DNA of 59,718 bases from IMG/VR virus record IMGVR_UViG_3300011115_000141, positions 1-59,718 of that record; one strand, written 5' to 3'. Made by a program: the position numbers and the translations under genes. The DNA comes from a virus. Lineage: Duplodnaviria; Caudoviricetes. Shown in pieces: positions 1 to 59,718 of this stretch (positions are counted from its first letter, which is position 1; each line of letters opens with the position of its first letter). Under the pieces are notes generated by a model. The model was not told the origin of the DNA, ran no database searches, and saw only the letters and a program-made list of their open reading frames with translations.

Positions 1-415
1 GGTCTTGCACAACAGCATCAACTTGGTCGTCGTTGATGAGACGGAACTCCTTGCCAAAGATCTTGAATCTTGTGCCGGAGTAAGTACGTACTAACACGAA
101 GTCGCCCTCTTTACACCATGCTCCGTTAGGAAATTTGGCGGTGTCGTTGTACGCATCGGGGCCAACTTTCAAAACAAACAACACAGTGGTTGCTGTTTCT
201 TCTTGGCGCATGCTTTCAATGGGTCGGACTAAGTCCAAACTTGTACCATCCACTCGTTCAGAGATGTCGGGCACCGCGCAAAGAATCTTCCAACCCGTTG
301 GGATAGGAAGTTGCGTGGCCTTCTGCTCATCGTTAGCTTCAGTTTCAGGCGCATCCAAAGGTTGGATGGGTTCAGGCAGTGCAAAAGCACCGGGGGAGAG
401 ATCAATGTCACTCAT
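1..415 (-). CDS. groES: GroES/Cpn10-like co-chaperonin (3' end cut by window edge; not in ORF track)
   Basis: Manual translation from ATG at 415: MSDIDLSPG...LPIPTGWKILCAVP...VLKVGPDAY...WCKEGDFVLVRTYSGTRFKIFGKEFRLINDDQVDAVVQD. The P-x-G-x-x-I-L, V-x-x-VG, K-x-GD-x-V, YSGT and E-x-x-L-I-x-x-D-x-x-A pattern is typical of GroES. The start overlaps the stop of the upstream 64-aa gene. Confidence 0.85.
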   Translation of the reverse strand, partial: MSDIDLSPGAFALPEPIQPLDAPETEANDEQKATQLPIPTGWKILCAVPDISERVDGTSLDLVRPIESMRQEETATTVLFVLKVGPDAYNDTAKFPNGAWCKEGDFVLVRTYSGTRFKIFGKEFRLINDDQVDAVVQD

Positions 416-602
416 TGGATTCTTCAACTTTCTGTGCAAGGTCAAGTAGATAACGCTCTGCGAGGGCTAGACCCTGAATAATCCCGCAGAGTTTTTGGTA
501 CTCTTCAAAAGTACGGCACGAACCACCAGCCAAGTCGTCGGCATAGTTGTTCATGTCAGTGCGTATTTTTTCACGTAATACGCGTACGAAGTCTTGGATC
601 AT
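408..602 (-). CDS. Small conserved head-module protein
   Basis: 64-aa helical ORF coupled to the portal stop and the GroES start (EEYQKLCGIIQGL motif). Confidence 0.7.
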   Translation of the reverse strand: MIQDFVRVLREKIRTDMNNYADDLAGGSCRTFEEYQKLCGIIQGLALAERYLLDLAQKVEESNE

Positions 603-3094
603 TTTCTAGAACCTTGGTTCCTGCTATTTGGGAGCGCAGCAGTGCGCGCTTGTAAATCCATCTGGGCTTTACTCTTTGCGATGTCAGCACCTATTTGGAT
701 GCCAGCACGTTCTTGTTCAAACTGTTGCTTGAATTCGCTCTCTTTGATTTGCGCACCTGTGCGAAGAGCTTCCAACTCCAGTTTGCCGCTGACTTCTTGC
801 TCTTTCAAAGCCTGTGAGTCGGCCTTGGCAGCAGCGTCCATCATGATCTTTTGTTTCTTGAGTTCTAGCTCTTGGCCTTTGAGTTGAAGCTCCTGCATCT
901 GCAACTGCAACACGGGGTCTTGCATCTGTTGCTGTGCCTGCATCTGAGCGGCCTTGGCTTGGTTCTGCATCAACACCTGCTGTGCCGCTTGAGCCAGCAT
1001 GCCGGACAACGCAATCTCAATCTGCGGTGGCAACTTCTCGTCTTCGGGAGGCAGGGGCATACCCAACTGCTGTTCAATCTGCTGGCGCATCTGGTAACCA
1101 ACGTGCTCTGCAATGTGCGCTGTGATTGCGCCCATGATCTTGGGAGCCTGTGGGTTCTGGCCAATGAACTGCTGCATCATCGGGTCTTGCAAGAGCATCA
1201 TGTGTACCTGCATGTGCGCAGCGTGATCCTGATGCAAGAACGCCTTGAGGGGCGTACCTTTAAGTGCGTTCTGGTTCTCCTGCACTGGGTCAATCGGTTT
1301 CATGTCTTCTTCGATTGGCACGAGTTTCTCAGCGTTCTTAATACCCAACACGTTGAGCATTCCGCGGTGAAGTTCGGGCAAGTTATAGATGTCCGGAGCC
1401 ATCTGCGCCATCTGAATGACAGCTTGGTACTGGATAACGCGCTGAGACATGGTCGCAGCGTTGGGGTCTGACACGGGGATAACGTCCACCAAGTCATAGT
1501 CGGCTTTCTTAGCTTTGCGAGTGCCGTACTCGGGTGTGTATGTGTAATCTGGGTCAGTGTAGTCGCGGATGATGTTCTTCAAGAGTTTGAACTCTTGCTT
1601 CAAGGCAAAGTGCACACGAGCCTGAACAGCCGTCATTACCTTGAGTTGACGCTCCAACAGTGCAAGCGTAGTTCCCACAGGAGCCTGCGCAGACATATCA
1701 GACACCTTCATATCAGCAGTCGCGGCAAAACGACGGCCTTCGTCCACGATGGTCTGCATCAAGTTAAACAGCGTAGCGCTTGGCTCCTTGTATGGCAGCG
1801 GCAAGATGTTGTCGCGGATCGTGCCAGAGCCTACATCTACATCACGGAACTCTCCGGGTGCAATCGGCGTGTCGTCACCTTTGATTCGCAGGCCCCGTGT
1901 CTTGAGTCCACCGGGCAAGTTGCTGAGTGTTCCTGCATCGACAAGCTGGCGCATGAGTGATGTAGCGGATTTAGCAAAGCCTCCGATAAGATGGAAAAGC
2001 CCGAAGCCATAAGCTCCAAAACCCGGAATATATTGGTAGTGCACAAAGTGCTGGCGCTTGAGTCTGAGATCATCGTCTTCGTTCCAGTTGCGGCGGATTG
2101 ACAGGATGTCGTTAGAGCCTTTAATCAACGTGACAACGTACGGCAACATGATGCCGGTCTCTTCGCCAGAGTCGTCTTTGTCTTCGTAACCTTCAAGGTT
2201 CAAATCAACGTGGCACTCATACAGGGTGTAGCGATCGTCATTCAAATCACTGAAGCCCGTCTCTTTGTCCTTGGCTTTTTGAATGTCTGTCAAGTCTCTG
2301 GGTGCGTCAGGCAAGTCAACATCAAGGTAGAAGCCCGCTTGCTGGAGCTTAATGATCTCGTTCTTGGTCTTGCGCATGACGTGCGTGATGCGGTAGCAAG
2401 TATCTAAGTCCGTTGTCCCGTACGGCAGATACATGTCTTCCGCAGGAATGAACATGGAAACTTGACGTCCCAAATTGGGATCGTAGTACACCTTCTTGAA
2501 CGCTGAGCCTGTGGCCGGCAGTGACCAGAGCATGCGCTCGTGTTCAGCGCGGTACTCCGTCATGACTTCCGTTAACTCGTAATTCATGTCGTCTTCAACG
2601 TTGGCCGCAACTTCTTTCATCTCTGGCGTCTCTTTGCCAATCAGTTTGCTGCGCACAGGCCCTTGAGCTGGGAACGTCTCCGTAATTGTCTCTGCTTGGA
2701 AGCGCACAACAGCTTCTGTAATCATGGGGTGGAACACACCGCATGCGCCGTTCCAAGGTTCTGTGCGTTCTTCTATCTGCAAGCCAAGTAGTTTCAACCC
2801 ATCAACGTACGTCTTCTCCCAATCCTTGCGGCCATTCTTGTCGTTGTCAATGTCAGACACCAAGTCACCAGCCAGCGACTGCAAAGCGCCGTCTTTTATG
2901 TACTCAGCCAAGTTGTCACTGAAGCCTTCTTCGCCGTCATCTTCTCCGGGCGTGATGGTGATCTCTACCCCGTCCATGCCAATGGTGACTTCTTCGGGAT
3001 CAACGATCTCGATCTCCAAGGGGGATTCTTGCTCACCCAGCGCGTCGATGCCCATTGGTTGTTGGTACAGCGCTTTGTCGATGTTCGTTGCCAT
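599..3094 (-). CDS. Portal protein (P22-like, Q-rich C-terminal barrel)
   Basis: 831 aa directly after terL; motifs HPMITEAVVRFQA, GSAFKKVYYD, GFGAYGFGL; Gln-rich coiled C-terminus; RBS AGGA. Confidence 0.9.
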   Translation of the reverse strand: MATNIDKALYQQPMGIDALGEQESPLEIEIVDPEEVTIGMDGVEITITPGEDDGEEGFSDNLAEYIKDGALQSLAGDLVSDIDNDKNGRKDWEKTYVDGLKLLGLQIEERTEPWNGACGVFHPMITEAVVRFQAETITETFPAQGPVRSKLIGKETPEMKEVAANVEDDMNYELTEVMTEYRAEHERMLWSLPATGSAFKKVYYDPNLGRQVSMFIPAEDMYLPYGTTDLDTCYRITHVMRKTKNEIIKLQQAGFYLDVDLPDAPRDLTDIQKAKDKETGFSDLNDDRYTLYECHVDLNLEGYEDKDDSGEETGIMLPYVVTLIKGSNDILSIRRNWNEDDDLRLKRQHFVHYQYIPGFGAYGFGLFHLIGGFAKSATSLMRQLVDAGTLSNLPGGLKTRGLRIKGDDTPIAPGEFRDVDVGSGTIRDNILPLPYKEPSATLFNLMQTIVDEGRRFAATADMKVSDMSAQAPVGTTLALLERQLKVMTAVQARVHFALKQEFKLLKNIIRDYTDPDYTYTPEYGTRKAKKADYDLVDVIPVSDPNAATMSQRVIQYQAVIQMAQMAPDIYNLPELHRGMLNVLGIKNAEKLVPIEEDMKPIDPVQENQNALKGTPLKAFLHQDHAAHMQVHMMLLQDPMMQQFIGQNPQAPKIMGAITAHIAEHVGYQMRQQIEQQLGMPLPPEDEKLPPQIEIALSGMLAQAAQQVLMQNQAKAAQMQAQQQMQDPVLQLQMQELQLKGQELELKKQKIMMDAAAKADSQALKEQEVSGKLELEALRTGAQIKESEFKQQFEQERAGIQIGADIAKSKAQMDLQARTAALPNSRNQGSRK

Positions 3095-3102
3095 GTGTGT
3101 TC

Positions 3103-4644
3103 CTAGTAGTATTCGTATTTCCGGCTGCGAAAGAGAGCAAGGTCATCTTTCTCGTCCGTGTCTAAACTGATAAAGCCGCCTTGCCTAAAGCGTAGCAGCG
3201 CCTGTGTTGTCGTGTCCACGTAGTCATCGTGCTCCCCAACTGGGAACGCGGCCATCTCTTCAATCACTTCGCGTGCCCAGCGTGTGTCGGGTGCCCAGAC
3301 TTTACCCGAACTGAACAAATCTGCAACCGCGTTGACACGCACCATCTTGTCGTTGCCCCTTGATGGGCTGAACTCCTGCACAGGTATGCCCAACGCCCTG
3401 AGTTCTTGGATCAGCGGCGCACCAGCGGCCTTCTTCTCCACAATGAACGCATCAGGTTCCCACTCTTTGTAGTTTTTAAGCGCCACCACCTTAAGTTCAG
3501 GGAAAGCCATACGATCTTTAAACGCATCCAGTAGGATAAGCTGGGGGGAGTCATTTTCTTCCTCGTTGTAGAAGATGCCCCACGTTGTACACGCAGAGTA
3601 GTCGGAGTTGTTCTTGGTCTCAAACGCCGTGTCCCATGACTGGATGATGTATTCACACGTTGGCGGGTCTTCGGGCTCCCAGATACGCCACATTCTGCGG
3701 CTGACAATGGCGGAGTTCTCGGATGTGGGCTGCTGCATGTACTGCGCGTTCCAATACCGTGGGTCAATGCTAGCCTTTGTAGATTTCAACGCCTCAAGCG
3801 ACCACTGCTCTGGCCACAAGGACTTCTCGTCGTCCTCGTCCTCGTTCAAAATGGCCGGCAACTCCACAATCTCCCATGGAACAGCTTCTGGGTTCTTGGT
3901 TTGGTAGTCAATCAGGCGCCCAGTCAGGTCTAACAGCGACCAACGGGTCATCACAATGATAATCCCACCACCCGGCATCAAACGTTGCAGCGGGCCAGTC
4001 TGGAACCACGACCAAGCCGTGTCAAACGCGAGTCTACTATTAGACTTTACGTCCTGCTCCGAGTGAGGATCGTCAATAACGAACAGATCAGCACCACGAC
4101 CAGCAAGAGCGCCCCCGACACCAGCAGCATAGTACTGACCGCCAGCGCTTGTAGACCACTTACCGGCAGCTTTTTGGTCGTCTGCCACCATAGTGTTGGG
4201 GAAAACTTCTCTGTATTCATCAGAATCAATCAAGTTACGTATGCGCCGCCCGAAATCTTCAGACAAACCTGCCGTGTGCGTGCCCATGATGATCTTTTTC
4301 TCAGGGTACTTGCCTAAAAAGTATGCAGGAAACAGGTAAGACGAGAACTCAGACTTACCCATACGCGGCGCAATGTTGATAATCACGCGCTTTTTGCGTC
4401 CCTCGACCACATCTGTGAAGATCTTAGCCAGCTTCTTGTGGTGGGGGCCAATCTTAAAGCCCGGGTATACCGTTTGGGCAAAGCCCAGCATGTTGGTGCT
4501 GGCCGCTTTTAGGCTGGCTCGTTTCTCCCGAAGCTCTAAGTCTTCAAAAAGTTCCATCTTTTCCTGCGCGGACATGTGCGGCAAAGCTTTTTGCATGGCC
4601 TCAAGCTCAATCTTACTCAGTGTTGTAAAAGCGTCACGCTTCAT
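3103..4644 (-). CDS. terL: Terminase large subunit
   Basis: Walker A-like APRMGKS, GRGADLFVIDDP (Walker B), IVMTRW, nuclease motifs QSWDTA, IVEKKA and FPVGEHDDYVD. Likely start is ATG 4644, overlapping the terS stop. Confidence 0.95.
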   Translation of the reverse strand: MKRDAFTTLSKIELEAMQKALPHMSAQEKMELFEDLELREKRASLKAASTNMLGFAQTVYPGFKIGPHHKKLAKIFTDVVEGRKKRVIINIAPRMGKSEFSSYLFPAYFLGKYPEKKIIMGTHTAGLSEDFGRRIRNLIDSDEYREVFPNTMVADDQKAAGKWSTSAGGQYYAAGVGGALAGRGADLFVIDDPHSEQDVKSNSRLAFDTAWSWFQTGPLQRLMPGGGIIIVMTRWSLLDLTGRLIDYQTKNPEAVPWEIVELPAILNEDEDDEKSLWPEQWSLEALKSTKASIDPRYWNAQYMQQPTSENSAIVSRRMWRIWEPEDPPTCEYIIQSWDTAFETKNNSDYSACTTWGIFYNEEENDSPQLILLDAFKDRMAFPELKVVALKNYKEWEPDAFIVEKKAAGAPLIQELRALGIPVQEFSPSRGNDKMVRVNAVADLFSSGKVWAPDTRWAREVIEEMAAFPVGEHDDYVDTTTQALLRFRQGGFISLDTDEKDDLALFRSRKYEYY

Positions 4645-5209
4645 CTGTCGTGTCTTCCGTAACGTCAATCACATCTATCACACCCATGAACCTGTTGAGC
4701 TTTTCTTTGATCCGCGCCTCTAGCTCAGAGTCAGACATCTCGGTCTTCTTGACCTCAATTTTTTCTGTAAACAACCCAACTTCCGTCACTTTACCAAGCG
4801 CTACCAGTGCTTTAAGGCGCACATTGGCGTTGGGGTGTTCGGTTTCTTCCACCAGCTTGGCCACTGTGTAGCCACGGATTTGTTTAGCTTGCTGTACAAA
4901 TTCCCAGTCGTAGGCAGATAACATACCAACTAGTTTTTGAACAGCTTCTGGCGTTTTGATATTTGCCAGAGAGGTATGCGTCATTTCCGCAGGTTTGGCG
5001 GTGACGATGTTTGTGAAAGCAGTACGCGCTGCTTGGCTTTGGGACTCATTGACCAAAGTATCTGTGTCTACAGCGCCTAGCTCTTTGAGCCAGTCAACCG
5101 TTTTAACCATGCCGTCTACGGCGTCCGCAGGATCGGTCTTATCCATGGGGACGAAATTACCCGGGTGAGTGCTCACCTCGGGTTCGAAATTGATTAAGTG
5201 ATCTAACAT
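4634..5209 (-). CDS. Putative terminase small subunit
   Basis: Immediately upstream of and coupled to terL; helical; RLKALVALGK...GLFTEKIEV motif is typical of phage terS C-termini. Likely start is ATG 5209 (MLDHLINF). Confidence 0.65.
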   Translation of the reverse strand: MLDHLINFEPEVSTHPGNFVPMDKTDPADAVDGMVKTVDWLKELGAVDTDTLVNESQSQAARTAFTNIVTAKPAEMTHTSLANIKTPEAVQKLVGMLSAYDWEFVQQAKQIRGYTVAKLVEETEHPNANVRLKALVALGKVTEVGLFTEKIEVKKTEMSDSELEARIKEKLNRFMGVIDVIDVTEDTTDEA

Positions 5210-5223
5210 CTGCGCATAAGCCC

Positions 5224-5252
5224 TTGAACCTGCGATGTAGATAATGTACACT
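5224..5252 (+). promoter_or_regulatory. sigma70-like promoter for the candidate sRNA
   Basis: TTGAAC (5224-5229), 17-bp spacer, TACACT (5247-5252). Confidence 0.6.
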
Positions 5253-5256
5253 CAAA

Positions 5257-5358
5257 TCGAGTGGGTGCGCAACAGTGTTGCGTATTTGCTTTCTCCTCGA
5301 TGGTTAAGTTGCCATCTTTATCCCCCGAAGCGTCTGCAGATGCCCGGGGGATTTTTTT
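5257..5358 (+). ncRNA. Candidate trans-acting antisense sRNA with an anti-RBS seed
   Basis: Lies between a promoter and an intrinsic terminator with no ORF. Hairpins TGCGCAAC/GTTGCGTA and GATGGT/GCCATC flank ATTTGCTTTCTCCT (5284-5297), the reverse complement of the AGGAGAAAGYAAAT start regions of many plus-strand genes. Confidence 0.6.
5320..5358 (+). terminator. Rho-independent terminator
   Basis: ATCCCCCG...CGGGGGAT stem with an inner GCGTCT/AGATGC stem, followed by a T7 tract. Confidence 0.8.
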
Positions 5359-5367
5359 ATTTGGTGT

Positions 5368-5383
5368 TGTCAAACGTTAGACA
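5368..5383. promoter_or_regulatory. Operator-like palindrome type B, copy 1 (TGTCAAACGTTAGACA)
   Basis: Near-perfect inverted repeat; related copies at 13130-13145 and 24291-24306. Confidence 0.6.
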
Positions 5384-5500
5384 TTGGTATTTCTGAATTT
5401 TTATAAAATTTATGGGGGGTGCCTTTTTAGTACTAAGTAATTACAAAGTTATTTTGAAGTTTGGTTTGCGGTTATGGAACAGTGTTCGTATGTGACGGCA

Positions 5501-5634
5501 GGGGGCATTGCCAATATAGGGTGGTGGGGGTATGGTGGGGGTCAAAAACCGCCAAAAACACGCCAAAACAGGGTCACATTGACCCGAAAACGCCCCGAAT
5601 ACACCCCGAAAAAGGCTCTCGATGCCTATCAAAA
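5501..5634. other. Putative genome terminus/packaging region: G-tract cluster followed by phased A-tracts
   Basis: Non-coding divergence point between terS and the early genes. G-runs at 5501, 5519, 5526 and 5537; A-tracts starting at 5544, 5554, 5565, 5587, 5598, 5609 and 5631. Confidence 0.4.
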
Positions 5635-5710
5635 CAGGGTGTATGCACAATAGAAGTTGTCTAAGGTAGTCAGCCCTAGGCAATTCAATCAACCTCAAGG
5701 AGAAAACAAC

Positions 5711-6088
5711 ATGACAAACAAAACTCAAGCATTTAAAACACTCGATACATTCGCTGACTCACGGGTCACGCTTATCACGGGTATGCAAAAGGCAGGTTAC
5801 GCGACAGTCGAAGCGTGCAGACCCATTGTGATCGAATGGGCTTGCAAGAAGACTGGCGCGGAGTATCGCGAAACCAAGGCGGGCAAGGTCGTTTTAGTCT
5901 CAGATCACCCGAAGTACGAGGGCGCGAAAACCACAGTGCGCGACATCATGCTGATGATCGAGGGAACAACGCGCAGGGCATCGAGCGCAAAGAAAGAACC
6001 GCTTGACCCTGTTGCGAAAATCATCGAAGCCTTTGGCAAGTTGACCCCTGCACAGCAACGCAAAGCCTTGGCGGTTCTCGTTGCGTGA
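5711..6088 (+). CDS. First early gene, hypothetical protein
   Basis: RBS AAGGAG followed by ATG 5711 (MTNKTQAF...). Confidence 0.75.
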   Translation: MTNKTQAFKTLDTFADSRVTLITGMQKAGYATVEACRPIVIEWACKKTGAEYRETKAGKVVLVSDHPKYEGAKTTVRDIMLMIEGTTRRASSAKKEPLDPVAKIIEAFGKLTPAQQRKALAVLVA

Positions 6089-6124
6089 TTTTCGGGTCAC
6101 TGTGACCCAGTTTTTTCTGCGAAC

Positions 6125-6160
6125 CCGAGAGAAAGAGCTTCTCTCGGTGTTTCGTTTCTT
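6125..6160 (+). terminator. Hairpin/possible terminator after the first early gene
   Basis: CCGAGAGAA/TTCTCTCGG 9-bp stem (6125-6147) followed by T-rich TGTTTCGTTTCTT. Confidence 0.45.
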
Positions 6161-6190
6161 GTCTAACCTTTTTAATCCACGGAGAACCCC

Positions 6191-6331
6191 ATGACACAAA
6201 ACCAATTTAATGCACTTTGCAATGAACACGGCATAGCCCCAAGCATTGCGCTTGAGAACGAGGAACTCATTGAAGCCTTACGCGAGCGCAACGATGAGCA
6301 AGTCGTTGAAATACTTACGAACAACTTTTAA
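6191..6331 (+). CDS. Small hypothetical protein (46 aa, not in ORF track)
   Basis: GGAGA RBS; MTQNQFNALCNEHGIAPSIALENEELIEALRERNDEQVVEILTNNF. Confidence 0.6.
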   Translation: MTQNQFNALCNEHGIAPSIALENEELIEALRERNDEQVVEILTNNF

Positions 6332-6347
6332 CCCCAAGGAGAACACC

Positions 6348-6539
6348 ATGAGCAAATTCAAACACTACTCACCCAAAGAACTCGCACTCGCAAAGTGGAA
6401 CAACGAGCAACGCCCCAAGTACATGGAGAAGATCGAGCGTGATGTGAAGCGTGGCGTCATGCTCAGACGCGTGGAAGACATGGAAGCACGCGCCGAAATA
6501 CGGGTCACAATGACCCGATTGTCGTCCAAAGCCGTTTAA
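6348..6539 (+). CDS. Small hypothetical protein
   Basis: AAGGAG RBS before ATG 6348 (MSKFKHYSPK...). Confidence 0.6.
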   Translation: MSKFKHYSPKELALAKWNNEQRPKYMEKIERDVKRGVMLRRVEDMEARAEIRVTMTRLSSKAV

Positions 6540-6857
6540 TCTACAATTTACCTACCTATCCATGATTAAACAGTTATCCAAACTCAGAGTACAGCGCAAC
6601 CCCGCGCCATTGCTTGCGTCTGCAAAAACTGTACTCTATATCTATCTTTTTAAATATATTTATATATATAGGAGTGTTTGTATATGTGTGCATATTTTCG
6701 TAAACCCGACAACCCCTGCTCTCAGGCTTTATCTTTAGTTCTTTTCAAAAAGGATAGATACCGAGGACAGTCACCCCCTTTCTGCCTTGCACACCGCGTG
6801 GATATTGGTTATCATCTATCCATCCATTTCGGATACTCGTTTAATCTAGGACAGATC
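6540..6857. other. AT-rich non-coding region, possible replication origin
   Basis: About 300 bp with no RBS-led ORF; AT core CTATATCTATCTTTTTAAATATATTTATATATATAG near 6636-6671; recurring TATCC/GGATA words. Confidence 0.3.
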
Positions 6858-7697
6858 ATGGAAAATACAGATTTAATCTCGACACATCTTGACCTCAAGC
6901 TCATGCGTAACCCTTTGAGCGAGGCACAACAACTCAAGCTGACCCCCAAGCAACTGCAAAACTACCTTGTAAAAACGATTGCGAATCCCGCCATTCGAAC
7001 CGAGCGCAGGGATTACTTACTCAAAAAGAAAACCGAAATGAAGTCGAGCAAGCTACGCAACAAACAGTTCGATGCGTTATGGCGTGACCTGTTGCGTGAC
7101 CTGAAGTATGAGTTGGCCAACGCCATGGTAGGACGCAGATACAAAAGCACCAACCCAACACCCGAACGTGACCAAGCGTTCGACAGATACATCGAGGTGC
7201 TGCAACGCCTTGAGCACAAGATTAAAACTAATTACATGACGACTTATGTGAACGATGACGGCGAGGTCGTTGAGCCTGAGCGTGGCCAACGCATGACCCC
7301 ATCACAGTTCTCGGCATGGGTGCAACGCAGAAACCCCAAGGCCATACCCAACAACGGATCGCATTGGACTGACTGGGTGCCACGAACTCAGCGTCAAGAG
7401 GTGAGCGAATTGTTTGAGCTTATCCCTACGATGCCGCGTATGAAACGCAAGCTACCTTTTCAACGCCTGAGCAGACCGCCTCAAGAGAGCAAGGCAAGGG
7501 CATCCAAGATCGAGAGATTAAAACTACGCACAGAGAACGAGCTTGTCAATGCAGAGCAGGCTCATGAGATGAACCCAACAGACAAGCACTTACAGACAGT
7601 GCGAAAGATTAAGCAAGCCCTGCGGTGGATAGACGAGTTGAAACCCAACGACTTCGTTCCACCGACATGGCACGGGATGTATCCCGAAACAGAATAA
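6858..7697 (+). CDS. Hypothetical basic protein
   Basis: AGGA RBS before ATG 6858 (MENTDLIS...); long open frame rich in K and R. Confidence 0.7.
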   Translation: MENTDLISTHLDLKLMRNPLSEAQQLKLTPKQLQNYLVKTIANPAIRTERRDYLLKKKTEMKSSKLRNKQFDALWRDLLRDLKYELANAMVGRRYKSTNPTPERDQAFDRYIEVLQRLEHKIKTNYMTTYVNDDGEVVEPERGQRMTPSQFSAWVQRRNPKAIPNNGSHWTDWVPRTQRQEVSELFELIPTMPRMKRKLPFQRLSRPPQESKARASKIERLKLRTENELVNAEQAHEMNPTDKHLQTVRKIKQALRWIDELKPNDFVPPTWHGMYPETE

Positions 7698-7716
7698 GGG
7701 TCACAGTGACCCGAAA

Positions 7717-7769
7717 GTGTGACTGCTTCGCCGTGTGGCAGTCGCACCCTACCTTGAAACTCACACGGC
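7717..7769 (+). ncRNA. H-type pseudoknot in the 5' leader of the 7794 gene
   Basis: Stem1 7717-7726/7738-7747 (10 bp, one G-U); loop GCCGTGTG 7730-7737 pairs perfectly with CACACGGC 7762-7769. Confidence 0.6.
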
Positions 7770-7793
7770 ACTTGCAACTAAGGAGATAAGTAA

Positions 7794-7982
7794 ATGAAAA
7801 CAAAGACAGCAAAGATTGCGAACCTGCTATTCACTGCCGCTTGCTTGGCGATGGTGTACATGGGGTTCATCATGATGGACGAGTTCGGTATCGGATACCT
7901 GTGGTTAGGAATGTACACCTGCGGGGCGTACGGCTTGGCGTATCAGGTGTTCGACTATTTTGTAAGTGAAGCAACCAACTAA
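7794..7982 (+). CDS. Small membrane protein (2 predicted TM segments)
   Basis: AAGGAG RBS; two hydrophobic stretches. Confidence 0.65.
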   Translation: MKTKTAKIANLLFTAACLAMVYMGFIMMDEFGIGYLWLGMYTCGAYGLAYQVFDYFVSEATN

Positions 7983-8019
7983 CGGGTCACAGTGACCCGA
8001 ATTTATAAAGGAGAAAGCA

Positions 8020-9741
8020 ATGACTACAACAAACAATACATACGACCCCATCACTATGTGGGATAACTTTGCACGAGCACGCTACGCTGTGCGCTTGGTT
8101 CACGCTAACGTCAGACGGCAGTGGTCGCAGTGCACTGACGATGCTGAGTATGTCCGCCTCAGTGATAAGCACGAGGCTCGTAAGTGGGTCGTTCGTGAGG
8201 TTGAGCGTTACCCCATGCACCCTGTGATTGAAGCAGCAGTCATGGCCTCACGCCCATACGATTGGCAACAGTTGTTCCTTGAGTGGCCTCATGTATCCCA
8301 AGGTGATCGCTCCAAGATCGCCTACACACAGAACGAGGTCAAGGGTCAGAAAGATATTCAGACTGTCACATCAGTGGGCAAGTATCTCAACAGACACTTC
8401 GACTTACCCGATCACATCATTCGTGATCTCGTCTCACGCCATGGTTCGTCAGCCCGCTTTCAGTTTGTACACACCACCGCTGAGATGATCTACCACCTAC
8501 ATCGTGGCCCCAAGTCGTGCATGGTGTGGAGTGAGGATCATGGTATCAAGTGCGATGATGGCGTGACCCGTCACCCCTACGAGGCGTACGATCCCAAGTA
8601 CGGCTGGCACATGGCGGTGCGTGTCGAGGGCGACAACACCATGGGTCGTGCGCTGTGTATGACCAGCCCCATGGATGGCGTCAAGTATTTCGTTCGCAGT
8701 TACCTACGCCCATCCAACGAGTCAAGCTACAGTCAGACAGATGATGGCATGGATACATGGCTTCGTGAGCAGGGCTATACCAAGGAGGGTTACTGGCGTG
8801 AGGGTGAGAAGATGGCACACCATCCTGCACGAGACAGTTTCCTTGCACCCTACCTCGATGGCGGTGAGCGTTGCGTTGCGGTCAATGAGCGTGAGCGTTG
8901 GCTTGAGATCGACTCCAACGGGTCATGGATATGTGAGAACACTGGCGGGTACGCTACGAGCAACGAAGAGGACGAGAATCGTTTCGAGTGCGCTTGCTGT
9001 GGTGACAACACCGATGAAGATGACGGCTATTGGGTTGAGCGTGGTGAGGATACCCGTGTCTGTGAGTCGTGCTTCAACCATGAGTACACCTATGTGTACG
9101 GCAGACGTGGCAATCAGTACCATGTACACAACGACAACGCTGTGTATGTCGAGTCCAACAGTGAGCACTACGACCAAGACTATCTTGCTGACAACGAGAT
9201 CGTTGAGCTTACGAATGGTGAGTACGAGCAGATGGAGGAGGCCATTGAGATCAATGGTGACTGGTACACGATAGACGATGACCGCATCTGTAGGTTCGAG
9301 GACACCGATGAGTACGGCCTGACCGAGGACGGATGGCAGTGCGCTCAGTCTTGCAACTGGTACACCGATGACTGCACCGACTTCACCGAATTCAAAGGTG
9401 AGCGTTACCACGATGACTACATCCCGCAAGAGATAGCTGATGCGACTGTTGACAAGCGCATTGATGAGGACGAGGGTATGCCGACCATGCTCACGATGGA
9501 GATGCTCGACAAGGTGTTGATGATATGGGACTACGCCTGTTATGCCGACCGAGTAAAGATCAGCCTGACCTACACGCTTGATGGACGTATGCTGTACACC
9601 GAGCGTGTCTTCACACTGGAGTTCATTAGCGGTATTGACAACGAGGCGTTCACCAAACTGATACGCACCGAACTCAGCACCAACCTCATGGCACAAGCCA
9701 ATGAGATCGCAAACAAATACTTAGAAACCCAAGGAGAATGA
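8020..9741 (+). CDS. Large early protein with GPKSCM motif, CxxC pairs and acidic repeats
   Basis: 573 aa, strong RBS; CACC...CESC putative Zn site; D/E-rich C-terminal half; coupled to the downstream peptidase. Confidence 0.75.
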   Translation: MTTTNNTYDPITMWDNFARARYAVRLVHANVRRQWSQCTDDAEYVRLSDKHEARKWVVREVERYPMHPVIEAAVMASRPYDWQQLFLEWPHVSQGDRSKIAYTQNEVKGQKDIQTVTSVGKYLNRHFDLPDHIIRDLVSRHGSSARFQFVHTTAEMIYHLHRGPKSCMVWSEDHGIKCDDGVTRHPYEAYDPKYGWHMAVRVEGDNTMGRALCMTSPMDGVKYFVRSYLRPSNESSYSQTDDGMDTWLREQGYTKEGYWREGEKMAHHPARDSFLAPYLDGGERCVAVNERERWLEIDSNGSWICENTGGYATSNEEDENRFECACCGDNTDEDDGYWVERGEDTRVCESCFNHEYTYVYGRRGNQYHVHNDNAVYVESNSEHYDQDYLADNEIVELTNGEYEQMEEAIEINGDWYTIDDDRICRFEDTDEYGLTEDGWQCAQSCNWYTDDCTDFTEFKGERYHDDYIPQEIADATVDKRIDEDEGMPTMLTMEMLDKVLMIWDYACYADRVKISLTYTLDGRMLYTERVFTLEFISGIDNEAFTKLIRTELSTNLMAQANEIANKYLETQGE

Positions 9742-10877
9742 ACATGAACAAGAAATCCATATTACACAAAACCCTAGCTCGGGCGTTGTCTGCCAAACGG
9801 CCACACAATACTGTCGCTGTGTCTGACTTCACCGAGTGGCTATTCAATGCGCTACCTGCTGAACTCAAGTCGTTCACATCTGTGGATGGTGCAGGCAATC
9901 TTCACATCGACAACCGCATCGCAGGCAGTCGCACACTGTTTATCGCTCACGTTGACACAGTACACAAAGAGACAGGTGCTAACAAGATCAGGAAGACTGC
10001 GACTCACTGGTATGCCGATGGCGCCCCTCTCGGTGCTGACGATGGTGCGGGTGTGGCCATGCTCATGCACCTGATACATGCAGACATCAAGGGCTACTAC
10101 ATCTTCAGTCAAGGCGAGGAGTGCGGTGGCATCGGGGCTAAGCACATCGCTACGCATCACACAGACTTGCTTGCTCAGTTCGATCGTGCCATTGCGTTCG
10201 ACAGACGCGGTATCGACAGCATCATCAGTCATCAGGGTATGGGTCGATGTGCATCCGATGTGTTCTGTCAGGCACTGGCCAATGACCTCAACGCCTTTGA
10301 CGACACGCTTATGTATTCCCCTGATGACACTGGCGTGTACACCGACACTGCTGAGTTCACAGACATCATCCCCGAATGTACAAACATCAGCGTGGGCTAC
10401 TACAGTGAGCATGGTGACCAAGAGAACCTAGACATCGTGCACTTCGAGGCACTGTCCAACGCAGTGCTCAAGGTGATGTGGGATATGCTGCCTACTGATC
10501 GTGACCCGACTGTGCCTGAGTACAAGACGTACAAGTACGACACTGCATGGTGGACTAACTACAGTGTGTATGACGATGCGACTGCACACAATACAAAGCT
10601 CGACAGCAAATACTTCGGCAAGTGGCAAGACGATGACTACTGGGAGACGGAGGACTTGCTTGACGCCATTGACGATGCGCTTGAGGAACGCTACGACTTT
10701 TTGCTTGAGCTTATCAGCGAGGCGGTGTACCCTGAAGATCCATTGATTGCTGTGCGGTTCCTCAACCGCAGGCTACTCACCAAAGAATTACTACAAGAGG
10801 CCATCACAATGGCTCACACCTACGACTCGGCAACTGTACTGTGTACGTTGTTCGATGCCATTCACTGTGAAGCATAA
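9738..10877 (+). CDS. M20/M28-family Zn-dependent peptidase/amidohydrolase
   Basis: Metal-ligand motifs AHVDTV, LGADDGAG, GEECGGIG, AFDRRG, YTD and NISVGYYSEH; start may be ATG 9744. Confidence 0.85.
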   Translation: MNMNKKSILHKTLARALSAKRPHNTVAVSDFTEWLFNALPAELKSFTSVDGAGNLHIDNRIAGSRTLFIAHVDTVHKETGANKIRKTATHWYADGAPLGADDGAGVAMLMHLIHADIKGYYIFSQGEECGGIGAKHIATHHTDLLAQFDRAIAFDRRGIDSIISHQGMGRCASDVFCQALANDLNAFDDTLMYSPDDTGVYTDTAEFTDIIPECTNISVGYYSEHGDQENLDIVHFEALSNAVLKVMWDMLPTDRDPTVPEYKTYKYDTAWWTNYSVYDDATAHNTKLDSKYFGKWQDDDYWETEDLLDAIDDALEERYDFLLELISEAVYPEDPLIAVRFLNRRLLTKELLQEAITMAHTYDSATVLCTLFDAIHCEA

Positions 10878-10915
10878 ACGGGTCACTGTGACCCGTATTT
10901 AAAAGGAGAAAGTAA

Positions 10916-11704
10916 ATGACCCCCAACATAATGCAAGCGGTCAAGAATGTGTATACCGAAGGCGACCCGATGGACTACACATGGGTTGACCTCGGTGACT
11001 TCTCTACGATGGATGATGATGTGTACGATAAGACGATGGACGCCATCCCTGATCTGTTTGCGTCTGACCCTGCTGATCTGATGCTACCCTTTGAACAGAT
11101 GGGTATCGTTCGGTATCAAGACAAGCAACCCGCACCGCTTAGCATAACCATCGAGCGTGGTGATGGTGCGTTGACTGTGCGCTTGCGTGGTAGGAATGGT
11201 GACGTAGGGGCAATACGCAGTACAGGCAAAGAGCAGTTTCTTTCTATGCCACCAAACCAAACCGCCGAAAGCTACATACAAGCGTTGAGAGATAAGGGGA
11301 TGGAGCCTTCCGAAGAAGGGCTTACTCCTGAGCGCTACATGTATCAAATATGGAGTTCAATGGCCAGCCATCAGTATGCAGAGTACATGCGCAGGGCTAT
11401 GGATATGCACGAGAGAACCCGTGTGTACAAACCCATCGCATCGCCGTCCAACAGTAAGCGTATCCGCAAAGGCAAGCACCCCTTGTTCGAGTGGAAGGTT
11501 ATTGATGTGACTGCTAGACCTGAAGACCACGACATCGTGGCGACAGGCAATGGGCGTAACAGCCCACGACAACACAAGAGACGCGGACATTTCAGGCAGT
11601 ACAAGGATGGACGCAGAACTTGGATACCCGAAGCCCTAGTGGGTAAGATTGAGTTTGGTTATATCTATCACAGCTATACAGCTACACGACAAAGGAGAAA
11701 GTAA
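10916..11704 (+). CDS. Hypothetical protein with C-terminal SPRxHxRRGHxR motif
   Basis: Strong RBS; basic motif SPRQHKRRGHFR...W, recurrent in phage proteins of unknown function. Confidence 0.7.
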   Translation: MTPNIMQAVKNVYTEGDPMDYTWVDLGDFSTMDDDVYDKTMDAIPDLFASDPADLMLPFEQMGIVRYQDKQPAPLSITIERGDGALTVRLRGRNGDVGAIRSTGKEQFLSMPPNQTAESYIQALRDKGMEPSEEGLTPERYMYQIWSSMASHQYAEYMRRAMDMHERTRVYKPIASPSNSKRIRKGKHPLFEWKVIDVTARPEDHDIVATGNGRNSPRQHKRRGHFRQYKDGRRTWIPEALVGKIEFGYIYHSYTATRQRRK

Positions 11705-11953
11705 ATGACTGACGCACAACTGCAAATGATGGCCGATGATCTCGTGGCCAAGTACAAACACGAGATCGCTAGAGATGGCGACTGGTGGCACGGCACGGAC
11801 GATTACTCGTTCAACATCCATTCACCCGATGAGGATGATTGGTTCAATGTGAATGTGTACAAGGTTGATCCAGTTACGGGCATGGACAACTACGAGTGGA
11901 TGATTGACCTACCCCATGTGTTTATTAAAGGAGAAATTAAATGTATGACTTAA
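11705..11953 (+). CDS. Hypothetical protein
   Basis: AGGAGAAAG RBS, 82 aa. Confidence 0.7.
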   Translation: MTDAQLQMMADDLVAKYKHEIARDGDWWHGTDDYSFNIHSPDEDDWFNVNVYKVDPVTGMDNYEWMIDLPHVFIKGEIKCMT

Positions 11954-12177
11954 CTACCAAAGAGGGCATGGCCAACGCCATGCGGTGGACACAACAACTG
12001 TTCGACACGCTCAGTGACAAGAGTACATGGGGTGTGCCCCGCTCGGGTACAACTGTGCAGATCGACAAAGCCACTAAGACCGCAACGATCACGTATAACT
12101 TCACGCCTGACCCTAGCATCGCGCAGGTCATCGAGGCTATGGGGTGGACAGTCATAACCAAAGGAGAGAGTAAATGA
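11941..12177 (+). CDS. Hypothetical protein
   Basis: AAAGGAG RBS, 78 aa. Confidence 0.7.
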   Translation: MYDLTTKEGMANAMRWTQQLFDTLSDKSTWGVPRSGTTVQIDKATKTATITYNFTPDPSIAQVIEAMGWTVITKGESK

Positions 12178-12464
12178 AACCTGAGACACGAATAAAGGTT
12201 GAGTACCGCAAGTGGTGCAAAGATACCTTCGCCGATTACAGGGTCAAGGATTTCCCATGCCAAGGGCGGATGTATGAAATATGGAAAGCAGCTTGGATTG
12301 CAAGCGCAATATTTATCAAGGAGGAAGCAATGAAGTATGTAGTTAGAAACCACAACGGCACGCTCTTGGGAGTATTCAATACCAAGCGTAAAGCTGAGAA
12401 AGAAGCCAAAGAGTATCGGTATCAAACAGGCAATGTCGCCTATGTAGAAAGGGAGGAAGTATGA
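12174..12464 (+). CDS. Hypothetical protein (possible internal start at 12330)
   Basis: AAGGAG RBS; a second RBS AAGGAGG precedes in-frame ATG 12330. Confidence 0.6.
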   Translation: MKPETRIKVEYRKWCKDTFADYRVKDFPCQGRMYEIWKAAWIASAIFIKEEAMKYVVRNHNGTLLGVFNTKRKAEKEAKEYRYQTGNVAYVEREEV

Positions 12465-12826
12465 ACGGACTAGATAACCACTACGCCAACATGTTGGCAG
12501 ATCACCAACGCATGCTCGATGAGCAAGCACAGAAGGAGGAAGAGATGGACAGCTTCAAAGACAAGATAGCGTTGCTACTTGAGGAGAACCACCCCTCTGA
12601 ACTGGAGAGGCTCACGGGTGTGGACGACACAACGTGCAAGAAGGTTGTGCACCAACTGTACATGGATGGGTTCAATGACCCTGACTGTTGGGAACCTGAG
12701 AGGGTAGGTGACATATGGGTCATCTTCGGCAAGACATGCGATGAGTGGATAGATGAGAACGGCGACTACCTCGGCTTCGATACCAAGCGCGAAGCTAACG
12801 ATTACATCAAGGAGACATTTAAATGA
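12461..12826 (+). CDS. Hypothetical acidic protein
   Basis: GGAGG RBS, ATGA coupling. Confidence 0.7.
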   Translation: MNGLDNHYANMLADHQRMLDEQAQKEEEMDSFKDKIALLLEENHPSELERLTGVDDTTCKKVVHQLYMDGFNDPDCWEPERVGDIWVIFGKTCDEWIDENGDYLGFDTKREANDYIKETFK

Positions 12827-12996
12827 CACCAGAACAAATTGAACGGATGTTCGGCAAAGAAGCATTGGATATGCTGTATGACTGCCTGCTACAAAACCCA
12901 GTGCATGACCTAGCCGATTGGATTCTTGCGTACCATGACGAACAGCAAATCGGTGATTGGATTGTTGGCCTGAAAGCAGACGAGGAGGAGGCATGA
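12823..12996 (+). CDS. Small hypothetical protein (57 aa, not in ORF track)
   Basis: AAGGAG RBS, ATGA coupling; MTPEQIERMFGKEALDMLYDCLL...EEEA. Confidence 0.6.
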   Translation: MTPEQIERMFGKEALDMLYDCLLQNPVHDLADWILAYHDEQQIGDWIVGLKADEEEA

Positions 12997-13085
12997 TGAC
13001 GCCCTACGAAAAGTTCGAGCGGGTAATACTTTTGTTAGCGGTCATTGTCGTTACCCTTGACCTCTTTTACTGGAGGCCCTTTTGA
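12993..13085 (+). CDS. 30-aa single-pass membrane microprotein (not in ORF track)
   Basis: GGAGGAGG RBS, ATGA coupling; MMTPYEKFERVILLLAVIVVTLDLFYWRPF. Confidence 0.55.
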   Translation: MMTPYEKFERVILLLAVIVVTLDLFYWRPF

Positions 13086-13108
13086 CTACTATCAACAACC
13101 TCTTTTCT

Positions 13109-13151
13109 AGGGGAATTCCCCTTGACTTCTGTCTAAGCCTAGACAAATAAT
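13109..13151 (+). promoter_or_regulatory. sigma70-like promoter with operator B in the spacer and an upstream 14-bp palindrome
   Basis: AGGGGAATTCCCCT (13109-13122), TTGACT (13122-13127), TGTCTAAGCCTAGACA (13130-13145), AATAAT (13146-13151, 18-bp spacer). Confidence 0.6.
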
Positions 13152-13172
13152 GGCAAAACTAAGGAGAAAGCT

Positions 13173-13385
13173 ATGCAAAAAAACATACCCTACGACACGG
13201 GCAAGGTCAAGATTGGCCTATTTTATTCACCCCCACCACCCCCAACCACGCCCGAGGACAACTGGGTGCAATCCATTCTGCTTGGCGACAGGCAGGGTAT
13301 GTCCGAGCTTACGCTCGTGACCATTCAATCCATCGGGCTTATAGCCTTCATCATCATTGGCATTCTTTTAACAGGAGGAAACTAA
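13173..13385 (+). CDS. Small protein with C-terminal TM helix
   Basis: AAGGAGAAAG RBS; hydrophobic C-terminus. Confidence 0.65.
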   Translation: MQKNIPYDTGKVKIGLFYSPPPPPTTPEDNWVQSILLGDRQGMSELTLVTIQSIGLIAFIIIGILLTGGN

Positions 13386-14018
13386 ATGCCTGACATCCAA
13401 ACCGCGTTAAGTAACGCACTCAAAACCACAATCAACGACTGGGAGAAAGACGATATGCAAATCACACAAACCAACACACAATCAAAGTCCACTAAATTCT
13501 TTGACATCACCAACAATGTAACCCGCGCAACCTTCGACTACGTGAAGAACCATCCTAATGAAACCTCGCCCGAGATATGTGCAAGCATGGCTAGGCTAGG
13601 GTACAAGGAAAGCTCAGTGGGGTCACTCATTGCGCAGTTTGCCAAGCAGGGCTTGGCTGAGAGAGATGACAGGGGCAGGTACATCACCATCGTGGACGAG
13701 TATCGACCACTCAAAGCCAAAAAGAAAATACTTACGGTTGTGCCCAAGCCAGTCGAGGCCAAGCGCAAGTATGTCAAGAAAAGCGATACTGCGGGAGGCA
13801 TCGGTGCACTGTTGAAGGAGAAGCTGGAGAACACCCCTATGCCTAGCCAAGACGCGCTTGATGCTGCGGCCTACGCCATGGGTACTGCGCGTGTGGACGT
13901 AAACAAACGCATGGTCTCCCTCGTACGCGTGAAGTCACCCGAAGATGTTTTGAAGGACATGACTGTGTATCAAGCGCATGAGTTGTACCGCCACCTTAAA
14001 GAAATGTTTGGAGGGTGA
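13386..14018 (+). CDS. Putative winged-HTH DNA-binding protein
   Basis: AGGAGG RBS; FDYVKNHPNETSPEI...SSVGSLIAQFAKQGL..RDDRGRY resembles a wHTH. Confidence 0.55.
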   Translation: MPDIQTALSNALKTTINDWEKDDMQITQTNTQSKSTKFFDITNNVTRATFDYVKNHPNETSPEICASMARLGYKESSVGSLIAQFAKQGLAERDDRGRYITIVDEYRPLKAKKKILTVVPKPVEAKRKYVKKSDTAGGIGALLKEKLENTPMPSQDALDAAAYAMGTARVDVNKRMVSLVRVKSPEDVLKDMTVYQAHELYRHLKEMFGG

Positions 14019-14019
14019 A

Positions 14020-14814
14020 ATGTACGAAGACGAACCAGTCAACGAGTATCGCATCAAAGTCACAGTTAGAAACAATCTGATCTTGAACGCGATTGAGAAC
14101 GCTGGGTATAAAAGTGTGTCAGAGTTTTGTCGTGCGGTTAATTTGCCAAAGACTGCGCTGACAGAACTAATAGCCATGCGTAAGCCTCCTCTCAATCAAA
14201 ACGGGGAGTTCAGTGAGCATGCCAAGGCGCTCATGGAGGAGTTGTGTGCACTGCCAACCGATCTGTGGACATCCGAGCAACTAACGCTGAAACTTAAACG
14301 CAATACCGCACAACGTGATGTAAGCTCTGAAGGTATGCGTGCTGCTCTCGGGATGCACGCGGAGGAGATGCTTGAGTTGATGAGGCCCGATGACCCTGAC
14401 GAAGCTGTGCTCAAGCATGAGACGGTGAGTCTCGTGGAGAAACAACTGGATTCCATTACTCCGCGTGAAGCCTTGGTACTGCGTATGCACTTTGGCATCG
14501 GTTGCGAGGAACACACGCTTGATGAAATTGGAGAAAAGCTTGATGTAACGCGAGAACGTATACGGCAGATCGAGGCCAAGGCTTTGCGTAAATTAAAACA
14601 CCCGTCAAGGTCTGATGAACTGCGTCAGCTATTGCCTGCGTACGAGCGATCTCCCGATCAAAAACAAAAAGCAAAACCGCCTGCGTGTGAGAATGTGTAT
14701 CACCAGTTCTACATGAACCCAAACGGAGTAAGTGTCTGCGCTCACTGCGGTATTGGGGAAGAACGTTTTAACAATATCAAAGAGTATTCACATCTTATGA
14801 AGGAGCAACAATGA
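14020..14814 (+). CDS. HTH plus sigma70 region-4-like protein
   Basis: ITPREALVLRMHFGI...TLDEIGEKLDVTRERIRQIEAKALRKLKHPSRS closely matches RpoD region 4; N-terminal SVSEFCRAVNLPKTALTELI is XRE-like; no region 2 is recognisable. Confidence 0.85.
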   Translation: MYEDEPVNEYRIKVTVRNNLILNAIENAGYKSVSEFCRAVNLPKTALTELIAMRKPPLNQNGEFSEHAKALMEELCALPTDLWTSEQLTLKLKRNTAQRDVSSEGMRAALGMHAEEMLELMRPDDPDEAVLKHETVSLVEKQLDSITPREALVLRMHFGIGCEEHTLDEIGEKLDVTRERIRQIEAKALRKLKHPSRSDELRQLLPAYERSPDQKQKAKPPACENVYHQFYMNPNGVSVCAHCGIGEERFNNIKEYSHLMKEQQ

Positions 14815-14987
14815 ACGACGACGATGACATCCAAGAGTACGTTAGCAATAATTTTGCGCAAACATTTAAACAAGTGGTTCGCAATGAGACTTTAGAAGAA
14901 GTTGCCCGTGAGTTTGAAAAGATGAAAGTTTTTGAAGCAGACACCATGGCAAGCATTGCCGTGAATATAAGGAATATGAAACGATGA
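14811..14987 (+). CDS. Small hypothetical protein (58 aa, not in ORF track)
   Basis: AAGGAG RBS; MNDDDDIQEYV...RNETLEEVAREFEKMK. Confidence 0.6.
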   Translation: MNDDDDIQEYVSNNFAQTFKQVVRNETLEEVAREFEKMKVFEADTMASIAVNIRNMKR

Positions 14988-15175
14988 ACGGTTTTGTTAG
15001 ACGGCAACTGGCCATTGGTGGCATACAGCCCATGCACAAGTACAAAGAGTGTGCTCAGTGCAACGAGATGAAACCACCTGAAGGCGGTATTGAGATGAGC
15101 CAAACTAAGTGGCACTGCGCAAGATGCTGGGCCAACCGAGTCATAAGTAGGAATTTAAAAAATGCCAAGACCTAA
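14984..15175 (+). CDS. Small Zn-finger protein
   Basis: CAQC...CARC. Confidence 0.6.
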   Translation: MNGFVRRQLAIGGIQPMHKYKECAQCNEMKPPEGGIEMSQTKWHCARCWANRVISRNLKNAKT

Positions 15176-15383
15176 ACCACCTGAAAAACTACTGGGAAGA
15201 CAAGTCCGAATGTCTGACAGACACTGGATGATATTGCAACAACTTGGCGGGGCTGAATGGTTGAGGACTATCCTTGACAAGAAGGCGCCCATGCCCAAGA
15301 AGTATTACGACAACGAACTGGCGCGTATGCACAACCCTGCTGACGCTGTATTTTTAAAACGAAGGAGAGAAGAAAATGATTGA
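15162..15383 (+). CDS. Putative ribbon-helix-helix DNA-binding protein
   Basis: MPRPK...RQVRMSD..W..LQQLGGAEWLR pattern. Confidence 0.55.
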   Translation: MPRPKPPEKLLGRQVRMSDRHWMILQQLGGAEWLRTILDKKAPMPKKYYDNELARMHNPADAVFLKRRREEND

Positions 15384-15945
15384 ACTGATTGAAGACGGTA
15401 CAGAGCCAACTTATGTGAGCCTCTACGAAGGTGCTACGCTTGAGCAAGCTGGGCATATATGGGGTAGCGTTATCAAGAGCGATGGTGGCCACTGCCCTGT
15501 GTGCAACAGATGGGGTAAGCTGTACCGGCGCGGTATTAGTGCGTCCATGGCACGGCAGTTAATATGGTTGTGCTTACAAGACCCGCGTGAAGATGGCTGG
15601 GTGGACGTACAACGCACCGCACCCGTGTGGTTGCTACGCTCCCCTCAACTTGGTACTTTGCGGCACTGGGGCATGGTACTGGATGCGCCTGTGAAGGGTG
15701 CGAAGAGCCGTACGGCAGGACTGTGGAAGCCGACAGCCATAGGCTTGGAGTTTGCATACAACAAACTTTCTGTGCCCAAGTACAAGTACATCTACAACGA
15801 CACCGTGTTTGATACCGAAGGCGCTGACGTCACCATTCTCGATTGCATTGGTGAACACTTTGATTACAACGAACTTATGAATGCAAACTATTATGGCGAA
15901 TACACCGGAAACGAAAGTGAAGACGGCAGTGAGGAAAATGCTTAA
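15376..15945 (+). CDS. Hypothetical protein with CxxC
   Basis: AAGGAG RBS; CPVC motif. Confidence 0.65.
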   Translation: MIELIEDGTEPTYVSLYEGATLEQAGHIWGSVIKSDGGHCPVCNRWGKLYRRGISASMARQLIWLCLQDPREDGWVDVQRTAPVWLLRSPQLGTLRHWGMVLDAPVKGAKSRTAGLWKPTAIGLEFAYNKLSVPKYKYIYNDTVFDTEGADVTILDCIGEHFDYNELMNANYYGEYTGNESEDGSEENA

Positions 15946-16204
15946 TGCCTTTGACATCTACCACTTCATGCCCCCTGCTAACGGCTTTGGCCGTGCAGGG
16001 ATACCTGACATCATTGGCTGTATGGATGGACACTTCATCGCCATCGAGTGCAAGGCAGGCAAAGGCACAACCACAGCCCTTCAAGACAGAGAACTCAACG
16101 CCATCCTTAACCATGGCGGAACAGTTTTCATTGCTAGAGAAGACAACCTTGAAGACTTACAACAACTACTGATGGGACTACGAGATGAGCTACATAGAAC
16201 CTGA
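15893..16204 (+). CDS. VRR-NUC family nuclease (Holliday-junction resolvase-like)
   Basis: TPE...GIPDII...FIAIECKA...TALQ...GG, the PD-(D/E)XK VRR-NUC signature. Confidence 0.85.
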   Translation: MANTPETKVKTAVRKMLNAFDIYHFMPPANGFGRAGIPDIIGCMDGHFIAIECKAGKGTTTALQDRELNAILNHGGTVFIAREDNLEDLQQLLMGLRDELHRT

Positions 16205-16481
16205 TTTCGCAATGACAGACGAGGAGCTACACCGCAGAGTCGTGGCTATGTCAGATGATGAGCAAGAACACTTCAGGCTACTGATCCACAAGTTGGTGAT
16301 GTGCTATGGAGAAGGCAAGGCGCAAGGCGTTGTCGTCATTGGCCGCGCTGAAGATCAACTGGCAGGAGTCGTTACGCTAAACTGTAACGAGATGGAGGCG
16401 TCGCAACTCATGTTGGCGGCAAACGATTTTTTCGGCTTTCTAAACGTCCTCGACGCACCACCAAAAGAAAACTTTAACTGA
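16185..16481 (+). CDS. Hypothetical protein
   Basis: 98-aa ORF in the operon. Confidence 0.65.
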   Translation: MSYIEPDFAMTDEELHRRVVAMSDDEQEHFRLLIHKLVMCYGEGKAQGVVVIGRAEDQLAGVVTLNCNEMEASQLMLAANDFFGFLNVLDAPPKENFN

Positions 16482-16491
16482 AGGAGATAAC

Positions 16492-16746
16492 ATGAAAGAA
16501 GAATGGCTAATGCCCGGAGCCGTAGTTCCGGTAGACATAGAAACAATACAAGCGCTTGTTGAGGAAATCAAAAGACTGATTGATGTTGTTGGTGGCATGG
16601 CGTTGAATCAACAGGAAGAACGCGCAGAGTCGCAGGGCAAGATCGAAACCCTGCACGCCATGTACGAACTGGCAAGCAAGCAACGAGATACTTTGATGGA
16701 CGAACAGCGAGCACAGGTTGCGGCTATGCGCGGGAGGATTCAATGA
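16492..16746 (+). CDS. Hypothetical coiled-coil protein
   Basis: AAGGAG RBS. Confidence 0.65.
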   Translation: MKEEWLMPGAVVPVDIETIQALVEEIKRLIDVVGGMALNQQEERAESQGKIETLHAMYELASKQRDTLMDEQRAQVAAMRGRIQ

Positions 16747-16997
16747 ACAGAGATGACATTATCCGCATGGTTAACAAAGCTGGTGGTGGGCAATTGTCAG
16801 ACCGACAGTTTCAATTGCATGGTTTAGACACAATTACAAATTTTGCCGCCCTTGTCGCTTCTTCCGAGCGTGAGGCGTGTGCAAAGGTGTGTGAGTTGAT
16901 GTGGCACGAATGGTTGGACTCGCCCGAAGAGAATGAACCAAATAAACCTGATGCAGAAGATTGTTACAGGGCTATCCGAGCAAGGAGCAATCCATGA
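16743..16997 (+). CDS. Cassette protein, MNRxDIIR/FAALV/EREAC/AIRAR family, copy 1
   Basis: Shares four motif blocks with 16994-17323. Confidence 0.75.
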   Translation: MNRDDIIRMVNKAGGGQLSDRQFQLHGLDTITNFAALVASSEREACAKVCELMWHEWLDSPEENEPNKPDAEDCYRAIRARSNP

Positions 16998-17323
16998 ACA
17001 GGGAAGACATTATCCGAATAGCGCAAGAGGCGGGGTTGCATATTGCAACCGATGTGAACTGGATGCCTATCATTGGCCTTGAGTACGCAGAGAAGTTTGC
17101 CGCCCTTGTGATTGCCAACCACCCACCGCAGTCATACATGACATGGCAAGAGGGGTACGAGGCAGGCAAGCAGGACGAGCGTGAGGCGTGTGAAGCCCTG
17201 CATGACCACGAAGATGTGCAAGCCCCTGTTGGCAACAGTTCATGGGGTGAGGCGTATCAAGAGGGTTGGGGTCAAGGCACAGCCGCATATCGTGATGCCA
17301 TCCGAGCAAGGGGACAAGCATGA
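16994..17323 (+). CDS. Cassette protein, MNRxDIIR/FAALV/EREAC/AIRAR family, copy 2
   Basis: AAGGAG RBS, ATG 16994; same blocks with different inserts. Confidence 0.75.
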   Translation: MNREDIIRIAQEAGLHIATDVNWMPIIGLEYAEKFAALVIANHPPQSYMTWQEGYEAGKQDEREACEALHDHEDVQAPVGNSSWGEAYQEGWGQGTAAYRDAIRARGQA

Positions 17324-17916
17324 CTAAAGAAGCATTGAAGTTGGCATTGGAGGCGTTGGAAACCCCTTGGAATGCCCCTTATGTTGATGGTTGCGACTTG
17401 GCATTGGGCAAGAAAGTGAAAGCCATCACCGCCATCAAAGAAGCCTTGGCCAACGAAGCCCTAGAAAAAATGGCAGAGAACGCCAGAGAGTTAGGGCTGG
17501 ACTATGAGCCAGAGCAGAAGCCTGTGGCGTGGGTTGACCCAGCAACATTGCATCACCTAAAAATTGGCTTAGAAGGTGTGCATTTGGTGTACGAAACAGA
17601 GATGGTCAACTCTTTGCCTTTGTACGACAAGCCACAATTTGCAAATTCTAAAAATTATTTAGAACGACTGATACGCATTATGGGTACGTTTGACTTGGCA
17701 ACTGGTCATGCAAATAATTTTGATGAACTGCTTGATTCGCTAGAGTCAGAGTTGCGTGATGTGCTTGGGCATTACCGACAACAGCGCACATGGGTTGGGC
17801 TGACGGATGAGGAAGTGAATAGCCTACGGTACAAACGCGATTGGACTGGCCCTTGGACAGACATGACATTTGCCCGAGCCATTGAAGCCGCAATATTGGA
17901 GAAAAACAATGTCTGA
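17320..17916 (+). CDS. Cassette protein, RTWVGLT/AIEA..KEKN family, copy 1
   Basis: PVAW...PLY...QRTWVGLTDEE...FARAIEAAILEKNN. Confidence 0.75.
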   Translation: MTKEALKLALEALETPWNAPYVDGCDLALGKKVKAITAIKEALANEALEKMAENARELGLDYEPEQKPVAWVDPATLHHLKIGLEGVHLVYETEMVNSLPLYDKPQFANSKNYLERLIRIMGTFDLATGHANNFDELLDSLESELRDVLGHYRQQRTWVGLTDEEVNSLRYKRDWTGPWTDMTFARAIEAAILEKNNV

Positions 17917-18112
17917 ACCTAAGCTAAAAGTAGTATTTGAAGAGGGGTGCTTTGATGGGTTTGATGGAACACCTGACGAGCTGGCTGAGATGATCGCTGA
18001 GCTACACCGTATGGCGGCTGACGGAACCATCATGGACAACGCTACACCCTTGGACGACGACCAGATCGAGGAGCTCAACGAGGCTAAGAGCAGACGGGAG
18101 CAGAGGCAATGA
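17909..18112 (+). CDS. Small acidic hypothetical protein
   Basis: ATG 17909 after GGAG in the joint (MSEPKLKVVFEEG...). Confidence 0.65.
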   Translation: MSEPKLKVVFEEGCFDGFDGTPDELAEMIAELHRMAADGTIMDNATPLDDDQIEELNEAKSRREQRQ

Positions 18113-18432
18113 CAGCCGCATACTTTGAAGACCATCCAACAGGCCCTGACAAGGTTATCTTGCGTAAGCCGAAGCATGACTTTGGGGAGCCTTGGTCGCC
18201 CGTGTCGATTGGAGTGGACGTTACCAAAGAGGGCGCTCATGTTGTTGGTATCTACGCTTTGGATAAAGATACCTCGCATATTTTCTACGCCAAACACCAT
18301 CCTGCACCACAGCGCACATGGGTTGGGCTGACGGAAGACGAGGTGTTTGCAGTTAGCAACACTATGCCGTACGGGGATCGTTTTGACTTTGCCGAAGCCA
18401 TTGAAGCCAAACTCAAGGAGAAGAACACATGA
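18109..18432 (+). CDS. Cassette protein, RTWVGLT family, copy 2
   Basis: PQRTWVGLTEDE...FAEAIEAKLKEKNT. Confidence 0.75.
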   Translation: MTAAYFEDHPTGPDKVILRKPKHDFGEPWSPVSIGVDVTKEGAHVVGIYALDKDTSHIFYAKHHPAPQRTWVGLTEDEVFAVSNTMPYGDRFDFAEAIEAKLKEKNT

Positions 18433-18650
18433 ACGTAGGACGCTATTTAAGGGGCGAAGACCGCCATGTTGGTACAGCAAGAACAACACAGTTTCAGCAA
18501 CCACAGCGCACATGGGTTGGGCTGACGGATGAGGAGATTAGCGACTTGTGGTGCAAGGTCAGCAATACCGACTTTGTGACGGCAGACACCCATGTGTTTG
18601 CCAGAGCCATCGAAGCCGCACACGGCATTAAGGAGAAGAACAATGGATAA
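18429..18650 (+). CDS. Cassette protein, RTWVGLT family, copy 3
   Basis: PQRTWVGLTDEE...FARAIEAAHGIKEKNNG. Confidence 0.75.
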   Translation: MNVGRYLRGEDRHVGTARTTQFQQPQRTWVGLTDEEISDLWCKVSNTDFVTADTHVFARAIEAAHGIKEKNNG

Positions 18651-18873
18651 ACCAATAGCATGGTACGACCCAACTAACGGCATGGTCAGCACAGACAAAG
18701 ACAGTCCTTTGTTTACACCGCTTGGTCAGGTATGGCCTTTGTATCCACCGCGCACATGGGTTGGGCTGACGGATGAGGATTTGGGGTTTTTGTTTCCGCA
18801 TGGAAAATCTGTATGGCTTCAAGAAACAGTAAAAATCATTGAAGCCAAACTCAAGGAGAAGAACAATGCTTGA
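18643..18873 (+). CDS. Cassette protein, RTWVGLT family, copy 4
   Basis: ATG 18643; PIAW...PLYPPRTWVGLTDED...IEAKLKEKNNA. Confidence 0.75.
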   Translation: MDKPIAWYDPTNGMVSTDKDSPLFTPLGQVWPLYPPRTWVGLTDEDLGFLFPHGKSVWLQETVKIIEAKLKEKNNA

Positions 18874-19012
18874 TTGGTTAACAAAACATTGGTGCAGTTG
18901 GTTTCATGGCGGCGGTCAGATTAAGCGTGACTGTTACGACCGCATCAACTGGCAGTGTGGTAAATGTGGTCGATGGTGTGATCCGGTGGAACTCAAGGAG
19001 AAGAACACATGA
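18866..19012 (+). CDS. 48-aa Cys/His-rich microprotein (not in ORF track)
   Basis: MLDWLTKHWCSWFHGGGQIKRDCYDRINWQCGKCGRWCDPVELKEKNT; starts and ends in the joint repeat. Confidence 0.65.
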   Translation: MLDWLTKHWCSWFHGGGQIKRDCYDRINWQCGKCGRWCDPVELKEKNT

Positions 19013-19197
19013 AATACTCACAATCCAAACCGCTTGTGGAAGAGTTGATGAACCTTGCAATACTGTTTCATGGAAGCCCAACCATGTTGCGTACCAAGAT
19101 ATATGACGCAATTGACAAGTATATTCCCGACCTTGACCCCGCTTGCATGGAGCGTGGTTGTACCTGTATTGATGACTACAAGGAGAAGAACAGTTGA
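19009..19197 (+). CDS. Small hypothetical protein ending in the KEKN joint
   Basis: RBS supplied by the joint; ends YKEKNS. Confidence 0.65.
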   Translation: MKYSQSKPLVEELMNLAILFHGSPTMLRTKIYDAIDKYIPDLDPACMERGCTCIDDYKEKNS

Positions 19198-21164
19198 CCA
19201 AACCATACGACACGATCTTAACGATCGACTTCGAAACCTACTGGGACACCAAGGAAGGTTACACACTTAGCAAGATGACAACTGAGGAGTACATACGCCA
19301 TGACTTATTTCACGCGTTTGGATGCTGCGTTCATGAGTACGGATCTGACAGCCCAATTACTTGGGTTAGAGGAGATGGACTACGTGAATACTTTTCTGGA
19401 ATCGACTGGGGACGAACCGCAGTGCTTGCGCACAACGCACAGTTCGATGTATCAATTATGGAATGGGTGTATGGCGTACACCCCGCCTTCATCTTCGACA
19501 CCCTATCAATGGCGCGAGCTCTCAGAGGCGTTGAGGTTGGCAACAGTCTCGCCAAACTTGCAGACGCTTTTGGTCTTCCCGCCAAAGGGACAGCCGTACA
19601 CAGCACCAATGGTGTGGCCGAGTTGGACGAGGTCTTGGAATCTGAGCTTGCAGACTATTGCAAACACGACGTATATCTATGCGAACGAATCTTTGATCGC
19701 TTGGTCAAAGGATACCCCAGCAAAGAGCTAAGACTCATCGACATGACGCTGAAAATGTACACACGCCCAGTGTTGCAGCTTGACGCCCTCATGCTACATA
19801 ACGCAATCGAAAAGGAGAAAGAAGATCGTGACGCACTACTACAGAAACTCGGCGTGGAAGAGACTGCGCTGGCATCGAACCCGAAGTTTGCTGCACTACT
19901 TGAGAAACTCAATGTTGTTCCGCCAACCAAGGTTAGTAAGACGACTGGGAAGCAAGCGCTTGCCCTCGCTAAAAATGATGCCCTATTTCAAACGCTTCTC
20001 AACGGTGAACGTGAAGACGTTGCCCTACTTTGTGAGGCGCGTCTTCGGGTTAAGTCAACCACCGAGAGAACCAGAGCACAGCGGTTTCTGGACATCAGCC
20101 AACGCGGTGCACTCCCAGTACCTCTCTCGTACTACGGTGCGCAAACTGGTCGTTGGACAGCCGCCAAAGGCTCGGCCATTAACATGCAGAACCTCAAGCG
20201 AGGCTCGTTCCTACGCAAAGCAATTATGGCTCCCGAAGGCTACCAACTCGTCGTCGGTGATCTCTCGCAGATTGAGCCACGAGTACTTGCATGGCTTTCA
20301 GATTACCAAGACATGCTTACGATATTCAGGGGTGGGGGTGACCCTTACGCCGCGTTCGGATCGCAGATGTTTAACATTCCCGGACTCAGTAAGGAGACTC
20401 ACCCAGATCTTCGGCAGTCAGCGAAGAGCGCACTCCTTGGCTGCGGATACGGTCTTGGTTGGGCGGCTTTTGCGTCTCAACTTCTCGTGGGATTCCTCGG
20501 GGCACCGCCCGTTCGGTATGAGAAAGATTTTGCAAAGAAGCTAGGCGTGGATGGCAAGTACATCGACAAGTTCCTTGAGTGGGATGACAACTACGTCAAG
20601 ATGATGGAGATCCCACATACTTGCACGGATCAGGAGCTACTCATTCACTGCGTAGCGTCCAAGAAGATCATCGACAAGTACAGGGCTACAGCGCACCCCG
20701 TTGTGAGCTTCTGGGACATGTGCTCTGGCCTCATACAAACATCGCTTGCAGACGGCAAAGAGTTCGTGTATAAATGTATTACCTTCAAAAAGGGTGAGAT
20801 AGTTCTGCCAAACGGCATGAGTTTGCTCTACCCAGACCTGCGCCAAGAGAAGGACGAGAAAGGTAGGAGCCAGTGGATATACGGGCCAGACGCTACCAAA
20901 CTTTACGCAGGCAAGATCACGAACAATGTGGTGCAGGGCACTGCGCGTATTGTGATGACGGACGGGATGCTACGAACTGCAAAGAGATACTTTGTGGCTG
21001 GAACGGTACATGACGAGCAGATCGTTGTTGTGCCGGAAGCTGAAGTGGAGGAAGCTAAGACTTGGGTCTTGGCTCAGATGACTATGGAGCCGAGCTACAT
21101 GCCCGGTATTCCACTAGACGCTGACGGTGGTGCGCATCGTCGTTATGGATTAGCAAAAAACTAA
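19194..21164 (+). CDS. polA: Family A DNA polymerase with 3'-5' exonuclease (Leu762 type)
   Basis: ExoI IDFET, ExoII AHNAQFD, ExoIII YCKHD; motif A GDLSQIEPR, motif B RQSAKSALLGCGYG, motif C TVHDE; TTG start. Confidence 0.95.
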   Translation: MTKPYDTILTIDFETYWDTKEGYTLSKMTTEEYIRHDLFHAFGCCVHEYGSDSPITWVRGDGLREYFSGIDWGRTAVLAHNAQFDVSIMEWVYGVHPAFIFDTLSMARALRGVEVGNSLAKLADAFGLPAKGTAVHSTNGVAELDEVLESELADYCKHDVYLCERIFDRLVKGYPSKELRLIDMTLKMYTRPVLQLDALMLHNAIEKEKEDRDALLQKLGVEETALASNPKFAALLEKLNVVPPTKVSKTTGKQALALAKNDALFQTLLNGEREDVALLCEARLRVKSTTERTRAQRFLDISQRGALPVPLSYYGAQTGRWTAAKGSAINMQNLKRGSFLRKAIMAPEGYQLVVGDLSQIEPRVLAWLSDYQDMLTIFRGGGDPYAAFGSQMFNIPGLSKETHPDLRQSAKSALLGCGYGLGWAAFASQLLVGFLGAPPVRYEKDFAKKLGVDGKYIDKFLEWDDNYVKMMEIPHTCTDQELLIHCVASKKIIDKYRATAHPVVSFWDMCSGLIQTSLADGKEFVYKCITFKKGEIVLPNGMSLLYPDLRQEKDEKGRSQWIYGPDATKLYAGKITNNVVQGTARIVMTDGMLRTAKRYFVAGTVHDEQIVVVPEAEVEEAKTWVLAQMTMEPSYMPGIPLDADGGAHRRYGLAKN

Positions 21165-21175
21165 AAGGAGAAAGT

Positions 21176-21484
21176 ATGAAGTTACCAACGCGTATGCGTG
21201 TGGGCAGGAAATGGTACAGCGTGGAGGTGGTAGAAGCCATGCTTCATCGCCGAGATATGGGGCGCACGTTCTACCCAGAGCAGTGCATCCGGCTTGGCAA
21301 GACAAGCAACATCACGGGGCGTAGGTTCAGCAAGGATGAGTTGGCTGACACGTTCTGGCATGAGGTTGTCCACGCCATACTGGAGGACATGGGGCAGTAT
21401 GAACTCAATAAAAACGAGGCGTTTGTCACACAGTTTGCCAACCGATTAACTGTAGCAATAAAGACTGCGAAGTTTGATGACTAA
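21176..21484 (+). CDS. Small HExxH metallopeptidase-like protein
   Basis: TFWHEVVHAIL...NE motif. Confidence 0.6.
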   Translation: MKLPTRMRVGRKWYSVEVVEAMLHRRDMGRTFYPEQCIRLGKTSNITGRRFSKDELADTFWHEVVHAILEDMGQYELNKNEAFVTQFANRLTVAIKTAKFDD

Positions 21485-22145
21485 ACCAATTACATGGAGC
21501 CACTCATCCCTCAAGGATTACGAGGGCTGCGCCCGTAGGTATCACGAAGTAAAGGTCTTGAAGAACTACAAGTTCCAAGAGACTGAAGCGACGCGCTACG
21601 GCACGGTACTGCACGAAGCCGCAGAGTTGTACATCAAAGAGGGTAAGCCTATCCCCAAAGAGTTTGAGTACATCAAGGACACACTCGATGCCCTGAACGT
21701 CAAGCCCGGAAGAAAGCTGTGCGAGCACAAGATGGGGCTGACTGTTGACTTGCAACCCTGTGAGTTTCTTGGCAAGGATGTGTGGCTTCGCGGTATTGCT
21801 GACTTGCTTATCGTTGACGATGAGAACTTAACTTGTTGGGTTGTGGACTACAAGACCGGCAACAACAAGTACCCAGATCGGGAGCAACTTAAACTGATGG
21901 CGCTCATGGTGTTCGCCCACTTCCCACACATCCGAAAGGTCAACGCAGCTTTGCTGTTCGTGGTCAAGGATGACATGGTTAGGGCGTCATACACGATTGA
22001 CCAAGCCGAAGCTGAGTGGTGGCAGTATCGCCAACGCGTGGCTAGGATTGAGCAAGCGCATGCAACAGGCGTATGGAACCCAAGACCCTCACCACTGTGT
22101 CCTTGGTGTCCCGTTACAACCTGCGAAAACCACCCAAAACATTAA
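21477..22145 (+). CDS. PD-(D/E)XK exonuclease (RecB/Cas4-like)
   Basis: SHSSL...C, GTVLH, GIADL, VVDYKTG, QLKL and C-terminal CPWCPVTTC. Confidence 0.85.
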   Translation: MTKPITWSHSSLKDYEGCARRYHEVKVLKNYKFQETEATRYGTVLHEAAELYIKEGKPIPKEFEYIKDTLDALNVKPGRKLCEHKMGLTVDLQPCEFLGKDVWLRGIADLLIVDDENLTCWVVDYKTGNNKYPDREQLKLMALMVFAHFPHIRKVNAALLFVVKDDMVRASYTIDQAEAEWWQYRQRVARIEQAHATGVWNPRPSPLCPWCPVTTCENHPKH

Positions 22146-22155
22146 GGAGAAAACT

Positions 22156-22443
22156 ATGAACGTATATGACATCGACATCGTGACAGACTCAGACGAAGGC
22201 CGCACAGTCAATGTGTGGACACTCAACGCCAACAACATGGCCGAAGCATTGCTTGATGCGTTTGAGAAGAATAAGAACTCACTCAAGAGCGTTACAGAAG
22301 GCGCTGTCATGGTGACAATCATTAAAAAGTTTTCAAAGCAAGCAGAAATTTCCCACTTTGAAGCGCAAAATAAAGTACGTCTAATGGTTGCTGAAACTGA
22401 GCAGTCCATCATGGATTTAATTAAACCCCCTGTTAAACATTAG
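22156..22443 (+). CDS. Hypothetical protein
   Basis: AAGGAG RBS before ATG 22156. Confidence 0.6.
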   Translation: MNVYDIDIVTDSDEGRTVNVWTLNANNMAEALLDAFEKNKNSLKSVTEGAVMVTIIKKFSKQAEISHFEAQNKVRLMVAETEQSIMDLIKPPVKH

Positions 22444-22451
22444 GAGCAATC

Positions 22452-22685
22452 ATGGCTACACGCAACTACCGCAGTGAGTACGACAACTACCAAGGTACAC
22501 CCGAGCAGATCAAGAAACGCGCAGGCCGAGTCAAGGCTAGGCGCATGATGGAGAAGACGGGTGCAGCCACCAAGGGTGATGGCAAAGATGTGGATCACAT
22601 CAAGCCTATGCGCTCGGGCGGTACGTCAGCGAAGGGCAACCTTCGTATGCGAAGTAAGTCAGCGAACAGATCAGACAATAAATAA
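22452..22685 (+). CDS. Small HNH-family nuclease
   Basis: DVDHIKP..SGG....NL.......N motif. Confidence 0.75.
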   Translation: MATRNYRSEYDNYQGTPEQIKKRAGRVKARRMMEKTGAATKGDGKDVDHIKPMRSGGTSAKGNLRMRSKSANRSDNK

Positions 22686-22696
22686 ACGGAGAAAGC

Positions 22697-24256
22697 ATGG
22701 AAATTATCGAGGACAAAGCACTTGTCTTTCGCACCCGCAACCCACAAAAGTATCAAGTAATACCGAAGCATAAAATCATTGAACGTGTGGATGGCGGCTT
22801 CGATGTCGCTGTCTATTGGGGTCTTGACGAATGTCGGGTACTGCGTAACTTGGGTGTGAAAAACATTCAATCGCCTATCACTAGACGATACAACTGGCCG
22901 GGGAAATACAAACCCATGGCGCATCAGATTGACACCTCGTCTTTCTTAACACTCCATCGCAAAGCCTTTGTGTTTAGCGAGCCGGGCACTGGCAAGACGC
23001 TCTCAGCATTGTGGGCGGCTGACTACCTGATGCAACGCGGTGAAGTCAAGCGCTGTCTGATTCTGTGTCCTTTGTCGATCATGCAGTCTGCATGGCTTGG
23101 CGATCTGAACAACAGCATCATCCATCGCTCTGCCATCGTCGCGCACCACGCGCAGGCTAGTCGCCGTATCGAGATGGTTCAGCAAGATTACGAATTTGTA
23201 ATTGCAAATTACGATGGCCTTAACTTGATTGCTGACGAGATCAATAACGATGGGCGCTTTGATCTAATCATTGTTGACGAGGCTAACGCCTACAAGACCA
23301 TGACGACTAAGCGTTGGAAGACTCTGAAGTCCATCATCAAGCCCAACACATTCCTGTGGATGATGACGGGTACACCCGCATCGCAGTCCCCTGCGGATGC
23401 GTACGGCTTGGCCAAGTTGGTTAACCCCGATGGTGTACCCAAGTTCTTCACTGCGTGGCGCGATCAGGTCATGCACAAGATCACGATGTTTAAGTGGGCG
23501 GCTAAGCCCAACGCCCCTGAGTTAGTACACCAAGCACTGCAGCCAGCCATTCGCTTTACCAAAGAGATGTGCCTTGACCTACCGCCTGTCATTACCATGA
23601 CGCGAGAAGTACCACTGACGCCACAGCAAGCCAAGTACTACAACCTGCTCAAAGACAAGATGATGGTGTATGCGGCAGGCGAGACGATCAGTGCAGTCAA
23701 TGCCGCCGCCGGTGTATCCAAGCTATTGCAGATCAGTTGTGGTGCGGCCTACACCGACGACAAAGAAGTTGTGGAGTTTGACTCAGCACCTCGCCTTGGT
23801 GTGCTTGAGGAAATCTTGGAGGAGACGACACGCAAGGTCATCATCTTCGCCTTGTTTCGAAGCACCATCGACAGTATCCACAATCATCTCTTGAAGAAAG
23901 GCATTGCCAACGAGTGCATCCATGGTAGTGTGACGCCGCCAAAACGCGCAGACATTATCCGGCGCTTTCAAAACGAAGCTGAGCCTCGCGTGTTGGTGAT
24001 GCAACCGCAAGCTACTGCGCACGGGATTACCCTAACTGCCGCTGACACAGTGGTGTTCTATGGGCCACTCATGAGCGTGGAGCAATACGTGCAGTGCATA
24101 GCACGAGCAGATCGCAAAGGTCAAGACTCTGACAAGGTTACTGTAATACACATTCAGGGTAGCCCAATCGAGAAGAAGATGTTTAAAGCATTAGAAGCCA
24201 AGGTAAGTGATAACTCTTTACTTACTGAGATGTTCGACACAGAAATAAATTCATGA
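22697..24256 (+). CDS. SNF2-family (SF2) helicase
   Basis: EPGTGKT, IVDEA, MTGTP, HGITLT, QCIARADRKGQ. Confidence 0.9.
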   Translation: MEIIEDKALVFRTRNPQKYQVIPKHKIIERVDGGFDVAVYWGLDECRVLRNLGVKNIQSPITRRYNWPGKYKPMAHQIDTSSFLTLHRKAFVFSEPGTGKTLSALWAADYLMQRGEVKRCLILCPLSIMQSAWLGDLNNSIIHRSAIVAHHAQASRRIEMVQQDYEFVIANYDGLNLIADEINNDGRFDLIIVDEANAYKTMTTKRWKTLKSIIKPNTFLWMMTGTPASQSPADAYGLAKLVNPDGVPKFFTAWRDQVMHKITMFKWAAKPNAPELVHQALQPAIRFTKEMCLDLPPVITMTREVPLTPQQAKYYNLLKDKMMVYAAGETISAVNAAAGVSKLLQISCGAAYTDDKEVVEFDSAPRLGVLEEILEETTRKVIIFALFRSTIDSIHNHLLKKGIANECIHGSVTPPKRADIIRRFQNEAEPRVLVMQPQATAHGITLTAADTVVFYGPLMSVEQYVQCIARADRKGQDSDKVTVIHIQGSPIEKKMFKALEAKVSDNSLLTEMFDTEINS

Positions 24257-24263
24257 AAGGGGG

Positions 24264-24306
24264 TTGCAACACGATCAAAACTATGTAAACTGTCAAACCT
24301 TAGACA
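24264..24306 (+). promoter_or_regulatory. sigma70-like promoter overlapped by operator B, copy 3
   Basis: TTGCAA (24264-24269), 16-bp spacer, TAAACT (24286-24291); TGTCAAACCTTAGACA at 24291-24306 covers the start site. Confidence 0.55.
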
Positions 24307-24330
24307 AAAACAAACACAGGAGAAAGCACA

Positions 24331-24744
24331 ATGTCTGAAGAAACCCAAGAGCCAGTACCTCTGGACAGGCTTGCAAAAATCTATCGCAAAATCAAGGAGC
24401 GCATCGACCGCTTGACGCAGGAGTACGACACTGAGATCGAGACTCTGAAGGCACAGCAAGATGAAGTTCGCTTTGCGATGAAAGACCAGATGAAGTCCAT
24501 GGGCGTCAAGTCCGTGCAGACTTCCTTTGGAACTGTGTCAATGGTGACCAAGACGCGTTACAACACGCAGGACTGGGACTCATTCAAAAAGTTTATTCTT
24601 GAGAATGAAGTCGTGGACTTGCTGGAGAAACGCATCGCGCAAACCAACATGGCACGGTACCTCGAAGAGAACCCGGGCTCTCTCCCGCCGGGCTTGAACT
24701 CTGTAACGGAGTTTGAGATTCGCGTAACTAAACCAACCAAGTAA
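24331..24744 (+). CDS. Coiled-coil recombination-associated protein (Gam/Gp157-like)
   Basis: N-terminal coiled coil, SVQTSFGTV, DWDSF, LPPGL; lies next to the SSB-like gene. Confidence 0.5.
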   Translation: MSEETQEPVPLDRLAKIYRKIKERIDRLTQEYDTEIETLKAQQDEVRFAMKDQMKSMGVKSVQTSFGTVSMVTKTRYNTQDWDSFKKFILENEVVDLLEKRIAQTNMARYLEENPGSLPPGLNSVTEFEIRVTKPTK

Positions 24745-24751
24745 ATTTATC

Positions 24752-25717
24752 ATGACTAATATCGCACTATTTAACCCCTCCAATGTTCCCTCATTCGCAC
24801 GCAACAACGAGTTGTCTGACACAGCCAAAGCCCTGACAGGCGGTGGCGTAGGCACTAGCACCAAGCGCATCTCCATCAAAGGCGGTGTGTTCCGGTTGCT
24901 GGCCGGTGGTAAAGAGATCGCTTCTATTGACGAGCGCTTCTTGGATGTCATCATCGTCAAGGCTGCCCCCAAGGTCAGCCGTATCTTCTACGCTAAGTCT
25001 TATGACGGTGACAACATCACTGGCCCTGACTGCTGGAGCAACGATGGTGAGCGTCCAGACGCATCCGCTGAGAACAAGCAAGGTACTACCTGCATGTCCT
25101 GCCCTCAGAACATCGCAGGTTCTGGCCAAGGCAACAGCCGTGCTTGCCGCTACCAACAACGCTTGGCTGTGGTGCTTGAGAACAACATTGAAGGCGACAT
25201 ACTGCAGTTGACTTTGCCAGCCACTTCGGTGTTTGGCAAGGAAGACGGAGACAAGCGCCCATTGCAAGCCTTTGCTCGCAACTTGGCTATGCAGAACCCA
25301 CCCATCAGCCCCGAGATGATTGTGACTCGCATGAAGTTCGACACGAAAGCAGAAGCGCCCAAGTTGCACTTCGCGCCTAGCCGTTGGCTGACTGACGAGG
25401 AGTACGCAATCGTTAAGACGCAAGGCGACAGCGATGAAGCCAAGCGTGCAGTTGTGATGACTGTTGCCGCCGCTGATGGTGTAAAGCCTACGCCTAAGTT
25501 GGCCATCGAAGGCAAGCGCCCCATGGGTGAGTTGACCAAGGAAGAGGACGCTCCAGCATACGAGCCCATCGCGGCCAAGGCAAAAGCGAAAGCCAAGCCT
25601 GCCGAGGTGGAGGAAGATGCTGAACCCGAAGTCCGCAAGGAAGCTTCTAAGCCGTCTGCTGTGCCTGCCAAGAAAGGCAAGCTTGCTGACATCGTGTCCG
25701 ATTGGGACGATGAGTAA
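24752..25717 (+). CDS. Putative single-stranded DNA-binding protein
   Basis: Replication-module position; Cys cluster CWS...CMSCP...C; flexible K/A/E tail ending in acidic DWDDE. Confidence 0.55.
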   Translation: MTNIALFNPSNVPSFARNNELSDTAKALTGGGVGTSTKRISIKGGVFRLLAGGKEIASIDERFLDVIIVKAAPKVSRIFYAKSYDGDNITGPDCWSNDGERPDASAENKQGTTCMSCPQNIAGSGQGNSRACRYQQRLAVVLENNIEGDILQLTLPATSVFGKEDGDKRPLQAFARNLAMQNPPISPEMIVTRMKFDTKAEAPKLHFAPSRWLTDEEYAIVKTQGDSDEAKRAVVMTVAAADGVKPTPKLAIEGKRPMGELTKEEDAPAYEPIAAKAKAKAKPAEVEEDAEPEVRKEASKPSAVPAKKGKLADIVSDWDDE

Positions 25718-25724
25718 TTGAATC

Positions 25725-25790
25725 GGGGGGAAAGTTTGACAGGGTATGCTTTTCGAAAGCTTGCAGACGACTTGTCATTCCGGTACCCCC
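25725..25790 (+). ncRNA. Intergenic long hairpin, candidate structured RNA
   Basis: GGGGG/CCCCC outer stem, TGACAGG/CTTGTCA middle stem, GCTTT/AAAGC apical stem. Confidence 0.4.
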
Positions 25791-25802
25791 ACCTAAAACA
25801 CT

Positions 25803-26081
25803 ATGGCCTATTCACAAAAAGTAATTGACGCAGTCATGGCTGCAAAGAAAACGCCCGGCAACCAGCTTGGGCGTTGGGCGATCTACCTAGATTTCCCTGT
25901 GACGAAGATTGCTTATGCGCTCGGGGTCACACGCCAAACTGTGTACAACTGGTTTGAAGGTAAGGATGTTTTTATCGCGTATCAAAACCGCGTAGAACTC
26001 CTTTTAGAAATAATGAAGTCCTCAAAGGACGCACAACAAGCATGGAGAAGAATATGCAAGGAATACAACCTAGAACCCTGA
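25803..26081 (+). CDS. Cro/XRE-like HTH regulator
   Basis: VTKIAYALGVTRQTVYNWFEG. Confidence 0.8.
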   Translation: MAYSQKVIDAVMAAKKTPGNQLGRWAIYLDFPVTKIAYALGVTRQTVYNWFEGKDVFIAYQNRVELLLEIMKSSKDAQQAWRRICKEYNLEP

Positions 26082-26236
26082 CCAACAGGGAACTTATCAA
26101 CTACTGCGCTGATGCAGTGGATGATTCGTTTGGTATGCCCAAAGAGTGGCAGAAAGAATTATTACGCCGATTTGTAGCACTTTCCCCAACAGACGAACAT
26201 CCGTTCATCGACCCAAACCAACAAAACCTTTTCTGA
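26054..26236 (+). CDS. Small hypothetical protein ending QQNLF
   Basis: GGAG RBS before ATG 26054; C-terminal QxxLF motif. Confidence 0.6.
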   Translation: MQGIQPRTLTNRELINYCADAVDDSFGMPKEWQKELLRRFVALSPTDEHPFIDPNQQNLF

Positions 26237-26251
26237 TTAAGGCGGACAAAT

Positions 26252-29215
26252 ATGGAACCGCTTGAGTTTGTAGCGGCGGTTTTGCCACCGCCCGGAAACG
26301 GGCGCTATTGCGTGGTGGAACTTTCAAGAAAAAAAGAACATGCCTATGTTCACACACTGGAGGAAGCACAACCTTTCATCGATAGATGGAAGCAAACGGG
26401 TGAAGACATTTACTTTGCGCTGGGTACATTTGGGGACGACAACAACCGGACTGCGGATAACGTGCACATGGTCAAAACCTTTGCCATCGACGTGGACTGC
26501 AACCACCCCAAAGACTTGCCTGATGCGGAAGGCAACATCAAGCCCAAGGCATACGCTAGTGCGAAGCAGGCGGCGCAAGCCATCATGGACTTTACCGAGG
26601 CTACTGGGTTGTCTGCTATGGGCGACCCATGGATGGTGGCGTCTGGCGGTGGGGTACACGCATACTGGCCGCTCTCTGAAGCCGTGGATGTCAACGAGTG
26701 GAAGCCTGTAGCAGAGGCGTTCAAGCGCATGTGCTACCAGAACAAACTGGACATTGACCCCACAGTAACGTCAGACGCATCCCGCGTTCTGCGCATCCCT
26801 GCCACGATCAATACCGGCATCAAGAACAAGAAGAAGGTACGCGCCCAAACCAACGTACGCTTCATGAGCGAAGGCGCTGTGTTCGAGTTGGCAGACATCC
26901 GCGCAGTGGTGGAGAAAAACCTCATCGGTACGCAGTACGAAGTAAGCATGGCCAAGCCGCCTAGCAATGTGGTTGAGCTTCCCGGCACTAGACCATCCGC
27001 ACCGAGCGCAAGTCAGGTCAAGTTGTTTGAGAACAGCGTCACTCGCTTCAAGAACATTGTGGTCAAGACTCGTGCAGGGACAGGTTGCGGGCAGATCGCA
27101 CACTACGTAGAGCACGCTGAACAGGACGGCATGGAACCCCTGTGGCGCGGCATCCTGTCTTGGACGAAGGTCTGCGTAGATGGCGAGGGTGCATCAAAGT
27201 GGATCAGCGACATGCACCCGTACAGCGAAGACCGCATGCGCACCAAGCTGGCTGAGATCAAAGGCCCCTACCCCTGCACCAAGATGGACTCGGAAAACCC
27301 CGGAGTCTGCCCAAGTTGCCCACACTGGGGGAAGATCACAAATCCGCTACTCTTTGGCCGTGACATGGCGGTGACCACCGTTGAGAGTGTGGTGGAGTTG
27401 CCCCGCGTTGCAATGGATGAGGAAGTCAAGAAAGTACTTCGCCCTGAAGCACCCCGTGGCTACGCTTATGGTGAGCGTGGGGGCGTGTTTATTCAGAAGG
27501 AAGACGAAGATGCGCAGGGCAACAAGATAATGCGCAACGTTTTGATTATTCCCTACGATCTTTTCCCTGTGGACATCCTGAGCCACAACGGAGAGCATAC
27601 AGTACACCTCATGGCCATCAGGCGCGAGGGTGCGCAGAACATCACAATGGCGCAGAAGGCTGTTGTGAGCCAAGACGAAACAGTCAAGGCACTGGCCAAC
27701 CAAAATATCGTGGCATCGTTTGGTCGAGGCAACGACAAGAATTTGTTTGATTATGTACGTGCAAGCGTGGAAAAGATGAGCAACGACAAGTCACCCGTCA
27801 AAGTACCAGCCAACTACGGCTGGCAAGAGAATAGTACTTTTGTTTACGCTGGTAAAATATACAGTGCCACATCCGCACCTGTGGAAGTGCCGATGCCCGG
27901 TCTAGAAAATATTGTGGCCAACACCAAACCCAAGGGCTCGATCGAGAACTGGGTGACGTTTATCAAGATGCTTATAGCAAAAAAGCTATACGGACACCTG
28001 TCTGTTGTTTTGGCAGGCGCCAGCGCCCCGTTTATGCGGTTTACGGGCATCTACGGCATGACATATCACTGCGGCTCAACCGAGTCTGGTACGGGTAAAT
28101 CACTGGCGCTGGAAGGGGCGGCTTCGATCTGGGGTCACCCAACCCACTACCGCACAGGCAAGAGCACTTCTCCTGTTGCAATGCAGCAACGCCTTGGTCT
28201 GCTGCAAAGTCTGCCCTTGGTGACCGATGAGATCACCGCCAAGAACCGCAAGGATTCTGAGTGGTTTCCTGAGTTCCTACTGGACATGACCGAGGGTCGC
28301 GGCAAGGAGCGTATGGAGTCAGGCGCTAATAAGGAACGCTTGAACCTTTCTATCTGGCAGACAGTGGCCATTATGTCCTCCAATACCCACGTCGTGGACT
28401 ACCTAACAGGATCACGTAAGCACTCATCGGAAGGCGAGATGCGACGTGTTCTAGAGTTTGTAATGGACGAAGAACTGTCATGGGAACCCCATGAGATTGA
28501 AATTATCAAGTCTTTGCAAGAAAACTATGGTGTAGTTGGCCATGAATTGGCTGAGTTCTTGGCCAAGAATGTGCCGATGCTCAAGACCCTTGTGCCTGAT
28601 GTTGTGCGTAACTGCTACAAGGATTTCAACGCTACAAACGATGAGCGCTTTTGGATGGCGGGGGTGGGCACAATCATGACGGCTGGTGCAATTCTCGGCA
28701 ATAAGTATCTGAATATTGTTGACTTTCCGCTCAATGAGATCAAGGAATTCTTAAAAGGCCGTGTCAACGTAGCACGCGGTACAGTCAGGACAAGCAAACG
28801 CAACGCAGAGGATGTGCTCAACGGCTTCATCCAAGAGAACTACGGCAAGTTTGTGGTGGTGCGGTTCAACGCTAAGTCAGGCGCTAGTGCTTTGCTTGGA
28901 GACACCGCTTTGATTGACTCGTCTACTACCCGATCGGTAGTTATGGGGCGCGTGGAGCACGGCGTAACAGCCAACCACGTTGACTTCTTTATTGAGGAAC
29001 GCTTGCTAAAAACTTTCTGCTCCAATATGAGCTTTGGCTACGCTGACTTTAAGCGCCAGCTTGAGAAACAATTTGTAGTGTCTTACATGCCCAAGAAAGA
29101 CTTGATGGCAAGAACCAGTGGCCCACCAATGCGGGTGTCCACCATGAAGATTTCGAGAGAAATTTCTAGCTTGGATGAAGAAATTATCAATCCAGTATCC
29201 ATGGCAGCGGCTTGA
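26252..29215 (+). CDS. Primase-helicase (AEP-type primase plus DUF927 P-loop helicase)
   Basis: AIDVD, SGGGVHAYW, DASRVLRIP primase motifs; CPSCPH; GSTESGTGKS Walker A and VTDE Walker B. Confidence 0.85.
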   Translation: MEPLEFVAAVLPPPGNGRYCVVELSRKKEHAYVHTLEEAQPFIDRWKQTGEDIYFALGTFGDDNNRTADNVHMVKTFAIDVDCNHPKDLPDAEGNIKPKAYASAKQAAQAIMDFTEATGLSAMGDPWMVASGGGVHAYWPLSEAVDVNEWKPVAEAFKRMCYQNKLDIDPTVTSDASRVLRIPATINTGIKNKKKVRAQTNVRFMSEGAVFELADIRAVVEKNLIGTQYEVSMAKPPSNVVELPGTRPSAPSASQVKLFENSVTRFKNIVVKTRAGTGCGQIAHYVEHAEQDGMEPLWRGILSWTKVCVDGEGASKWISDMHPYSEDRMRTKLAEIKGPYPCTKMDSENPGVCPSCPHWGKITNPLLFGRDMAVTTVESVVELPRVAMDEEVKKVLRPEAPRGYAYGERGGVFIQKEDEDAQGNKIMRNVLIIPYDLFPVDILSHNGEHTVHLMAIRREGAQNITMAQKAVVSQDETVKALANQNIVASFGRGNDKNLFDYVRASVEKMSNDKSPVKVPANYGWQENSTFVYAGKIYSATSAPVEVPMPGLENIVANTKPKGSIENWVTFIKMLIAKKLYGHLSVVLAGASAPFMRFTGIYGMTYHCGSTESGTGKSLALEGAASIWGHPTHYRTGKSTSPVAMQQRLGLLQSLPLVTDEITAKNRKDSEWFPEFLLDMTEGRGKERMESGANKERLNLSIWQTVAIMSSNTHVVDYLTGSRKHSSEGEMRRVLEFVMDEELSWEPHEIEIIKSLQENYGVVGHELAEFLAKNVPMLKTLVPDVVRNCYKDFNATNDERFWMAGVGTIMTAGAILGNKYLNIVDFPLNEIKEFLKGRVNVARGTVRTSKRNAEDVLNGFIQENYGKFVVVRFNAKSGASALLGDTALIDSSTTRSVVMGRVEHGVTANHVDFFIEERLLKTFCSNMSFGYADFKRQLEKQFVVSYMPKKDLMARTSGPPMRVSTMKISREISSLDEEIINPVSMAAA

Positions 29216-29369
29216 GAGGGGGCAGGGGTTCTTCGTCCCCTGCATTGATACTGCGGCTGTTAGAACCGAGGGCTTGAACAAGGCCCTCGGCTTTCGTTTG
29301 TTTGACGCCCGAGCCAAGATCGGGATCAGGGACGGCTTTACTGGCGTGTGGTTTTATCGACTGCTTTGA
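29175..29369 (+). CDS. Small hypothetical protein, last gene of the plus-strand arm
   Basis: YPW..LE.GQGFFVPC...GVWFYR; overlaps the convergent virion gene end. Confidence 0.55.
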   Translation: MKKLSIQYPWQRLERGQGFFVPCIDTAAVRTEGLNKALGFRLFDARAKIGIRDGFTGVWFYRLL

Positions 29370-32300
29370 GGAAGGCTCTGGCGTATTCCGTCTGCGCTTT
29401 GTCGATACGCGCCAGCATCTCGTCTTTTTGCTCAGTGGTCAACGTGGGCGATGCCACAATCTGACGGCGGTACTTAGCAAACTCTCCAAGCTTTTGCTGT
29501 ACCGAGCCTGACACCGATGCTGCTCCCAACTTGTCTGCATATTCTTGTGCAAACGCTCTTGCTTCGGCTGTCTTACCCTGCTCCACGAGGCGGTTGAAAG
29601 AACCTTTGGTCTGTTGGATACTCTCCATCACGTCATACGCTTCATCAAGGGTGCCCCTGCCTTCAACGGGCTGGAACAAATTACCAATGATTGGCATTTT
29701 GCTTGCCTTAAGCGTAGGCTTGGCTACGTCTTCTTTCATCTCCATGTTCAGTATCGGGTTGGCCAACTGCACAACAGCAATACCCATACCGCCGGCGTAG
29801 CCACGGATGAGGTAGTCAATACCGATAGGCGACAAACCTTCTTTGCCCGTGATCTGCTTGATCGTTTCGCTACCCGTGATGCTACCGAGCAACTTGGCAA
29901 ACTCAGTAGTAGATTCACGGGCACGCTCACCAGCCAGCATTTTCTGCTCACGTTGTGACTCGATAGCCCCGCCAAAGAAAGAAGTGCCTAAGTACACCTC
30001 GGTAATAGGTTTGATGGCTTGCGGTAAAGCAAACGGATTGGTCTGCGCTACAAGCTTGAGCCAGCCGCCCACTGCCTTGGATGCTTTCTCATCGTTGGAT
30101 GCCATGTCAAGAATAGCTTCGGGCAATGCTTTGAACAAGTAACCCAATTCAAACGGGATAGGTACACGCACGGGCTCATCAAAGCCGGGGATGTATACGA
30201 ACCAACTGCCGTAGCGTTCTTCGGGCTTGGCGCGTTTGTATGCTTCGTCGTCGGACATCATGGCAGCATAAGCCAATGTGCCTGCGGCAATCATCAAGCC
30301 ACGAGCCATCATCTTTTGTTTGATTTTAAGCTGTTCACTGAACGGCATCTGGCCTGTGTATGCACGGTACAGCACATCCAGACCCTGAATCTGAGCGTTA
30401 AAGAACGGGATAACAATCGACAGCGCTTGCATGCTAGGCGACAGACCACGGCGGCCAAAGTTCATGGACTCTAGCGTACGCAGAAGCGCGGCTTGCTCGG
30501 ACATTCCTTTGGCTAGGGAGTCTTTGTATACGACAGCACGGGTAGACGCATCGCCTTGCATAGCAAACGCATCCAGTTTGGCTACAAGTTTAGTCCAGCC
30601 AGACTTACCTGAAGTAATTTCTTTAAGGAATTTAGACGCATCACGCTGGTCACCCGTGAACACGTTACTACTGATAGCGCCTGTGCGCATCAGCTTTGCT
30701 TCAACTTCGCTGCGTCCGGCCACCATACTGGCCAACTCTCTAAACGAACTGAGTACTGGCGTAGCGTCTGTGCCCGTTGTCAACCAAGCATTCAGAGGAT
30801 CGCGTATGGTCTGACGCACAGCGTAAGCGGGGTTGCGTGTCACAAACTTGCGCAGAATGTCCGCAGGGATACCCATCATTTTGATAGCGGCGGGCATCGT
30901 GGTCTTGATACCTTCCATGCCCTTAATAATGAGATCCGCAGGGATGCCGTACTGGTCTTTGTCGATGTACACAAAGTGATCTTTGCCGTTGACTTTGAAT
31001 CGCACAGTGCTGTCGCTTGCGGGGCCAGAGCCTTCTCCAAGCGCTGTGGCCATACCCATTTTCTTGAGCAAGAACGCAGACTCTTTGACCATCTGGTTAC
31101 GTAGAGCCAAGTCAGTCAGCATGAACGTGTTCTGAACCGAGCTTGTAAAGATTGGCAAGATGTTCTTATTGCCACCAACCAACTCTTTGAGTTGTGGCTC
31201 AGTCTTGACATTACCAATACGAACGGGCGTCTCTTTGTCCACCATCAACTCAATGTTGCCGCTGTTGCTGTTGACGCGGTAGTACGGAATGTAAGGTACG
31301 GACTTCAATTCCTTGGCCAGCTTCTCAGTGATAGCGCCTGTTTGTACGAGGAAGTCAACTTGCCCATCATTGAACTCTTTGTAGATGCGTGCGGCTTCTA
31401 GTACGGCGTCTTTCTTGGTGCTGTCGCTGTTAAGCAGACGCATGACATCGTTGTATTCCTTCTCAGCCAGAGCAGGGTTCTCGTAGTTCAGCTTCTGCCA
31501 GCCTTTGACCTTGGCTCTTTCTCCCGCTACGTATGCGGTCAGAATAGCTTCGGCTTCTGTGTCGTTGGCAAACTTGCCCTTGTGCAAAGCTTCTGCCACT
31601 TCAACCATGTTAGCGCCCTTGACGCTGTCGTACACGTAACCCCCACCTTCGCCTTTGCGTAAGATAAGCTTTCCGTTGGTCAGCGCTTGACCCGCATACT
31701 GGCTGCGTTGTTGACCGAATCGCAGATAGAATTCTGCGTTTTGTGCTTCCAAAGATGTGATGGCGTTGCTGGCTACGCCACGTTTAAATGCCTCAGACAA
31801 GGCTGCGTCTTTGTCCACAAACTGAACACGGCCTGTGAGACCCAAGACGTTGCCAAGAAACTTGTCTTTTATTGAAGTTTCTTTAGCAATGAAAGACGCG
31901 CCATACTGCGTGGGTTCTTTCTTGGTACGGAAGGCCATCTCACCATCAGCCGTTCTGTACGCACCGATTGTCTTGTTCTCAAACGCTTTGCGGGACTGCT
32001 TCAAAGCATAGAAGACGTCAGATGTTGATAGTACAGAGGAAGAAGTAAAGCCCAGATCACGCAAGCCTGCGCGAATCATGCCGACAAACTCCTTGAGCCA
32101 TCGACCAGCCTTTTGTCTGAAGCTTTCAGTGACGCGTGCTTCTTCGGTGTGCGCAATGATCTCACGCAAGACTTGAAGTCTTTGCACTGCTTCGTTCTTG
32201 CCTTGGGCTGCATTGAACTGCGCAGTCCTGATAACCTCATCTACAAGTGTTTGACCGCCAATCTCTTCAGCCAGTTTGCGTAGGTCTGTCTTGTTGGCAT

Positions 32301-35300
32301 ACGCTTGCAAACGCTCAATACCAATTATGGTATCTATGCCGTAGTGACCAACCAACTCGTGGAACACTGTGGCTTCCAAGTCTTTCAAGTCAGCATGCTG
32401 GTCGCCCACCACCAAGACAGTGCCGTCACTGAACACAGCGCCTTGCACCATGGCTTCGGTAGGGTCGATACCTTCATCAGACATACGTTTGAGAAGGGCA
32501 ACAGGAATCTTGCCGGGGTTAGCGGCGTATACCATCTTTACGTTTGAAGGCAGTTTACTCTGCACTTTTTCCATAAAGTCAGCGGCTTGCTTGGCATCAA
32601 CGGTGCCGCCTTCTGTTTCACGGGTGCGATAGGCTGTGCCAGTATCGGAGTCGTAAGCTGCTTTGACTAGTTCTTCAACCTGCGCTTTAGTCAAGCGTGA
32701 ACCTGCTTCACGCAGAGATTTTTTCTCCGTAGCTGCACGGCTTTCAGCAGAACCTGTACGGTCTTCCGTAGGTGCACGGCGAACCTTTCGAGTCTCTTGT
32801 TCCGTGCGTTTGGAAGGCGTCTCTTGTTTGCTCTGAGACAGCGCTTCTCTAACAATCTCTGTCTGCTCTGCAAGCGTAGCCTTGTACTCAGGCGTTTTCT
32901 TTCCAAGTTCCAACGCTTTGGCGTTTAACTCGTCGTTCATTTTTAATTGAAACGCAACTACGTCAGGATCATTTTTACCGTATTTTTCTTGCAACGCAAC
33001 CAAACGCTTGGTCATGTTGTCGCCAAGCTTTTCATACTCAGGCTCTTGCATGCCAAGAGACGACGCCAGCCTAGTCATTTGGATAGACTCTTCCGCTTCT
33101 TTGCGCACATCGCCAGACTCAATTCGTCTGGTTGTCTTGACGGCACGGCTAACTTTGGCACCAATGACTTTGCCTTTTTTACCCTGCTCTATTTCTTCGG
33201 GCGTGGGCGCTGCGCGGCGCTTCAACGTGTCAAGCTGTTCTTCGCCTGCTTTTTTCTTTTCCGCCGCTACAACGCTGGCTTTAGCTGCAGGCGTAGCTTC
33301 GTACATGCTTTTGTACATGCCTTCAATTTGCTCACGCACAGGCGTAATCTTGGCCAACACGCGGTTGTATCTGTTCAACGCCGCTTTGATCTTACGCTGA
33401 AGGCCAAAGCTTTTATTTGTTTCTGCCTGCTCAAGAAGTGTGTTGTGTACGTCTGCGGCATCGTACAACTCTTGCAACCAAGACTGCTTGGCGTTGCCAA
33501 TCGGGAGCACCACCTTGTTATGCAGGCGGTTGATGTTGTTCATCGTGATATCGTATTGCTCATCAGACACAACACGCTTGGTTTCTGTACCGGCAAGGTT
33601 TAGCCGCGTATCTAGTGCCCGGGTCATGCGCTGCTTTTCAGCATCTTTGACATACTGAGAGACACGGCCAGCCGACATGTTTGTAGCTTCTGCCATACGG
33701 CGGTCAGCCGCTTCCCGTTCTTCGGGAGTCATCTCTGTGCGCTGGATGTTCTCAGAACTGAAAATGTCCAACTGCCTTGGGTCTTTCTGCATGGCCAACT
33801 GAATTGGTTTGTCATCGGACACACGTTTTAAGCCGTAACCTTCGGGACGCTCGTACTGGGTCTCAACCGCTTTAGGCTTGAATTCCAACGCTTCAGCAGG
33901 CGTCTTGGCAATACCGGGCACGGTGGTGGGCTGCTCTGGGCCTTCGGGCTTCTCCGTTGAAGGGATAGGCGCTTCTTCTGCCGTGAATAACTCGCGGGTC
34001 TGGCCACGTTGTGCTTGGTTAATGGCTTTCTCTTCAAGGACTGAGCGCTTCTGACCGAAGCTTTCCATCAGATCGGCACGCTCTTTGTTCAACTCGTCCA
34101 GTTTGGTTGTGAGTTTGGGTAGCTCATCAAACGAGCCTAGCTGCGCTGCGTCCGCAAGCTTCTTCTTTGCGTTCTTAATCTTTGTGTCAATGCTGGACAG
34201 CGCAGCTTTAGACTGAGCTTCCAGTTCCTGTGCGGTTTGCGTTGTACCGCCTAAACCTTCAATAGTCTGTGCCGTGGTCTCCATTTGTGTCTGGAGAGGC
34301 GTGTACTGCGCGTAGAGTGCGTTAACTTTGGCTGTGTCACCCGCAGTGGCCGCTTCTTGCATCTGCGTTTGCAGACTAGACAGTTGGGTCTTAAGCCTGT
34401 CGTACTCCTCCATTGTCCGGTTTAAGTCAGGCTTTGGTGGCTCGGGAGGAGTTGGGGGGACAGCGCCCGTGTCCATCGTACCCATGACCGCACCGGGGCG
34501 AACAGTTTCTACAACTGGCGCAGGGGGAGGAGGTGGTGGCGGTGCTGGCAAAGCCAACATTGGGGCTGCCGCAGGTGGGGGTGGCGGAGGTGGGGGTGGC
34601 TCATCTCCTTGGGGGGCTTGAACTTCTTGCTCTGCGGTTTGTCTAGCGGCAACTGCGTCTCGGGCTGCGCTTTTTTCCGAAAATCTACCAACGGCACCCA
34701 AGGGGCCAAGCAAACCAGCTTGGTACGCGGTTTCTCCATATTCTTTAAGCGCATCAGGAGAAGTTAAGGATAACCCTGCCTGTGCACGTTCCAACATCTG
34801 TTGGGTAATCTCTGTTGGCACTTCGGCCAACACACCTACGCCAGTGCCTTTTGCAAGGGTGGCCAGCAGTTTTTCATCAGCTAACTTGGAAGCTTGCGCA
34901 GCAGACTTTCCAAAGAAAGCCATCTCGGGGATGCCCGTCAGCTTGCTGACCAGTTTGCCGCCAAACGGAATAAACGTTCCGGCAACATCCAGTAGACCCT
35001 GCCCAGTAGATGCAAGCTCGGCTGCGGCAGTATCAATTTTTACAGGCTCGCCCCGTGCAATTTGTTCCTGTGCTTGGCGTTGTATGTCGCCGCCTAAACT
35101 TTGTATTTTTGATGGAAGAAACGCCCCCAACACACCGCCTGCGATGGCTCCGGGTACCCCTAGTGGGCTGCCTGCCATGACGCCAAGTCGAGCCCCGCCA
35201 AACGAAGCCGCAAGATTAGGTGCTTGTTCAGCAAGAGCTAAAGGAATTTGGCGGCCAACTTCTTTGGCGGCAGAAAGAACACCGTCTTTGGTGTAGGCTT

Positions 35301-35595
35301 CTTTAACCTTATCAAGTCCAGTTTGGTCGGCGTACTTGCCCGAGATTTCTTCGCCGCGCTGCAGCCCGGCTATAGCCGCTTCTTCCGGGTTTATATACTT
35401 ACCAACGCCAGTGCGAAGACCGCTAAGCGTGGACTCCGCGCCCTTACCAAGCGCTGCCATCAGTCCCTTTTTGGGGGGAGGTGCGTTACCAATATCTTGA
35501 AGGACGGCGGCGTATGCCTGCTCGTCGGTTAGCTCTGTCGGAGATTCGACTGTGAACTTACCCCTACCGGGAATTTCAACTTGGTAACGCGGCAT
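29338..35595 (-). CDS. Large internal virion/ejection protein (polyvalent type; zincin-like motif, LPD38-like C-terminus)
   Basis: 2085 aa at the end of the virion operon; FHELVGHYG motif; PFFNAQIQG, IPFELG and SPIGIDYLIRGYAG motifs; polyproline linker. Confidence 0.75.
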   Translation of the reverse strand: MPRYQVEIPGRGKFTVESPTELTDEQAYAAVLQDIGNAPPPKKGLMAALGKGAESTLSGLRTGVGKYINPEEAAIAGLQRGEEISGKYADQTGLDKVKEAYTKDGVLSAAKEVGRQIPLALAEQAPNLAASFGGARLGVMAGSPLGVPGAIAGGVLGAFLPSKIQSLGGDIQRQAQEQIARGEPVKIDTAAAELASTGQGLLDVAGTFIPFGGKLVSKLTGIPEMAFFGKSAAQASKLADEKLLATLAKGTGVGVLAEVPTEITQQMLERAQAGLSLTSPDALKEYGETAYQAGLLGPLGAVGRFSEKSAARDAVAARQTAEQEVQAPQGDEPPPPPPPPPAAAPMLALPAPPPPPPPAPVVETVRPGAVMGTMDTGAVPPTPPEPPKPDLNRTMEEYDRLKTQLSSLQTQMQEAATAGDTAKVNALYAQYTPLQTQMETTAQTIEGLGGTTQTAQELEAQSKAALSSIDTKIKNAKKKLADAAQLGSFDELPKLTTKLDELNKERADLMESFGQKRSVLEEKAINQAQRGQTRELFTAEEAPIPSTEKPEGPEQPTTVPGIAKTPAEALEFKPKAVETQYERPEGYGLKRVSDDKPIQLAMQKDPRQLDIFSSENIQRTEMTPEEREAADRRMAEATNMSAGRVSQYVKDAEKQRMTRALDTRLNLAGTETKRVVSDEQYDITMNNINRLHNKVVLPIGNAKQSWLQELYDAADVHNTLLEQAETNKSFGLQRKIKAALNRYNRVLAKITPVREQIEGMYKSMYEATPAAKASVVAAEKKKAGEEQLDTLKRRAAPTPEEIEQGKKGKVIGAKVSRAVKTTRRIESGDVRKEAEESIQMTRLASSLGMQEPEYEKLGDNMTKRLVALQEKYGKNDPDVVAFQLKMNDELNAKALELGKKTPEYKATLAEQTEIVREALSQSKQETPSKRTEQETRKVRRAPTEDRTGSAESRAATEKKSLREAGSRLTKAQVEELVKAAYDSDTGTAYRTRETEGGTVDAKQAADFMEKVQSKLPSNVKMVYAANPGKIPVALLKRMSDEGIDPTEAMVQGAVFSDGTVLVVGDQHADLKDLEATVFHELVGHYGIDTIIGIERLQAYANKTDLRKLAEEIGGQTLVDEVIRTAQFNAAQGKNEAVQRLQVLREIIAHTEEARVTESFRQKAGRWLKEFVGMIRAGLRDLGFTSSSVLSTSDVFYALKQSRKAFENKTIGAYRTADGEMAFRTKKEPTQYGASFIAKETSIKDKFLGNVLGLTGRVQFVDKDAALSEAFKRGVASNAITSLEAQNAEFYLRFGQQRSQYAGQALTNGKLILRKGEGGGYVYDSVKGANMVEVAEALHKGKFANDTEAEAILTAYVAGERAKVKGWQKLNYENPALAEKEYNDVMRLLNSDSTKKDAVLEAARIYKEFNDGQVDFLVQTGAITEKLAKELKSVPYIPYYRVNSNSGNIELMVDKETPVRIGNVKTEPQLKELVGGNKNILPIFTSSVQNTFMLTDLALRNQMVKESAFLLKKMGMATALGEGSGPASDSTVRFKVNGKDHFVYIDKDQYGIPADLIIKGMEGIKTTMPAAIKMMGIPADILRKFVTRNPAYAVRQTIRDPLNAWLTTGTDATPVLSSFRELASMVAGRSEVEAKLMRTGAISSNVFTGDQRDASKFLKEITSGKSGWTKLVAKLDAFAMQGDASTRAVVYKDSLAKGMSEQAALLRTLESMNFGRRGLSPSMQALSIVIPFFNAQIQGLDVLYRAYTGQMPFSEQLKIKQKMMARGLMIAAGTLAYAAMMSDDEAYKRAKPEERYGSWFVYIPGFDEPVRVPIPFELGYLFKALPEAILDMASNDEKASKAVGGWLKLVAQTNPFALPQAIKPITEVYLGTSFFGGAIESQREQKMLAGERARESTTEFAKLLGSITGSETIKQITGKEGLSPIGIDYLIRGYAGGMGIAVVQLANPILNMEMKEDVAKPTLKASKMPIIGNLFQPVEGRGTLDEAYDVMESIQQTKGSFNRLVEQGKTAEARAFAQEYADKLGAASVSGSVQQKLGEFAKYRRQIVASPTLTTEQKDEMLARIDKAQTEYARAFLKAVDKTTRQ

Positions 35596-35614
35596 ACCCG
35601 CACCTCACTTATTG

Positions 35615-37744
35615 TTAGCTGCGGGTCACCTTGACACCTTCAGGTATTGCTACCCCAGCCGTAGAAGCCATTGTAGCGGGAACGTCCAAACCAAACAAGC
35701 CAAAATAATAGTTTGTAAGTTCTTTGCGTTTTGCCGCTTCTGTACCGGGCTGCGGCATGCTGCCTTCCATGGTTTTTCTCCAGCTTTCCAAATCGCGGTC
35801 AATGAGCGTTGCGGCTTTTAAGCGATCGGCCATACGACCCTTTTCCCCAGACGCAATGTACGCGGCATCTGCTTCGGCTTTCTTTCCAAGAGAGCCGTAG
35901 TACTTACTCATGATGTCTTTGTACTCAAGGTCAGTCTCAGCCTTCTCACGCTCTTTCTTAGCGCCCAAAGTCTGAATACCCGCTTCGCCCAAAGCAGTCA
36001 TAAAGTTGGGAGACTTGTTGGCCAACAAACTTAAACCCAACATCAACAAGTCATCGTTGCCAAAACCTTTGCGCTCTTTGGCAGGTGTGGTTTCTTTTGC
36101 GGCTGCAATTAAATCGGAAGGTTTGGGCGCGGCATCTGCGGGGGGTAGTGTCGTATCGTATGTACCCGAAACAGACTCTCCCATTTCTGGTTGAGTTCTT
36201 CCTCCAAACAAGCCTTTAACTTTTTCTTCGGCCAGTTGTGTACCCGCCAGTGCTTTAGCAGTGTTAGCCACTTTAGCCGCATCCAAAGCACGGGCGTTAG
36301 GGCCAGCGGCAATGGCTTCTTCCGTTGTACGGGCAAGCTTTGAGGTTAAATTTGCCGCATCTATAGATTGCTCTGCGGCTTTGGCCGCTTGCACATCTTG
36401 CTCCACACCACGGGCACGACGGGCTGCTTCTGCAGCAGCACGAGTTGCTTGAGACGCCTCATCAAGCGCTTCCAGTCCAGCCTTGGCAGGAGGTAACAGA
36501 CGCTGTGTTTCTGCAATTTGTTTGGCTTTCTCAGCGTTGGCAATCATCTCAGGCGTAGCCTCTAGTGCTTTAGACGCCTGACCAACAGCGCGGTTTGCTG
36601 TACTGATGGGGGAAGTAAATCCACTTAAAGCATTGAACGTATTGGCAATGTTGCGCTGGTACTCTAAAGGAACGCCCATAGTGTCAGCAAGCCGGCCAAA
36701 GTATGAGTTCTGTTGATCGTAAGTAGAAGCAGGCGCTGGTGTGCGTTGGCCGGGGATTTGAGCGGATAAGTCTGGGGCTGCTTGCGGTTGCGCAGCTTGT
36801 GCCGTACCAATAGGTACAGCCGAGGCCATCTTTGTAGAGAAAGTCTGCATAACTTCGCCGACTGTCTTCTTACCATCACCAAACAACTTAGAGTTACTCT
36901 TAATAATGTTGTCAGCATTTTTGGGATCGGCTGCTTTAAGCGCCTGCGCCATCGTCATGCTAGGGTCAGCTTGTAATAAGCGTGAACCTGTAGGGCGGCC
37001 AAGTACGTGAGTTGCGTACAGTTCTTCTGGGGCAATTTCTCGATTTAATTGCTTGCGTAAAGCTGCGGCGTCTTCTCCCAAAACCTTAGCGCCCACCCGC
37101 ACGTTTTCAAACGGATCTTTACGTTTAGCCGGATCACCACCACCCTTGACAAAGGTGCGGTTAATCAGTTGCATCAAGCCTTGGGCGGACGATGTCTTGC
37201 TCTGAGCGTCAACTTTGCCGCCGCTTTCCGCTTGAATAACTGCACGAAGCGCGGCTGGGGAGATGCCGTTAAGTTTGGCTTGCTCGTCAATGTATGCGTC
37301 CAAGTCACGAGGTACCGCTACGCCTTTTGCATAGCCGGGCACACCACCGCCAGCCATGCGAAGTACAGGCTCGCTACGCTGGGCAAAGTCATACATACCG
37401 CCCTGCGCCATACCATTCTGTCTAGGAACATCATCACCATCGCCGTAGCCGGCAATACCACCATCCGCCATGCGTTGCATGTTAGGGGCTGGAAGCATAC
37501 CAATGCCTTGGTTTTCTGGAAGCTGACCCATCTGTGCTAACGCGGCGTCAGCTACTTTGGGCTGGGGCATTCCCCCCATCTGAGCTTGCGCGGCTTGGCG
37601 CATCTGCTTGCGACGGCCATCTTCAGAGATGATAAGCGGCAGAACGTACGGGTCGTTCTTGTGCATCATAGCCATCTGCTTCAATGCAGCATCGGGCAAC
37701 ATCGCCATTTGCGATGTCAGTTTTTCAGCGTTTGGAAGTGCCAT
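35615..37744 (-). CDS. Internal virion protein with lytic transglycosylase (SLT) domain
   Basis: AVIQAESGG...SSAQGLMQLI...DPFENVRVGA. Confidence 0.8.
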   Translation of the reverse strand: MALPNAEKLTSQMAMLPDAALKQMAMMHKNDPYVLPLIISEDGRRKQMRQAAQAQMGGMPQPKVADAALAQMGQLPENQGIGMLPAPNMQRMADGGIAGYGDGDDVPRQNGMAQGGMYDFAQRSEPVLRMAGGGVPGYAKGVAVPRDLDAYIDEQAKLNGISPAALRAVIQAESGGKVDAQSKTSSAQGLMQLINRTFVKGGGDPAKRKDPFENVRVGAKVLGEDAAALRKQLNREIAPEELYATHVLGRPTGSRLLQADPSMTMAQALKAADPKNADNIIKSNSKLFGDGKKTVGEVMQTFSTKMASAVPIGTAQAAQPQAAPDLSAQIPGQRTPAPASTYDQQNSYFGRLADTMGVPLEYQRNIANTFNALSGFTSPISTANRAVGQASKALEATPEMIANAEKAKQIAETQRLLPPAKAGLEALDEASQATRAAAEAARRARGVEQDVQAAKAAEQSIDAANLTSKLARTTEEAIAAGPNARALDAAKVANTAKALAGTQLAEEKVKGLFGGRTQPEMGESVSGTYDTTLPPADAAPKPSDLIAAAKETTPAKERKGFGNDDLLMLGLSLLANKSPNFMTALGEAGIQTLGAKKEREKAETDLEYKDIMSKYYGSLGKKAEADAAYIASGEKGRMADRLKAATLIDRDLESWRKTMEGSMPQPGTEAAKRKELTNYYFGLFGLDVPATMASTAGVAIPEGVKVTRS

Positions 37745-37749
37745 GTTCT

Positions 37750-38841
37750 TTAGCCCATGTTGTAAATTGCAAGATCAGCCAGACCAGCAGGCTTGTCTCT
37801 ATACGCGACGTCCTCAACCGCGCCGCCCTTGGCAAACGCGCCAATTGCTTTACCTGTTAGTGCCAAGCCTGCCGCTTGTTGAACCATTGACGGCGGCTGC
37901 TGATACATTGTCTGCGACTGCTGAGTCAAAGGCAAACCGCGAATCATGTCAGACATGAAACCCAATTGTTTATATGGGTAGTTCTGATAGTTCAGGAAGT
38001 CTTGGTACTCAGTGTTCAGGGCGTTTTGCATCTGCTGTTGTTGCTGAGCACCAAAACGATTCTGAACATCTAAAAGACCAAGGTTCTGACCATACTGTGT
38101 CTGACCAATATCCGCCAAAGACTTAGCGCCTGTCATAGCTGTCTGCAAACCTTGAAGTCCCAGCCCTGCGCCAAACTGTTGCTGCTGAGCGTTAAGTTGC
38201 TGTCCTGCTAAGTTTTGCGCTTGAGACTGATTAAATTGCTGCATCGCTTGTTGGTAAGCGTCTTGCAGTCCCTTGGCTTGAATGTCACCCTTTTGACGGG
38301 CTAAGTTACCTGCGGCTTGGGAGCGCATAAGGAAGTCGCCGCTGCCACCAAACGCGCCTGCACGAGCAGCCTGCGCACCCTGCGCTTGACGTGCAATATC
38401 ACCTTGCCGCTGTGCATCCGCTTGTTGCCTTGCAACAACAGTGTCCATATAAGGGGACATGTATTGGCCAACTGCGCCTGTACCAGCTTGAAACTTACCA
38501 CTTGCATCGTAGCCGGGAGCGGCGTTTGCACCACTTGTAAACTGCTGTGTCTGGTATGGATTAAACGTGTACTGCGTATTGAGTGCGCCAAGACCTGCCA
38601 TACCCGCCATAGCGGTGGCATCGCCTAATTGGGGGGCAGTCTGCATCAACCCAGCGTTCTCAAAGGACTGCTGTTGCAAAGGCGTAAACTGCGCCTGACG
38701 ATCCCGCATGTACTGCATGTACGGGGTTTGGTCGATATCAGTTTGTAACTGTGCGTCGGCTAACAGTTTTTCTGCAAAAGGAGCTATAACAGGCGCAAAA
38801 CCTGTTTGGTACTCTTGTATTTGTGTTGGGGTCGTTGCCAT
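37750..38841 (-). CDS. Internal virion/DNA-transfer (pilot) protein, Q/A/G-rich
   Basis: Composition, GAFGGS motif and position among ejection genes. Confidence 0.6.
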   Translation of the reverse strand: MATTPTQIQEYQTGFAPVIAPFAEKLLADAQLQTDIDQTPYMQYMRDRQAQFTPLQQQSFENAGLMQTAPQLGDATAMAGMAGLGALNTQYTFNPYQTQQFTSGANAAPGYDASGKFQAGTGAVGQYMSPYMDTVVARQQADAQRQGDIARQAQGAQAARAGAFGGSGDFLMRSQAAGNLARQKGDIQAKGLQDAYQQAMQQFNQSQAQNLAGQQLNAQQQQFGAGLGLQGLQTAMTGAKSLADIGQTQYGQNLGLLDVQNRFGAQQQQQMQNALNTEYQDFLNYQNYPYKQLGFMSDMIRGLPLTQQSQTMYQQPPSMVQQAAGLALTGKAIGAFAKGGAVEDVAYRDKPAGLADLAIYNMG

Positions 38842-38851
38842 GATCTATTCC

Positions 38852-41701
38852 TTATGCGGGAAGATATTTGTCAGCGCGGCTATTGGCCGCTACTTTGTTT
38901 TTGCCTGTGGTTTTACCTCGTGCACGTTGCACACGATCCATCATGGCATAGAGTTTTTTAGCGCCTGCATCTGTAGAGCCGTTACCCAACTCGGACACGA
39001 TACGTGCGGGAATCACAAACTCACCATCGGCAAGGCGTGCGGGCTGCTGTTTAGCGCCGATCGTTGCAGGGATGCTGTCAGACACGCCGTCTCCGGGGCC
39101 TTTGAGCAAACGACCGCCATCTGAGTAAGAACCGAGTGAGCCTAGACCGCCGCCCATGGCGTAGCCACCCGCAGCCATGTTTTTAGAACGGTAGTTTAGT
39201 TTGCCGCGGGAATAGTACCCGCCTACAGCATCATCGCCAGCGCTATCGCCATCATCGCCCGGAGGAGCGGCGGGGGGAGCCGCAGTAGACACGGGGCTCA
39301 TGGACACATCAGGGATACTGTCGTTAGGTGGCGCTGGATTAAAACCGGAAATACTGTTTGAATTGTTACCTCCGGATGGGCCTGTTGGCCCATCGCCGCC
39401 GCCTGCATTAGCAGCGTTAGCCAAAGCTGCGGCAGTTAGATAGCCTTCGTAGTCACCCGTAAACGCCCGACCGCCTGCTTTGCCATACATCAAGTAGTGC
39501 TCGTAGCCAGACGTAAAGCGTGTAGGCTGGCCTGATGCGGACTTGCCTGTTTTCAACTCAGCCGCAACATCAGGGTTGGCCGCAAGGTACTCGGCTTCAT
39601 TGAAGTAAGTCTGTGGCTGACCGGGCACGCCCGTAACTGTCTTTGTAGTGGCTGTTGTAGCTACGGGCTTTGTCATCTTTCTACCCAACACAGCCTCGTC
39701 ATACCGCTGCATCACAGGTCTATCCCTTGTTTCTGCTTTACGTTGCGTTAAATTCTTACCCTTGCCCATCAGGAAGTTGTACGCATCCAACGAGTCATCC
39801 GTCAGCTTGTTGTACATCGCATTATGTTCAGCCGCAGTTTTAGGTACTGGGGCTGTGTAGCCCAGACTACCGCCACCTGCCGTGTATGCGCTTTTTACTG
39901 CATCCATGCCTGTAAACCCGCCGTATGGACGACCGGGAATGTTAGGCACAACTGTACGAGTGCCGTCCGGATTTGTAATGATATCGCCGGGTGTAGCAAT
40001 AGATACTTCGCGGCCAAGGTAGTCTGTGCCAGTTTTATTCCCAGAACCGTAGTTGCCAAACGCGCCGTTATCATACACAGTAGCGCCGGGCATTTGTGTG
40101 CCGCCGGGGACTACACTAATTGGAGCTTGGACAACAGGAGGTTTTACTTTAGTATCGGGGAATAGCTCGGCCAAGGTCTTGCCTGTAGCAGCGCTTAAGT
40201 CTTTTGCGCTCATGCCGATGCGGTTCATCTCAGTCAGCGCAGCTTCGCGTGCTTGCTGACCTGTCATATTTCCTGCGGCAATTTGGTTTTGCAGACCTTG
40301 CGCAGCGTAGTTGATGTTAGCGTACAGACCTTCCAAGCCGCCTTGATCGCCGGGCAAATCGCCGGGTTTGTAACCAATCTGGTTGTAAAAATTTGTTCCC
40401 GTAATGGGAGCAGTGTCAGCTAATCCGTGCGTAGAAGCGTACTGCGCCGCTTGGGACATACCCGCGCCTTGCATGGCGTTAGCCAGTGCTTGGTTTTGCA
40501 AGCCTACATCGGATGTAGCGCCAAGGAATTCCTGCGCACTAGTGGTAGGAGTGGCAACAGCTTGTGCAAAGCGACGTTCATAGTCGCCTTGCTGAGCACC
40601 AGTTCCTGTGATGCGTGCAATGTCAGCCGCAGACACGTTGTATGTCTGCATGTCTTTGGCAATTTGCGCATCTAGTGCGCCAGAGCCTAGCTTAGACTGG
40701 TCAAGCCCTTTGAAGTAGTTAAACACGTCTTGGTCGCCAACAAGCATTCCGTTAGCATAGCCGGGAATACCACCATCCGCCAAAGCCACAATACCGCCTG
40801 TCGCCATAGGAGTTGGCTGTTGCTGTGGTGGCTGGTTTAAAGACCCTACCCCAAGTTCATACGGATTCTGATTTTGATTTTGATTTTGTTTGTAAAATAG
40901 ATCGCGCTGGCCTTGGAATGTTTTGTTTCCAAACTCACTGGCTTTGACAGGAGCCATTTCAACTCGGCCATACAAAGGATCGGGCCTGCCGGTATCTGGG
41001 TTGATGTTGTACGCCATCTGCCGGATATAACCAGTGTCTTTTGGATCAGGTAGTTTTGTGGTCGTGGGAACCATCATGCCTGCTGCAATTGGTGCGGCGG
41101 CGTAAGCTAAGTTGCCAAGATTGCCTTTGGCAAAATCCATTGCGGCTGTGGGGCTTGCTATTGCTTTATTAAACCCAGCGGAGACCGCGCCTGAAGGGGT
41201 CATGCGTGTAACGGCGTCTTTTGTGAACTGCTCTGCCACCTGCGCAGGCATGGCTTCGCCCAACGCTAAATTCGCACCGCTCAACTGTTGTTGTGCCGTA
41301 GTCGCAGCATTAGCCGCACTCATCCCCCCACCAGCAGTCATCAAGCTATCGCCCAGACCAGCGCCCCCATACGCACCCAATCCGGCCATGAGTCCGCGAG
41401 ACAAACTGCCGGTAGCCAAAGTAGTAATACCGCCCGTAGTAAGCCCAGCCATCATAGATGACATACCAAAACCCGCAGGGCCAAGGAAAGCGCCAAGGGC
41501 AATAGGGGCAATAGACTTAAACAAGTCAGACAAAAGCCCAGCTTCGGGTAAACCCGTAACAGGATTGATGGTTAGCGTTGTGCCATTGGCTTGGGCAAAC
41601 TTTTGTAGGTTCCGGACTTCGTCCGGCGTCATGTGGATCAATAAAGAATCATCGCCACGGCCTTGCTTGGCAACCATGTCGGCAAACTTATGTAGGCTCA
41701 T
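38852..41701 (-). CDS. Internal virion protein
   Basis: GRGDDSLLIHM..TINPVTGLPEA N-terminus; GPGDGVSDSIPA..RLADGEFVIP C-terminus; G/A-rich. Confidence 0.65.
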   Translation of the reverse strand: MSLHKFADMVAKQGRGDDSLLIHMTPDEVRNLQKFAQANGTTLTINPVTGLPEAGLLSDLFKSIAPIALGAFLGPAGFGMSSMMAGLTTGGITTLATGSLSRGLMAGLGAYGGAGLGDSLMTAGGGMSAANAATTAQQQLSGANLALGEAMPAQVAEQFTKDAVTRMTPSGAVSAGFNKAIASPTAAMDFAKGNLGNLAYAAAPIAAGMMVPTTTKLPDPKDTGYIRQMAYNINPDTGRPDPLYGRVEMAPVKASEFGNKTFQGQRDLFYKQNQNQNQNPYELGVGSLNQPPQQQPTPMATGGIVALADGGIPGYANGMLVGDQDVFNYFKGLDQSKLGSGALDAQIAKDMQTYNVSAADIARITGTGAQQGDYERRFAQAVATPTTSAQEFLGATSDVGLQNQALANAMQGAGMSQAAQYASTHGLADTAPITGTNFYNQIGYKPGDLPGDQGGLEGLYANINYAAQGLQNQIAAGNMTGQQAREAALTEMNRIGMSAKDLSAATGKTLAELFPDTKVKPPVVQAPISVVPGGTQMPGATVYDNGAFGNYGSGNKTGTDYLGREVSIATPGDIITNPDGTRTVVPNIPGRPYGGFTGMDAVKSAYTAGGGSLGYTAPVPKTAAEHNAMYNKLTDDSLDAYNFLMGKGKNLTQRKAETRDRPVMQRYDEAVLGRKMTKPVATTATTKTVTGVPGQPQTYFNEAEYLAANPDVAAELKTGKSASGQPTRFTSGYEHYLMYGKAGGRAFTGDYEGYLTAAALANAANAGGGDGPTGPSGGNNSNSISGFNPAPPNDSIPDVSMSPVSTAAPPAAPPGDDGDSAGDDAVGGYYSRGKLNYRSKNMAAGGYAMGGGLGSLGSYSDGGRLLKGPGDGVSDSIPATIGAKQQPARLADGEFVIPARIVSELGNGSTDAGAKKLYAMMDRVQRARGKTTGKNKVAANSRADKYLPA

Positions 41702-41735
41702 TTTTGCCTCTCAAAATGGGGGTTGTTTGATAATA

Positions 41736-42377
41736 TCATGCTGGAAGCGCAGACACAAATGAAAGTGTAGCTACAACGGATTGCGTAGAAGGCTTAGTGG
41801 GCGTGCCGGAAGCGGCCAAATGTTGGATAGTTACATCTATCGTAGGCACAGACCAGTAAATCTCAACGTGGTCACCTGCGGCCATATTTAAAAAGTAGTT
41901 CCAGCCAACAATTTGATGACCGTCTGTGCCCGCGTGTCTGTTTGGGATAGACACAAAACCAGTTGACCCCGGAATATCCACATCGTTTTGCTTAAGCCAG
42001 ATATAGACATCTTGGAAGGCTATGTCTGTGTTTCTAAACTGAGCGCTGAACTGCAGGTTGTATATACCAGCGTACTCCACAGTAATCTCAGAGTTGTTAA
42101 TCCTTACGCTATCAGCAAAGTCAGTGGTGTTGAATGTCATCAACGTTGCGGTGTTGGCTGCAGCCGTCTGGTCTTGGTCGCTAGAAAACGCTCCGTATGG
42201 ATTTGACACGTACTTACCACCCGTCGGGCCGAACAGTTCCCCAAACGCATTTTGCAGTTGGTTAAAGTAAAGACGCAAAACGTTCGTAAACTGATCCTGA
42301 TACCTGCGCTCGTACGTGTCCGTGCCCAGTGGTAAATTGGGCGGTGCGGGGGTGATGATCCTGTTCTTGGATGTCAT
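41736..42377 (-). CDS. Putative tail-associated structural protein
   Basis: Beta-rich C-terminus (AGIYNLQFSAQ); coupled to the upstream tail gene. Confidence 0.55.
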   Translation of the reverse strand: MTSKNRIITPAPPNLPLGTDTYERRYQDQFTNVLRLYFNQLQNAFGELFGPTGGKYVSNPYGAFSSDQDQTAAANTATLMTFNTTDFADSVRINNSEITVEYAGIYNLQFSAQFRNTDIAFQDVYIWLKQNDVDIPGSTGFVSIPNRHAGTDGHQIVGWNYFLNMAAGDHVEIYWSVPTIDVTIQHLAASGTPTKPSTQSVVATLSFVSALPA

Positions 42378-44455
42378 TAACGTCTGCCGTCCGGCCTGAT
42401 GTCAATACGAGGTGCACCCAGTTGCCAAGCAGTGTTGATCTGGTTAGAACTGATCTTAAAGATCATCTGGCGACCGCGCATACGGGTGAATATCTGCCCT
42501 GTAAACTGCTCAGTAATAACGTAGGTACTACTCTTAGCCACGGGTTGTGAGGCTGTACTTGTAGCTCCTGAACCTGAATTAGCCAGACCATACAACGTCA
42601 TAGCTACAGACGGCACTGCGCCGGTTGGAGAGTTTGTAGAGTCTTCAAAAGTCAGATCAGGAAGTACGCGCCATACAAACCCAAAGTTGTGGCCATCGCC
42701 AATGTCAAACTCAGACGAGGAGATATACGCGTCAATAGGTGCAGTTGTAGCAGTTGCACTGTCGTTTAATCCATTTTCATGGTACACCACAAGCCCCGTA
42801 CCAGCAGCGCTGTCATAAGTTGTAGCCATTGGATATTCACGTAAACCAGAATCAAGCCAAGCTGTACGGTTCATTGTACCGTAATACCAAATTTTTTCTA
42901 AGTAGTTATAAATTACGTAGCGGTTATTCTGGGTAGCGTTGGCAGAACAGTAAAACCACCACACTTCGTTGAAGCCTTCATTGGTGCCGCACATAACTTG
43001 CGATGCTTGGCTTGTATTAAAGTCTTGGAATATAAAGCGGCGCAAGTCGCAGTTAAGTGTCTGCACACGGCCATCGTAGGAGTAGAACTTATCCACACCC
43101 ATCCAGTACACAACACCAGAGGCAATAACTGCTGCATTTTGCCCTTGGATAGAGATGTTGTCGCCAAGCAGTTGAGGTACCCAGACATAAGGGGGGCCAA
43201 GGTATTGAAGCGAATAGGCTGCAGAGTCAGTCAGAACAAAAACTTCTTGACGAGTCTGAACTATGGCCACAATCTCTGAGCCATGTGACACCCGCACAAA
43301 ACCTGCTTGATTAGTGGGGTCAGGCGTCCAGTTATAAATGTCGTCTTGTGCTGACCAGCGAATTAACATGGGGTCAATATCTGTAGAGCCGTAGTCGTTG
43401 GTGCCAAACACAATGATGAAGCGCGAAGAATCCGACACTGTCAAGGTATTCTGGACAATAGGACAGTCAACAATGTTTGACACAGCACCCGTGCCAGCAG
43501 AGGTTGTGTTGACCGCAGCACCTGCGCCGTCTAACAATTTAAACGTTAGGCCGTTGACTTCAAACACGTAATACGTTGTGCCTGCGGTAATACCGGTTGG
43601 CAAAGAGCCACCAGAGAATTGAAGTGCCGCGCCTTCTGTGTATAGGATGGTAGAAGTGACAACTGTCGGCGAAGCGTTTGTAAAGCTTACTGTACCGCCA
43701 AGTGTATTGAGGGCTACGCCTCGGGCATTGACTGTGCTTGTTGCATCCCAGTAGTAAAGGCCACCACCACGGGGGCCAAACACAAGGTCTTCACCGTAGT
43801 TAATCTGACTCCACAATCGAATTGGGAACAGCGTATTAGAACCAACACCCCAAGGCCCACTACCCCATGTACCACCGCCCCAGCCGGTTACGGGAACAGC
43901 AAAAGGTGCGCCAACGTTAATTTGGTAAGCGGCAACAACAGACGCACCGCCCGTAGAGCCAGCAGGGATAACTGTTGGTGCAGTAGATATAGTGTATGTA
44001 TTAACACCGGTAACAGTGATCTGAAACTGCGCGTTGTACGTAGTTGCGTACGTACCTGTAGCACCACTAAAAGTGACAAAATCTCCAGTAACACCGCCGT
44101 GTGCAGTGTCGGTTACGGTCACAGTAGTTGTGCCGTTGCCTGTAAACGGGTTGTTGTTAATTGTGCTGCTTGCCCGAATTGGCGTGATGTCAAAGTACAC
44201 GCCACCTTTTTCAATGTAGAACTTAAGGTTTGTACCAAGGCCAAGAAGGTTAGGGCCATTAAGCGTAATCCAATTCCACAACGACCGGCAAACTCCTAGA
44301 AACGTATTTGTAGAAAGTCGTGTCCAACCACCAATAATCTCTGGGTTGCCTTGGCGAAAGCGAATCTTGTCGCACTCATACCAGCCACCCTCGTTGGTGT
44401 AGCGAGTATTTTCCCGGTTGACGCCCGGCTTAAACAGAACTTTTTGTAATGGCAT
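42377..44455 (-). CDS. Tail hub/nozzle protein (P22 gp10 / tubular protein B-like)
   Basis: 692 aa beta-propeller-like (IRWS, VYWMG, EVWWFY), ends DIRPDGRR. Confidence 0.7.
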   Translation of the reverse strand: MPLQKVLFKPGVNRENTRYTNEGGWYECDKIRFRQGNPEIIGGWTRLSTNTFLGVCRSLWNWITLNGPNLLGLGTNLKFYIEKGGVYFDITPIRASSTINNNPFTGNGTTTVTVTDTAHGGVTGDFVTFSGATGTYATTYNAQFQITVTGVNTYTISTAPTVIPAGSTGGASVVAAYQINVGAPFAVPVTGWGGGTWGSGPWGVGSNTLFPIRLWSQINYGEDLVFGPRGGGLYYWDATSTVNARGVALNTLGGTVSFTNASPTVVTSTILYTEGAALQFSGGSLPTGITAGTTYYVFEVNGLTFKLLDGAGAAVNTTSAGTGAVSNIVDCPIVQNTLTVSDSSRFIIVFGTNDYGSTDIDPMLIRWSAQDDIYNWTPDPTNQAGFVRVSHGSEIVAIVQTRQEVFVLTDSAAYSLQYLGPPYVWVPQLLGDNISIQGQNAAVIASGVVYWMGVDKFYSYDGRVQTLNCDLRRFIFQDFNTSQASQVMCGTNEGFNEVWWFYCSANATQNNRYVIYNYLEKIWYYGTMNRTAWLDSGLREYPMATTYDSAAGTGLVVYHENGLNDSATATTAPIDAYISSSEFDIGDGHNFGFVWRVLPDLTFEDSTNSPTGAVPSVAMTLYGLANSGSGATSTASQPVAKSSTYVITEQFTGQIFTRMRGRQMIFKISSNQINTAWQLGAPRIDIRPDGRR

Positions 44456-44458
44456 CGG

Positions 44459-44917
44459 TCAATCCAGTAGGGCGCACTCAGCGGTACGCCGTTTAAGCAA
44501 GCCCGGCAATACCTTGCCGCCCCCTTTAGTCCAGAGCATTAGTTGTTCTTTTGCCCCTTCCCAATCATTGGCGTTGATTTTCCTCTTTAACGTGGAAGTC
44601 TGCAAGCGTCCAATGCCCAAGTTATAACAAAAATCCACGATGGCATTTAGCTTTCTTGGATCGCCTTGAGCCGCTAGTACCAGCAAATTTGGACAATGCC
44701 TGACCGCACCGGGTGCGTAGGTGTGCATAAGCTCAACCATCAAAAGCGCCCTAGCCGTGGGCTCGTCCATCGGTGGGTCTTCTAAAGTGACCTTGCGTTT
44801 GTCTGCGTAATAGGTAGAACCATAGCCAATTGTGGCTACGCCAGCCGGACAGAGGTAGGGCTTGGCCCGATACCCCTCAAACCGGCGGCACAGTTCAGCG
44901 GCTAACTCTAGGTTCAT
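44459..44917 (-). CDS. Endolysin, GH24 lysozyme
   Basis: FEG....PYLCPAGVATIGYG, AIVDFCYNLG, LPGLLKRR..E. Confidence 0.9.
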   Translation of the reverse strand: MNLELAAELCRRFEGYRAKPYLCPAGVATIGYGSTYYADKRKVTLEDPPMDEPTARALLMVELMHTYAPGAVRHCPNLLVLAAQGDPRKLNAIVDFCYNLGIGRLQTSTLKRKINANDWEGAKEQLMLWTKGGGKVLPGLLKRRTAECALLD

Positions 44918-45408
44918 ATGCCACGTTGCTTCAAGGTACGGTCTAAAAACCAATAATTTATTGTCCCAGACAGCAGGGCTGAAAAGTCAGGGGTCATCAT
45001 GGTCTTGAACACTTCTACGGCTGGCGCACCCGCAAGCCATGCGTTCCATGCAAACCAAACGTGAATAAACGACCAGACAAACAGCACCCAGTAAGTTACG
45101 ACTGGACGCACAGAAGCTGACAGACTAGCCACCCAACCGCCTGCGGCTTTGACCATCTCGGCTTGCTGAGTGATGGCATTGTTAAACGCATCCATTACGC
45201 CTACGTCCATGGCGGCTTCACGCTGTGCGCCAATCTCAGCCAACTTCTGCTGACCACGTAACGTTTCTAGTTCGCACTGACGGGCAAACATGGCAAGCTC
45301 ATGCTGACGCTCATTCTTCTTGTCAAAGAACTTCAGGACTTCAGGAGCCATGCGGAACAAGCCGCCAAAGATGGAGCCAAGCAAGCCCCCAGATAAAACT
45401 TCAAACAT
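44914..45408 (-). CDS. Putative holin (3TM type)
   Basis: Hydrophobic segments, SVRPVVTY and YWFLDR; coupled to the lysozyme. Confidence 0.6.
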   Translation of the reverse strand: MFEVLSGGLLGSIFGGLFRMAPEVLKFFDKKNERQHELAMFARQCELETLRGQQKLAEIGAQREAAMDVGVMDAFNNAITQQAEMVKAAGGWVASLSASVRPVVTYWVLFVWSFIHVWFAWNAWLAGAPAVEVFKTMMTPDFSALLSGTINYWFLDRTLKQRGI

Positions 45409-45410
45409 GC

Positions 45411-45671
45411 TTATTCTCCACAGTGTTTACATTTGTGATGGCTGTCGCCGTGCGAGAGCTTGACCCCCGCCAAGAGGCCAATAAATCCCCCGATGATCGT
45501 TTGAAACGCCGGGTGAAGCATACTGAAAATCTCTGCATTGTCCACTTCCTTGGCCCACAGACCGAGCAGAAACGCAACCACCATACCCAGCACAGACAAG
45601 CAAAGGGTAGCGGCTACCATCAGGGTTACAGAGTACGTCAATTTACCTACTACGTCTGGGTTCTCGTTCAT
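45411..45671 (-). CDS. Two-TM membrane protein in the lysis cluster
   Basis: Two hydrophobic helices. Confidence 0.6.
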   Translation of the reverse strand: MNENPDVVGKLTYSVTLMVAATLCLSVLGMVVAFLLGLWAKEVDNAEIFSMLHPAFQTIIGGFIGLLAGVKLSHGDSHHKCKHCGE

Positions 45672-45907
45672 ACAAGTATGTCCACTTTGCGGTTTGTAAA
45701 AATCTCAAGTCTAAGCTGGTTTTGTTCGGCCTTCTTCACATACAACTCAAACTCAAGATCATCAATTTTGTCCTTCACCTTCTTCATCTTCAGGGCTTGC
45801 TTGTATTCTTCTTCAAGCCTCTGTGTTCTGCGCTCAAGCGCGTCTGTTCTAGTCGGATAGTCGGCGACATCCAGCATTGGATACCACTTGTGGATTGGCG
45901 TAATCAC
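45668..45907 (-). CDS. Small coiled-coil protein
   Basis: Coupled ORF in the operon. Confidence 0.5.
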   Translation of the reverse strand: MITPIHKWYPMLDVADYPTRTDALERRTQRLEEEYKQALKMKKVKDKIDDLEFELYVKKAEQNQLRLEIFTNRKVDILV

Positions 45908-46194
45908 TTCTTTTCACGCTCAAGTGCCTCTTTGTACCCATGAATAATTAGTCCTCTGGTTTCTGCTGAATCGGCTGTACCCGCCCATTCTGCCAAATTG
46001 TTCCAGATAACCACGTAATCCTGTGATCGGCAATGCGCTGCATTGTTCTTTAGCCACGCGATCATTTGCTGATGGCGCTCTGATGGGTTGTGGATGGTGT
46101 AGCCAATCCCATAGAACTCGCGCACGTGGCAACCATTTTTGGCTACGGCTCCAACTAGCCCCAACAGCAGTAACAGCAGAAGGAGCCAGCGCAT
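45904..46194 (-). CDS. Exported/membrane-anchored small protein
   Basis: N-terminal MRWLLLLLLLLGLVGAVA signal-like sequence. Confidence 0.55.
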   Translation of the reverse strand: MRWLLLLLLLLGLVGAVAKNGCHVREFYGIGYTIHNPSERHQQMIAWLKNNAAHCRSQDYVVIWNNLAEWAGTADSAETRGLIIHGYKEALEREKK

Positions 46195-46200
46195 ACATAG

Positions 46201-46503
46201 TTATACCGTAACGTAATCGTTTGACTTACCACCAAATTTTTTAACAATATTGAAGATACGTGTGCCATCTTCAAGCGCCATAATTTCATGCGGTTCGTTT
46301 GGGCGGAAATCTAACAGTTGGCCTGCAATAGCTTCCTGCTCCCAATCATGAGAGTAAGCTTTGATTTTTCCACGAGCAACAATTGTAATGTGCGTTGTAG
46401 ATTCATCATGGCTGTGCTTTGGCAATAGGTCACCTACTTTTTCAAAGTCATACTGCGTACCTTTAATGTCGCCTAAATTTTCAAGTAGATTAGCCAATAA
46501 CAT
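46201..46503 (-). CDS. Cupin-domain protein
   Basis: LPKHSH...HITIVARG...PNEPHEIMALE cupin His motif; likely start ATG 46503. Confidence 0.7.
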   Translation of the reverse strand: MLLANLLENLGDIKGTQYDFEKVGDLLPKHSHDESTTHITIVARGKIKAYSHDWEQEAIAGQLLDFRPNEPHEIMALEDGTRIFNIVKKFGGKSNDYVTV

Positions 46504-46846
46504 TTGGCGCACTCCCAGACATTTGGCTAAATATGGCGTTTCGTTCTCTGCGAATTGCTTCACTTGCTGCGGTTTCTGCGTCTATTTCTGATTGTTTGAT
46601 AACAATTTCTTCCGTAGTCATAGCCCGCGCAGTCCATACATCTTTAACTACACCATCAACCCATTGGTAAGAACATTCCTCAATTTCAAATGTTCCGCAA
46701 GTATTAGGTTTTTCAATACGTTCAAAACGTGCAAATTCTGATGGCAAATTATTAACATCAACGTTAGGAAACGCTTCTTTAAAGTTATCGCCAAAAATTG
46801 GGTGTTCAAACGGTTGTCCGTTAATAATACGAATATAGAGTTCCAT
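46490..46846 (-). CDS. Tail-fibre-associated small protein
   Basis: Follows the Gly-rich fibre gene; YQWVDG...W.....T.EE motif. Confidence 0.5.
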   Translation of the reverse strand: MELYIRIINGQPFEHPIFGDNFKEAFPNVDVNNLPSEFARFERIEKPNTCGTFEIEECSYQWVDGVVKDVWTARAMTTEEIVIKQSEIDAETAASEAIRRERNAIFSQMSGSAPNVIG

Positions 46847-47859
46847 TACAGATTCCCTGTTTGAGTTGAAGGAAATGATCGAGTAGTACCGGGCCAGATA
46901 ATACGGACTGCGCCGCCGCCGCCGCTTCCTCCGGGGTTATCGTACACACAACCGGCCCCATCCCAAGTACCACCACCGGCACCGCCGCCGCCTCCATAAA
47001 GTGCTCCTGAACCGCCATTACCGCTACCAGTGCTCCCGCCATTTGCACCGCCCGAACCGCCATTACCGCCAAAGCCCCCGCCACCATATTGACTGGCTCC
47101 GCCCGCTCCACTAGCGCCTTGGCCTAATATGCCTACTCCGCCACCTGCGCCACCACCGTATAAAAGTGTTCCAGAGCCTGAGTAGTTAAAACCCCAGCCT
47201 CCGCCACCACCACCACCTGCGCCGCCAGCACCACTAGTACCATTTGAAATACTAGGGCCAGATACTCCACCACTGCCGCCATCGCCAGCGTAGCCACCAC
47301 CACCACCTCCGCCACCGCTATACCCACCGCCATTTCCGCCGCCGCTATAGGCTCCAGTAGGACTTCCGCCAGCACCCCCAGCATTTCCACCACTAGCGCC
47401 AACTACCGCCGAACTAACAAAAAATGAATTAGTTCCAGAAGTAGCCCCACTGCCAGCCGCACCTGAACCACCACTGCCAACTTTTACTGAATAGCTGCTA
47501 CCGGGCGTAACAGTGTAATTATTTTTATAGGCTAACCCCCCACCCGACCCACCTTGAGCCGCCGACCCAGCACCGCCACCTACAACAACAATTGATACCG
47601 AAGTCACACCCGCAGGGGCAACCCATGAGTATGTTCCCGGCGTTGTATAAGCCTGCTGACCCACAACAGCCGCCGAGGTACCGTAAAAATTTTGTATTGA
47701 AATTGCACCACTACTTGGCACAGCACCATATGTCCCACTCGTGCCTGCTGCAACATACGCACCACCTGCATAGTATTCGTTTAAACCAATAGGGTTTGAC
47801 CCCCCAAACTCAGTTTGAATATCTGTTAAAGCCAATGGGCCAGATGATGGTAGTGCCAT
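46846..47859 (-). CDS. Glycine-rich tail fibre/receptor-binding protein
   Basis: MALPSSG.L...DIQTEFGG...ISIQNFYG N-terminus; VVVGGG; long Gly tracts; GAVRIIW. Confidence 0.7.
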   Translation of the reverse strand: MALPSSGPLALTDIQTEFGGSNPIGLNEYYAGGAYVAAGTSGTYGAVPSSGAISIQNFYGTSAAVVGQQAYTTPGTYSWVAPAGVTSVSIVVVGGGAGSAAQGGSGGGLAYKNNYTVTPGSSYSVKVGSGGSGAAGSGATSGTNSFFVSSAVVGASGGNAGGAGGSPTGAYSGGGNGGGYSGGGGGGGGYAGDGGSGGVSGPSISNGTSGAGGAGGGGGGGWGFNYSGSGTLLYGGGAGGGVGILGQGASGAGGASQYGGGGFGGNGGSGGANGGSTGSGNGGSGALYGGGGGAGGGTWDGAGCVYDNPGGSGGGGAVRIIWPGTTRSFPSTQTGNL

Positions 47860-47868
47860 GTGTAATCC

Positions 47869-49149
47869 TTAAGGTGTTCCGTAAGCGGTTACGTTTGCAA
47901 CGGTAATGAGATTACCACTGCTGTCCATGCTTGCAATTGTAGTTGCGCCATATTTAAAAACAAGTTTGCCACTAACCTCAGAAATGCTGAAATTTGTGGT
48001 TTGAAGCAGTGGGGTACTGTTAGCCGTAGTTGCTGTTGTAGCAGTAGTTGCTGTTGCCGCGTTGCCTGTTGTATTCTGGTTAAATGTCGGCCAAGTAAAT
48101 GTGCCCGTGCTGAAGTTTCCTGATGTTGGTGTTCCTAACACGGGAGTGACAAGTGTTGGACTGGTATTAAGAACTACGCTTCCAGAACCTGTCGAAGTCG
48201 TAACCCCCGTACCACCATTGTCAACATCCAAAGTGCCCCCCAAAGTTACATTACCTGATGTGCCCGTAGACGGTGTCAGACCCGTAGTACCCGCACTAAA
48301 TGATGTTACACCCGCAGAGATAGCGCCGATTTGGTTCTGCACAAACGCGGTGGTAGCAAGCTGTGTGGTATTAGTTCCGGTAGCCGCAGTTGGGGCGGCA
48401 GGAGTTCCAGTAAACGTTGGGCTTGCTGAAAGAACCGTATTACCTGTACCTGTAGAAGTGGTTGTGCCTGTACCACCATTTAACACTGGGAGAGTGCCGG
48501 TAACGTTGGTCGTCAGGTTGGCAAAAGTTGTTGAACCTGTACCTGTACCGCCGTTGGCAATTGGTAGTGTGCCTGTAACTTGAGAGGTCAAGTTAACACC
48601 AGACAATGTGCCACCAAGGGTCAAACTGCCTGTGCTTGTGACTGTACCTGTTAGGGTAATCCCGTTGACTGTGCCCGTGCCGCTGACGCTTGTGACGCCG
48701 TCGGCTACGCTTGAAGCTACTTTGACAAAGTCAGTGCCGTTGAAATACACAATGCACTTCTCGCCTACAGCTACGGAAATACCGGTCTGGCCGTAGGCTT
48801 TGAATGTCACTGTGCCGCCCGTAGCGGCGTTGTCCACAATATACGACTTGCTTACAGCGGGCGAGCTAACAGTGCCAACTGTGATGACTTTAGTTGTAGT
48901 CAGCGTACCTGACACTTTGATGAAAGCGTACTGCCCCGAGTTTGCTGTGATGTTTGAAACTGAATCATCACCGGCTGTATTGTCAAGCGTAACCGCGCCG
49001 TCACCCGTAAAAGTAGACGTGCCCGCAATGGCAATGTCCAAGTAGTTGGTTAAGGCGTTGTTGACCAAGTCACCCCATGTGCCGTCAAAGTAACCTTCAA
49101 CTGGCAGAGGTAGGTCAAGTAGCGCGGTGTTGCTAAGTCCAACAGTCAT
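47869..49149 (-). CDS. Tail fibre protein
   Basis: T/G-rich repeats GTLPIANGGTG, SPTFTGTP.APT, TQLATTAFV. Confidence 0.75.
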   Translation of the reverse strand: MTVGLSNTALLDLPLPVEGYFDGTWGDLVNNALTNYLDIAIAGTSTFTGDGAVTLDNTAGDDSVSNITANSGQYAFIKVSGTLTTTKVITVGTVSSPAVSKSYIVDNAATGGTVTFKAYGQTGISVAVGEKCIVYFNGTDFVKVASSVADGVTSVSGTGTVNGITLTGTVTSTGSLTLGGTLSGVNLTSQVTGTLPIANGGTGTGSTTFANLTTNVTGTLPVLNGGTGTTTSTGTGNTVLSASPTFTGTPAAPTAATGTNTTQLATTAFVQNQIGAISAGVTSFSAGTTGLTPSTGTSGNVTLGGTLDVDNGGTGVTTSTGSGSVVLNTSPTLVTPVLGTPTSGNFSTGTFTWPTFNQNTTGNAATATTATTATTANSTPLLQTTNFSISEVSGKLVFKYGATTIASMDSSGNLITVANVTAYGTP

Positions 49150-49151
49150 GA

Positions 49152-52100
49152 TTATCCTTCGATGAGTTTGGCGACAAGCGCCTCAAGTTTAGCGATACGC
49201 GCTTCTTGGTCAGTAATCCGATCCTCGTGTTCAGCATTTGCAGCCAAAGCCAAAGCACTGAGTTTCTCGTAGTCTACTGCCAATGAACCATCTGGTCGAG
49301 TGCGAACTGCAACAGGGAACTTAGCCAATACGTCTTGGGCAATGACACCAAAGTCGGACTTGACAATAAAGTAGCCATCTTCGCCGCCGTGCTCTTCAAT
49401 GTACTCGGCTGTCCAATCAAACAACTTACCGCCAATTGCCGCTGCCGTAGCTGCTGCGTTGGGGATGTTGCGCACGTTCTCTTTGAACTTGATGTCAGAA
49501 GAGTAGTATGCGGTCACGTTGTTTGTAGCGCGAATCTCACCGGCTGTACCTGAACCGGCAGTGCCAACACCCAGAGAGTTAACTTGGTAGTTGTTGCTAG
49601 TGTTTAGCGCATTGGCTGTTGTTGCAGTGGTGGCTGTTGTTGCGCTACCAGCAGAACCCGTAACGTTAATGCTCCAAGTACCAGAAGCGCCGGAACCGGT
49701 CAATGATGGGGCGTAGCTTGTGTAGTTGCTAGAGTTAAGGTAATAAACCCAAGAGCCAAAGGTGCCGTTTTGAACGTTGCGTGTTGCCAATCTATTGGCG
49801 TTATCTTCCCAGCCCCATGCGACTTGAGTGCCCCAATAACCCCCGGAATTTGTGTGGCGGTAATTTTGCTGAATCCACCATGTACCGCCGGGGCTGTTTG
49901 TGGTGTTTGCACCTAGATCACCGTTATACCGAGTAGTGCCCGCAGGTGTGTTTTGGAAGTCGGCATTCCAAGAGCCGTCGCTACCGTGTTGGTTGATGTA
50001 GTTACTGCTATTTAAGTAGGTGGCAGATGTAGCAGAAGTTGCCGATGTAGCAGAAGTTGCTGTAGCGGCGTTACCTGAGATAGAAATACCCCAAGTACCA
50101 GAAGCGTTAGACTGCACCGAAGAAGTCAGCGTCGCTATGCTAGTTTTGCGGTAAAAATTATCAGAACCGTTGGTGTAAATAATCTGACTAATAGTCCCCG
50201 CTTCTGAGTTGGGCGATGAACTATTTATGTAATAAAAGTAAGTGTAGCCACTTGCATCAGAACGACCAATTGTATTGGCTGTTGCAAAACTTGTTCCCGC
50301 AGCAGGCACTGCTCCGTAAGAACCCCAATTGGTGGCTGTTGTTGCCGTTGTTGCGCTAGTTGCGGATGTGGCTGAAGTAGCCGAAGTTGCATTGCCACTC
50401 AAACTTGCCGTAATCGTACCGGCAGAGAAGTTACCCGAAGCATCACGCAGAACAATCGTAGAAGCAGTGTTGGCTGTAGCCGCAGTAATTGTTGCGCTGT
50501 TTGCTTGACTTGTGATTGTTCCAGCGGTGGTGGCGGATGTGGCTGTTGAGGCGTTACCTGACAATGTGGCTGTAATCGTACCTGCGCTGAAGTTACCAGA
50601 AGCATCACGGGCAACGATAGCCGAGGCGGTGTTTAAGTTGGTAGCGTTGGAAGTTACCGTAAAGGTAGAAGACCCGGATTGGTTAGCCGTAAAAGTAGCT
50701 GAACCAGACAAGCCTGTGCCGGACACTGCCATTGTCAATGTACCGTTGTTTACACCAGCAGCCGTAGAAGCCACAACCCATGAAGGAGCAGCAGCGCCGT
50801 TAGATTGCAAGATGTAGCCAGAAGTACCGGCTGTCAGTTGAACCGTTGTACCTGCGGCTGACTGATAAGGAATCGTACCTGCGGAACCACCAGCCAAGTT
50901 TGTAGCTGTTGTTGCACTTGTGGCAGATGTTGCTGTCGTTGCAGATGTTGCGCTTGTAGCTGTTGTGGCTGATGTAGCCGTAGCTGCGTTACCGCTTATT
51001 GAGATGCCCCATGTGCCCGTAGCGCCTGTACCGCCCGTAGATGGTGCTCCTACAGTGTTATAGGAAATTGTTCGTGCGGCAGAACCATTGAAAGTTGTGC
51101 CAGAAACATCGCCTGTTCCGCCGTTGTTAAACGTGACTGCATTAGGCGTAGAGATTGCAGAGTAGGCAAACGCAGAGCCGTTCCAACCCAAATATGTGCC
51201 AGCAGTTGTTGGCGCAGTAATGAATGATGTTGTGGCCGCGCCTGTCTGGTATGGAATCTGATTGGCTGCGCCAGCAGAAATGTTTGTAGCTGCGGTGGCC
51301 GTTGAAGCATTACCTGTTAAAGCTGCCGTGATTGTGCCAGCGGCAAAGTTACCAGAAGAGTCCCGAGCAACAACCTTAGAGGCTGTGTTTGCAGATGTAG
51401 CGTCAACCGTAGCAGTAACCGCCGCAGAGCCGTTAAAGCTCGTCCCTGTCAGGTATGTGCCCAAGGTCAAAGCGTTAACCACGGAACCTGCTGAACCTGA
51501 AATGTTGCCAGATACAGCCGAACCAGCAATAGCTATATTGGTATTGGTTACAGATGTTATCTGACCTTGAGCATTTACCGCAAAGACAGGAACCGCAGAA
51601 GCAGAACCGTATGTTGTGGCTGTCACACCCGTATTAGAAATGTTGAATGTTGTAGCAGGAGAAAGGTTTAAGCCTGTACCCGCGCTGTATGTGATCGGGG
51701 CATTAAACTGCAAAAACACCAGTGGGGTGGTGCCAACAACAATAGGCAAAGCAGTTTGTTGAACCCAAGCTGTAGAAGCCAAAGTTCCAGAAATAACCAA
51801 TACATAGTCGCCTTGGTCAATCTCGTTAGTCCCAGTACCAGAAGTATCGTAATCTGTAGCACGGGTCAGGATGAATGGAGTGCCTGCGCTACCAGCCTGC
51901 GTTACAACATAAACACCGTTGTATGCTGCATTACCGCTAGTTTCATCTTTAACCAACACGCGCTGGGTAGCGGTAGGAGAACCCCCGCCCAAAGATAGCG
52001 CACCATTTGCGTTGGCTGTAATTGTTGCGCCTACACCGCTTGATCCGTTGTTGTAAGTATAGGCCGGGAGGGCGGCAGTTGAAGCGTAGTTGACCGGCTG

Positions 52101-52568
52101 GTGGTAATTTAAACCAGACGAAATTGAATCCACATACAGCTTGTTGACAATGTCTGTATCAGCAGTTGGGGAAGCCGTAATTGTTCCTGAAGTCAGAGCG
52201 GCAGAAGTTGCCGTGATTGCGCCAAAAGATTGCTGAACCACTTTGCCCGTAGTATCCGTCCATACGGCATTCTCAGATGGGTACGTTACAAACACATCAA
52301 GTGTTGTACCAGTAAAATTAACCAAGGAGCCAGTGCTAGAAGATAAAGGCGTAGCGTTACGGGTCAGTGTTGTACCAGAAGATGTGTACGTACCGTAGTT
52401 AACTTCCCACGCGCCTGATATGGGGTCAATAATTGCAAAATATGTAGTGTTACCGTTGCCAACGGAAGCAAAAGATTGAAACCCTGTTGGCGTTGTCAGG
52501 AGCGTGATCGTGCCTGTACCGGGGTTGGAAGCGGTCTGTTTAACCCGATCTTTTAATACGAGTGCCAT
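49152..52568 (-). CDS. Long tail fibre with C-terminal intramolecular chaperone (peptidase S74-like)
   Basis: ATSATT repeats; YYSSDIKFKEN...GVIAQDV...VDYEKL followed by a terminal coiled coil. Confidence 0.85.
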   Translation of the reverse strand: MALVLKDRVKQTASNPGTGTITLLTTPTGFQSFASVGNGNTTYFAIIDPISGAWEVNYGTYTSSGTTLTRNATPLSSSTGSLVNFTGTTLDVFVTYPSENAVWTDTTGKVVQQSFGAITATSAALTSGTITASPTADTDIVNKLYVDSISSGLNYHQPVNYASTAALPAYTYNNGSSGVGATITANANGALSLGGGSPTATQRVLVKDETSGNAAYNGVYVVTQAGSAGTPFILTRATDYDTSGTGTNEIDQGDYVLVISGTLASTAWVQQTALPIVVGTTPLVFLQFNAPITYSAGTGLNLSPATTFNISNTGVTATTYGSASAVPVFAVNAQGQITSVTNTNIAIAGSAVSGNISGSAGSVVNALTLGTYLTGTSFNGSAAVTATVDATSANTASKVVARDSSGNFAAGTITAALTGNASTATAATNISAGAANQIPYQTGAATTSFITAPTTAGTYLGWNGSAFAYSAISTPNAVTFNNGGTGDVSGTTFNGSAARTISYNTVGAPSTGGTGATGTWGISISGNAATATSATTATSATSATTATSATSATTATNLAGGSAGTIPYQSAAGTTVQLTAGTSGYILQSNGAAAPSWVVASTAAGVNNGTLTMAVSGTGLSGSATFTANQSGSSTFTVTSNATNLNTASAIVARDASGNFSAGTITATLSGNASTATSATTAGTITSQANSATITAATANTASTIVLRDASGNFSAGTITASLSGNATSATSATSATSATTATTATNWGSYGAVPAAGTSFATANTIGRSDASGYTYFYYINSSSPNSEAGTISQIIYTNGSDNFYRKTSIATLTSSVQSNASGTWGISISGNAATATSATSATSATSATYLNSSNYINQHGSDGSWNADFQNTPAGTTRYNGDLGANTTNSPGGTWWIQQNYRHTNSGGYWGTQVAWGWEDNANRLATRNVQNGTFGSWVYYLNSSNYTSYAPSLTGSGASGTWSINVTGSAGSATTATTATTANALNTSNNYQVNSLGVGTAGSGTAGEIRATNNVTAYYSSDIKFKENVRNIPNAAATAAAIGGKLFDWTAEYIEEHGGEDGYFIVKSDFGVIAQDVLAKFPVAVRTRPDGSLAVDYEKLSALALAANAEHEDRITDQEARIAKLEALVAKLIEG

Positions 52569-52577
52569 CTTTAATCC

Positions 52578-53501
52578 TTACGACGGTAGGTTAGTCCAAC
52601 CGGGGTTTTGTGTGTCGTTGATATTTTGCCAGTTTGCGTTCTGGCTGTCATCTATTACCGCCCAAACAAGCACGTTACCGATAGAAACAAGAAGCTGAAT
52701 GCCTGTTACGTTTGCGTTAACTGTCTTGATAACAGACATCGTGTCTAGCGCGGCAGCAAATTCAGCGACCGAGCCAACAAACACCACCTGCGTACTAATC
52801 GCATCAATAGCAGATGCACTCTCAGTAATAGACACTTGCAAAAATAAACCGCGTGTGGTGTCATCCAAACCAGATGCAGCCTCAGCAATAGAAGCTACAA
52901 ATGTAGCTGCGGTAGTAAATTCGTCTATGCCAGATACGGCTTCAGTAACAGCCGCAACAAACACTGCTTGGGACGTAAACACTTCGCTTGCAGACACACC
53001 TTCAGCCATTGCCGCAGCAAATGCAACTTGAGAAGCAAAAGAATCTGCGCCGGAAGCGGCTTCTGATATGTCAGAAAGAAATAGTGCTTGGGCAACAATA
53101 GCGTCCACAGCAGCCGCTGCTTCGTCAATACTACCGGCAAATACCACGGGGCCTTGGATTAAATCTAAACCCGAGGCAACTTCATCAATACTGCCGGGGT
53201 ATGTGCCTAAAGCAGAAACAGTATCAATACCACTTGCAGCTTCTGGAATATCTACGTTAAATATATTGTTCAACGTATCTACAACGTCTACACCAGAGGC
53301 TGTTTCTGCGTTTGTAGCTACAAAATCCGACTGAACAGAAACGGAGTCAATACCAGAAACGTTCTCTTCAATCAACCCACCGGCAGTAAACAGCGCATTT
53401 ACCGCATCAACACCTGACCCTGTTTCGGAGATGGCGACAGCAAACGTGCTGCCCCCTTGAGAGGCAAACGGCGCTTGTGCAAACGTTACATCCCCGAACA
53501 T
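52578..53501 (-). CDS. Repeat-rich acidic virion protein
   Basis: About 19-aa periodic I.E.ASG.D repeats. Confidence 0.65.
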   Translation of the reverse strand: MFGDVTFAQAPFASQGGSTFAVAISETGSGVDAVNALFTAGGLIEENVSGIDSVSVQSDFVATNAETASGVDVVDTLNNIFNVDIPEAASGIDTVSALGTYPGSIDEVASGLDLIQGPVVFAGSIDEAAAAVDAIVAQALFLSDISEAASGADSFASQVAFAAAMAEGVSASEVFTSQAVFVAAVTEAVSGIDEFTTAATFVASIAEAASGLDDTTRGLFLQVSITESASAIDAISTQVVFVGSVAEFAAALDTMSVIKTVNANVTGIQLLVSIGNVLVWAVIDDSQNANWQNINDTQNPGWTNLPS

Positions 53502-53507
53502 AACCTA

Positions 53508-54074
53508 TTAGGTCGCGGTCAGAGAGAAGGTGTAAGTCACGTTCAATGTATCGCCAGAAGCAACAGATTTGTCGCCACCTGTAAAATCACCTTCAGAGAA
53601 CAAAATGCCTGAAGTGCCTGAAGTTGCGCTGGTTAAAAAAGCACCGGCAATAACAACCGTAGCATTCATCACAAAAGAAGACGGTGAAGCTGAGTTGGTA
53701 ATCACTGATGGATTGGCTGAAGTTGCCGAACCAAAAGTTACCGCTTTACGTGTTCCTGCATAAGCCGCGCTTTCTGTCCACCCGGCGTGTGAAGCCAAAG
53801 TGTCGGCGGCGGCAAACGTTGTACCTGAACCGGGGCCTGTAACCAGACCAAGATACCAAGTGGTAGTTTGCGCACTACCGGCAAGATATGCGCCGTTCAT
53901 GTTGGCTAAACCTTGGTTTACTACCAAGTTGTGAAAGGTGTCTGTCCACTTTTTAACGCCGTCTGCGCCTACGCAAGTAACGGTGTAAACACCACCAGCA
54001 CCAACGGATTCACCGAGGCCGGGGCGTGTGACTAAAGTGGCTGTCACTTGGTCTTTTGCTGAACTGAATTCCAT
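53508..54074 (-). CDS. Virion structural protein
   Basis: HNLVVNQG...GDTLNVTYTF, beta-rich. Confidence 0.65.
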   Translation of the reverse strand: MEFSSAKDQVTATLVTRPGLGESVGAGGVYTVTCVGADGVKKWTDTFHNLVVNQGLANMNGAYLAGSAQTTTWYLGLVTGPGSGTTFAAADTLASHAGWTESAAYAGTRKAVTFGSATSANPSVITNSASPSSFVMNATVVIAGAFLTSATSGTSGILFSEGDFTGGDKSVASGDTLNVTYTFSLTAT

Positions 54075-54083
54075 GATAGATCC

Positions 54084-54542
54084 TTAAGAAATGCGCACGA
54101 TGGCGCTGTTGGCATCGGGGGTTGGGAAGATGATTTGAAACGTATCGTTGTTTACTGTCTTGTCTGAACCAAAGTCCAGAACTGCAACTGACGGGTCGCC
54201 TGCAACAGAGTCGTTATAAATTAACGCGCCGCGTGCTGTAAATGTGGCGTTTGTCCAACTTGTATTGTTAAACGAAACAAACGCAGTGGGGACACCCGCA
54301 GTGTTGTTACCAGAAGTCGGGGATGTTGAAATCGTCAACGTGTTTCCGCCGGTTGTGTAACCGCCGCCACTGGCCACTTCACCTGTCATACCTACTGTGT
54401 AGGCGGTAGTGCTTGCAGTCAAATTTGCTGCGGCTGTAAACAACGCAACCTTAAAAGTGTTGGGCGATGTGGGGCCAAAGTTGTGAACTGCTTGAAGCAG
54501 TTGAACTTTAAAGCTTGTGGTTGCTGTTTGCGAAATTGCCAT
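54084..54542 (-). CDS. Virion structural protein
   Basis: FKVALFT...GYTTGG..L...ARGALIYN...VLDFGSDK. Confidence 0.65.
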   Translation of the reverse strand: MAISQTATTSFKVQLLQAVHNFGPTSPNTFKVALFTAAANLTASTTAYTVGMTGEVASGGGYTTGGNTLTISTSPTSGNNTAGVPTAFVSFNNTSWTNATFTARGALIYNDSVAGDPSVAVLDFGSDKTVNNDTFQIIFPTPDANSAIVRIS

Positions 54543-54543
54543 A

Positions 54544-55200
54544 TCAAGTCACCTTTTGTCGGAACTGTCCAGAACGATACGCGTCTTGACGCTCCATACC
54601 ATCGGCCAAACGTTTTGCTAGGGCAAGAGCTTCCATGAACTTCTGGTTGTACAGAGCCATCATGTCAGTCTCACCCTTCATGTAAGTGTAAGCCTCAACC
54701 AAAGAACCGTACAACAACACAGAGTCAAAGTTATCACCAAGCCACGTTGTACTAGCAGTCACAATAGACTCTGGGTAGTAGTAATAGTGCAACTCTACGC
54801 CATACGTAGCATCAGGCGTTGGGCCAAGGATAAAAGTCAACTCATTGACGTCGTTACTCTGAGAACCAAACAACGCGTAGTACTTTGGGATTGCTGTGTC
54901 GGTCGGCTGTGGGTACGCTTGGCGAATAAAGTTAACGTCTTTGTTTAACAAATACTCGTACGCGCCTGTAGCGTCAATAACCGCCATTGAATACACCGCC
55001 AAGAAATCATTAGGGCATCCAAGATACTTGTTGTTGGCAGACGTAGACCCTGTCACATTCTTGCGAATAGACGGGAACTGCATCGAGTTGTAAATACGCT
55101 GCTCAGCTTGCTGAACGAACACGGGTATCTCAGCGATAAAGTCCGCTTCGGTATTCTCCGTGTACGCTTGAATAGCGTTGCTGAGTGCAGTGTAATTCAT
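54544..55200 (-). CDS. Head-tail adaptor (tail tubular protein A-like)
   Basis: FVQQAEQRI...PKYYA...PTPDATY...LLYGSL.EA. Confidence 0.65.
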   Translation of the reverse strand: MNYTALSNAIQAYTENTEADFIAEIPVFVQQAEQRIYNSMQFPSIRKNVTGSTSANNKYLGCPNDFLAVYSMAVIDATGAYEYLLNKDVNFIRQAYPQPTDTAIPKYYALFGSQSNDVNELTFILGPTPDATYGVELHYYYYPESIVTASTTWLGDNFDSVLLYGSLVEAYTYMKGETDMMALYNQKFMEALALAKRLADGMERQDAYRSGQFRQKVT

Positions 55201-55442
55201 GCCATCGGGCCTCTAGCCATAGTTCCCTTGGTCGCCGCGCCGTTACCACGAGTGACGATACCGGATGTCTTAACGGTTTCGTTACCAGCGGCTTTGCTGA
55301 TGTTGCCAACACTCATATTAACGGTGTCAGCTTTACTGCGATTGACGCCAGAACCGGGGTTCTGGGATATGCCCACGGGCGCACCACTCATGGTGTGAGG
55401 CTTGGCGTATGCAGAAGCGGATAGATTGTTAATCTTGGCCAT
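55197..55442 (-). CDS. Small basic virion-region protein
   Basis: ATG 55442; ends RGNGAATKGTMARGPMA. Confidence 0.6.
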   Translation of the reverse strand: MAKINNLSASAYAKPHTMSGAPVGISQNPGSGVNRSKADTVNMSVGNISKAAGNETVKTSGIVTRGNGAATKGTMARGPMA

Positions 55443-55443
55443 G

Positions 55444-55620
55444 TTATTTCCCCTGATTCTTAACTTTGGCCATGCCGCGACCATACTGGAGCATCATCTC
55501 GTTGGTCTTACCGCCCTTGGCAAGCTTTGTAGGCGCTTTGCCGGGGTGCATGTTTTTCTCGTGCTTACCAACAGCAGACTTAATCATCTTCTTGTCTTGG
55601 GCTAAATCTTTCTTGTCCAT
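55444..55620 (-). CDS. 58-aa basic protein (not in ORF track)
   Basis: AGGAG RBS; MDKKDLAQDKKMIKSAVGKHEKNMHPGKAPTKLAKGGKTNEMMLQYGRGMAKVKNQGK. Confidence 0.65.
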   Translation of the reverse strand: MDKKDLAQDKKMIKSAVGKHEKNMHPGKAPTKLAKGGKTNEMMLQYGRGMAKVKNQGK

Positions 55621-55621
55621 A

Positions 55622-56014
55622 TCAGACTCCTATTTGTATCGTTACTGTACCAATTTGTACGCCTAATGCCAAGTAGTTTGGCGTTAACACACTGTCAAAA
55701 CTGCTTGCCCCACCAACAGGGTTCCAACCCCACTGAATATCTCTTGAACCGCCAGTCAAAAAGCCAGCAGTGTTTACGCCTGCGGTAACGTACGTCGTGT
55801 CCTTACGCGGGTTACGCACAGCCTGCGGATCATCCACTGGGTACATGCCCAACTGCAACTGCGGCTGATCTGGATCCCAACACGCATTACACACCATCAA
55901 ATTGTAAAGCTTGGTCTTGATAACTTCTTTTTTCAAAGCCGTCAATTTAAACTGCTGGCCACAGCGATCGCACATGGCGATACTGTTCTTACCAGAAGCA
56001 AACCGATTGCCCAT
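55622..56014 (-). CDS. Conserved CxxC/CxxC phage protein
   Basis: CDRCG...VCNACWDPDQPQ. Confidence 0.65.
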   Translation of the reverse strand: MGNRFASGKNSIAMCDRCGQQFKLTALKKEVIKTKLYNLMVCNACWDPDQPQLQLGMYPVDDPQAVRNPRKDTTYVTAGVNTAGFLTGGSRDIQWGWNPVGGASSFDSVLTPNYLALGVQIGTVTIQIGV

Positions 56015-56944
56015 TTACGTACCGCTTCCAATGAACTGTTGCCTTGGAACAAAACGAACCGAAGCTTTCTCACGATCTTCATCAGCGGCAAGTTGCCAAG
56101 CCTCATCGTACTGTTGCTTCAAGACCGGTAGGCGCTCAGCGCCATTCTCAATCTTAAGAGCCAAGTAGTAGGCCAAACCAGCCACCATACAGGGCAGGAA
56201 GCGGAAAGGCACGTCCATCGTACGTACGCCCCCGCCAGCATCATCAATACGGCGCATGCGCCAGTAAACAAACTGATATGTAGCGCTGTTGTCAGGAGTT
56301 GGCCAGAGTGTCACAGAGGGGAGATTCTGTGTGTATACAGACACGCCAGTCGAGTGTGCTGCGGCAGTTGTGCCGTTCTGTCCACGAAAGCAGTTAGACA
56401 GCACGTTGCCAGAGATGTAGCCGTACTGGACAGTCTCGTTTTCAATCAACAAGAACCCTGTAGCAGGCAAGCCAGCAGCGGAAGTCAACGTAATTGTGGT
56501 GGCCGTGGCCGTAATCCCGCCGTTAAGCGTGGTGCCAATCGAAGAAGTCTGGCCATCCAAACGCTGATACCACACCTGAATAGGACGGGCTTGTTGCAGT
56601 TTGTTAGGAATAGTTGCATAAGTAGAAACACTGATACGCGTGATGGTCAGGTCAGCCTGCGTAGATGCGCTACCCGCGCCCGTGCGAATGACGTGCTCAA
56701 GTAGATCCACCGTGTCGACAGGGAGTGCGTAGGTGTTCAGACCCGGAGTCAGGTTAATCGTACCCTGCTCAAACGTCCACATGTTGACACCACGGTTTGC
56801 CCAATCAGCAAACATCAAGTTCAATGAACGACGGGCTGTACGCAAATCGTAGCCCGTACGCAACTCCGAACCCGCGCGCTCAAACGCTTCCTCAACCAAC
56901 TCAGTAAGGTCAAGGTTAAACGCTGCGGTTCCTGAAGTGGTCAT
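56015..56944 (-). CDS. Head completion/adaptor protein with inserted beta domain
   Basis: EEAFERAG..ARRSLN..WANRG; LWPTPD; PFRFLPCMVAGLAYYLA. Confidence 0.65.
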   Translation of the reverse strand: MTTSGTAAFNLDLTELVEEAFERAGSELRTGYDLRTARRSLNLMFADWANRGVNMWTFEQGTINLTPGLNTYALPVDTVDLLEHVIRTGAGSASTQADLTITRISVSTYATIPNKLQQARPIQVWYQRLDGQTSSIGTTLNGGITATATTITLTSAAGLPATGFLLIENETVQYGYISGNVLSNCFRGQNGTTAAAHSTGVSVYTQNLPSVTLWPTPDNSATYQFVYWRMRRIDDAGGGVRTMDVPFRFLPCMVAGLAYYLALKIENGAERLPVLKQQYDEAWQLAADEDREKASVRFVPRQQFIGSGT

Positions 56945-57174
56945 CTAAAGCCTGCCGTTTTCTTTGCAATCGTTTTGGGTTGCGCTACGAATTGTTTTCC
57001 GGCTTTTTTGCCAGCACGTTTCGCACGCGTTGTCGCAGCGTACTCAGAAGAACTGAGGCTTTTAATCGCAGCGCTAGGAAGGTATCGCTCACCAGTGTCA
57101 GAAGATTTTTTACCACTTTTGGTTCTCCATTTTTGGTCACCCCAATCCTTCAATGATTTCTGAGGCGCTTTCAA
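56941..57174 (-). CDS. Small basic protein (SLKxW..Q.W.T / ERYLP family)
   Basis: QKSLKDWGDQKWRTKSG..ERYLP; TTG start overlapping the upstream stop. Confidence 0.6.
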   Translation of the reverse strand: MKAPQKSLKDWGDQKWRTKSGKKSSDTGERYLPSAAIKSLSSSEYAATTRAKRAGKKAGKQFVAQPKTIAKKTAGFR

Positions 57175-57446
57175 TCTCGATAACCCCCGCCTGCCGCCTT
57201 GTACTTCTTGGCAACAAGCTGAGCCTTACGAGCCGACCACTGACCTGCACCCGTACCTTGCGTAGCTGCGGCTTTTACCTGAGACACAATTCGCTTGCGT
57301 AACTCCGGTTTAGTGTAGTTACCAGCCGCATTTACTTTACCGCCTTCAGCGTATTGCGTGAAGTCAGTGTCGTCCCGTCGGGCTTTTTTCTTACCCTTGG
57401 GCATTTTAGAGGGGGAGATGTCCCCCATCCCACGGCTGGCCATCAT
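57171..57446 (-). CDS. Small basic protein (GQWSARKAQ motif, DUF5872-like)
   Basis: YTKPELR...GQWSARKAQL..KYKAAGGGY. Confidence 0.6.
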   Translation of the reverse strand: MMASRGMGDISPSKMPKGKKKARRDDTDFTQYAEGGKVNAAGNYTKPELRKRIVSQVKAAATQGTGAGQWSARKAQLVAKKYKAAGGGYRD

Positions 57447-57450
57447 GGTG

Positions 57451-57798
57451 TTAGCAGGCTTTGCCGCCCATTTTCATACCAATCATCGTGCCTTTGGTTT
57501 TGCCTTTTGTAGCAACACCATCAGCGCGCTTAGAGGCAGAACCACCAGCAGCCATTTTTTTCATTGGCATTTCTGCTTTGCCGCCTGCTTTAGCTCCAGC
57601 TTTTTTCTTAGCCATCATTGCCATAAATCCGGGATTCATCTTAGCCATAGTATCACCACCTTTAGAAAATTTGCGGTTTTTGTCCGCTTGGTTAAACTCT
57701 TTACCCACGGACTGTGGGACTCCTACTTTCTTAGCAAACGATGGGTTGTTAGCCACCGCAGCCATGAAATTGTGTTGCTTCTTACTCGTCGATGGCAT
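57451..57798 (-). CDS. Small K/G/M-rich basic protein
   Basis: ATG 57798 (MPSTSKKQHNFMAA...); several xxxGG motifs. Confidence 0.6.
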   Translation of the reverse strand: MPSTSKKQHNFMAAVANNPSFAKKVGVPQSVGKEFNQADKNRKFSKGGDTMAKMNPGFMAMMAKKKAGAKAGGKAEMPMKKMAAGGSASKRADGVATKGKTKGTMIGMKMGGKAC

Positions 57799-58046
57799 CA
57801 CTTGCCCCCTGAGTACCAATGCACAAGTTGAACTACCCCCGCCCCAACAGTACCGCTTGCACCTGCCAACAGCATCAACATTCTCCAACCACCTTTGGCT
57901 TCAGACAAGGTCTTGTCAATAGCCGTCAGCGTTGCTTGCATGGTTTTCATGTTTTCCAACATTTTGTCCATATCATCTTGCAAATGCTTAATGTCGGACG
58001 CATGCGTGGCTAATTCACGGGCGGTTTGGATAGCATCGTCAGTCAT
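57798..58046 (-). CDS. Coiled-coil plus C-terminal TM protein (XhlA-like)
   Basis: Heptad N-terminus and hydrophobic C-terminus. Confidence 0.55.
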   Translation of the reverse strand: MTDDAIQTARELATHASDIKHLQDDMDKMLENMKTMQATLTAIDKTLSEAKGGWRMLMLLAGASGTVGAGVVQLVHWYSGGK

Positions 58047-58366
58047 ACCATCCGCCCTTTTGTCTTGCCTTTTGTAGCGCAGCCATCAGCCGCAGTTACA
58101 TAGCCGCCATCCTTACAGTTCCACGCCCTCAAAGACTTATTGATGCGTGAGTTCGGATCGTTGGCAGTCTTCTCGCTTGTGAGTTTCTTCTTCATGCCAC
58201 TCATCCTTGCGCAAAAGGAGTCGCGCCGTGAGCCGCCCTCGGGCTGGGGGCGTTTCAGCCCCGGCTTGCCGGGATTGGCTGCATTGTAAGAAGCTCGTCC
58301 TTTGGCGTTCAAGCCGCCCTTCTCGGATTTGCCCTCTTTGCGAGTCCATGCTGGTGACTTAGCCAT
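58043..58366 (-). CDS. Small basic protein (RRxSFCARM motif, DUF6321-like)
   Basis: GGLNAKGRASYN...RRDSFCARM...SLRAWNC. Confidence 0.6.
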   Translation of the reverse strand: MAKSPAWTRKEGKSEKGGLNAKGRASYNAANPGKPGLKRPQPEGGSRRDSFCARMSGMKKKLTSEKTANDPNSRINKSLRAWNCKDGGYVTAADGCATKGKTKGRMV

Positions 58367-58640
58367 AGAACACCACGGCTGTGGTAGAAGCCGCACAAAC
58401 TGCTGAAATATTTGTGGCACACCTAATTCCCTCTCCGGGAATCACAACGTTGATTGAGCCAGCCGCTGCGGGAGCAGTGAACGAAAACTTAGCCGTGCCG
58501 CCTGTACCATCGTTTAAAACCACAGTACCGCCAGATGGATAACTGATTGTCAAACCTTTAATACGAGCGGGGCCATTAAAAATCGTAGTCGTTGCTCCAG
58601 CAGCCGCCGCTGCTGAAAGTACGTCATATTGCATCGCCAT
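58359..58640 (-). CDS. Small virion structural protein
   Basis: GGAG RBS; beta-rich, GPARIKG...IPGEGI. Confidence 0.6.
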   Translation of the reverse strand: MAMQYDVLSAAAAAGATTTIFNGPARIKGLTISYPSGGTVVLNDGTGGTAKFSFTAPAAAGSINVVIPGEGIRCATNISAVCAASTTAVVFYG

Positions 58641-58654
58641 AATCAAGCTCCTTT

Positions 58655-58674
58655 AAAAACGGGGCCGTAGCCCC
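58655..58674 (-). terminator. Intrinsic terminator with UNCG tetraloop
   Basis: Minus strand GGGGC-TACG-GCCCC followed by GTTTTT. Confidence 0.6.
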
Positions 58675-58683
58675 TTGGGTTGA

Positions 58684-59085
58684 TTAAGCTGCAACAGCGC
58701 CATTCAAAGCAACAATAGCCCAGCCAGCGGACGTGTAAACCAACATAGCAGATTCGCCAACACCAGTGAACGTAATGGTTGTGAAACCAATCTTTGTTGT
58801 AGGGGTCAACACAGCGGAGCCGCCATCAACAGCGTGGCTGATGATCTTGATTTCACCAAGAACACCGTTAGCCAAAGTCAAAGCTTGAGCCGCGCCTGTG
58901 GTAGTCAGGTTAGTGAAAGTGTTGATAACGTCAACCGCACCAGCACCAGACACAGATTGTGTGCCTAGAACTACGTCGGTACCAAAAGAAGAGTTAACCG
59001 TAACAGCGCCTGTGGTTGAACTAATAGAGATGGATTGAAAGCCATTCTCGGAACGAACTGGGCCGCTAAACGTGGTATTTGCCAT
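58684..59085 (-). CDS. Putative capsid decoration/minor capsid protein
   Basis: Directly after the major capsid gene; MANTTFSGPVRSENGF N-terminus. Confidence 0.6.
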   Translation of the reverse strand: MANTTFSGPVRSENGFQSISISSTTGAVTVNSSFGTDVVLGTQSVSGAGAVDVINTFTNLTTTGAAQALTLANGVLGEIKIISHAVDGGSAVLTPTTKIGFTTITFTGVGESAMLVYTSAGWAIVALNGAVAA

Positions 59086-59096
59086 GATTTTTCCTT

Positions 59097-59164
59097 ACAT
59101 GCAAGTTAGGCGTATCAATCTGCATGTCGTCAGCCGGGACTGTTTGATACACCGGAAAGCCCGG
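59097..59164 (-). ncRNA. Double-pseudoknot RNA downstream of the capsid gene (Mu-gpT-DE-like motif)
   Basis: Interlocked stems on the minus strand: 59164-59158/59141-59134, 59153-59144/59118-59109 and 59127-59120/59104-59097; located just downstream of a Mu-gpT-like capsid gene. Confidence 0.65.
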
Positions 59165-59183
59165 ATTAAGAACAATATACACC

Positions 59184-59212
59184 AAAAGAAAAAGGGGCAC
59201 AAGGCCCCTTTT
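59184..59212 (-). terminator. Intrinsic terminator after the major capsid gene
   Basis: AAAAGGGGC/GCCCCTTTT stem (59190-59212) with a T-tract on the minus strand. Confidence 0.75.
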
Positions 59213-59231
59213 AAATATTTCCAAAGAAATA

Positions 59232-59718
59232 TTAGGTCGAACCGGGGGAGCCAAAGACGCCCAATGGATCAGAGAAGCCGAAGCTGTAACGCTCACGGGC
59301 TTTGTAACGAACGTTACCTGTATCAAAGTCACCGTCCATGCCAGTAGTCAAGGCCATACGCTCAAAGTGCTTCAGGCCGTTAGGAACGTCTGTGCACAAG
59401 AACCAAGCATTGGTGTCTGTCAGGTAGTGGTTGATTGTGTAACCTTCAGGGATTGAACCGTTGTTCTTCAACGCGTTGATGTCGTTGTCCGCTGTGCCAA
59501 CACGCAGGTTGGTTTCGAGCAAACGAGTAGCAACGAACTGAAGTGCTGGAGGCACGACCAATTTTCTGGGTTTAGCAGCGATCAGCAAACCACGCTCATC
59601 AGTCCAAGCAGCGATCTGAATCACAGCGTTTTCCAACGATGTTTCATTCAAGTCAGAGTTGGTTGAAGGACGGTTACTGTTGGTACCACCAGAGATCAGG
59701 GGGTGCGCTGTAGAGAAC
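59232..59718 (-). CDS. Major capsid protein, Mu gpT-like (5' part outside window)
   Basis: Open to the window edge: FSTAHPL...LVVPPAL..VATRLL...NDIN...YLTDTNAWFL...DFDTGNVRYKARERYSFG.SD. Confidence 0.85.
   Translation of the reverse strand, partial: FSTAHPLISGGTNSNRPSTNSDLNETSLENAVIQIAAWTDERGLLIAAKPRKLVVPPALQFVATRLLETNLRVGTADNDINALKNNGSIPEGYTINHYLTDTNAWFLCTDVPNGLKHFERMALTTGMDGDFDTGNVRYKARERYSFGFSDPLGVFGSPGST

Follow-up and report, generated by a model that had tools for sequence, protein, structure and literature searches.

How does a phage come to carry, between two conserved genes, a row of small genes that resemble one another only at a few short and nearly identical stretches of DNA? A first-pass annotation of the 59,718 nucleotides analysed here (the window), the 59.7-kb, 95%-complete genome of an uncultured freshwater phage, had described such a row as microgene cassettes built on constant joints, and had read it as a system in which homologous recombination shuffles variable segments and whole microgenes. 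Our analysis partly confirms the observation and partly supports the interpretation. We consider it likely that short-homology recombination, at joints that encode both protein motifs and ribosome-binding sites, shuffles half-genes and whole genes across the phage population.

Ten small genes form a variable locus before the DNA polymerase gene

The locus is bordered on its left by a conserved gene of 98 aa (16185..16481), past which, at about 16482, the DNA homology of relatives stops, and on its right by the gene for a family A DNA polymerase with a 3'-5' exonuclease (19194..21164). Between them lies a variable (hyperplastic) region of ten small, translationally coupled genes, g0 to g9 (16482..19193); both flanking genes and all genes and joints of the array are on the + strand. 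The array begins at 16482 and measures about 2.7 kb in all, its start having earlier been placed at 17320. With the 98-aa gene as tblastn anchor we collected 70 related loci, in 27 of which the insert between this gene and the polymerase gene was 0 nt; it reached at most 2262 nt in the other loci of the 70, and the 2712 nt of the window is the largest. Close relatives had been expected to differ in cassette order or content, and they do: contigs with a 92% identical polymerase have no insert. Across 80 relatives, DNA homology to 16500-19180 was nearly nil outside the joints, and repeats between conserved core genes here mark insertions, deletions and replacements among relatives. Every one of the ten junctions, from 16743 to 19194, is a stop/start overlap of 4 or 8 nt, as had been claimed for the array. 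Located just upstream of the polymerase gene, the ten small genes are early or middle genes. A Holliday-junction-resolvase-like nuclease (15881-16204) flanks the locus on one side and a PD-(D/E)XK nuclease (21474-22145) on the other. We also considered whether the joints are promoters or terminators and rejected this, as over 13000-22500 there were 6 promoter-like sites (8.2 expected) and 7 terminator-like sites (10.2 expected), neither kind being enriched and none lying at a joint.

Short DNA joints connect otherwise unrelated segments

Four genes, g3 (198 aa; 17320..17916), g5 (107 aa; 18109..18432), g6 (73 aa; 18429..18650) and g7 (76 aa; 18643..18873), end in a module of about 45 aa, RxWVGLTDEE...AIEAKLKEKN, which two joints, N and C, delimit. 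In g3 the module (RTWVGLTDEE...AIEAAILEKNNV) follows a helical front, QKPVAW and PLY, and in g7 it follows KPIAW and PLY; these genes, starting at 17320 and 18643, are the two for which a shared P(V/I)AW...PLY block had been noted. Segments between joints are unrelated, as previously stated, since no other repeat family connects them and the proteins align alike only at the joints. Exact shared stretches in the window extend to about 33 nt at most.

The N joint was reported as an identical 24-mer, GCGCACATGGGTTGGGCTGACGGA, present four times and encoding RTWVGLT without synonymous change. We recovered exactly these copies, all in frame, at 17784..17807 (in g3), 18312..18335 (g5), 18506..18529 (g6) and 18750..18773 (g7); allowing up to 3 mismatches revealed no further copy in the window, and 0 of 100 shuffles gave a match. 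The joint reads ...CGC ACA TGG GTN GGG CTG ACG GAT GAG..., encoding RTWVGLTDE. That all copies agree within a single genome is particular to this window and not general: 12 other sources with three or more copies have 2-7 different 24-mers each. Within-genome concerted evolution was rejected as a general rule (mean mismatches 5.28 within a locus, 4.98 between loci).

The C joint, GCC ATT GAA GCC AAA CTC AAG GAG AAG AAC, encodes AIEAKLKEKN and at the same time bears the AAGGAG ribosome site, the spacer and the stop/start overlap for the next gene. Its 13-nt end, AAGGAGAAGAACA, had been counted six times; the exact copies are five (18415, 18630, 18853, 18995 and 19180; 0.08 expected), and the alleged sixth, 17896-17908, is TTGGAGAAAAACA, which has 3 mismatches and encodes LEKNN. 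Extended by the prefix ATTGAAGCCAAACTC to a 28-mer, the end joint has just two copies in the window. The C joints comprise the degenerate one of g3 (TTGGAGAAAAACA; 17869..17908), that of g5 (FAEAIEAKLKEKN, with the ribosome-binding site for g6; 18388..18427), a variant in g6 (AIEAAHGIKEKN, with that for g7; 18597..18642) and that of g7 (IIEAKLKEKN, with that for g8; 18826..18865). Two genes without the module also end on a C joint: g8 (48 aa, Cys-rich; 18866..19012) with ELKEKNT (joint at 18990-19007), and g9 (62 aa; 19009..19197) with YKEKNS (19180-19192). The last copy stands 1 nt ahead of the polymerase gene, which starts with TTG at 19194, and therefore provides the AAGGAG of that gene, in agreement with the earlier claim.

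The remaining genes are g0 (84 aa, without a motif; 16492..16746), the acidic g4 (67 aa, without a joint motif; 17909..18112), and g1 (MNRDDII...EREACA...AIRARS; 16743..16997) and g2 (MNREDII...EREACE...AIRARGQA; 16994..17323). The latter two form a second motif family (MNRxDII...EREACA...AIRARG), missing from the first-pass annotation, with repeated DNA blocks of its own: an EREAC joint, the 17-mer CGAGCGTGAGGCGTGTG at 16865..16881, with a second exact copy at 17176-17192, and an AIRARG end joint, a 36-nt block with ribosome-binding site and stop/start overlap at 17297..17332, with a paralogous copy at 16971-17006. Together with QEPVAW and LYTxPP, EREACA and AIRARG are further joints of like behaviour.

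The module belongs to a large family of uncatalogued phage proteins

With a profile of the module we retrieved 25,796 cluster representatives when the cut-off was E<=1e-3, and 4,063 when it was tightened to E<=1e-10. In most of these proteins the module is C-terminal. Searches of Pfam, PHROGs and NCBIfam with g0-g9 gave no match over the curated threshold, nor did a Pfam search with 10 longer relatives give a match; the nearest clusters in the Protein Atlas were unnamed viral ones, with scores all below 0.9, and a literature search by module and joint motif strings, main texts being covered, returned no relevant paper. An AlphaFold2 model of g6 (75-row alignment) was of low confidence (mean pLDDT 64, pTM 0.33), too weak for a fold search, and would contain three short helices (34-45, 54-63 and 67-71).

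Quantification of the module in 80 polymerase-anchored loci revealed 1-5 copies in 37 of them, always on the same strand and upstream of the polymerase gene. The exact 27-mer joint occurs in at least 119 viral contigs, and so does the exact 23-mer joint (at least 119); loci with joints have a G+C content of 38-58%. A polymerase homologue lay within the fetched stretch in only 43 of 231 loci, and 27 of these 43 are 23-43% identical. Among GenBank phages, blastn returned only two joint-sized matches (46 and 54 nt) and tblastn with g6 none; one hit, phage DSL-LC04, has the C joint within an array of small genes that lies downstream of the polymerase gene. A degenerate IEAKLKEKN pattern found 40 stretches in species genomes, 34 with a profile match. 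By eye, both motifs are visible in about 27 of the 40 stretches; the remainder, with the tail alone, are probably chance matches. Nearly all these stretches are on small metagenome-bin contigs that bear a wide variety of taxon labels, with Burkholderiales-type names in 13 cases, and we assign no host from them.

Front parts, middle parts and whole genes occur in varied combinations, with breakpoints in the joints

We then examined how the parts on either side of the joints are combined. Of the 312 sources, 269 contained hits to the local module profile, 398 in all; 307 hits were parsed and 289 were unique; 91 of the 398, the window's g3 among them, were left out when the motif parser did not detect both joints. 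Sorting the 289 unique genes gave 182 clusters of front parts and 177 of middle parts; these occur together in 267 combinations, and 5 four-gamete squares are present among them. In the protein database we found the front part of g6 ahead of 15 or more different middles, and its middle part behind 15 or more different fronts; one gene (P0048) joins the middle part of g5 to the front part of g6. The mosaic extends to whole genes: relatives of g8 keep the body and change the tail past KEKN with context, relatives of g9 keep the body on at least 8 different tails, and in one locus (L024) a g9 homologue precedes a different gene.

In genes with only one part in common, homology stops within the joints in 529 of 539 comparisons, a count biased toward breakpoints near the joint because front and middle clusters were drawn relative to it. 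Around the Trp codon of the N joint, homology stops 0-19 nt to the left for genes with the same middle and different fronts (170/175 pairs) and 3-27 nt to the right for those with the same front and different middles (131/132 pairs). Around the first base of KEKN, it stops 1-26 nt past this base when the middle is the same and the downstream gene differs (147/149 pairs), and 0-27 nt to its left when the downstream gene is the same and the middle differs (81/83 pairs). Combinations, breakpoints and cassettes thus support the earlier proposal that variable segments and whole small genes are recombined at constant joints across the phage population.

Strong codon bias at the silent sites of the joints

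The claim that the joints lack free synonymous variation held as well. We counted codons in copies that had not been chosen by the DNA of the joint in question, one per combination, against a background of 69 polymerase genes. At the N joint, GGG was used in 75% (background 17%), CTG in 85% (12%), ACG in 69% (23%) and GAT in 97% (37%), the tests taking as independent copies that are not; the Val codon is nearly free (GTT 67, GTA 63, GTG 19, GTC 9). At the C joint the corresponding values were 89% for GCC (23%), 93% for GAA (45%) and 91% for AAA (40%); the codons AAG, GAG and AAG were used at 88-99%, and the six codons before the ribosome site (GCC ATT GAA GCC AAA CTC) are skewed too. The EREAC joint is skewed in 109 matches outside the window, the AIRARG joint is skewed down to the rare Arg codons CGA and AGG, and QEPVAW and LYTxPP behave likewise. 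Between joints of unrelated genes the silent-site difference was 0.27-0.41, against 0.47-0.82 expected from codon usage; it is not below that of polymerase orthologues within the single lineage of this phage (0.41), indicating that the joints are far from invariant. This conservation is probably maintained by, or for, exchange at the joints.

Alternative explanations

The array could be an ordinary paralogous family, in which duplication from one ancestor was followed by divergence of everything save the motifs held by protein function, the DNA identity in the window reflecting recent duplication or chance. The motifs do behave as conserved protein, with conservative changes (RT/RE/RP/RG-W, V/I, D/E) and an order that is always the same, and the low-confidence model would place them at helix starts and ends. 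Near-identical fronts on unrelated middles, and the reverse, with nearly as many combinations as genes and the four-gamete squares, argue against such descent, as do sharp breakpoints within the joints; middles diverged past recognition should moreover go with saturated silent sites in the joints, and these are strongly skewed. The flanks of the four 24-mer copies have nothing in common, which excludes recent whole-gene duplication, and overall we regard simple paralogy as quite improbable. An artefact of assembly would account for the array and the shuffling, wholly or in part, if short-read assemblers had fused cassettes of different phages through the joints, and we hold this to be improbable too. 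Each source is a metagenome assembly, the collections searched having yielded no cultured phage or clonal genome with the module, so that some combinations could be joining errors at shared joints. Logan contigs break at joints in four runs, the summed contig depth there exceeds that of adjacent bins by a factor of 10 to more than 30 (in run X4, 37,203 at 18413-18539 against 450-1,134 over the polymerase gene), and the window's g3, g5 and g7 are each found on a single contig. However, exact shared stretches of the length seen in the window are shorter than a read, and assemblers normally halt at unresolved repeats and do not join them. Seven pairs of different loci give the same combination and yet differ on both sides of the N joint, including the window's g7, whose front-middle linkage recurs in another locus (L197) with 14/84 differences left of the joint and 1/84 right of it; one combination (P0097) recurs in four sources, on 12 contigs in all, and the families of g8 and g9 show alternative tails on many contigs. 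Among shared middles, 20-30% of silent codons are different, indicating that the exchanges are old and were not made within one sample. Finally, a contig of run X1, which may be the same sample as the window, covers 18702-19053 with 0 differences, spanning both the N and the C joint of g7, then g8, and reaching into g9; runs X1-X3 contain 60-77% of the words of this phage.

Two further explanations accept the conservation of the joints as DNA and assign it another role. If the joints were recognition sites of a dedicated site-specific recombinase or homing endonuclease, or a Chi-like hotspot, silent positions fixed site by site beside a nearly free Val codon would be easier to explain by an enzyme that reads sequence than by recent descent alone, and the two nucleases beside the locus could be named as candidates. 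These are, however, ordinary replication-module genes, and no serine recombinase, resolvase, RecT or ERF was found in the 95%-complete genome; the tyrosine recombinase profile PF00589 gave no match in the 59.7 kb (control genomes 14/14 positive), nor did the reverse transcriptase profile PF00078. The breakpoints are scattered over about 40 nt and share no single fixed position, and the joints are found in phages of differing backbone and G+C, making an enzyme-driven system very unlikely. Least credible, and in our estimation almost certainly not the whole account, is that nucleotide conservation serves translation alone (Shine-Dalgarno sequence, spacer, coupling, mRNA features), with recombination as an unselected by-product. 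AAG GAG AAG AAC does hold AAGGAG 7-8 nt ahead of every downstream start, and AIRARG too encodes AAGG(G/A)G; but the N joint, EREACA, QEPVAW and LYTxPP are intragenic, distant from starts and equally skewed, the six C joint codons upstream of the ribosome site are also skewed, and other genes of the window have other spacers. A diversity-generating retroelement was likewise rejected: the variable parts are unrelated and are not point-mutated copies, and the PF00078 search was negative.

A model of exchange at the joints

Recombination at the joints, the reading we favour, would work as follows. Each gene would be a set of exchangeable pieces connected through short conserved joints, and when phages with such genes share one cell, homologous recombination would cross over inside a joint, requiring just some 20-40 nt of near-identity. 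A crossover in the N joint would swap half-genes, and one in the C joint would swap, add or delete whole genes; since the joints are in frame and bear the coupling signal, each product would be a readable gene. The exchange would be carried out by host functions or by unrecognised phage functions, and the array proteins may be dispensable accessory proteins that act on the host. The label 'recombinase-free' given to the system goes further than the findings: our searches of the genome turned up neither a site-specific recombinase nor a known annealase, nor any recombination function specific to the joints, but exchange would still depend on host RecA or on a phage function that was not recognised.

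A stronger version, which we think unlikely, makes the joints selected recombination signals, a 'grammar' of at least six DNA words (EREACA, AIRARG, QEPVAW, LYTxPP, RxWVGLTDEE, and AIEAKLKEKN plus the ribosome-binding site) that would yield a combinatorial library across the population, with mini-proteins directed at hosts numbering in the tens of thousands. Words kept at silent sites over the whole 38-58% range of G+C would allow any two phages to swap halves of genes or entire genes in frame, and the library would be made without a site-specific recombinase. That the Val codon is free while its Gly, Leu, Thr and Asp neighbours are fixed might then reflect what the recombination machinery needs.

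Relation to known systems

Susskind and Botstein are said to have put forward the linker idea, in which short conserved boundary sequences occur in phage mosaics. If our reading is true, the array would be a concrete, countable case of this old idea of modular phage evolution, with the linker principle working below the level of the gene and the joint doubling as the translation signal of the next gene.

The array is a variant of known motif-mediated shuffling, of which the PeSLs (promoter-early stem-loops) of T4-type phages and the motifs of gp38 are examples. As far as the published accounts describe them, PeSLs are intergenic promoter-plus-terminator units for which mini-circles have been demonstrated (PMC2839356; PMC4122927). 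Judged from those accounts, they resemble the joints in being short conserved repeats, placed in the variable stretches that separate core-gene blocks, at which homologous exchange inserts, deletes and replaces uncharacterised small genes, and in having a role in expression; the joints differ in being coding, the C joint being a ribosome site with stop/start overlap, and in that exchange also falls within genes and swaps half-proteins. No joint in 13000-22500 carries a sigma-70-type promoter with a stem-loop terminator. The gp38 adhesins of T2/T6-type phages are described, in the portion of the literature drawn on here, as carrying glycine-rich motifs between hypervariable segments, the motifs also forming a structural core, in one virion protein that sets host range (PMC3157838). 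Conserved in-frame motifs that separate readily interchanged segments are found here as well; on the same description the array differs in consisting of many small non-structural genes with unrelated motifs, one of which bears the translation signals of the next gene. Its genes are no glycine-rich tail-fibre adhesins: the motifs are RxWVGLTDEE and AIEAKLKEKN, neither Pfam nor PHROGs gives a match, and the genes stand in the replication module. Temperate phages are reported to be mosaic through 'relaxed' homologous recombination, with the Rad52-like recombinases of temperate coliphages as agents (PMC3945230). So far as that report describes it, this exchange is similarly homology-driven, tolerates divergence and leaves traces of homology along the edges of the pieces (PMC3945230); the differences are that no Rad52-like gene was recognised here and that at least 6 reused motifs are common to thousands of genes.

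The first-pass annotation had also called the locus integron-like. Like an integron cassette array, it has small promoterless genes in one orientation and variable number beside a conserved anchor; unlike one, it has no integrase and no attC-type hairpins, its joints are coding, and exchange looks homologous. A general hairpin scan found no attC-type imperfect inverted repeats at the cassette ends, which are coding C joints free of terminator-like hairpins, and the likeness is an analogy of function only. In Neisseria pilE/pilS and Borrelia vls, short conserved blocks flank variable mini-cassettes and guide in-frame homologous exchange, and in CdiA/Rhs proteins a VENN-type motif precedes variable toxin tips. 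The pilE/pilS and vls systems have silent donors and one expression site per genome, whereas in this array every copy is an expressed gene and donors would come from the phage population.

If recombination at the joints is borne out, a family of small phage proteins that ranks among the largest, with 25,796 uncatalogued cluster representatives, would be built by in-frame exchange at a few DNA-conserved joints. The array would offer a natural system in which to measure the identity that phage recombination needs, and a scaffold-plus-variable-insert library in which to seek proteins acting on hosts or host defences. In practice, the joints are also hubs at which short-read assemblies of freshwater viromes break or could be mis-joined. 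Apparent 'joints' in the run contigs were other members of the family, aligned at two joints with different letters between them, and not deletions.

The array and its joints

Ten small genes, g0 to g9, occupy the variable region at 16482-19193, immediately upstream of the family A DNA polymerase gene (19194-21164), and stop/start overlaps of 4 or 8 nt were found at ten successive gene junctions from 16743 to 19194. Four of them (g3, g5, g6 and g7) end in a module of about 45 residues, which begins at a joint encoding RTWVGLTDE (N joint; marked in the window by a 24-mer encoding RTWVGLT) and finishes at an end joint encoding AIEAKLKEKN together with the ribosome site of the next gene (C joint). 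The first-pass annotation had counted four copies of the 24-mer and six of the 13-nt end joint. We recovered all four 24-mers as exact copies, with none expected by chance, but only five exact end joints (0.08 expected), as the copy at 17896-17908 carries three mismatches and encodes LEKNN; a 28-mer, the end joint with a longer prefix, occurs twice in the window. The last end-joint copy does serve as the ribosome site of the polymerase gene, as had been proposed, and both repeat comparison and protein alignment agreed that the array genes have nothing in common outside the joints. Cassette order across these four identical N joints is given as assembled in this one contig. The degenerate joint of g3 leads into the acidic 67-aa g4 (17909-18112), the sole cassette among g3-g9 whose end lacks any joint motif.

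A locus of changing content

A polymerase search provided 80 viral contigs (of at least 599 existing relatives) with polymerases 77-93% identical to that of the window. DNA of these relatives aligns with the window as far as 16482, where a 98-aa gene ends, and aligns again from about 19180; between these points it matches at the joints only. Among 70 loci with both flanks, the intervening space is absent in 27, 8 nt in one and at most 2262 nt, making the 2712-nt insert of the window the largest. Since both the presence and length of the insert vary and DNA matches are confined to joints, this is a region of changing content and not a conserved operon. Neither joint occurs in the five fetched loci with the closest full-length polymerases (L005-L009; 91-92%). 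In three of these (L005-L007), one and the same 20-nt stretch of the locus aligns with both ends of the variable region (window 16463-16482 and 19179-19198), indicating that empty and filled sites have a common short junction around the ribosome site.

Using a profile built from the four window copies, we found the module in 37 of the 80 loci, at 1-5 copies each, invariably upstream of the polymerase gene and on the same strand. Its consensus is xPxRxWVGLTDEE, 15-35 variable residues, and AIEAKLKEKN at the C-terminus. A search of 1.84 billion cluster representatives with this profile gave 25,796 proteins at a threshold of E ≤ 1e-3, of which 4,063 also passed E ≤ 1e-10. No Pfam, PHROG or NCBIfam model matched the array genes, nor did any Pfam model match ten longer relatives. 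Longer relatives (P0151-P0213; 100-400 aa) carry two or three ...QEPVAW...PLYTxPPQRxWVGLTDEE...AIEAKLKEKN units in tandem in one frame, and apparently arose where read-through of the KEKN joint fused adjacent mini-genes. One 4318-aa protein, P0174, whose 28 short matches cover profile positions 8-24, is probably a repeat protein with no relation to the family. The predicted structure model of g6 is weak. Each exact joint is present in at least 119 viral contigs, and joint-bearing stretches range from 38 to 58% G+C. A polymerase homologue lies nearby in 43 of 231 loci fetched through an exact one-joint match, 27 of the 43 being merely 23-43% identical; in phage DSL-LC04, the C joint lies within a small-gene array downstream of the polymerase gene.

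Probable exchange of gene parts at the joints

In the protein database, the part of g6 preceding the N joint (its front, MNVGRYLRGEDRHVGTARTTQFQQPQ) is found ahead of at least 15 distinct middles, a middle being the part between the joints, and the g6 middle is attached to at least 15 different fronts; one protein, P0048, combines the g6 front with the g5 middle. Pooling the window, the 80 polymerase-anchored loci and the 231 joint-fetched loci gave 312 sources, 269 of which contain the module (398 profile matches). Both joints could be parsed in 307 matches (289 unique), leaving out 91, including g3 of the window. Clustering sorted the fronts of these 289 genes into 182 groups and their middles into 177; the two are paired in 267 combinations, among which are five four-gamete squares. 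Where genes have one part in common, homology stops inside the joints. In 170 of 175 pairs with the same middle and another front, it ends at 0-19 nt to the left of the Trp codon; in 131 of 132 pairs with the same front and another middle, it ends at 3-27 nt to the right of that codon. Relative to the first base of KEKN, homology ends 1-26 nt beyond it in 147 of 149 pairs in which the middle is the same and the downstream gene differs, and 0-27 nt before it in 81 of 83 pairs of the reverse kind. For g8 and g9, cassettes without the module, the relatives' bodies are near-invariant and the tails after KEKN are many and different; in one relative (L024) the g9 homologue precedes a different gene.

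All of this evidence comes from metagenome assemblies, so some of the combinations could be chimeric, and in four metagenome runs contig depth heaps up at the joints and contigs end there. However, seven pairs of loci, one involving g7 of the window, have the same combination while differing on both sides of the joint, some combinations were recovered on up to 12 contigs from four sources, and middles held in common differ at 20-30% of silent codons. We therefore regard it as quite unlikely that the array or its shuffling is chimeric, in part or as a whole. Breakpoints are scattered over about 40 nt, which fits homologous exchange that relies on short identity. No tyrosine or serine recombinase, RecT, ERF or reverse transcriptase was found in this genome (59,718 bases; completeness estimate 95%), and no promoter-like or terminator-like site at any joint. 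Closest among published systems are PeSL-mediated shuffling in T4-type phages (PMC2839356, PMC4122927), gp38 adhesins, in which motifs separate variable segments (PMC3157838), and homology-driven mosaicism in temperate phages (PMC3945230). In contrast to these, the joints here are coding and split genes in half, and one doubles as the translation signals of the next gene.

Silent sites in the joints

We compared silent sites in copies not selected on their own joint's DNA, at one gene per combination, with the codon usage of 69 polymerase genes. In the N joint, the codons ACA (98% observed against 27% background), GGG (75% against 17%), CTG (85% against 12%), ACG (69% against 23%) and GAT (97% against 37%) were strongly preferred, as were GCC (89% against 23%), GAA (93% against 45%), AAA (91% against 40%) and CTC (61% against 25%) in the C joint, where the AAG GAG AAG codons reached 88-99%. 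The Val codon of the N joint (window 17790-17810; 168 genes) is nearly free, whereas the adjacent Gly, Leu, Thr and Asp codons are almost fixed. The joints are not invariant: between unrelated genes, 27-41% of their silent-capable codons differ, which resembles the 41% among polymerase orthologues of this one lineage and falls well short of the 47-82% that codon usage would predict. Middles that have diverged past recognition should have left neighbouring silent sites saturated, so either the nucleotides themselves are being conserved or exchange continues to spread them. Identity of the joints within one genome turned out to be peculiar to the four 24-mers of the window: in each of twelve other sources with at least three copies, between two and seven different 24-mers are present, and joint mismatches are alike within a locus (5.28) and between loci (4.98).

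A second motif family and neighbouring genes

Two adjacent genes (16743-16997 and 16994-17323) encode a second small-protein family with the motifs MNRxDII...FAALVA...EREACA...AIRARG. This family has its own DNA-conserved repeated blocks in the window and an end joint whose codons include the ribosome site AAGG(A/G)G. Many relatives carry the family as well: EREAC[AE] was matched 111 times across 102 sources. EREACA, AIRARG, QEPVAW and LYTxPP show a codon skew like that of the N and C joints. In two relatives (L011:4460-4972 and L018:5239-5751), 170-aa proteins fuse this family in frame to the module, reading through the AIRARG joint into QEPVAW...PLYxTPPQRTWVGLT...AIEAKLKEKN, which indicates that both belong to one modular system.

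DNA comparison placed no GenBank phage close to the window, and no tRNA genes were detected in it. The window also encodes a large terminase subunit, a primase/helicase, an SNF2-type helicase, a Holliday-junction-resolvase-like nuclease (15881-16204) and a PD-(D/E)XK nuclease (21474-22145). On the minus strand, a 2085-aa ORF (29338-35595) has a PHROG of unknown function as its sole match, over the last 680 residues. A 278-aa protein (13978-14814) contains a clear sigma-70 region 4 (E 1e-17) and may be a phage sigma factor.
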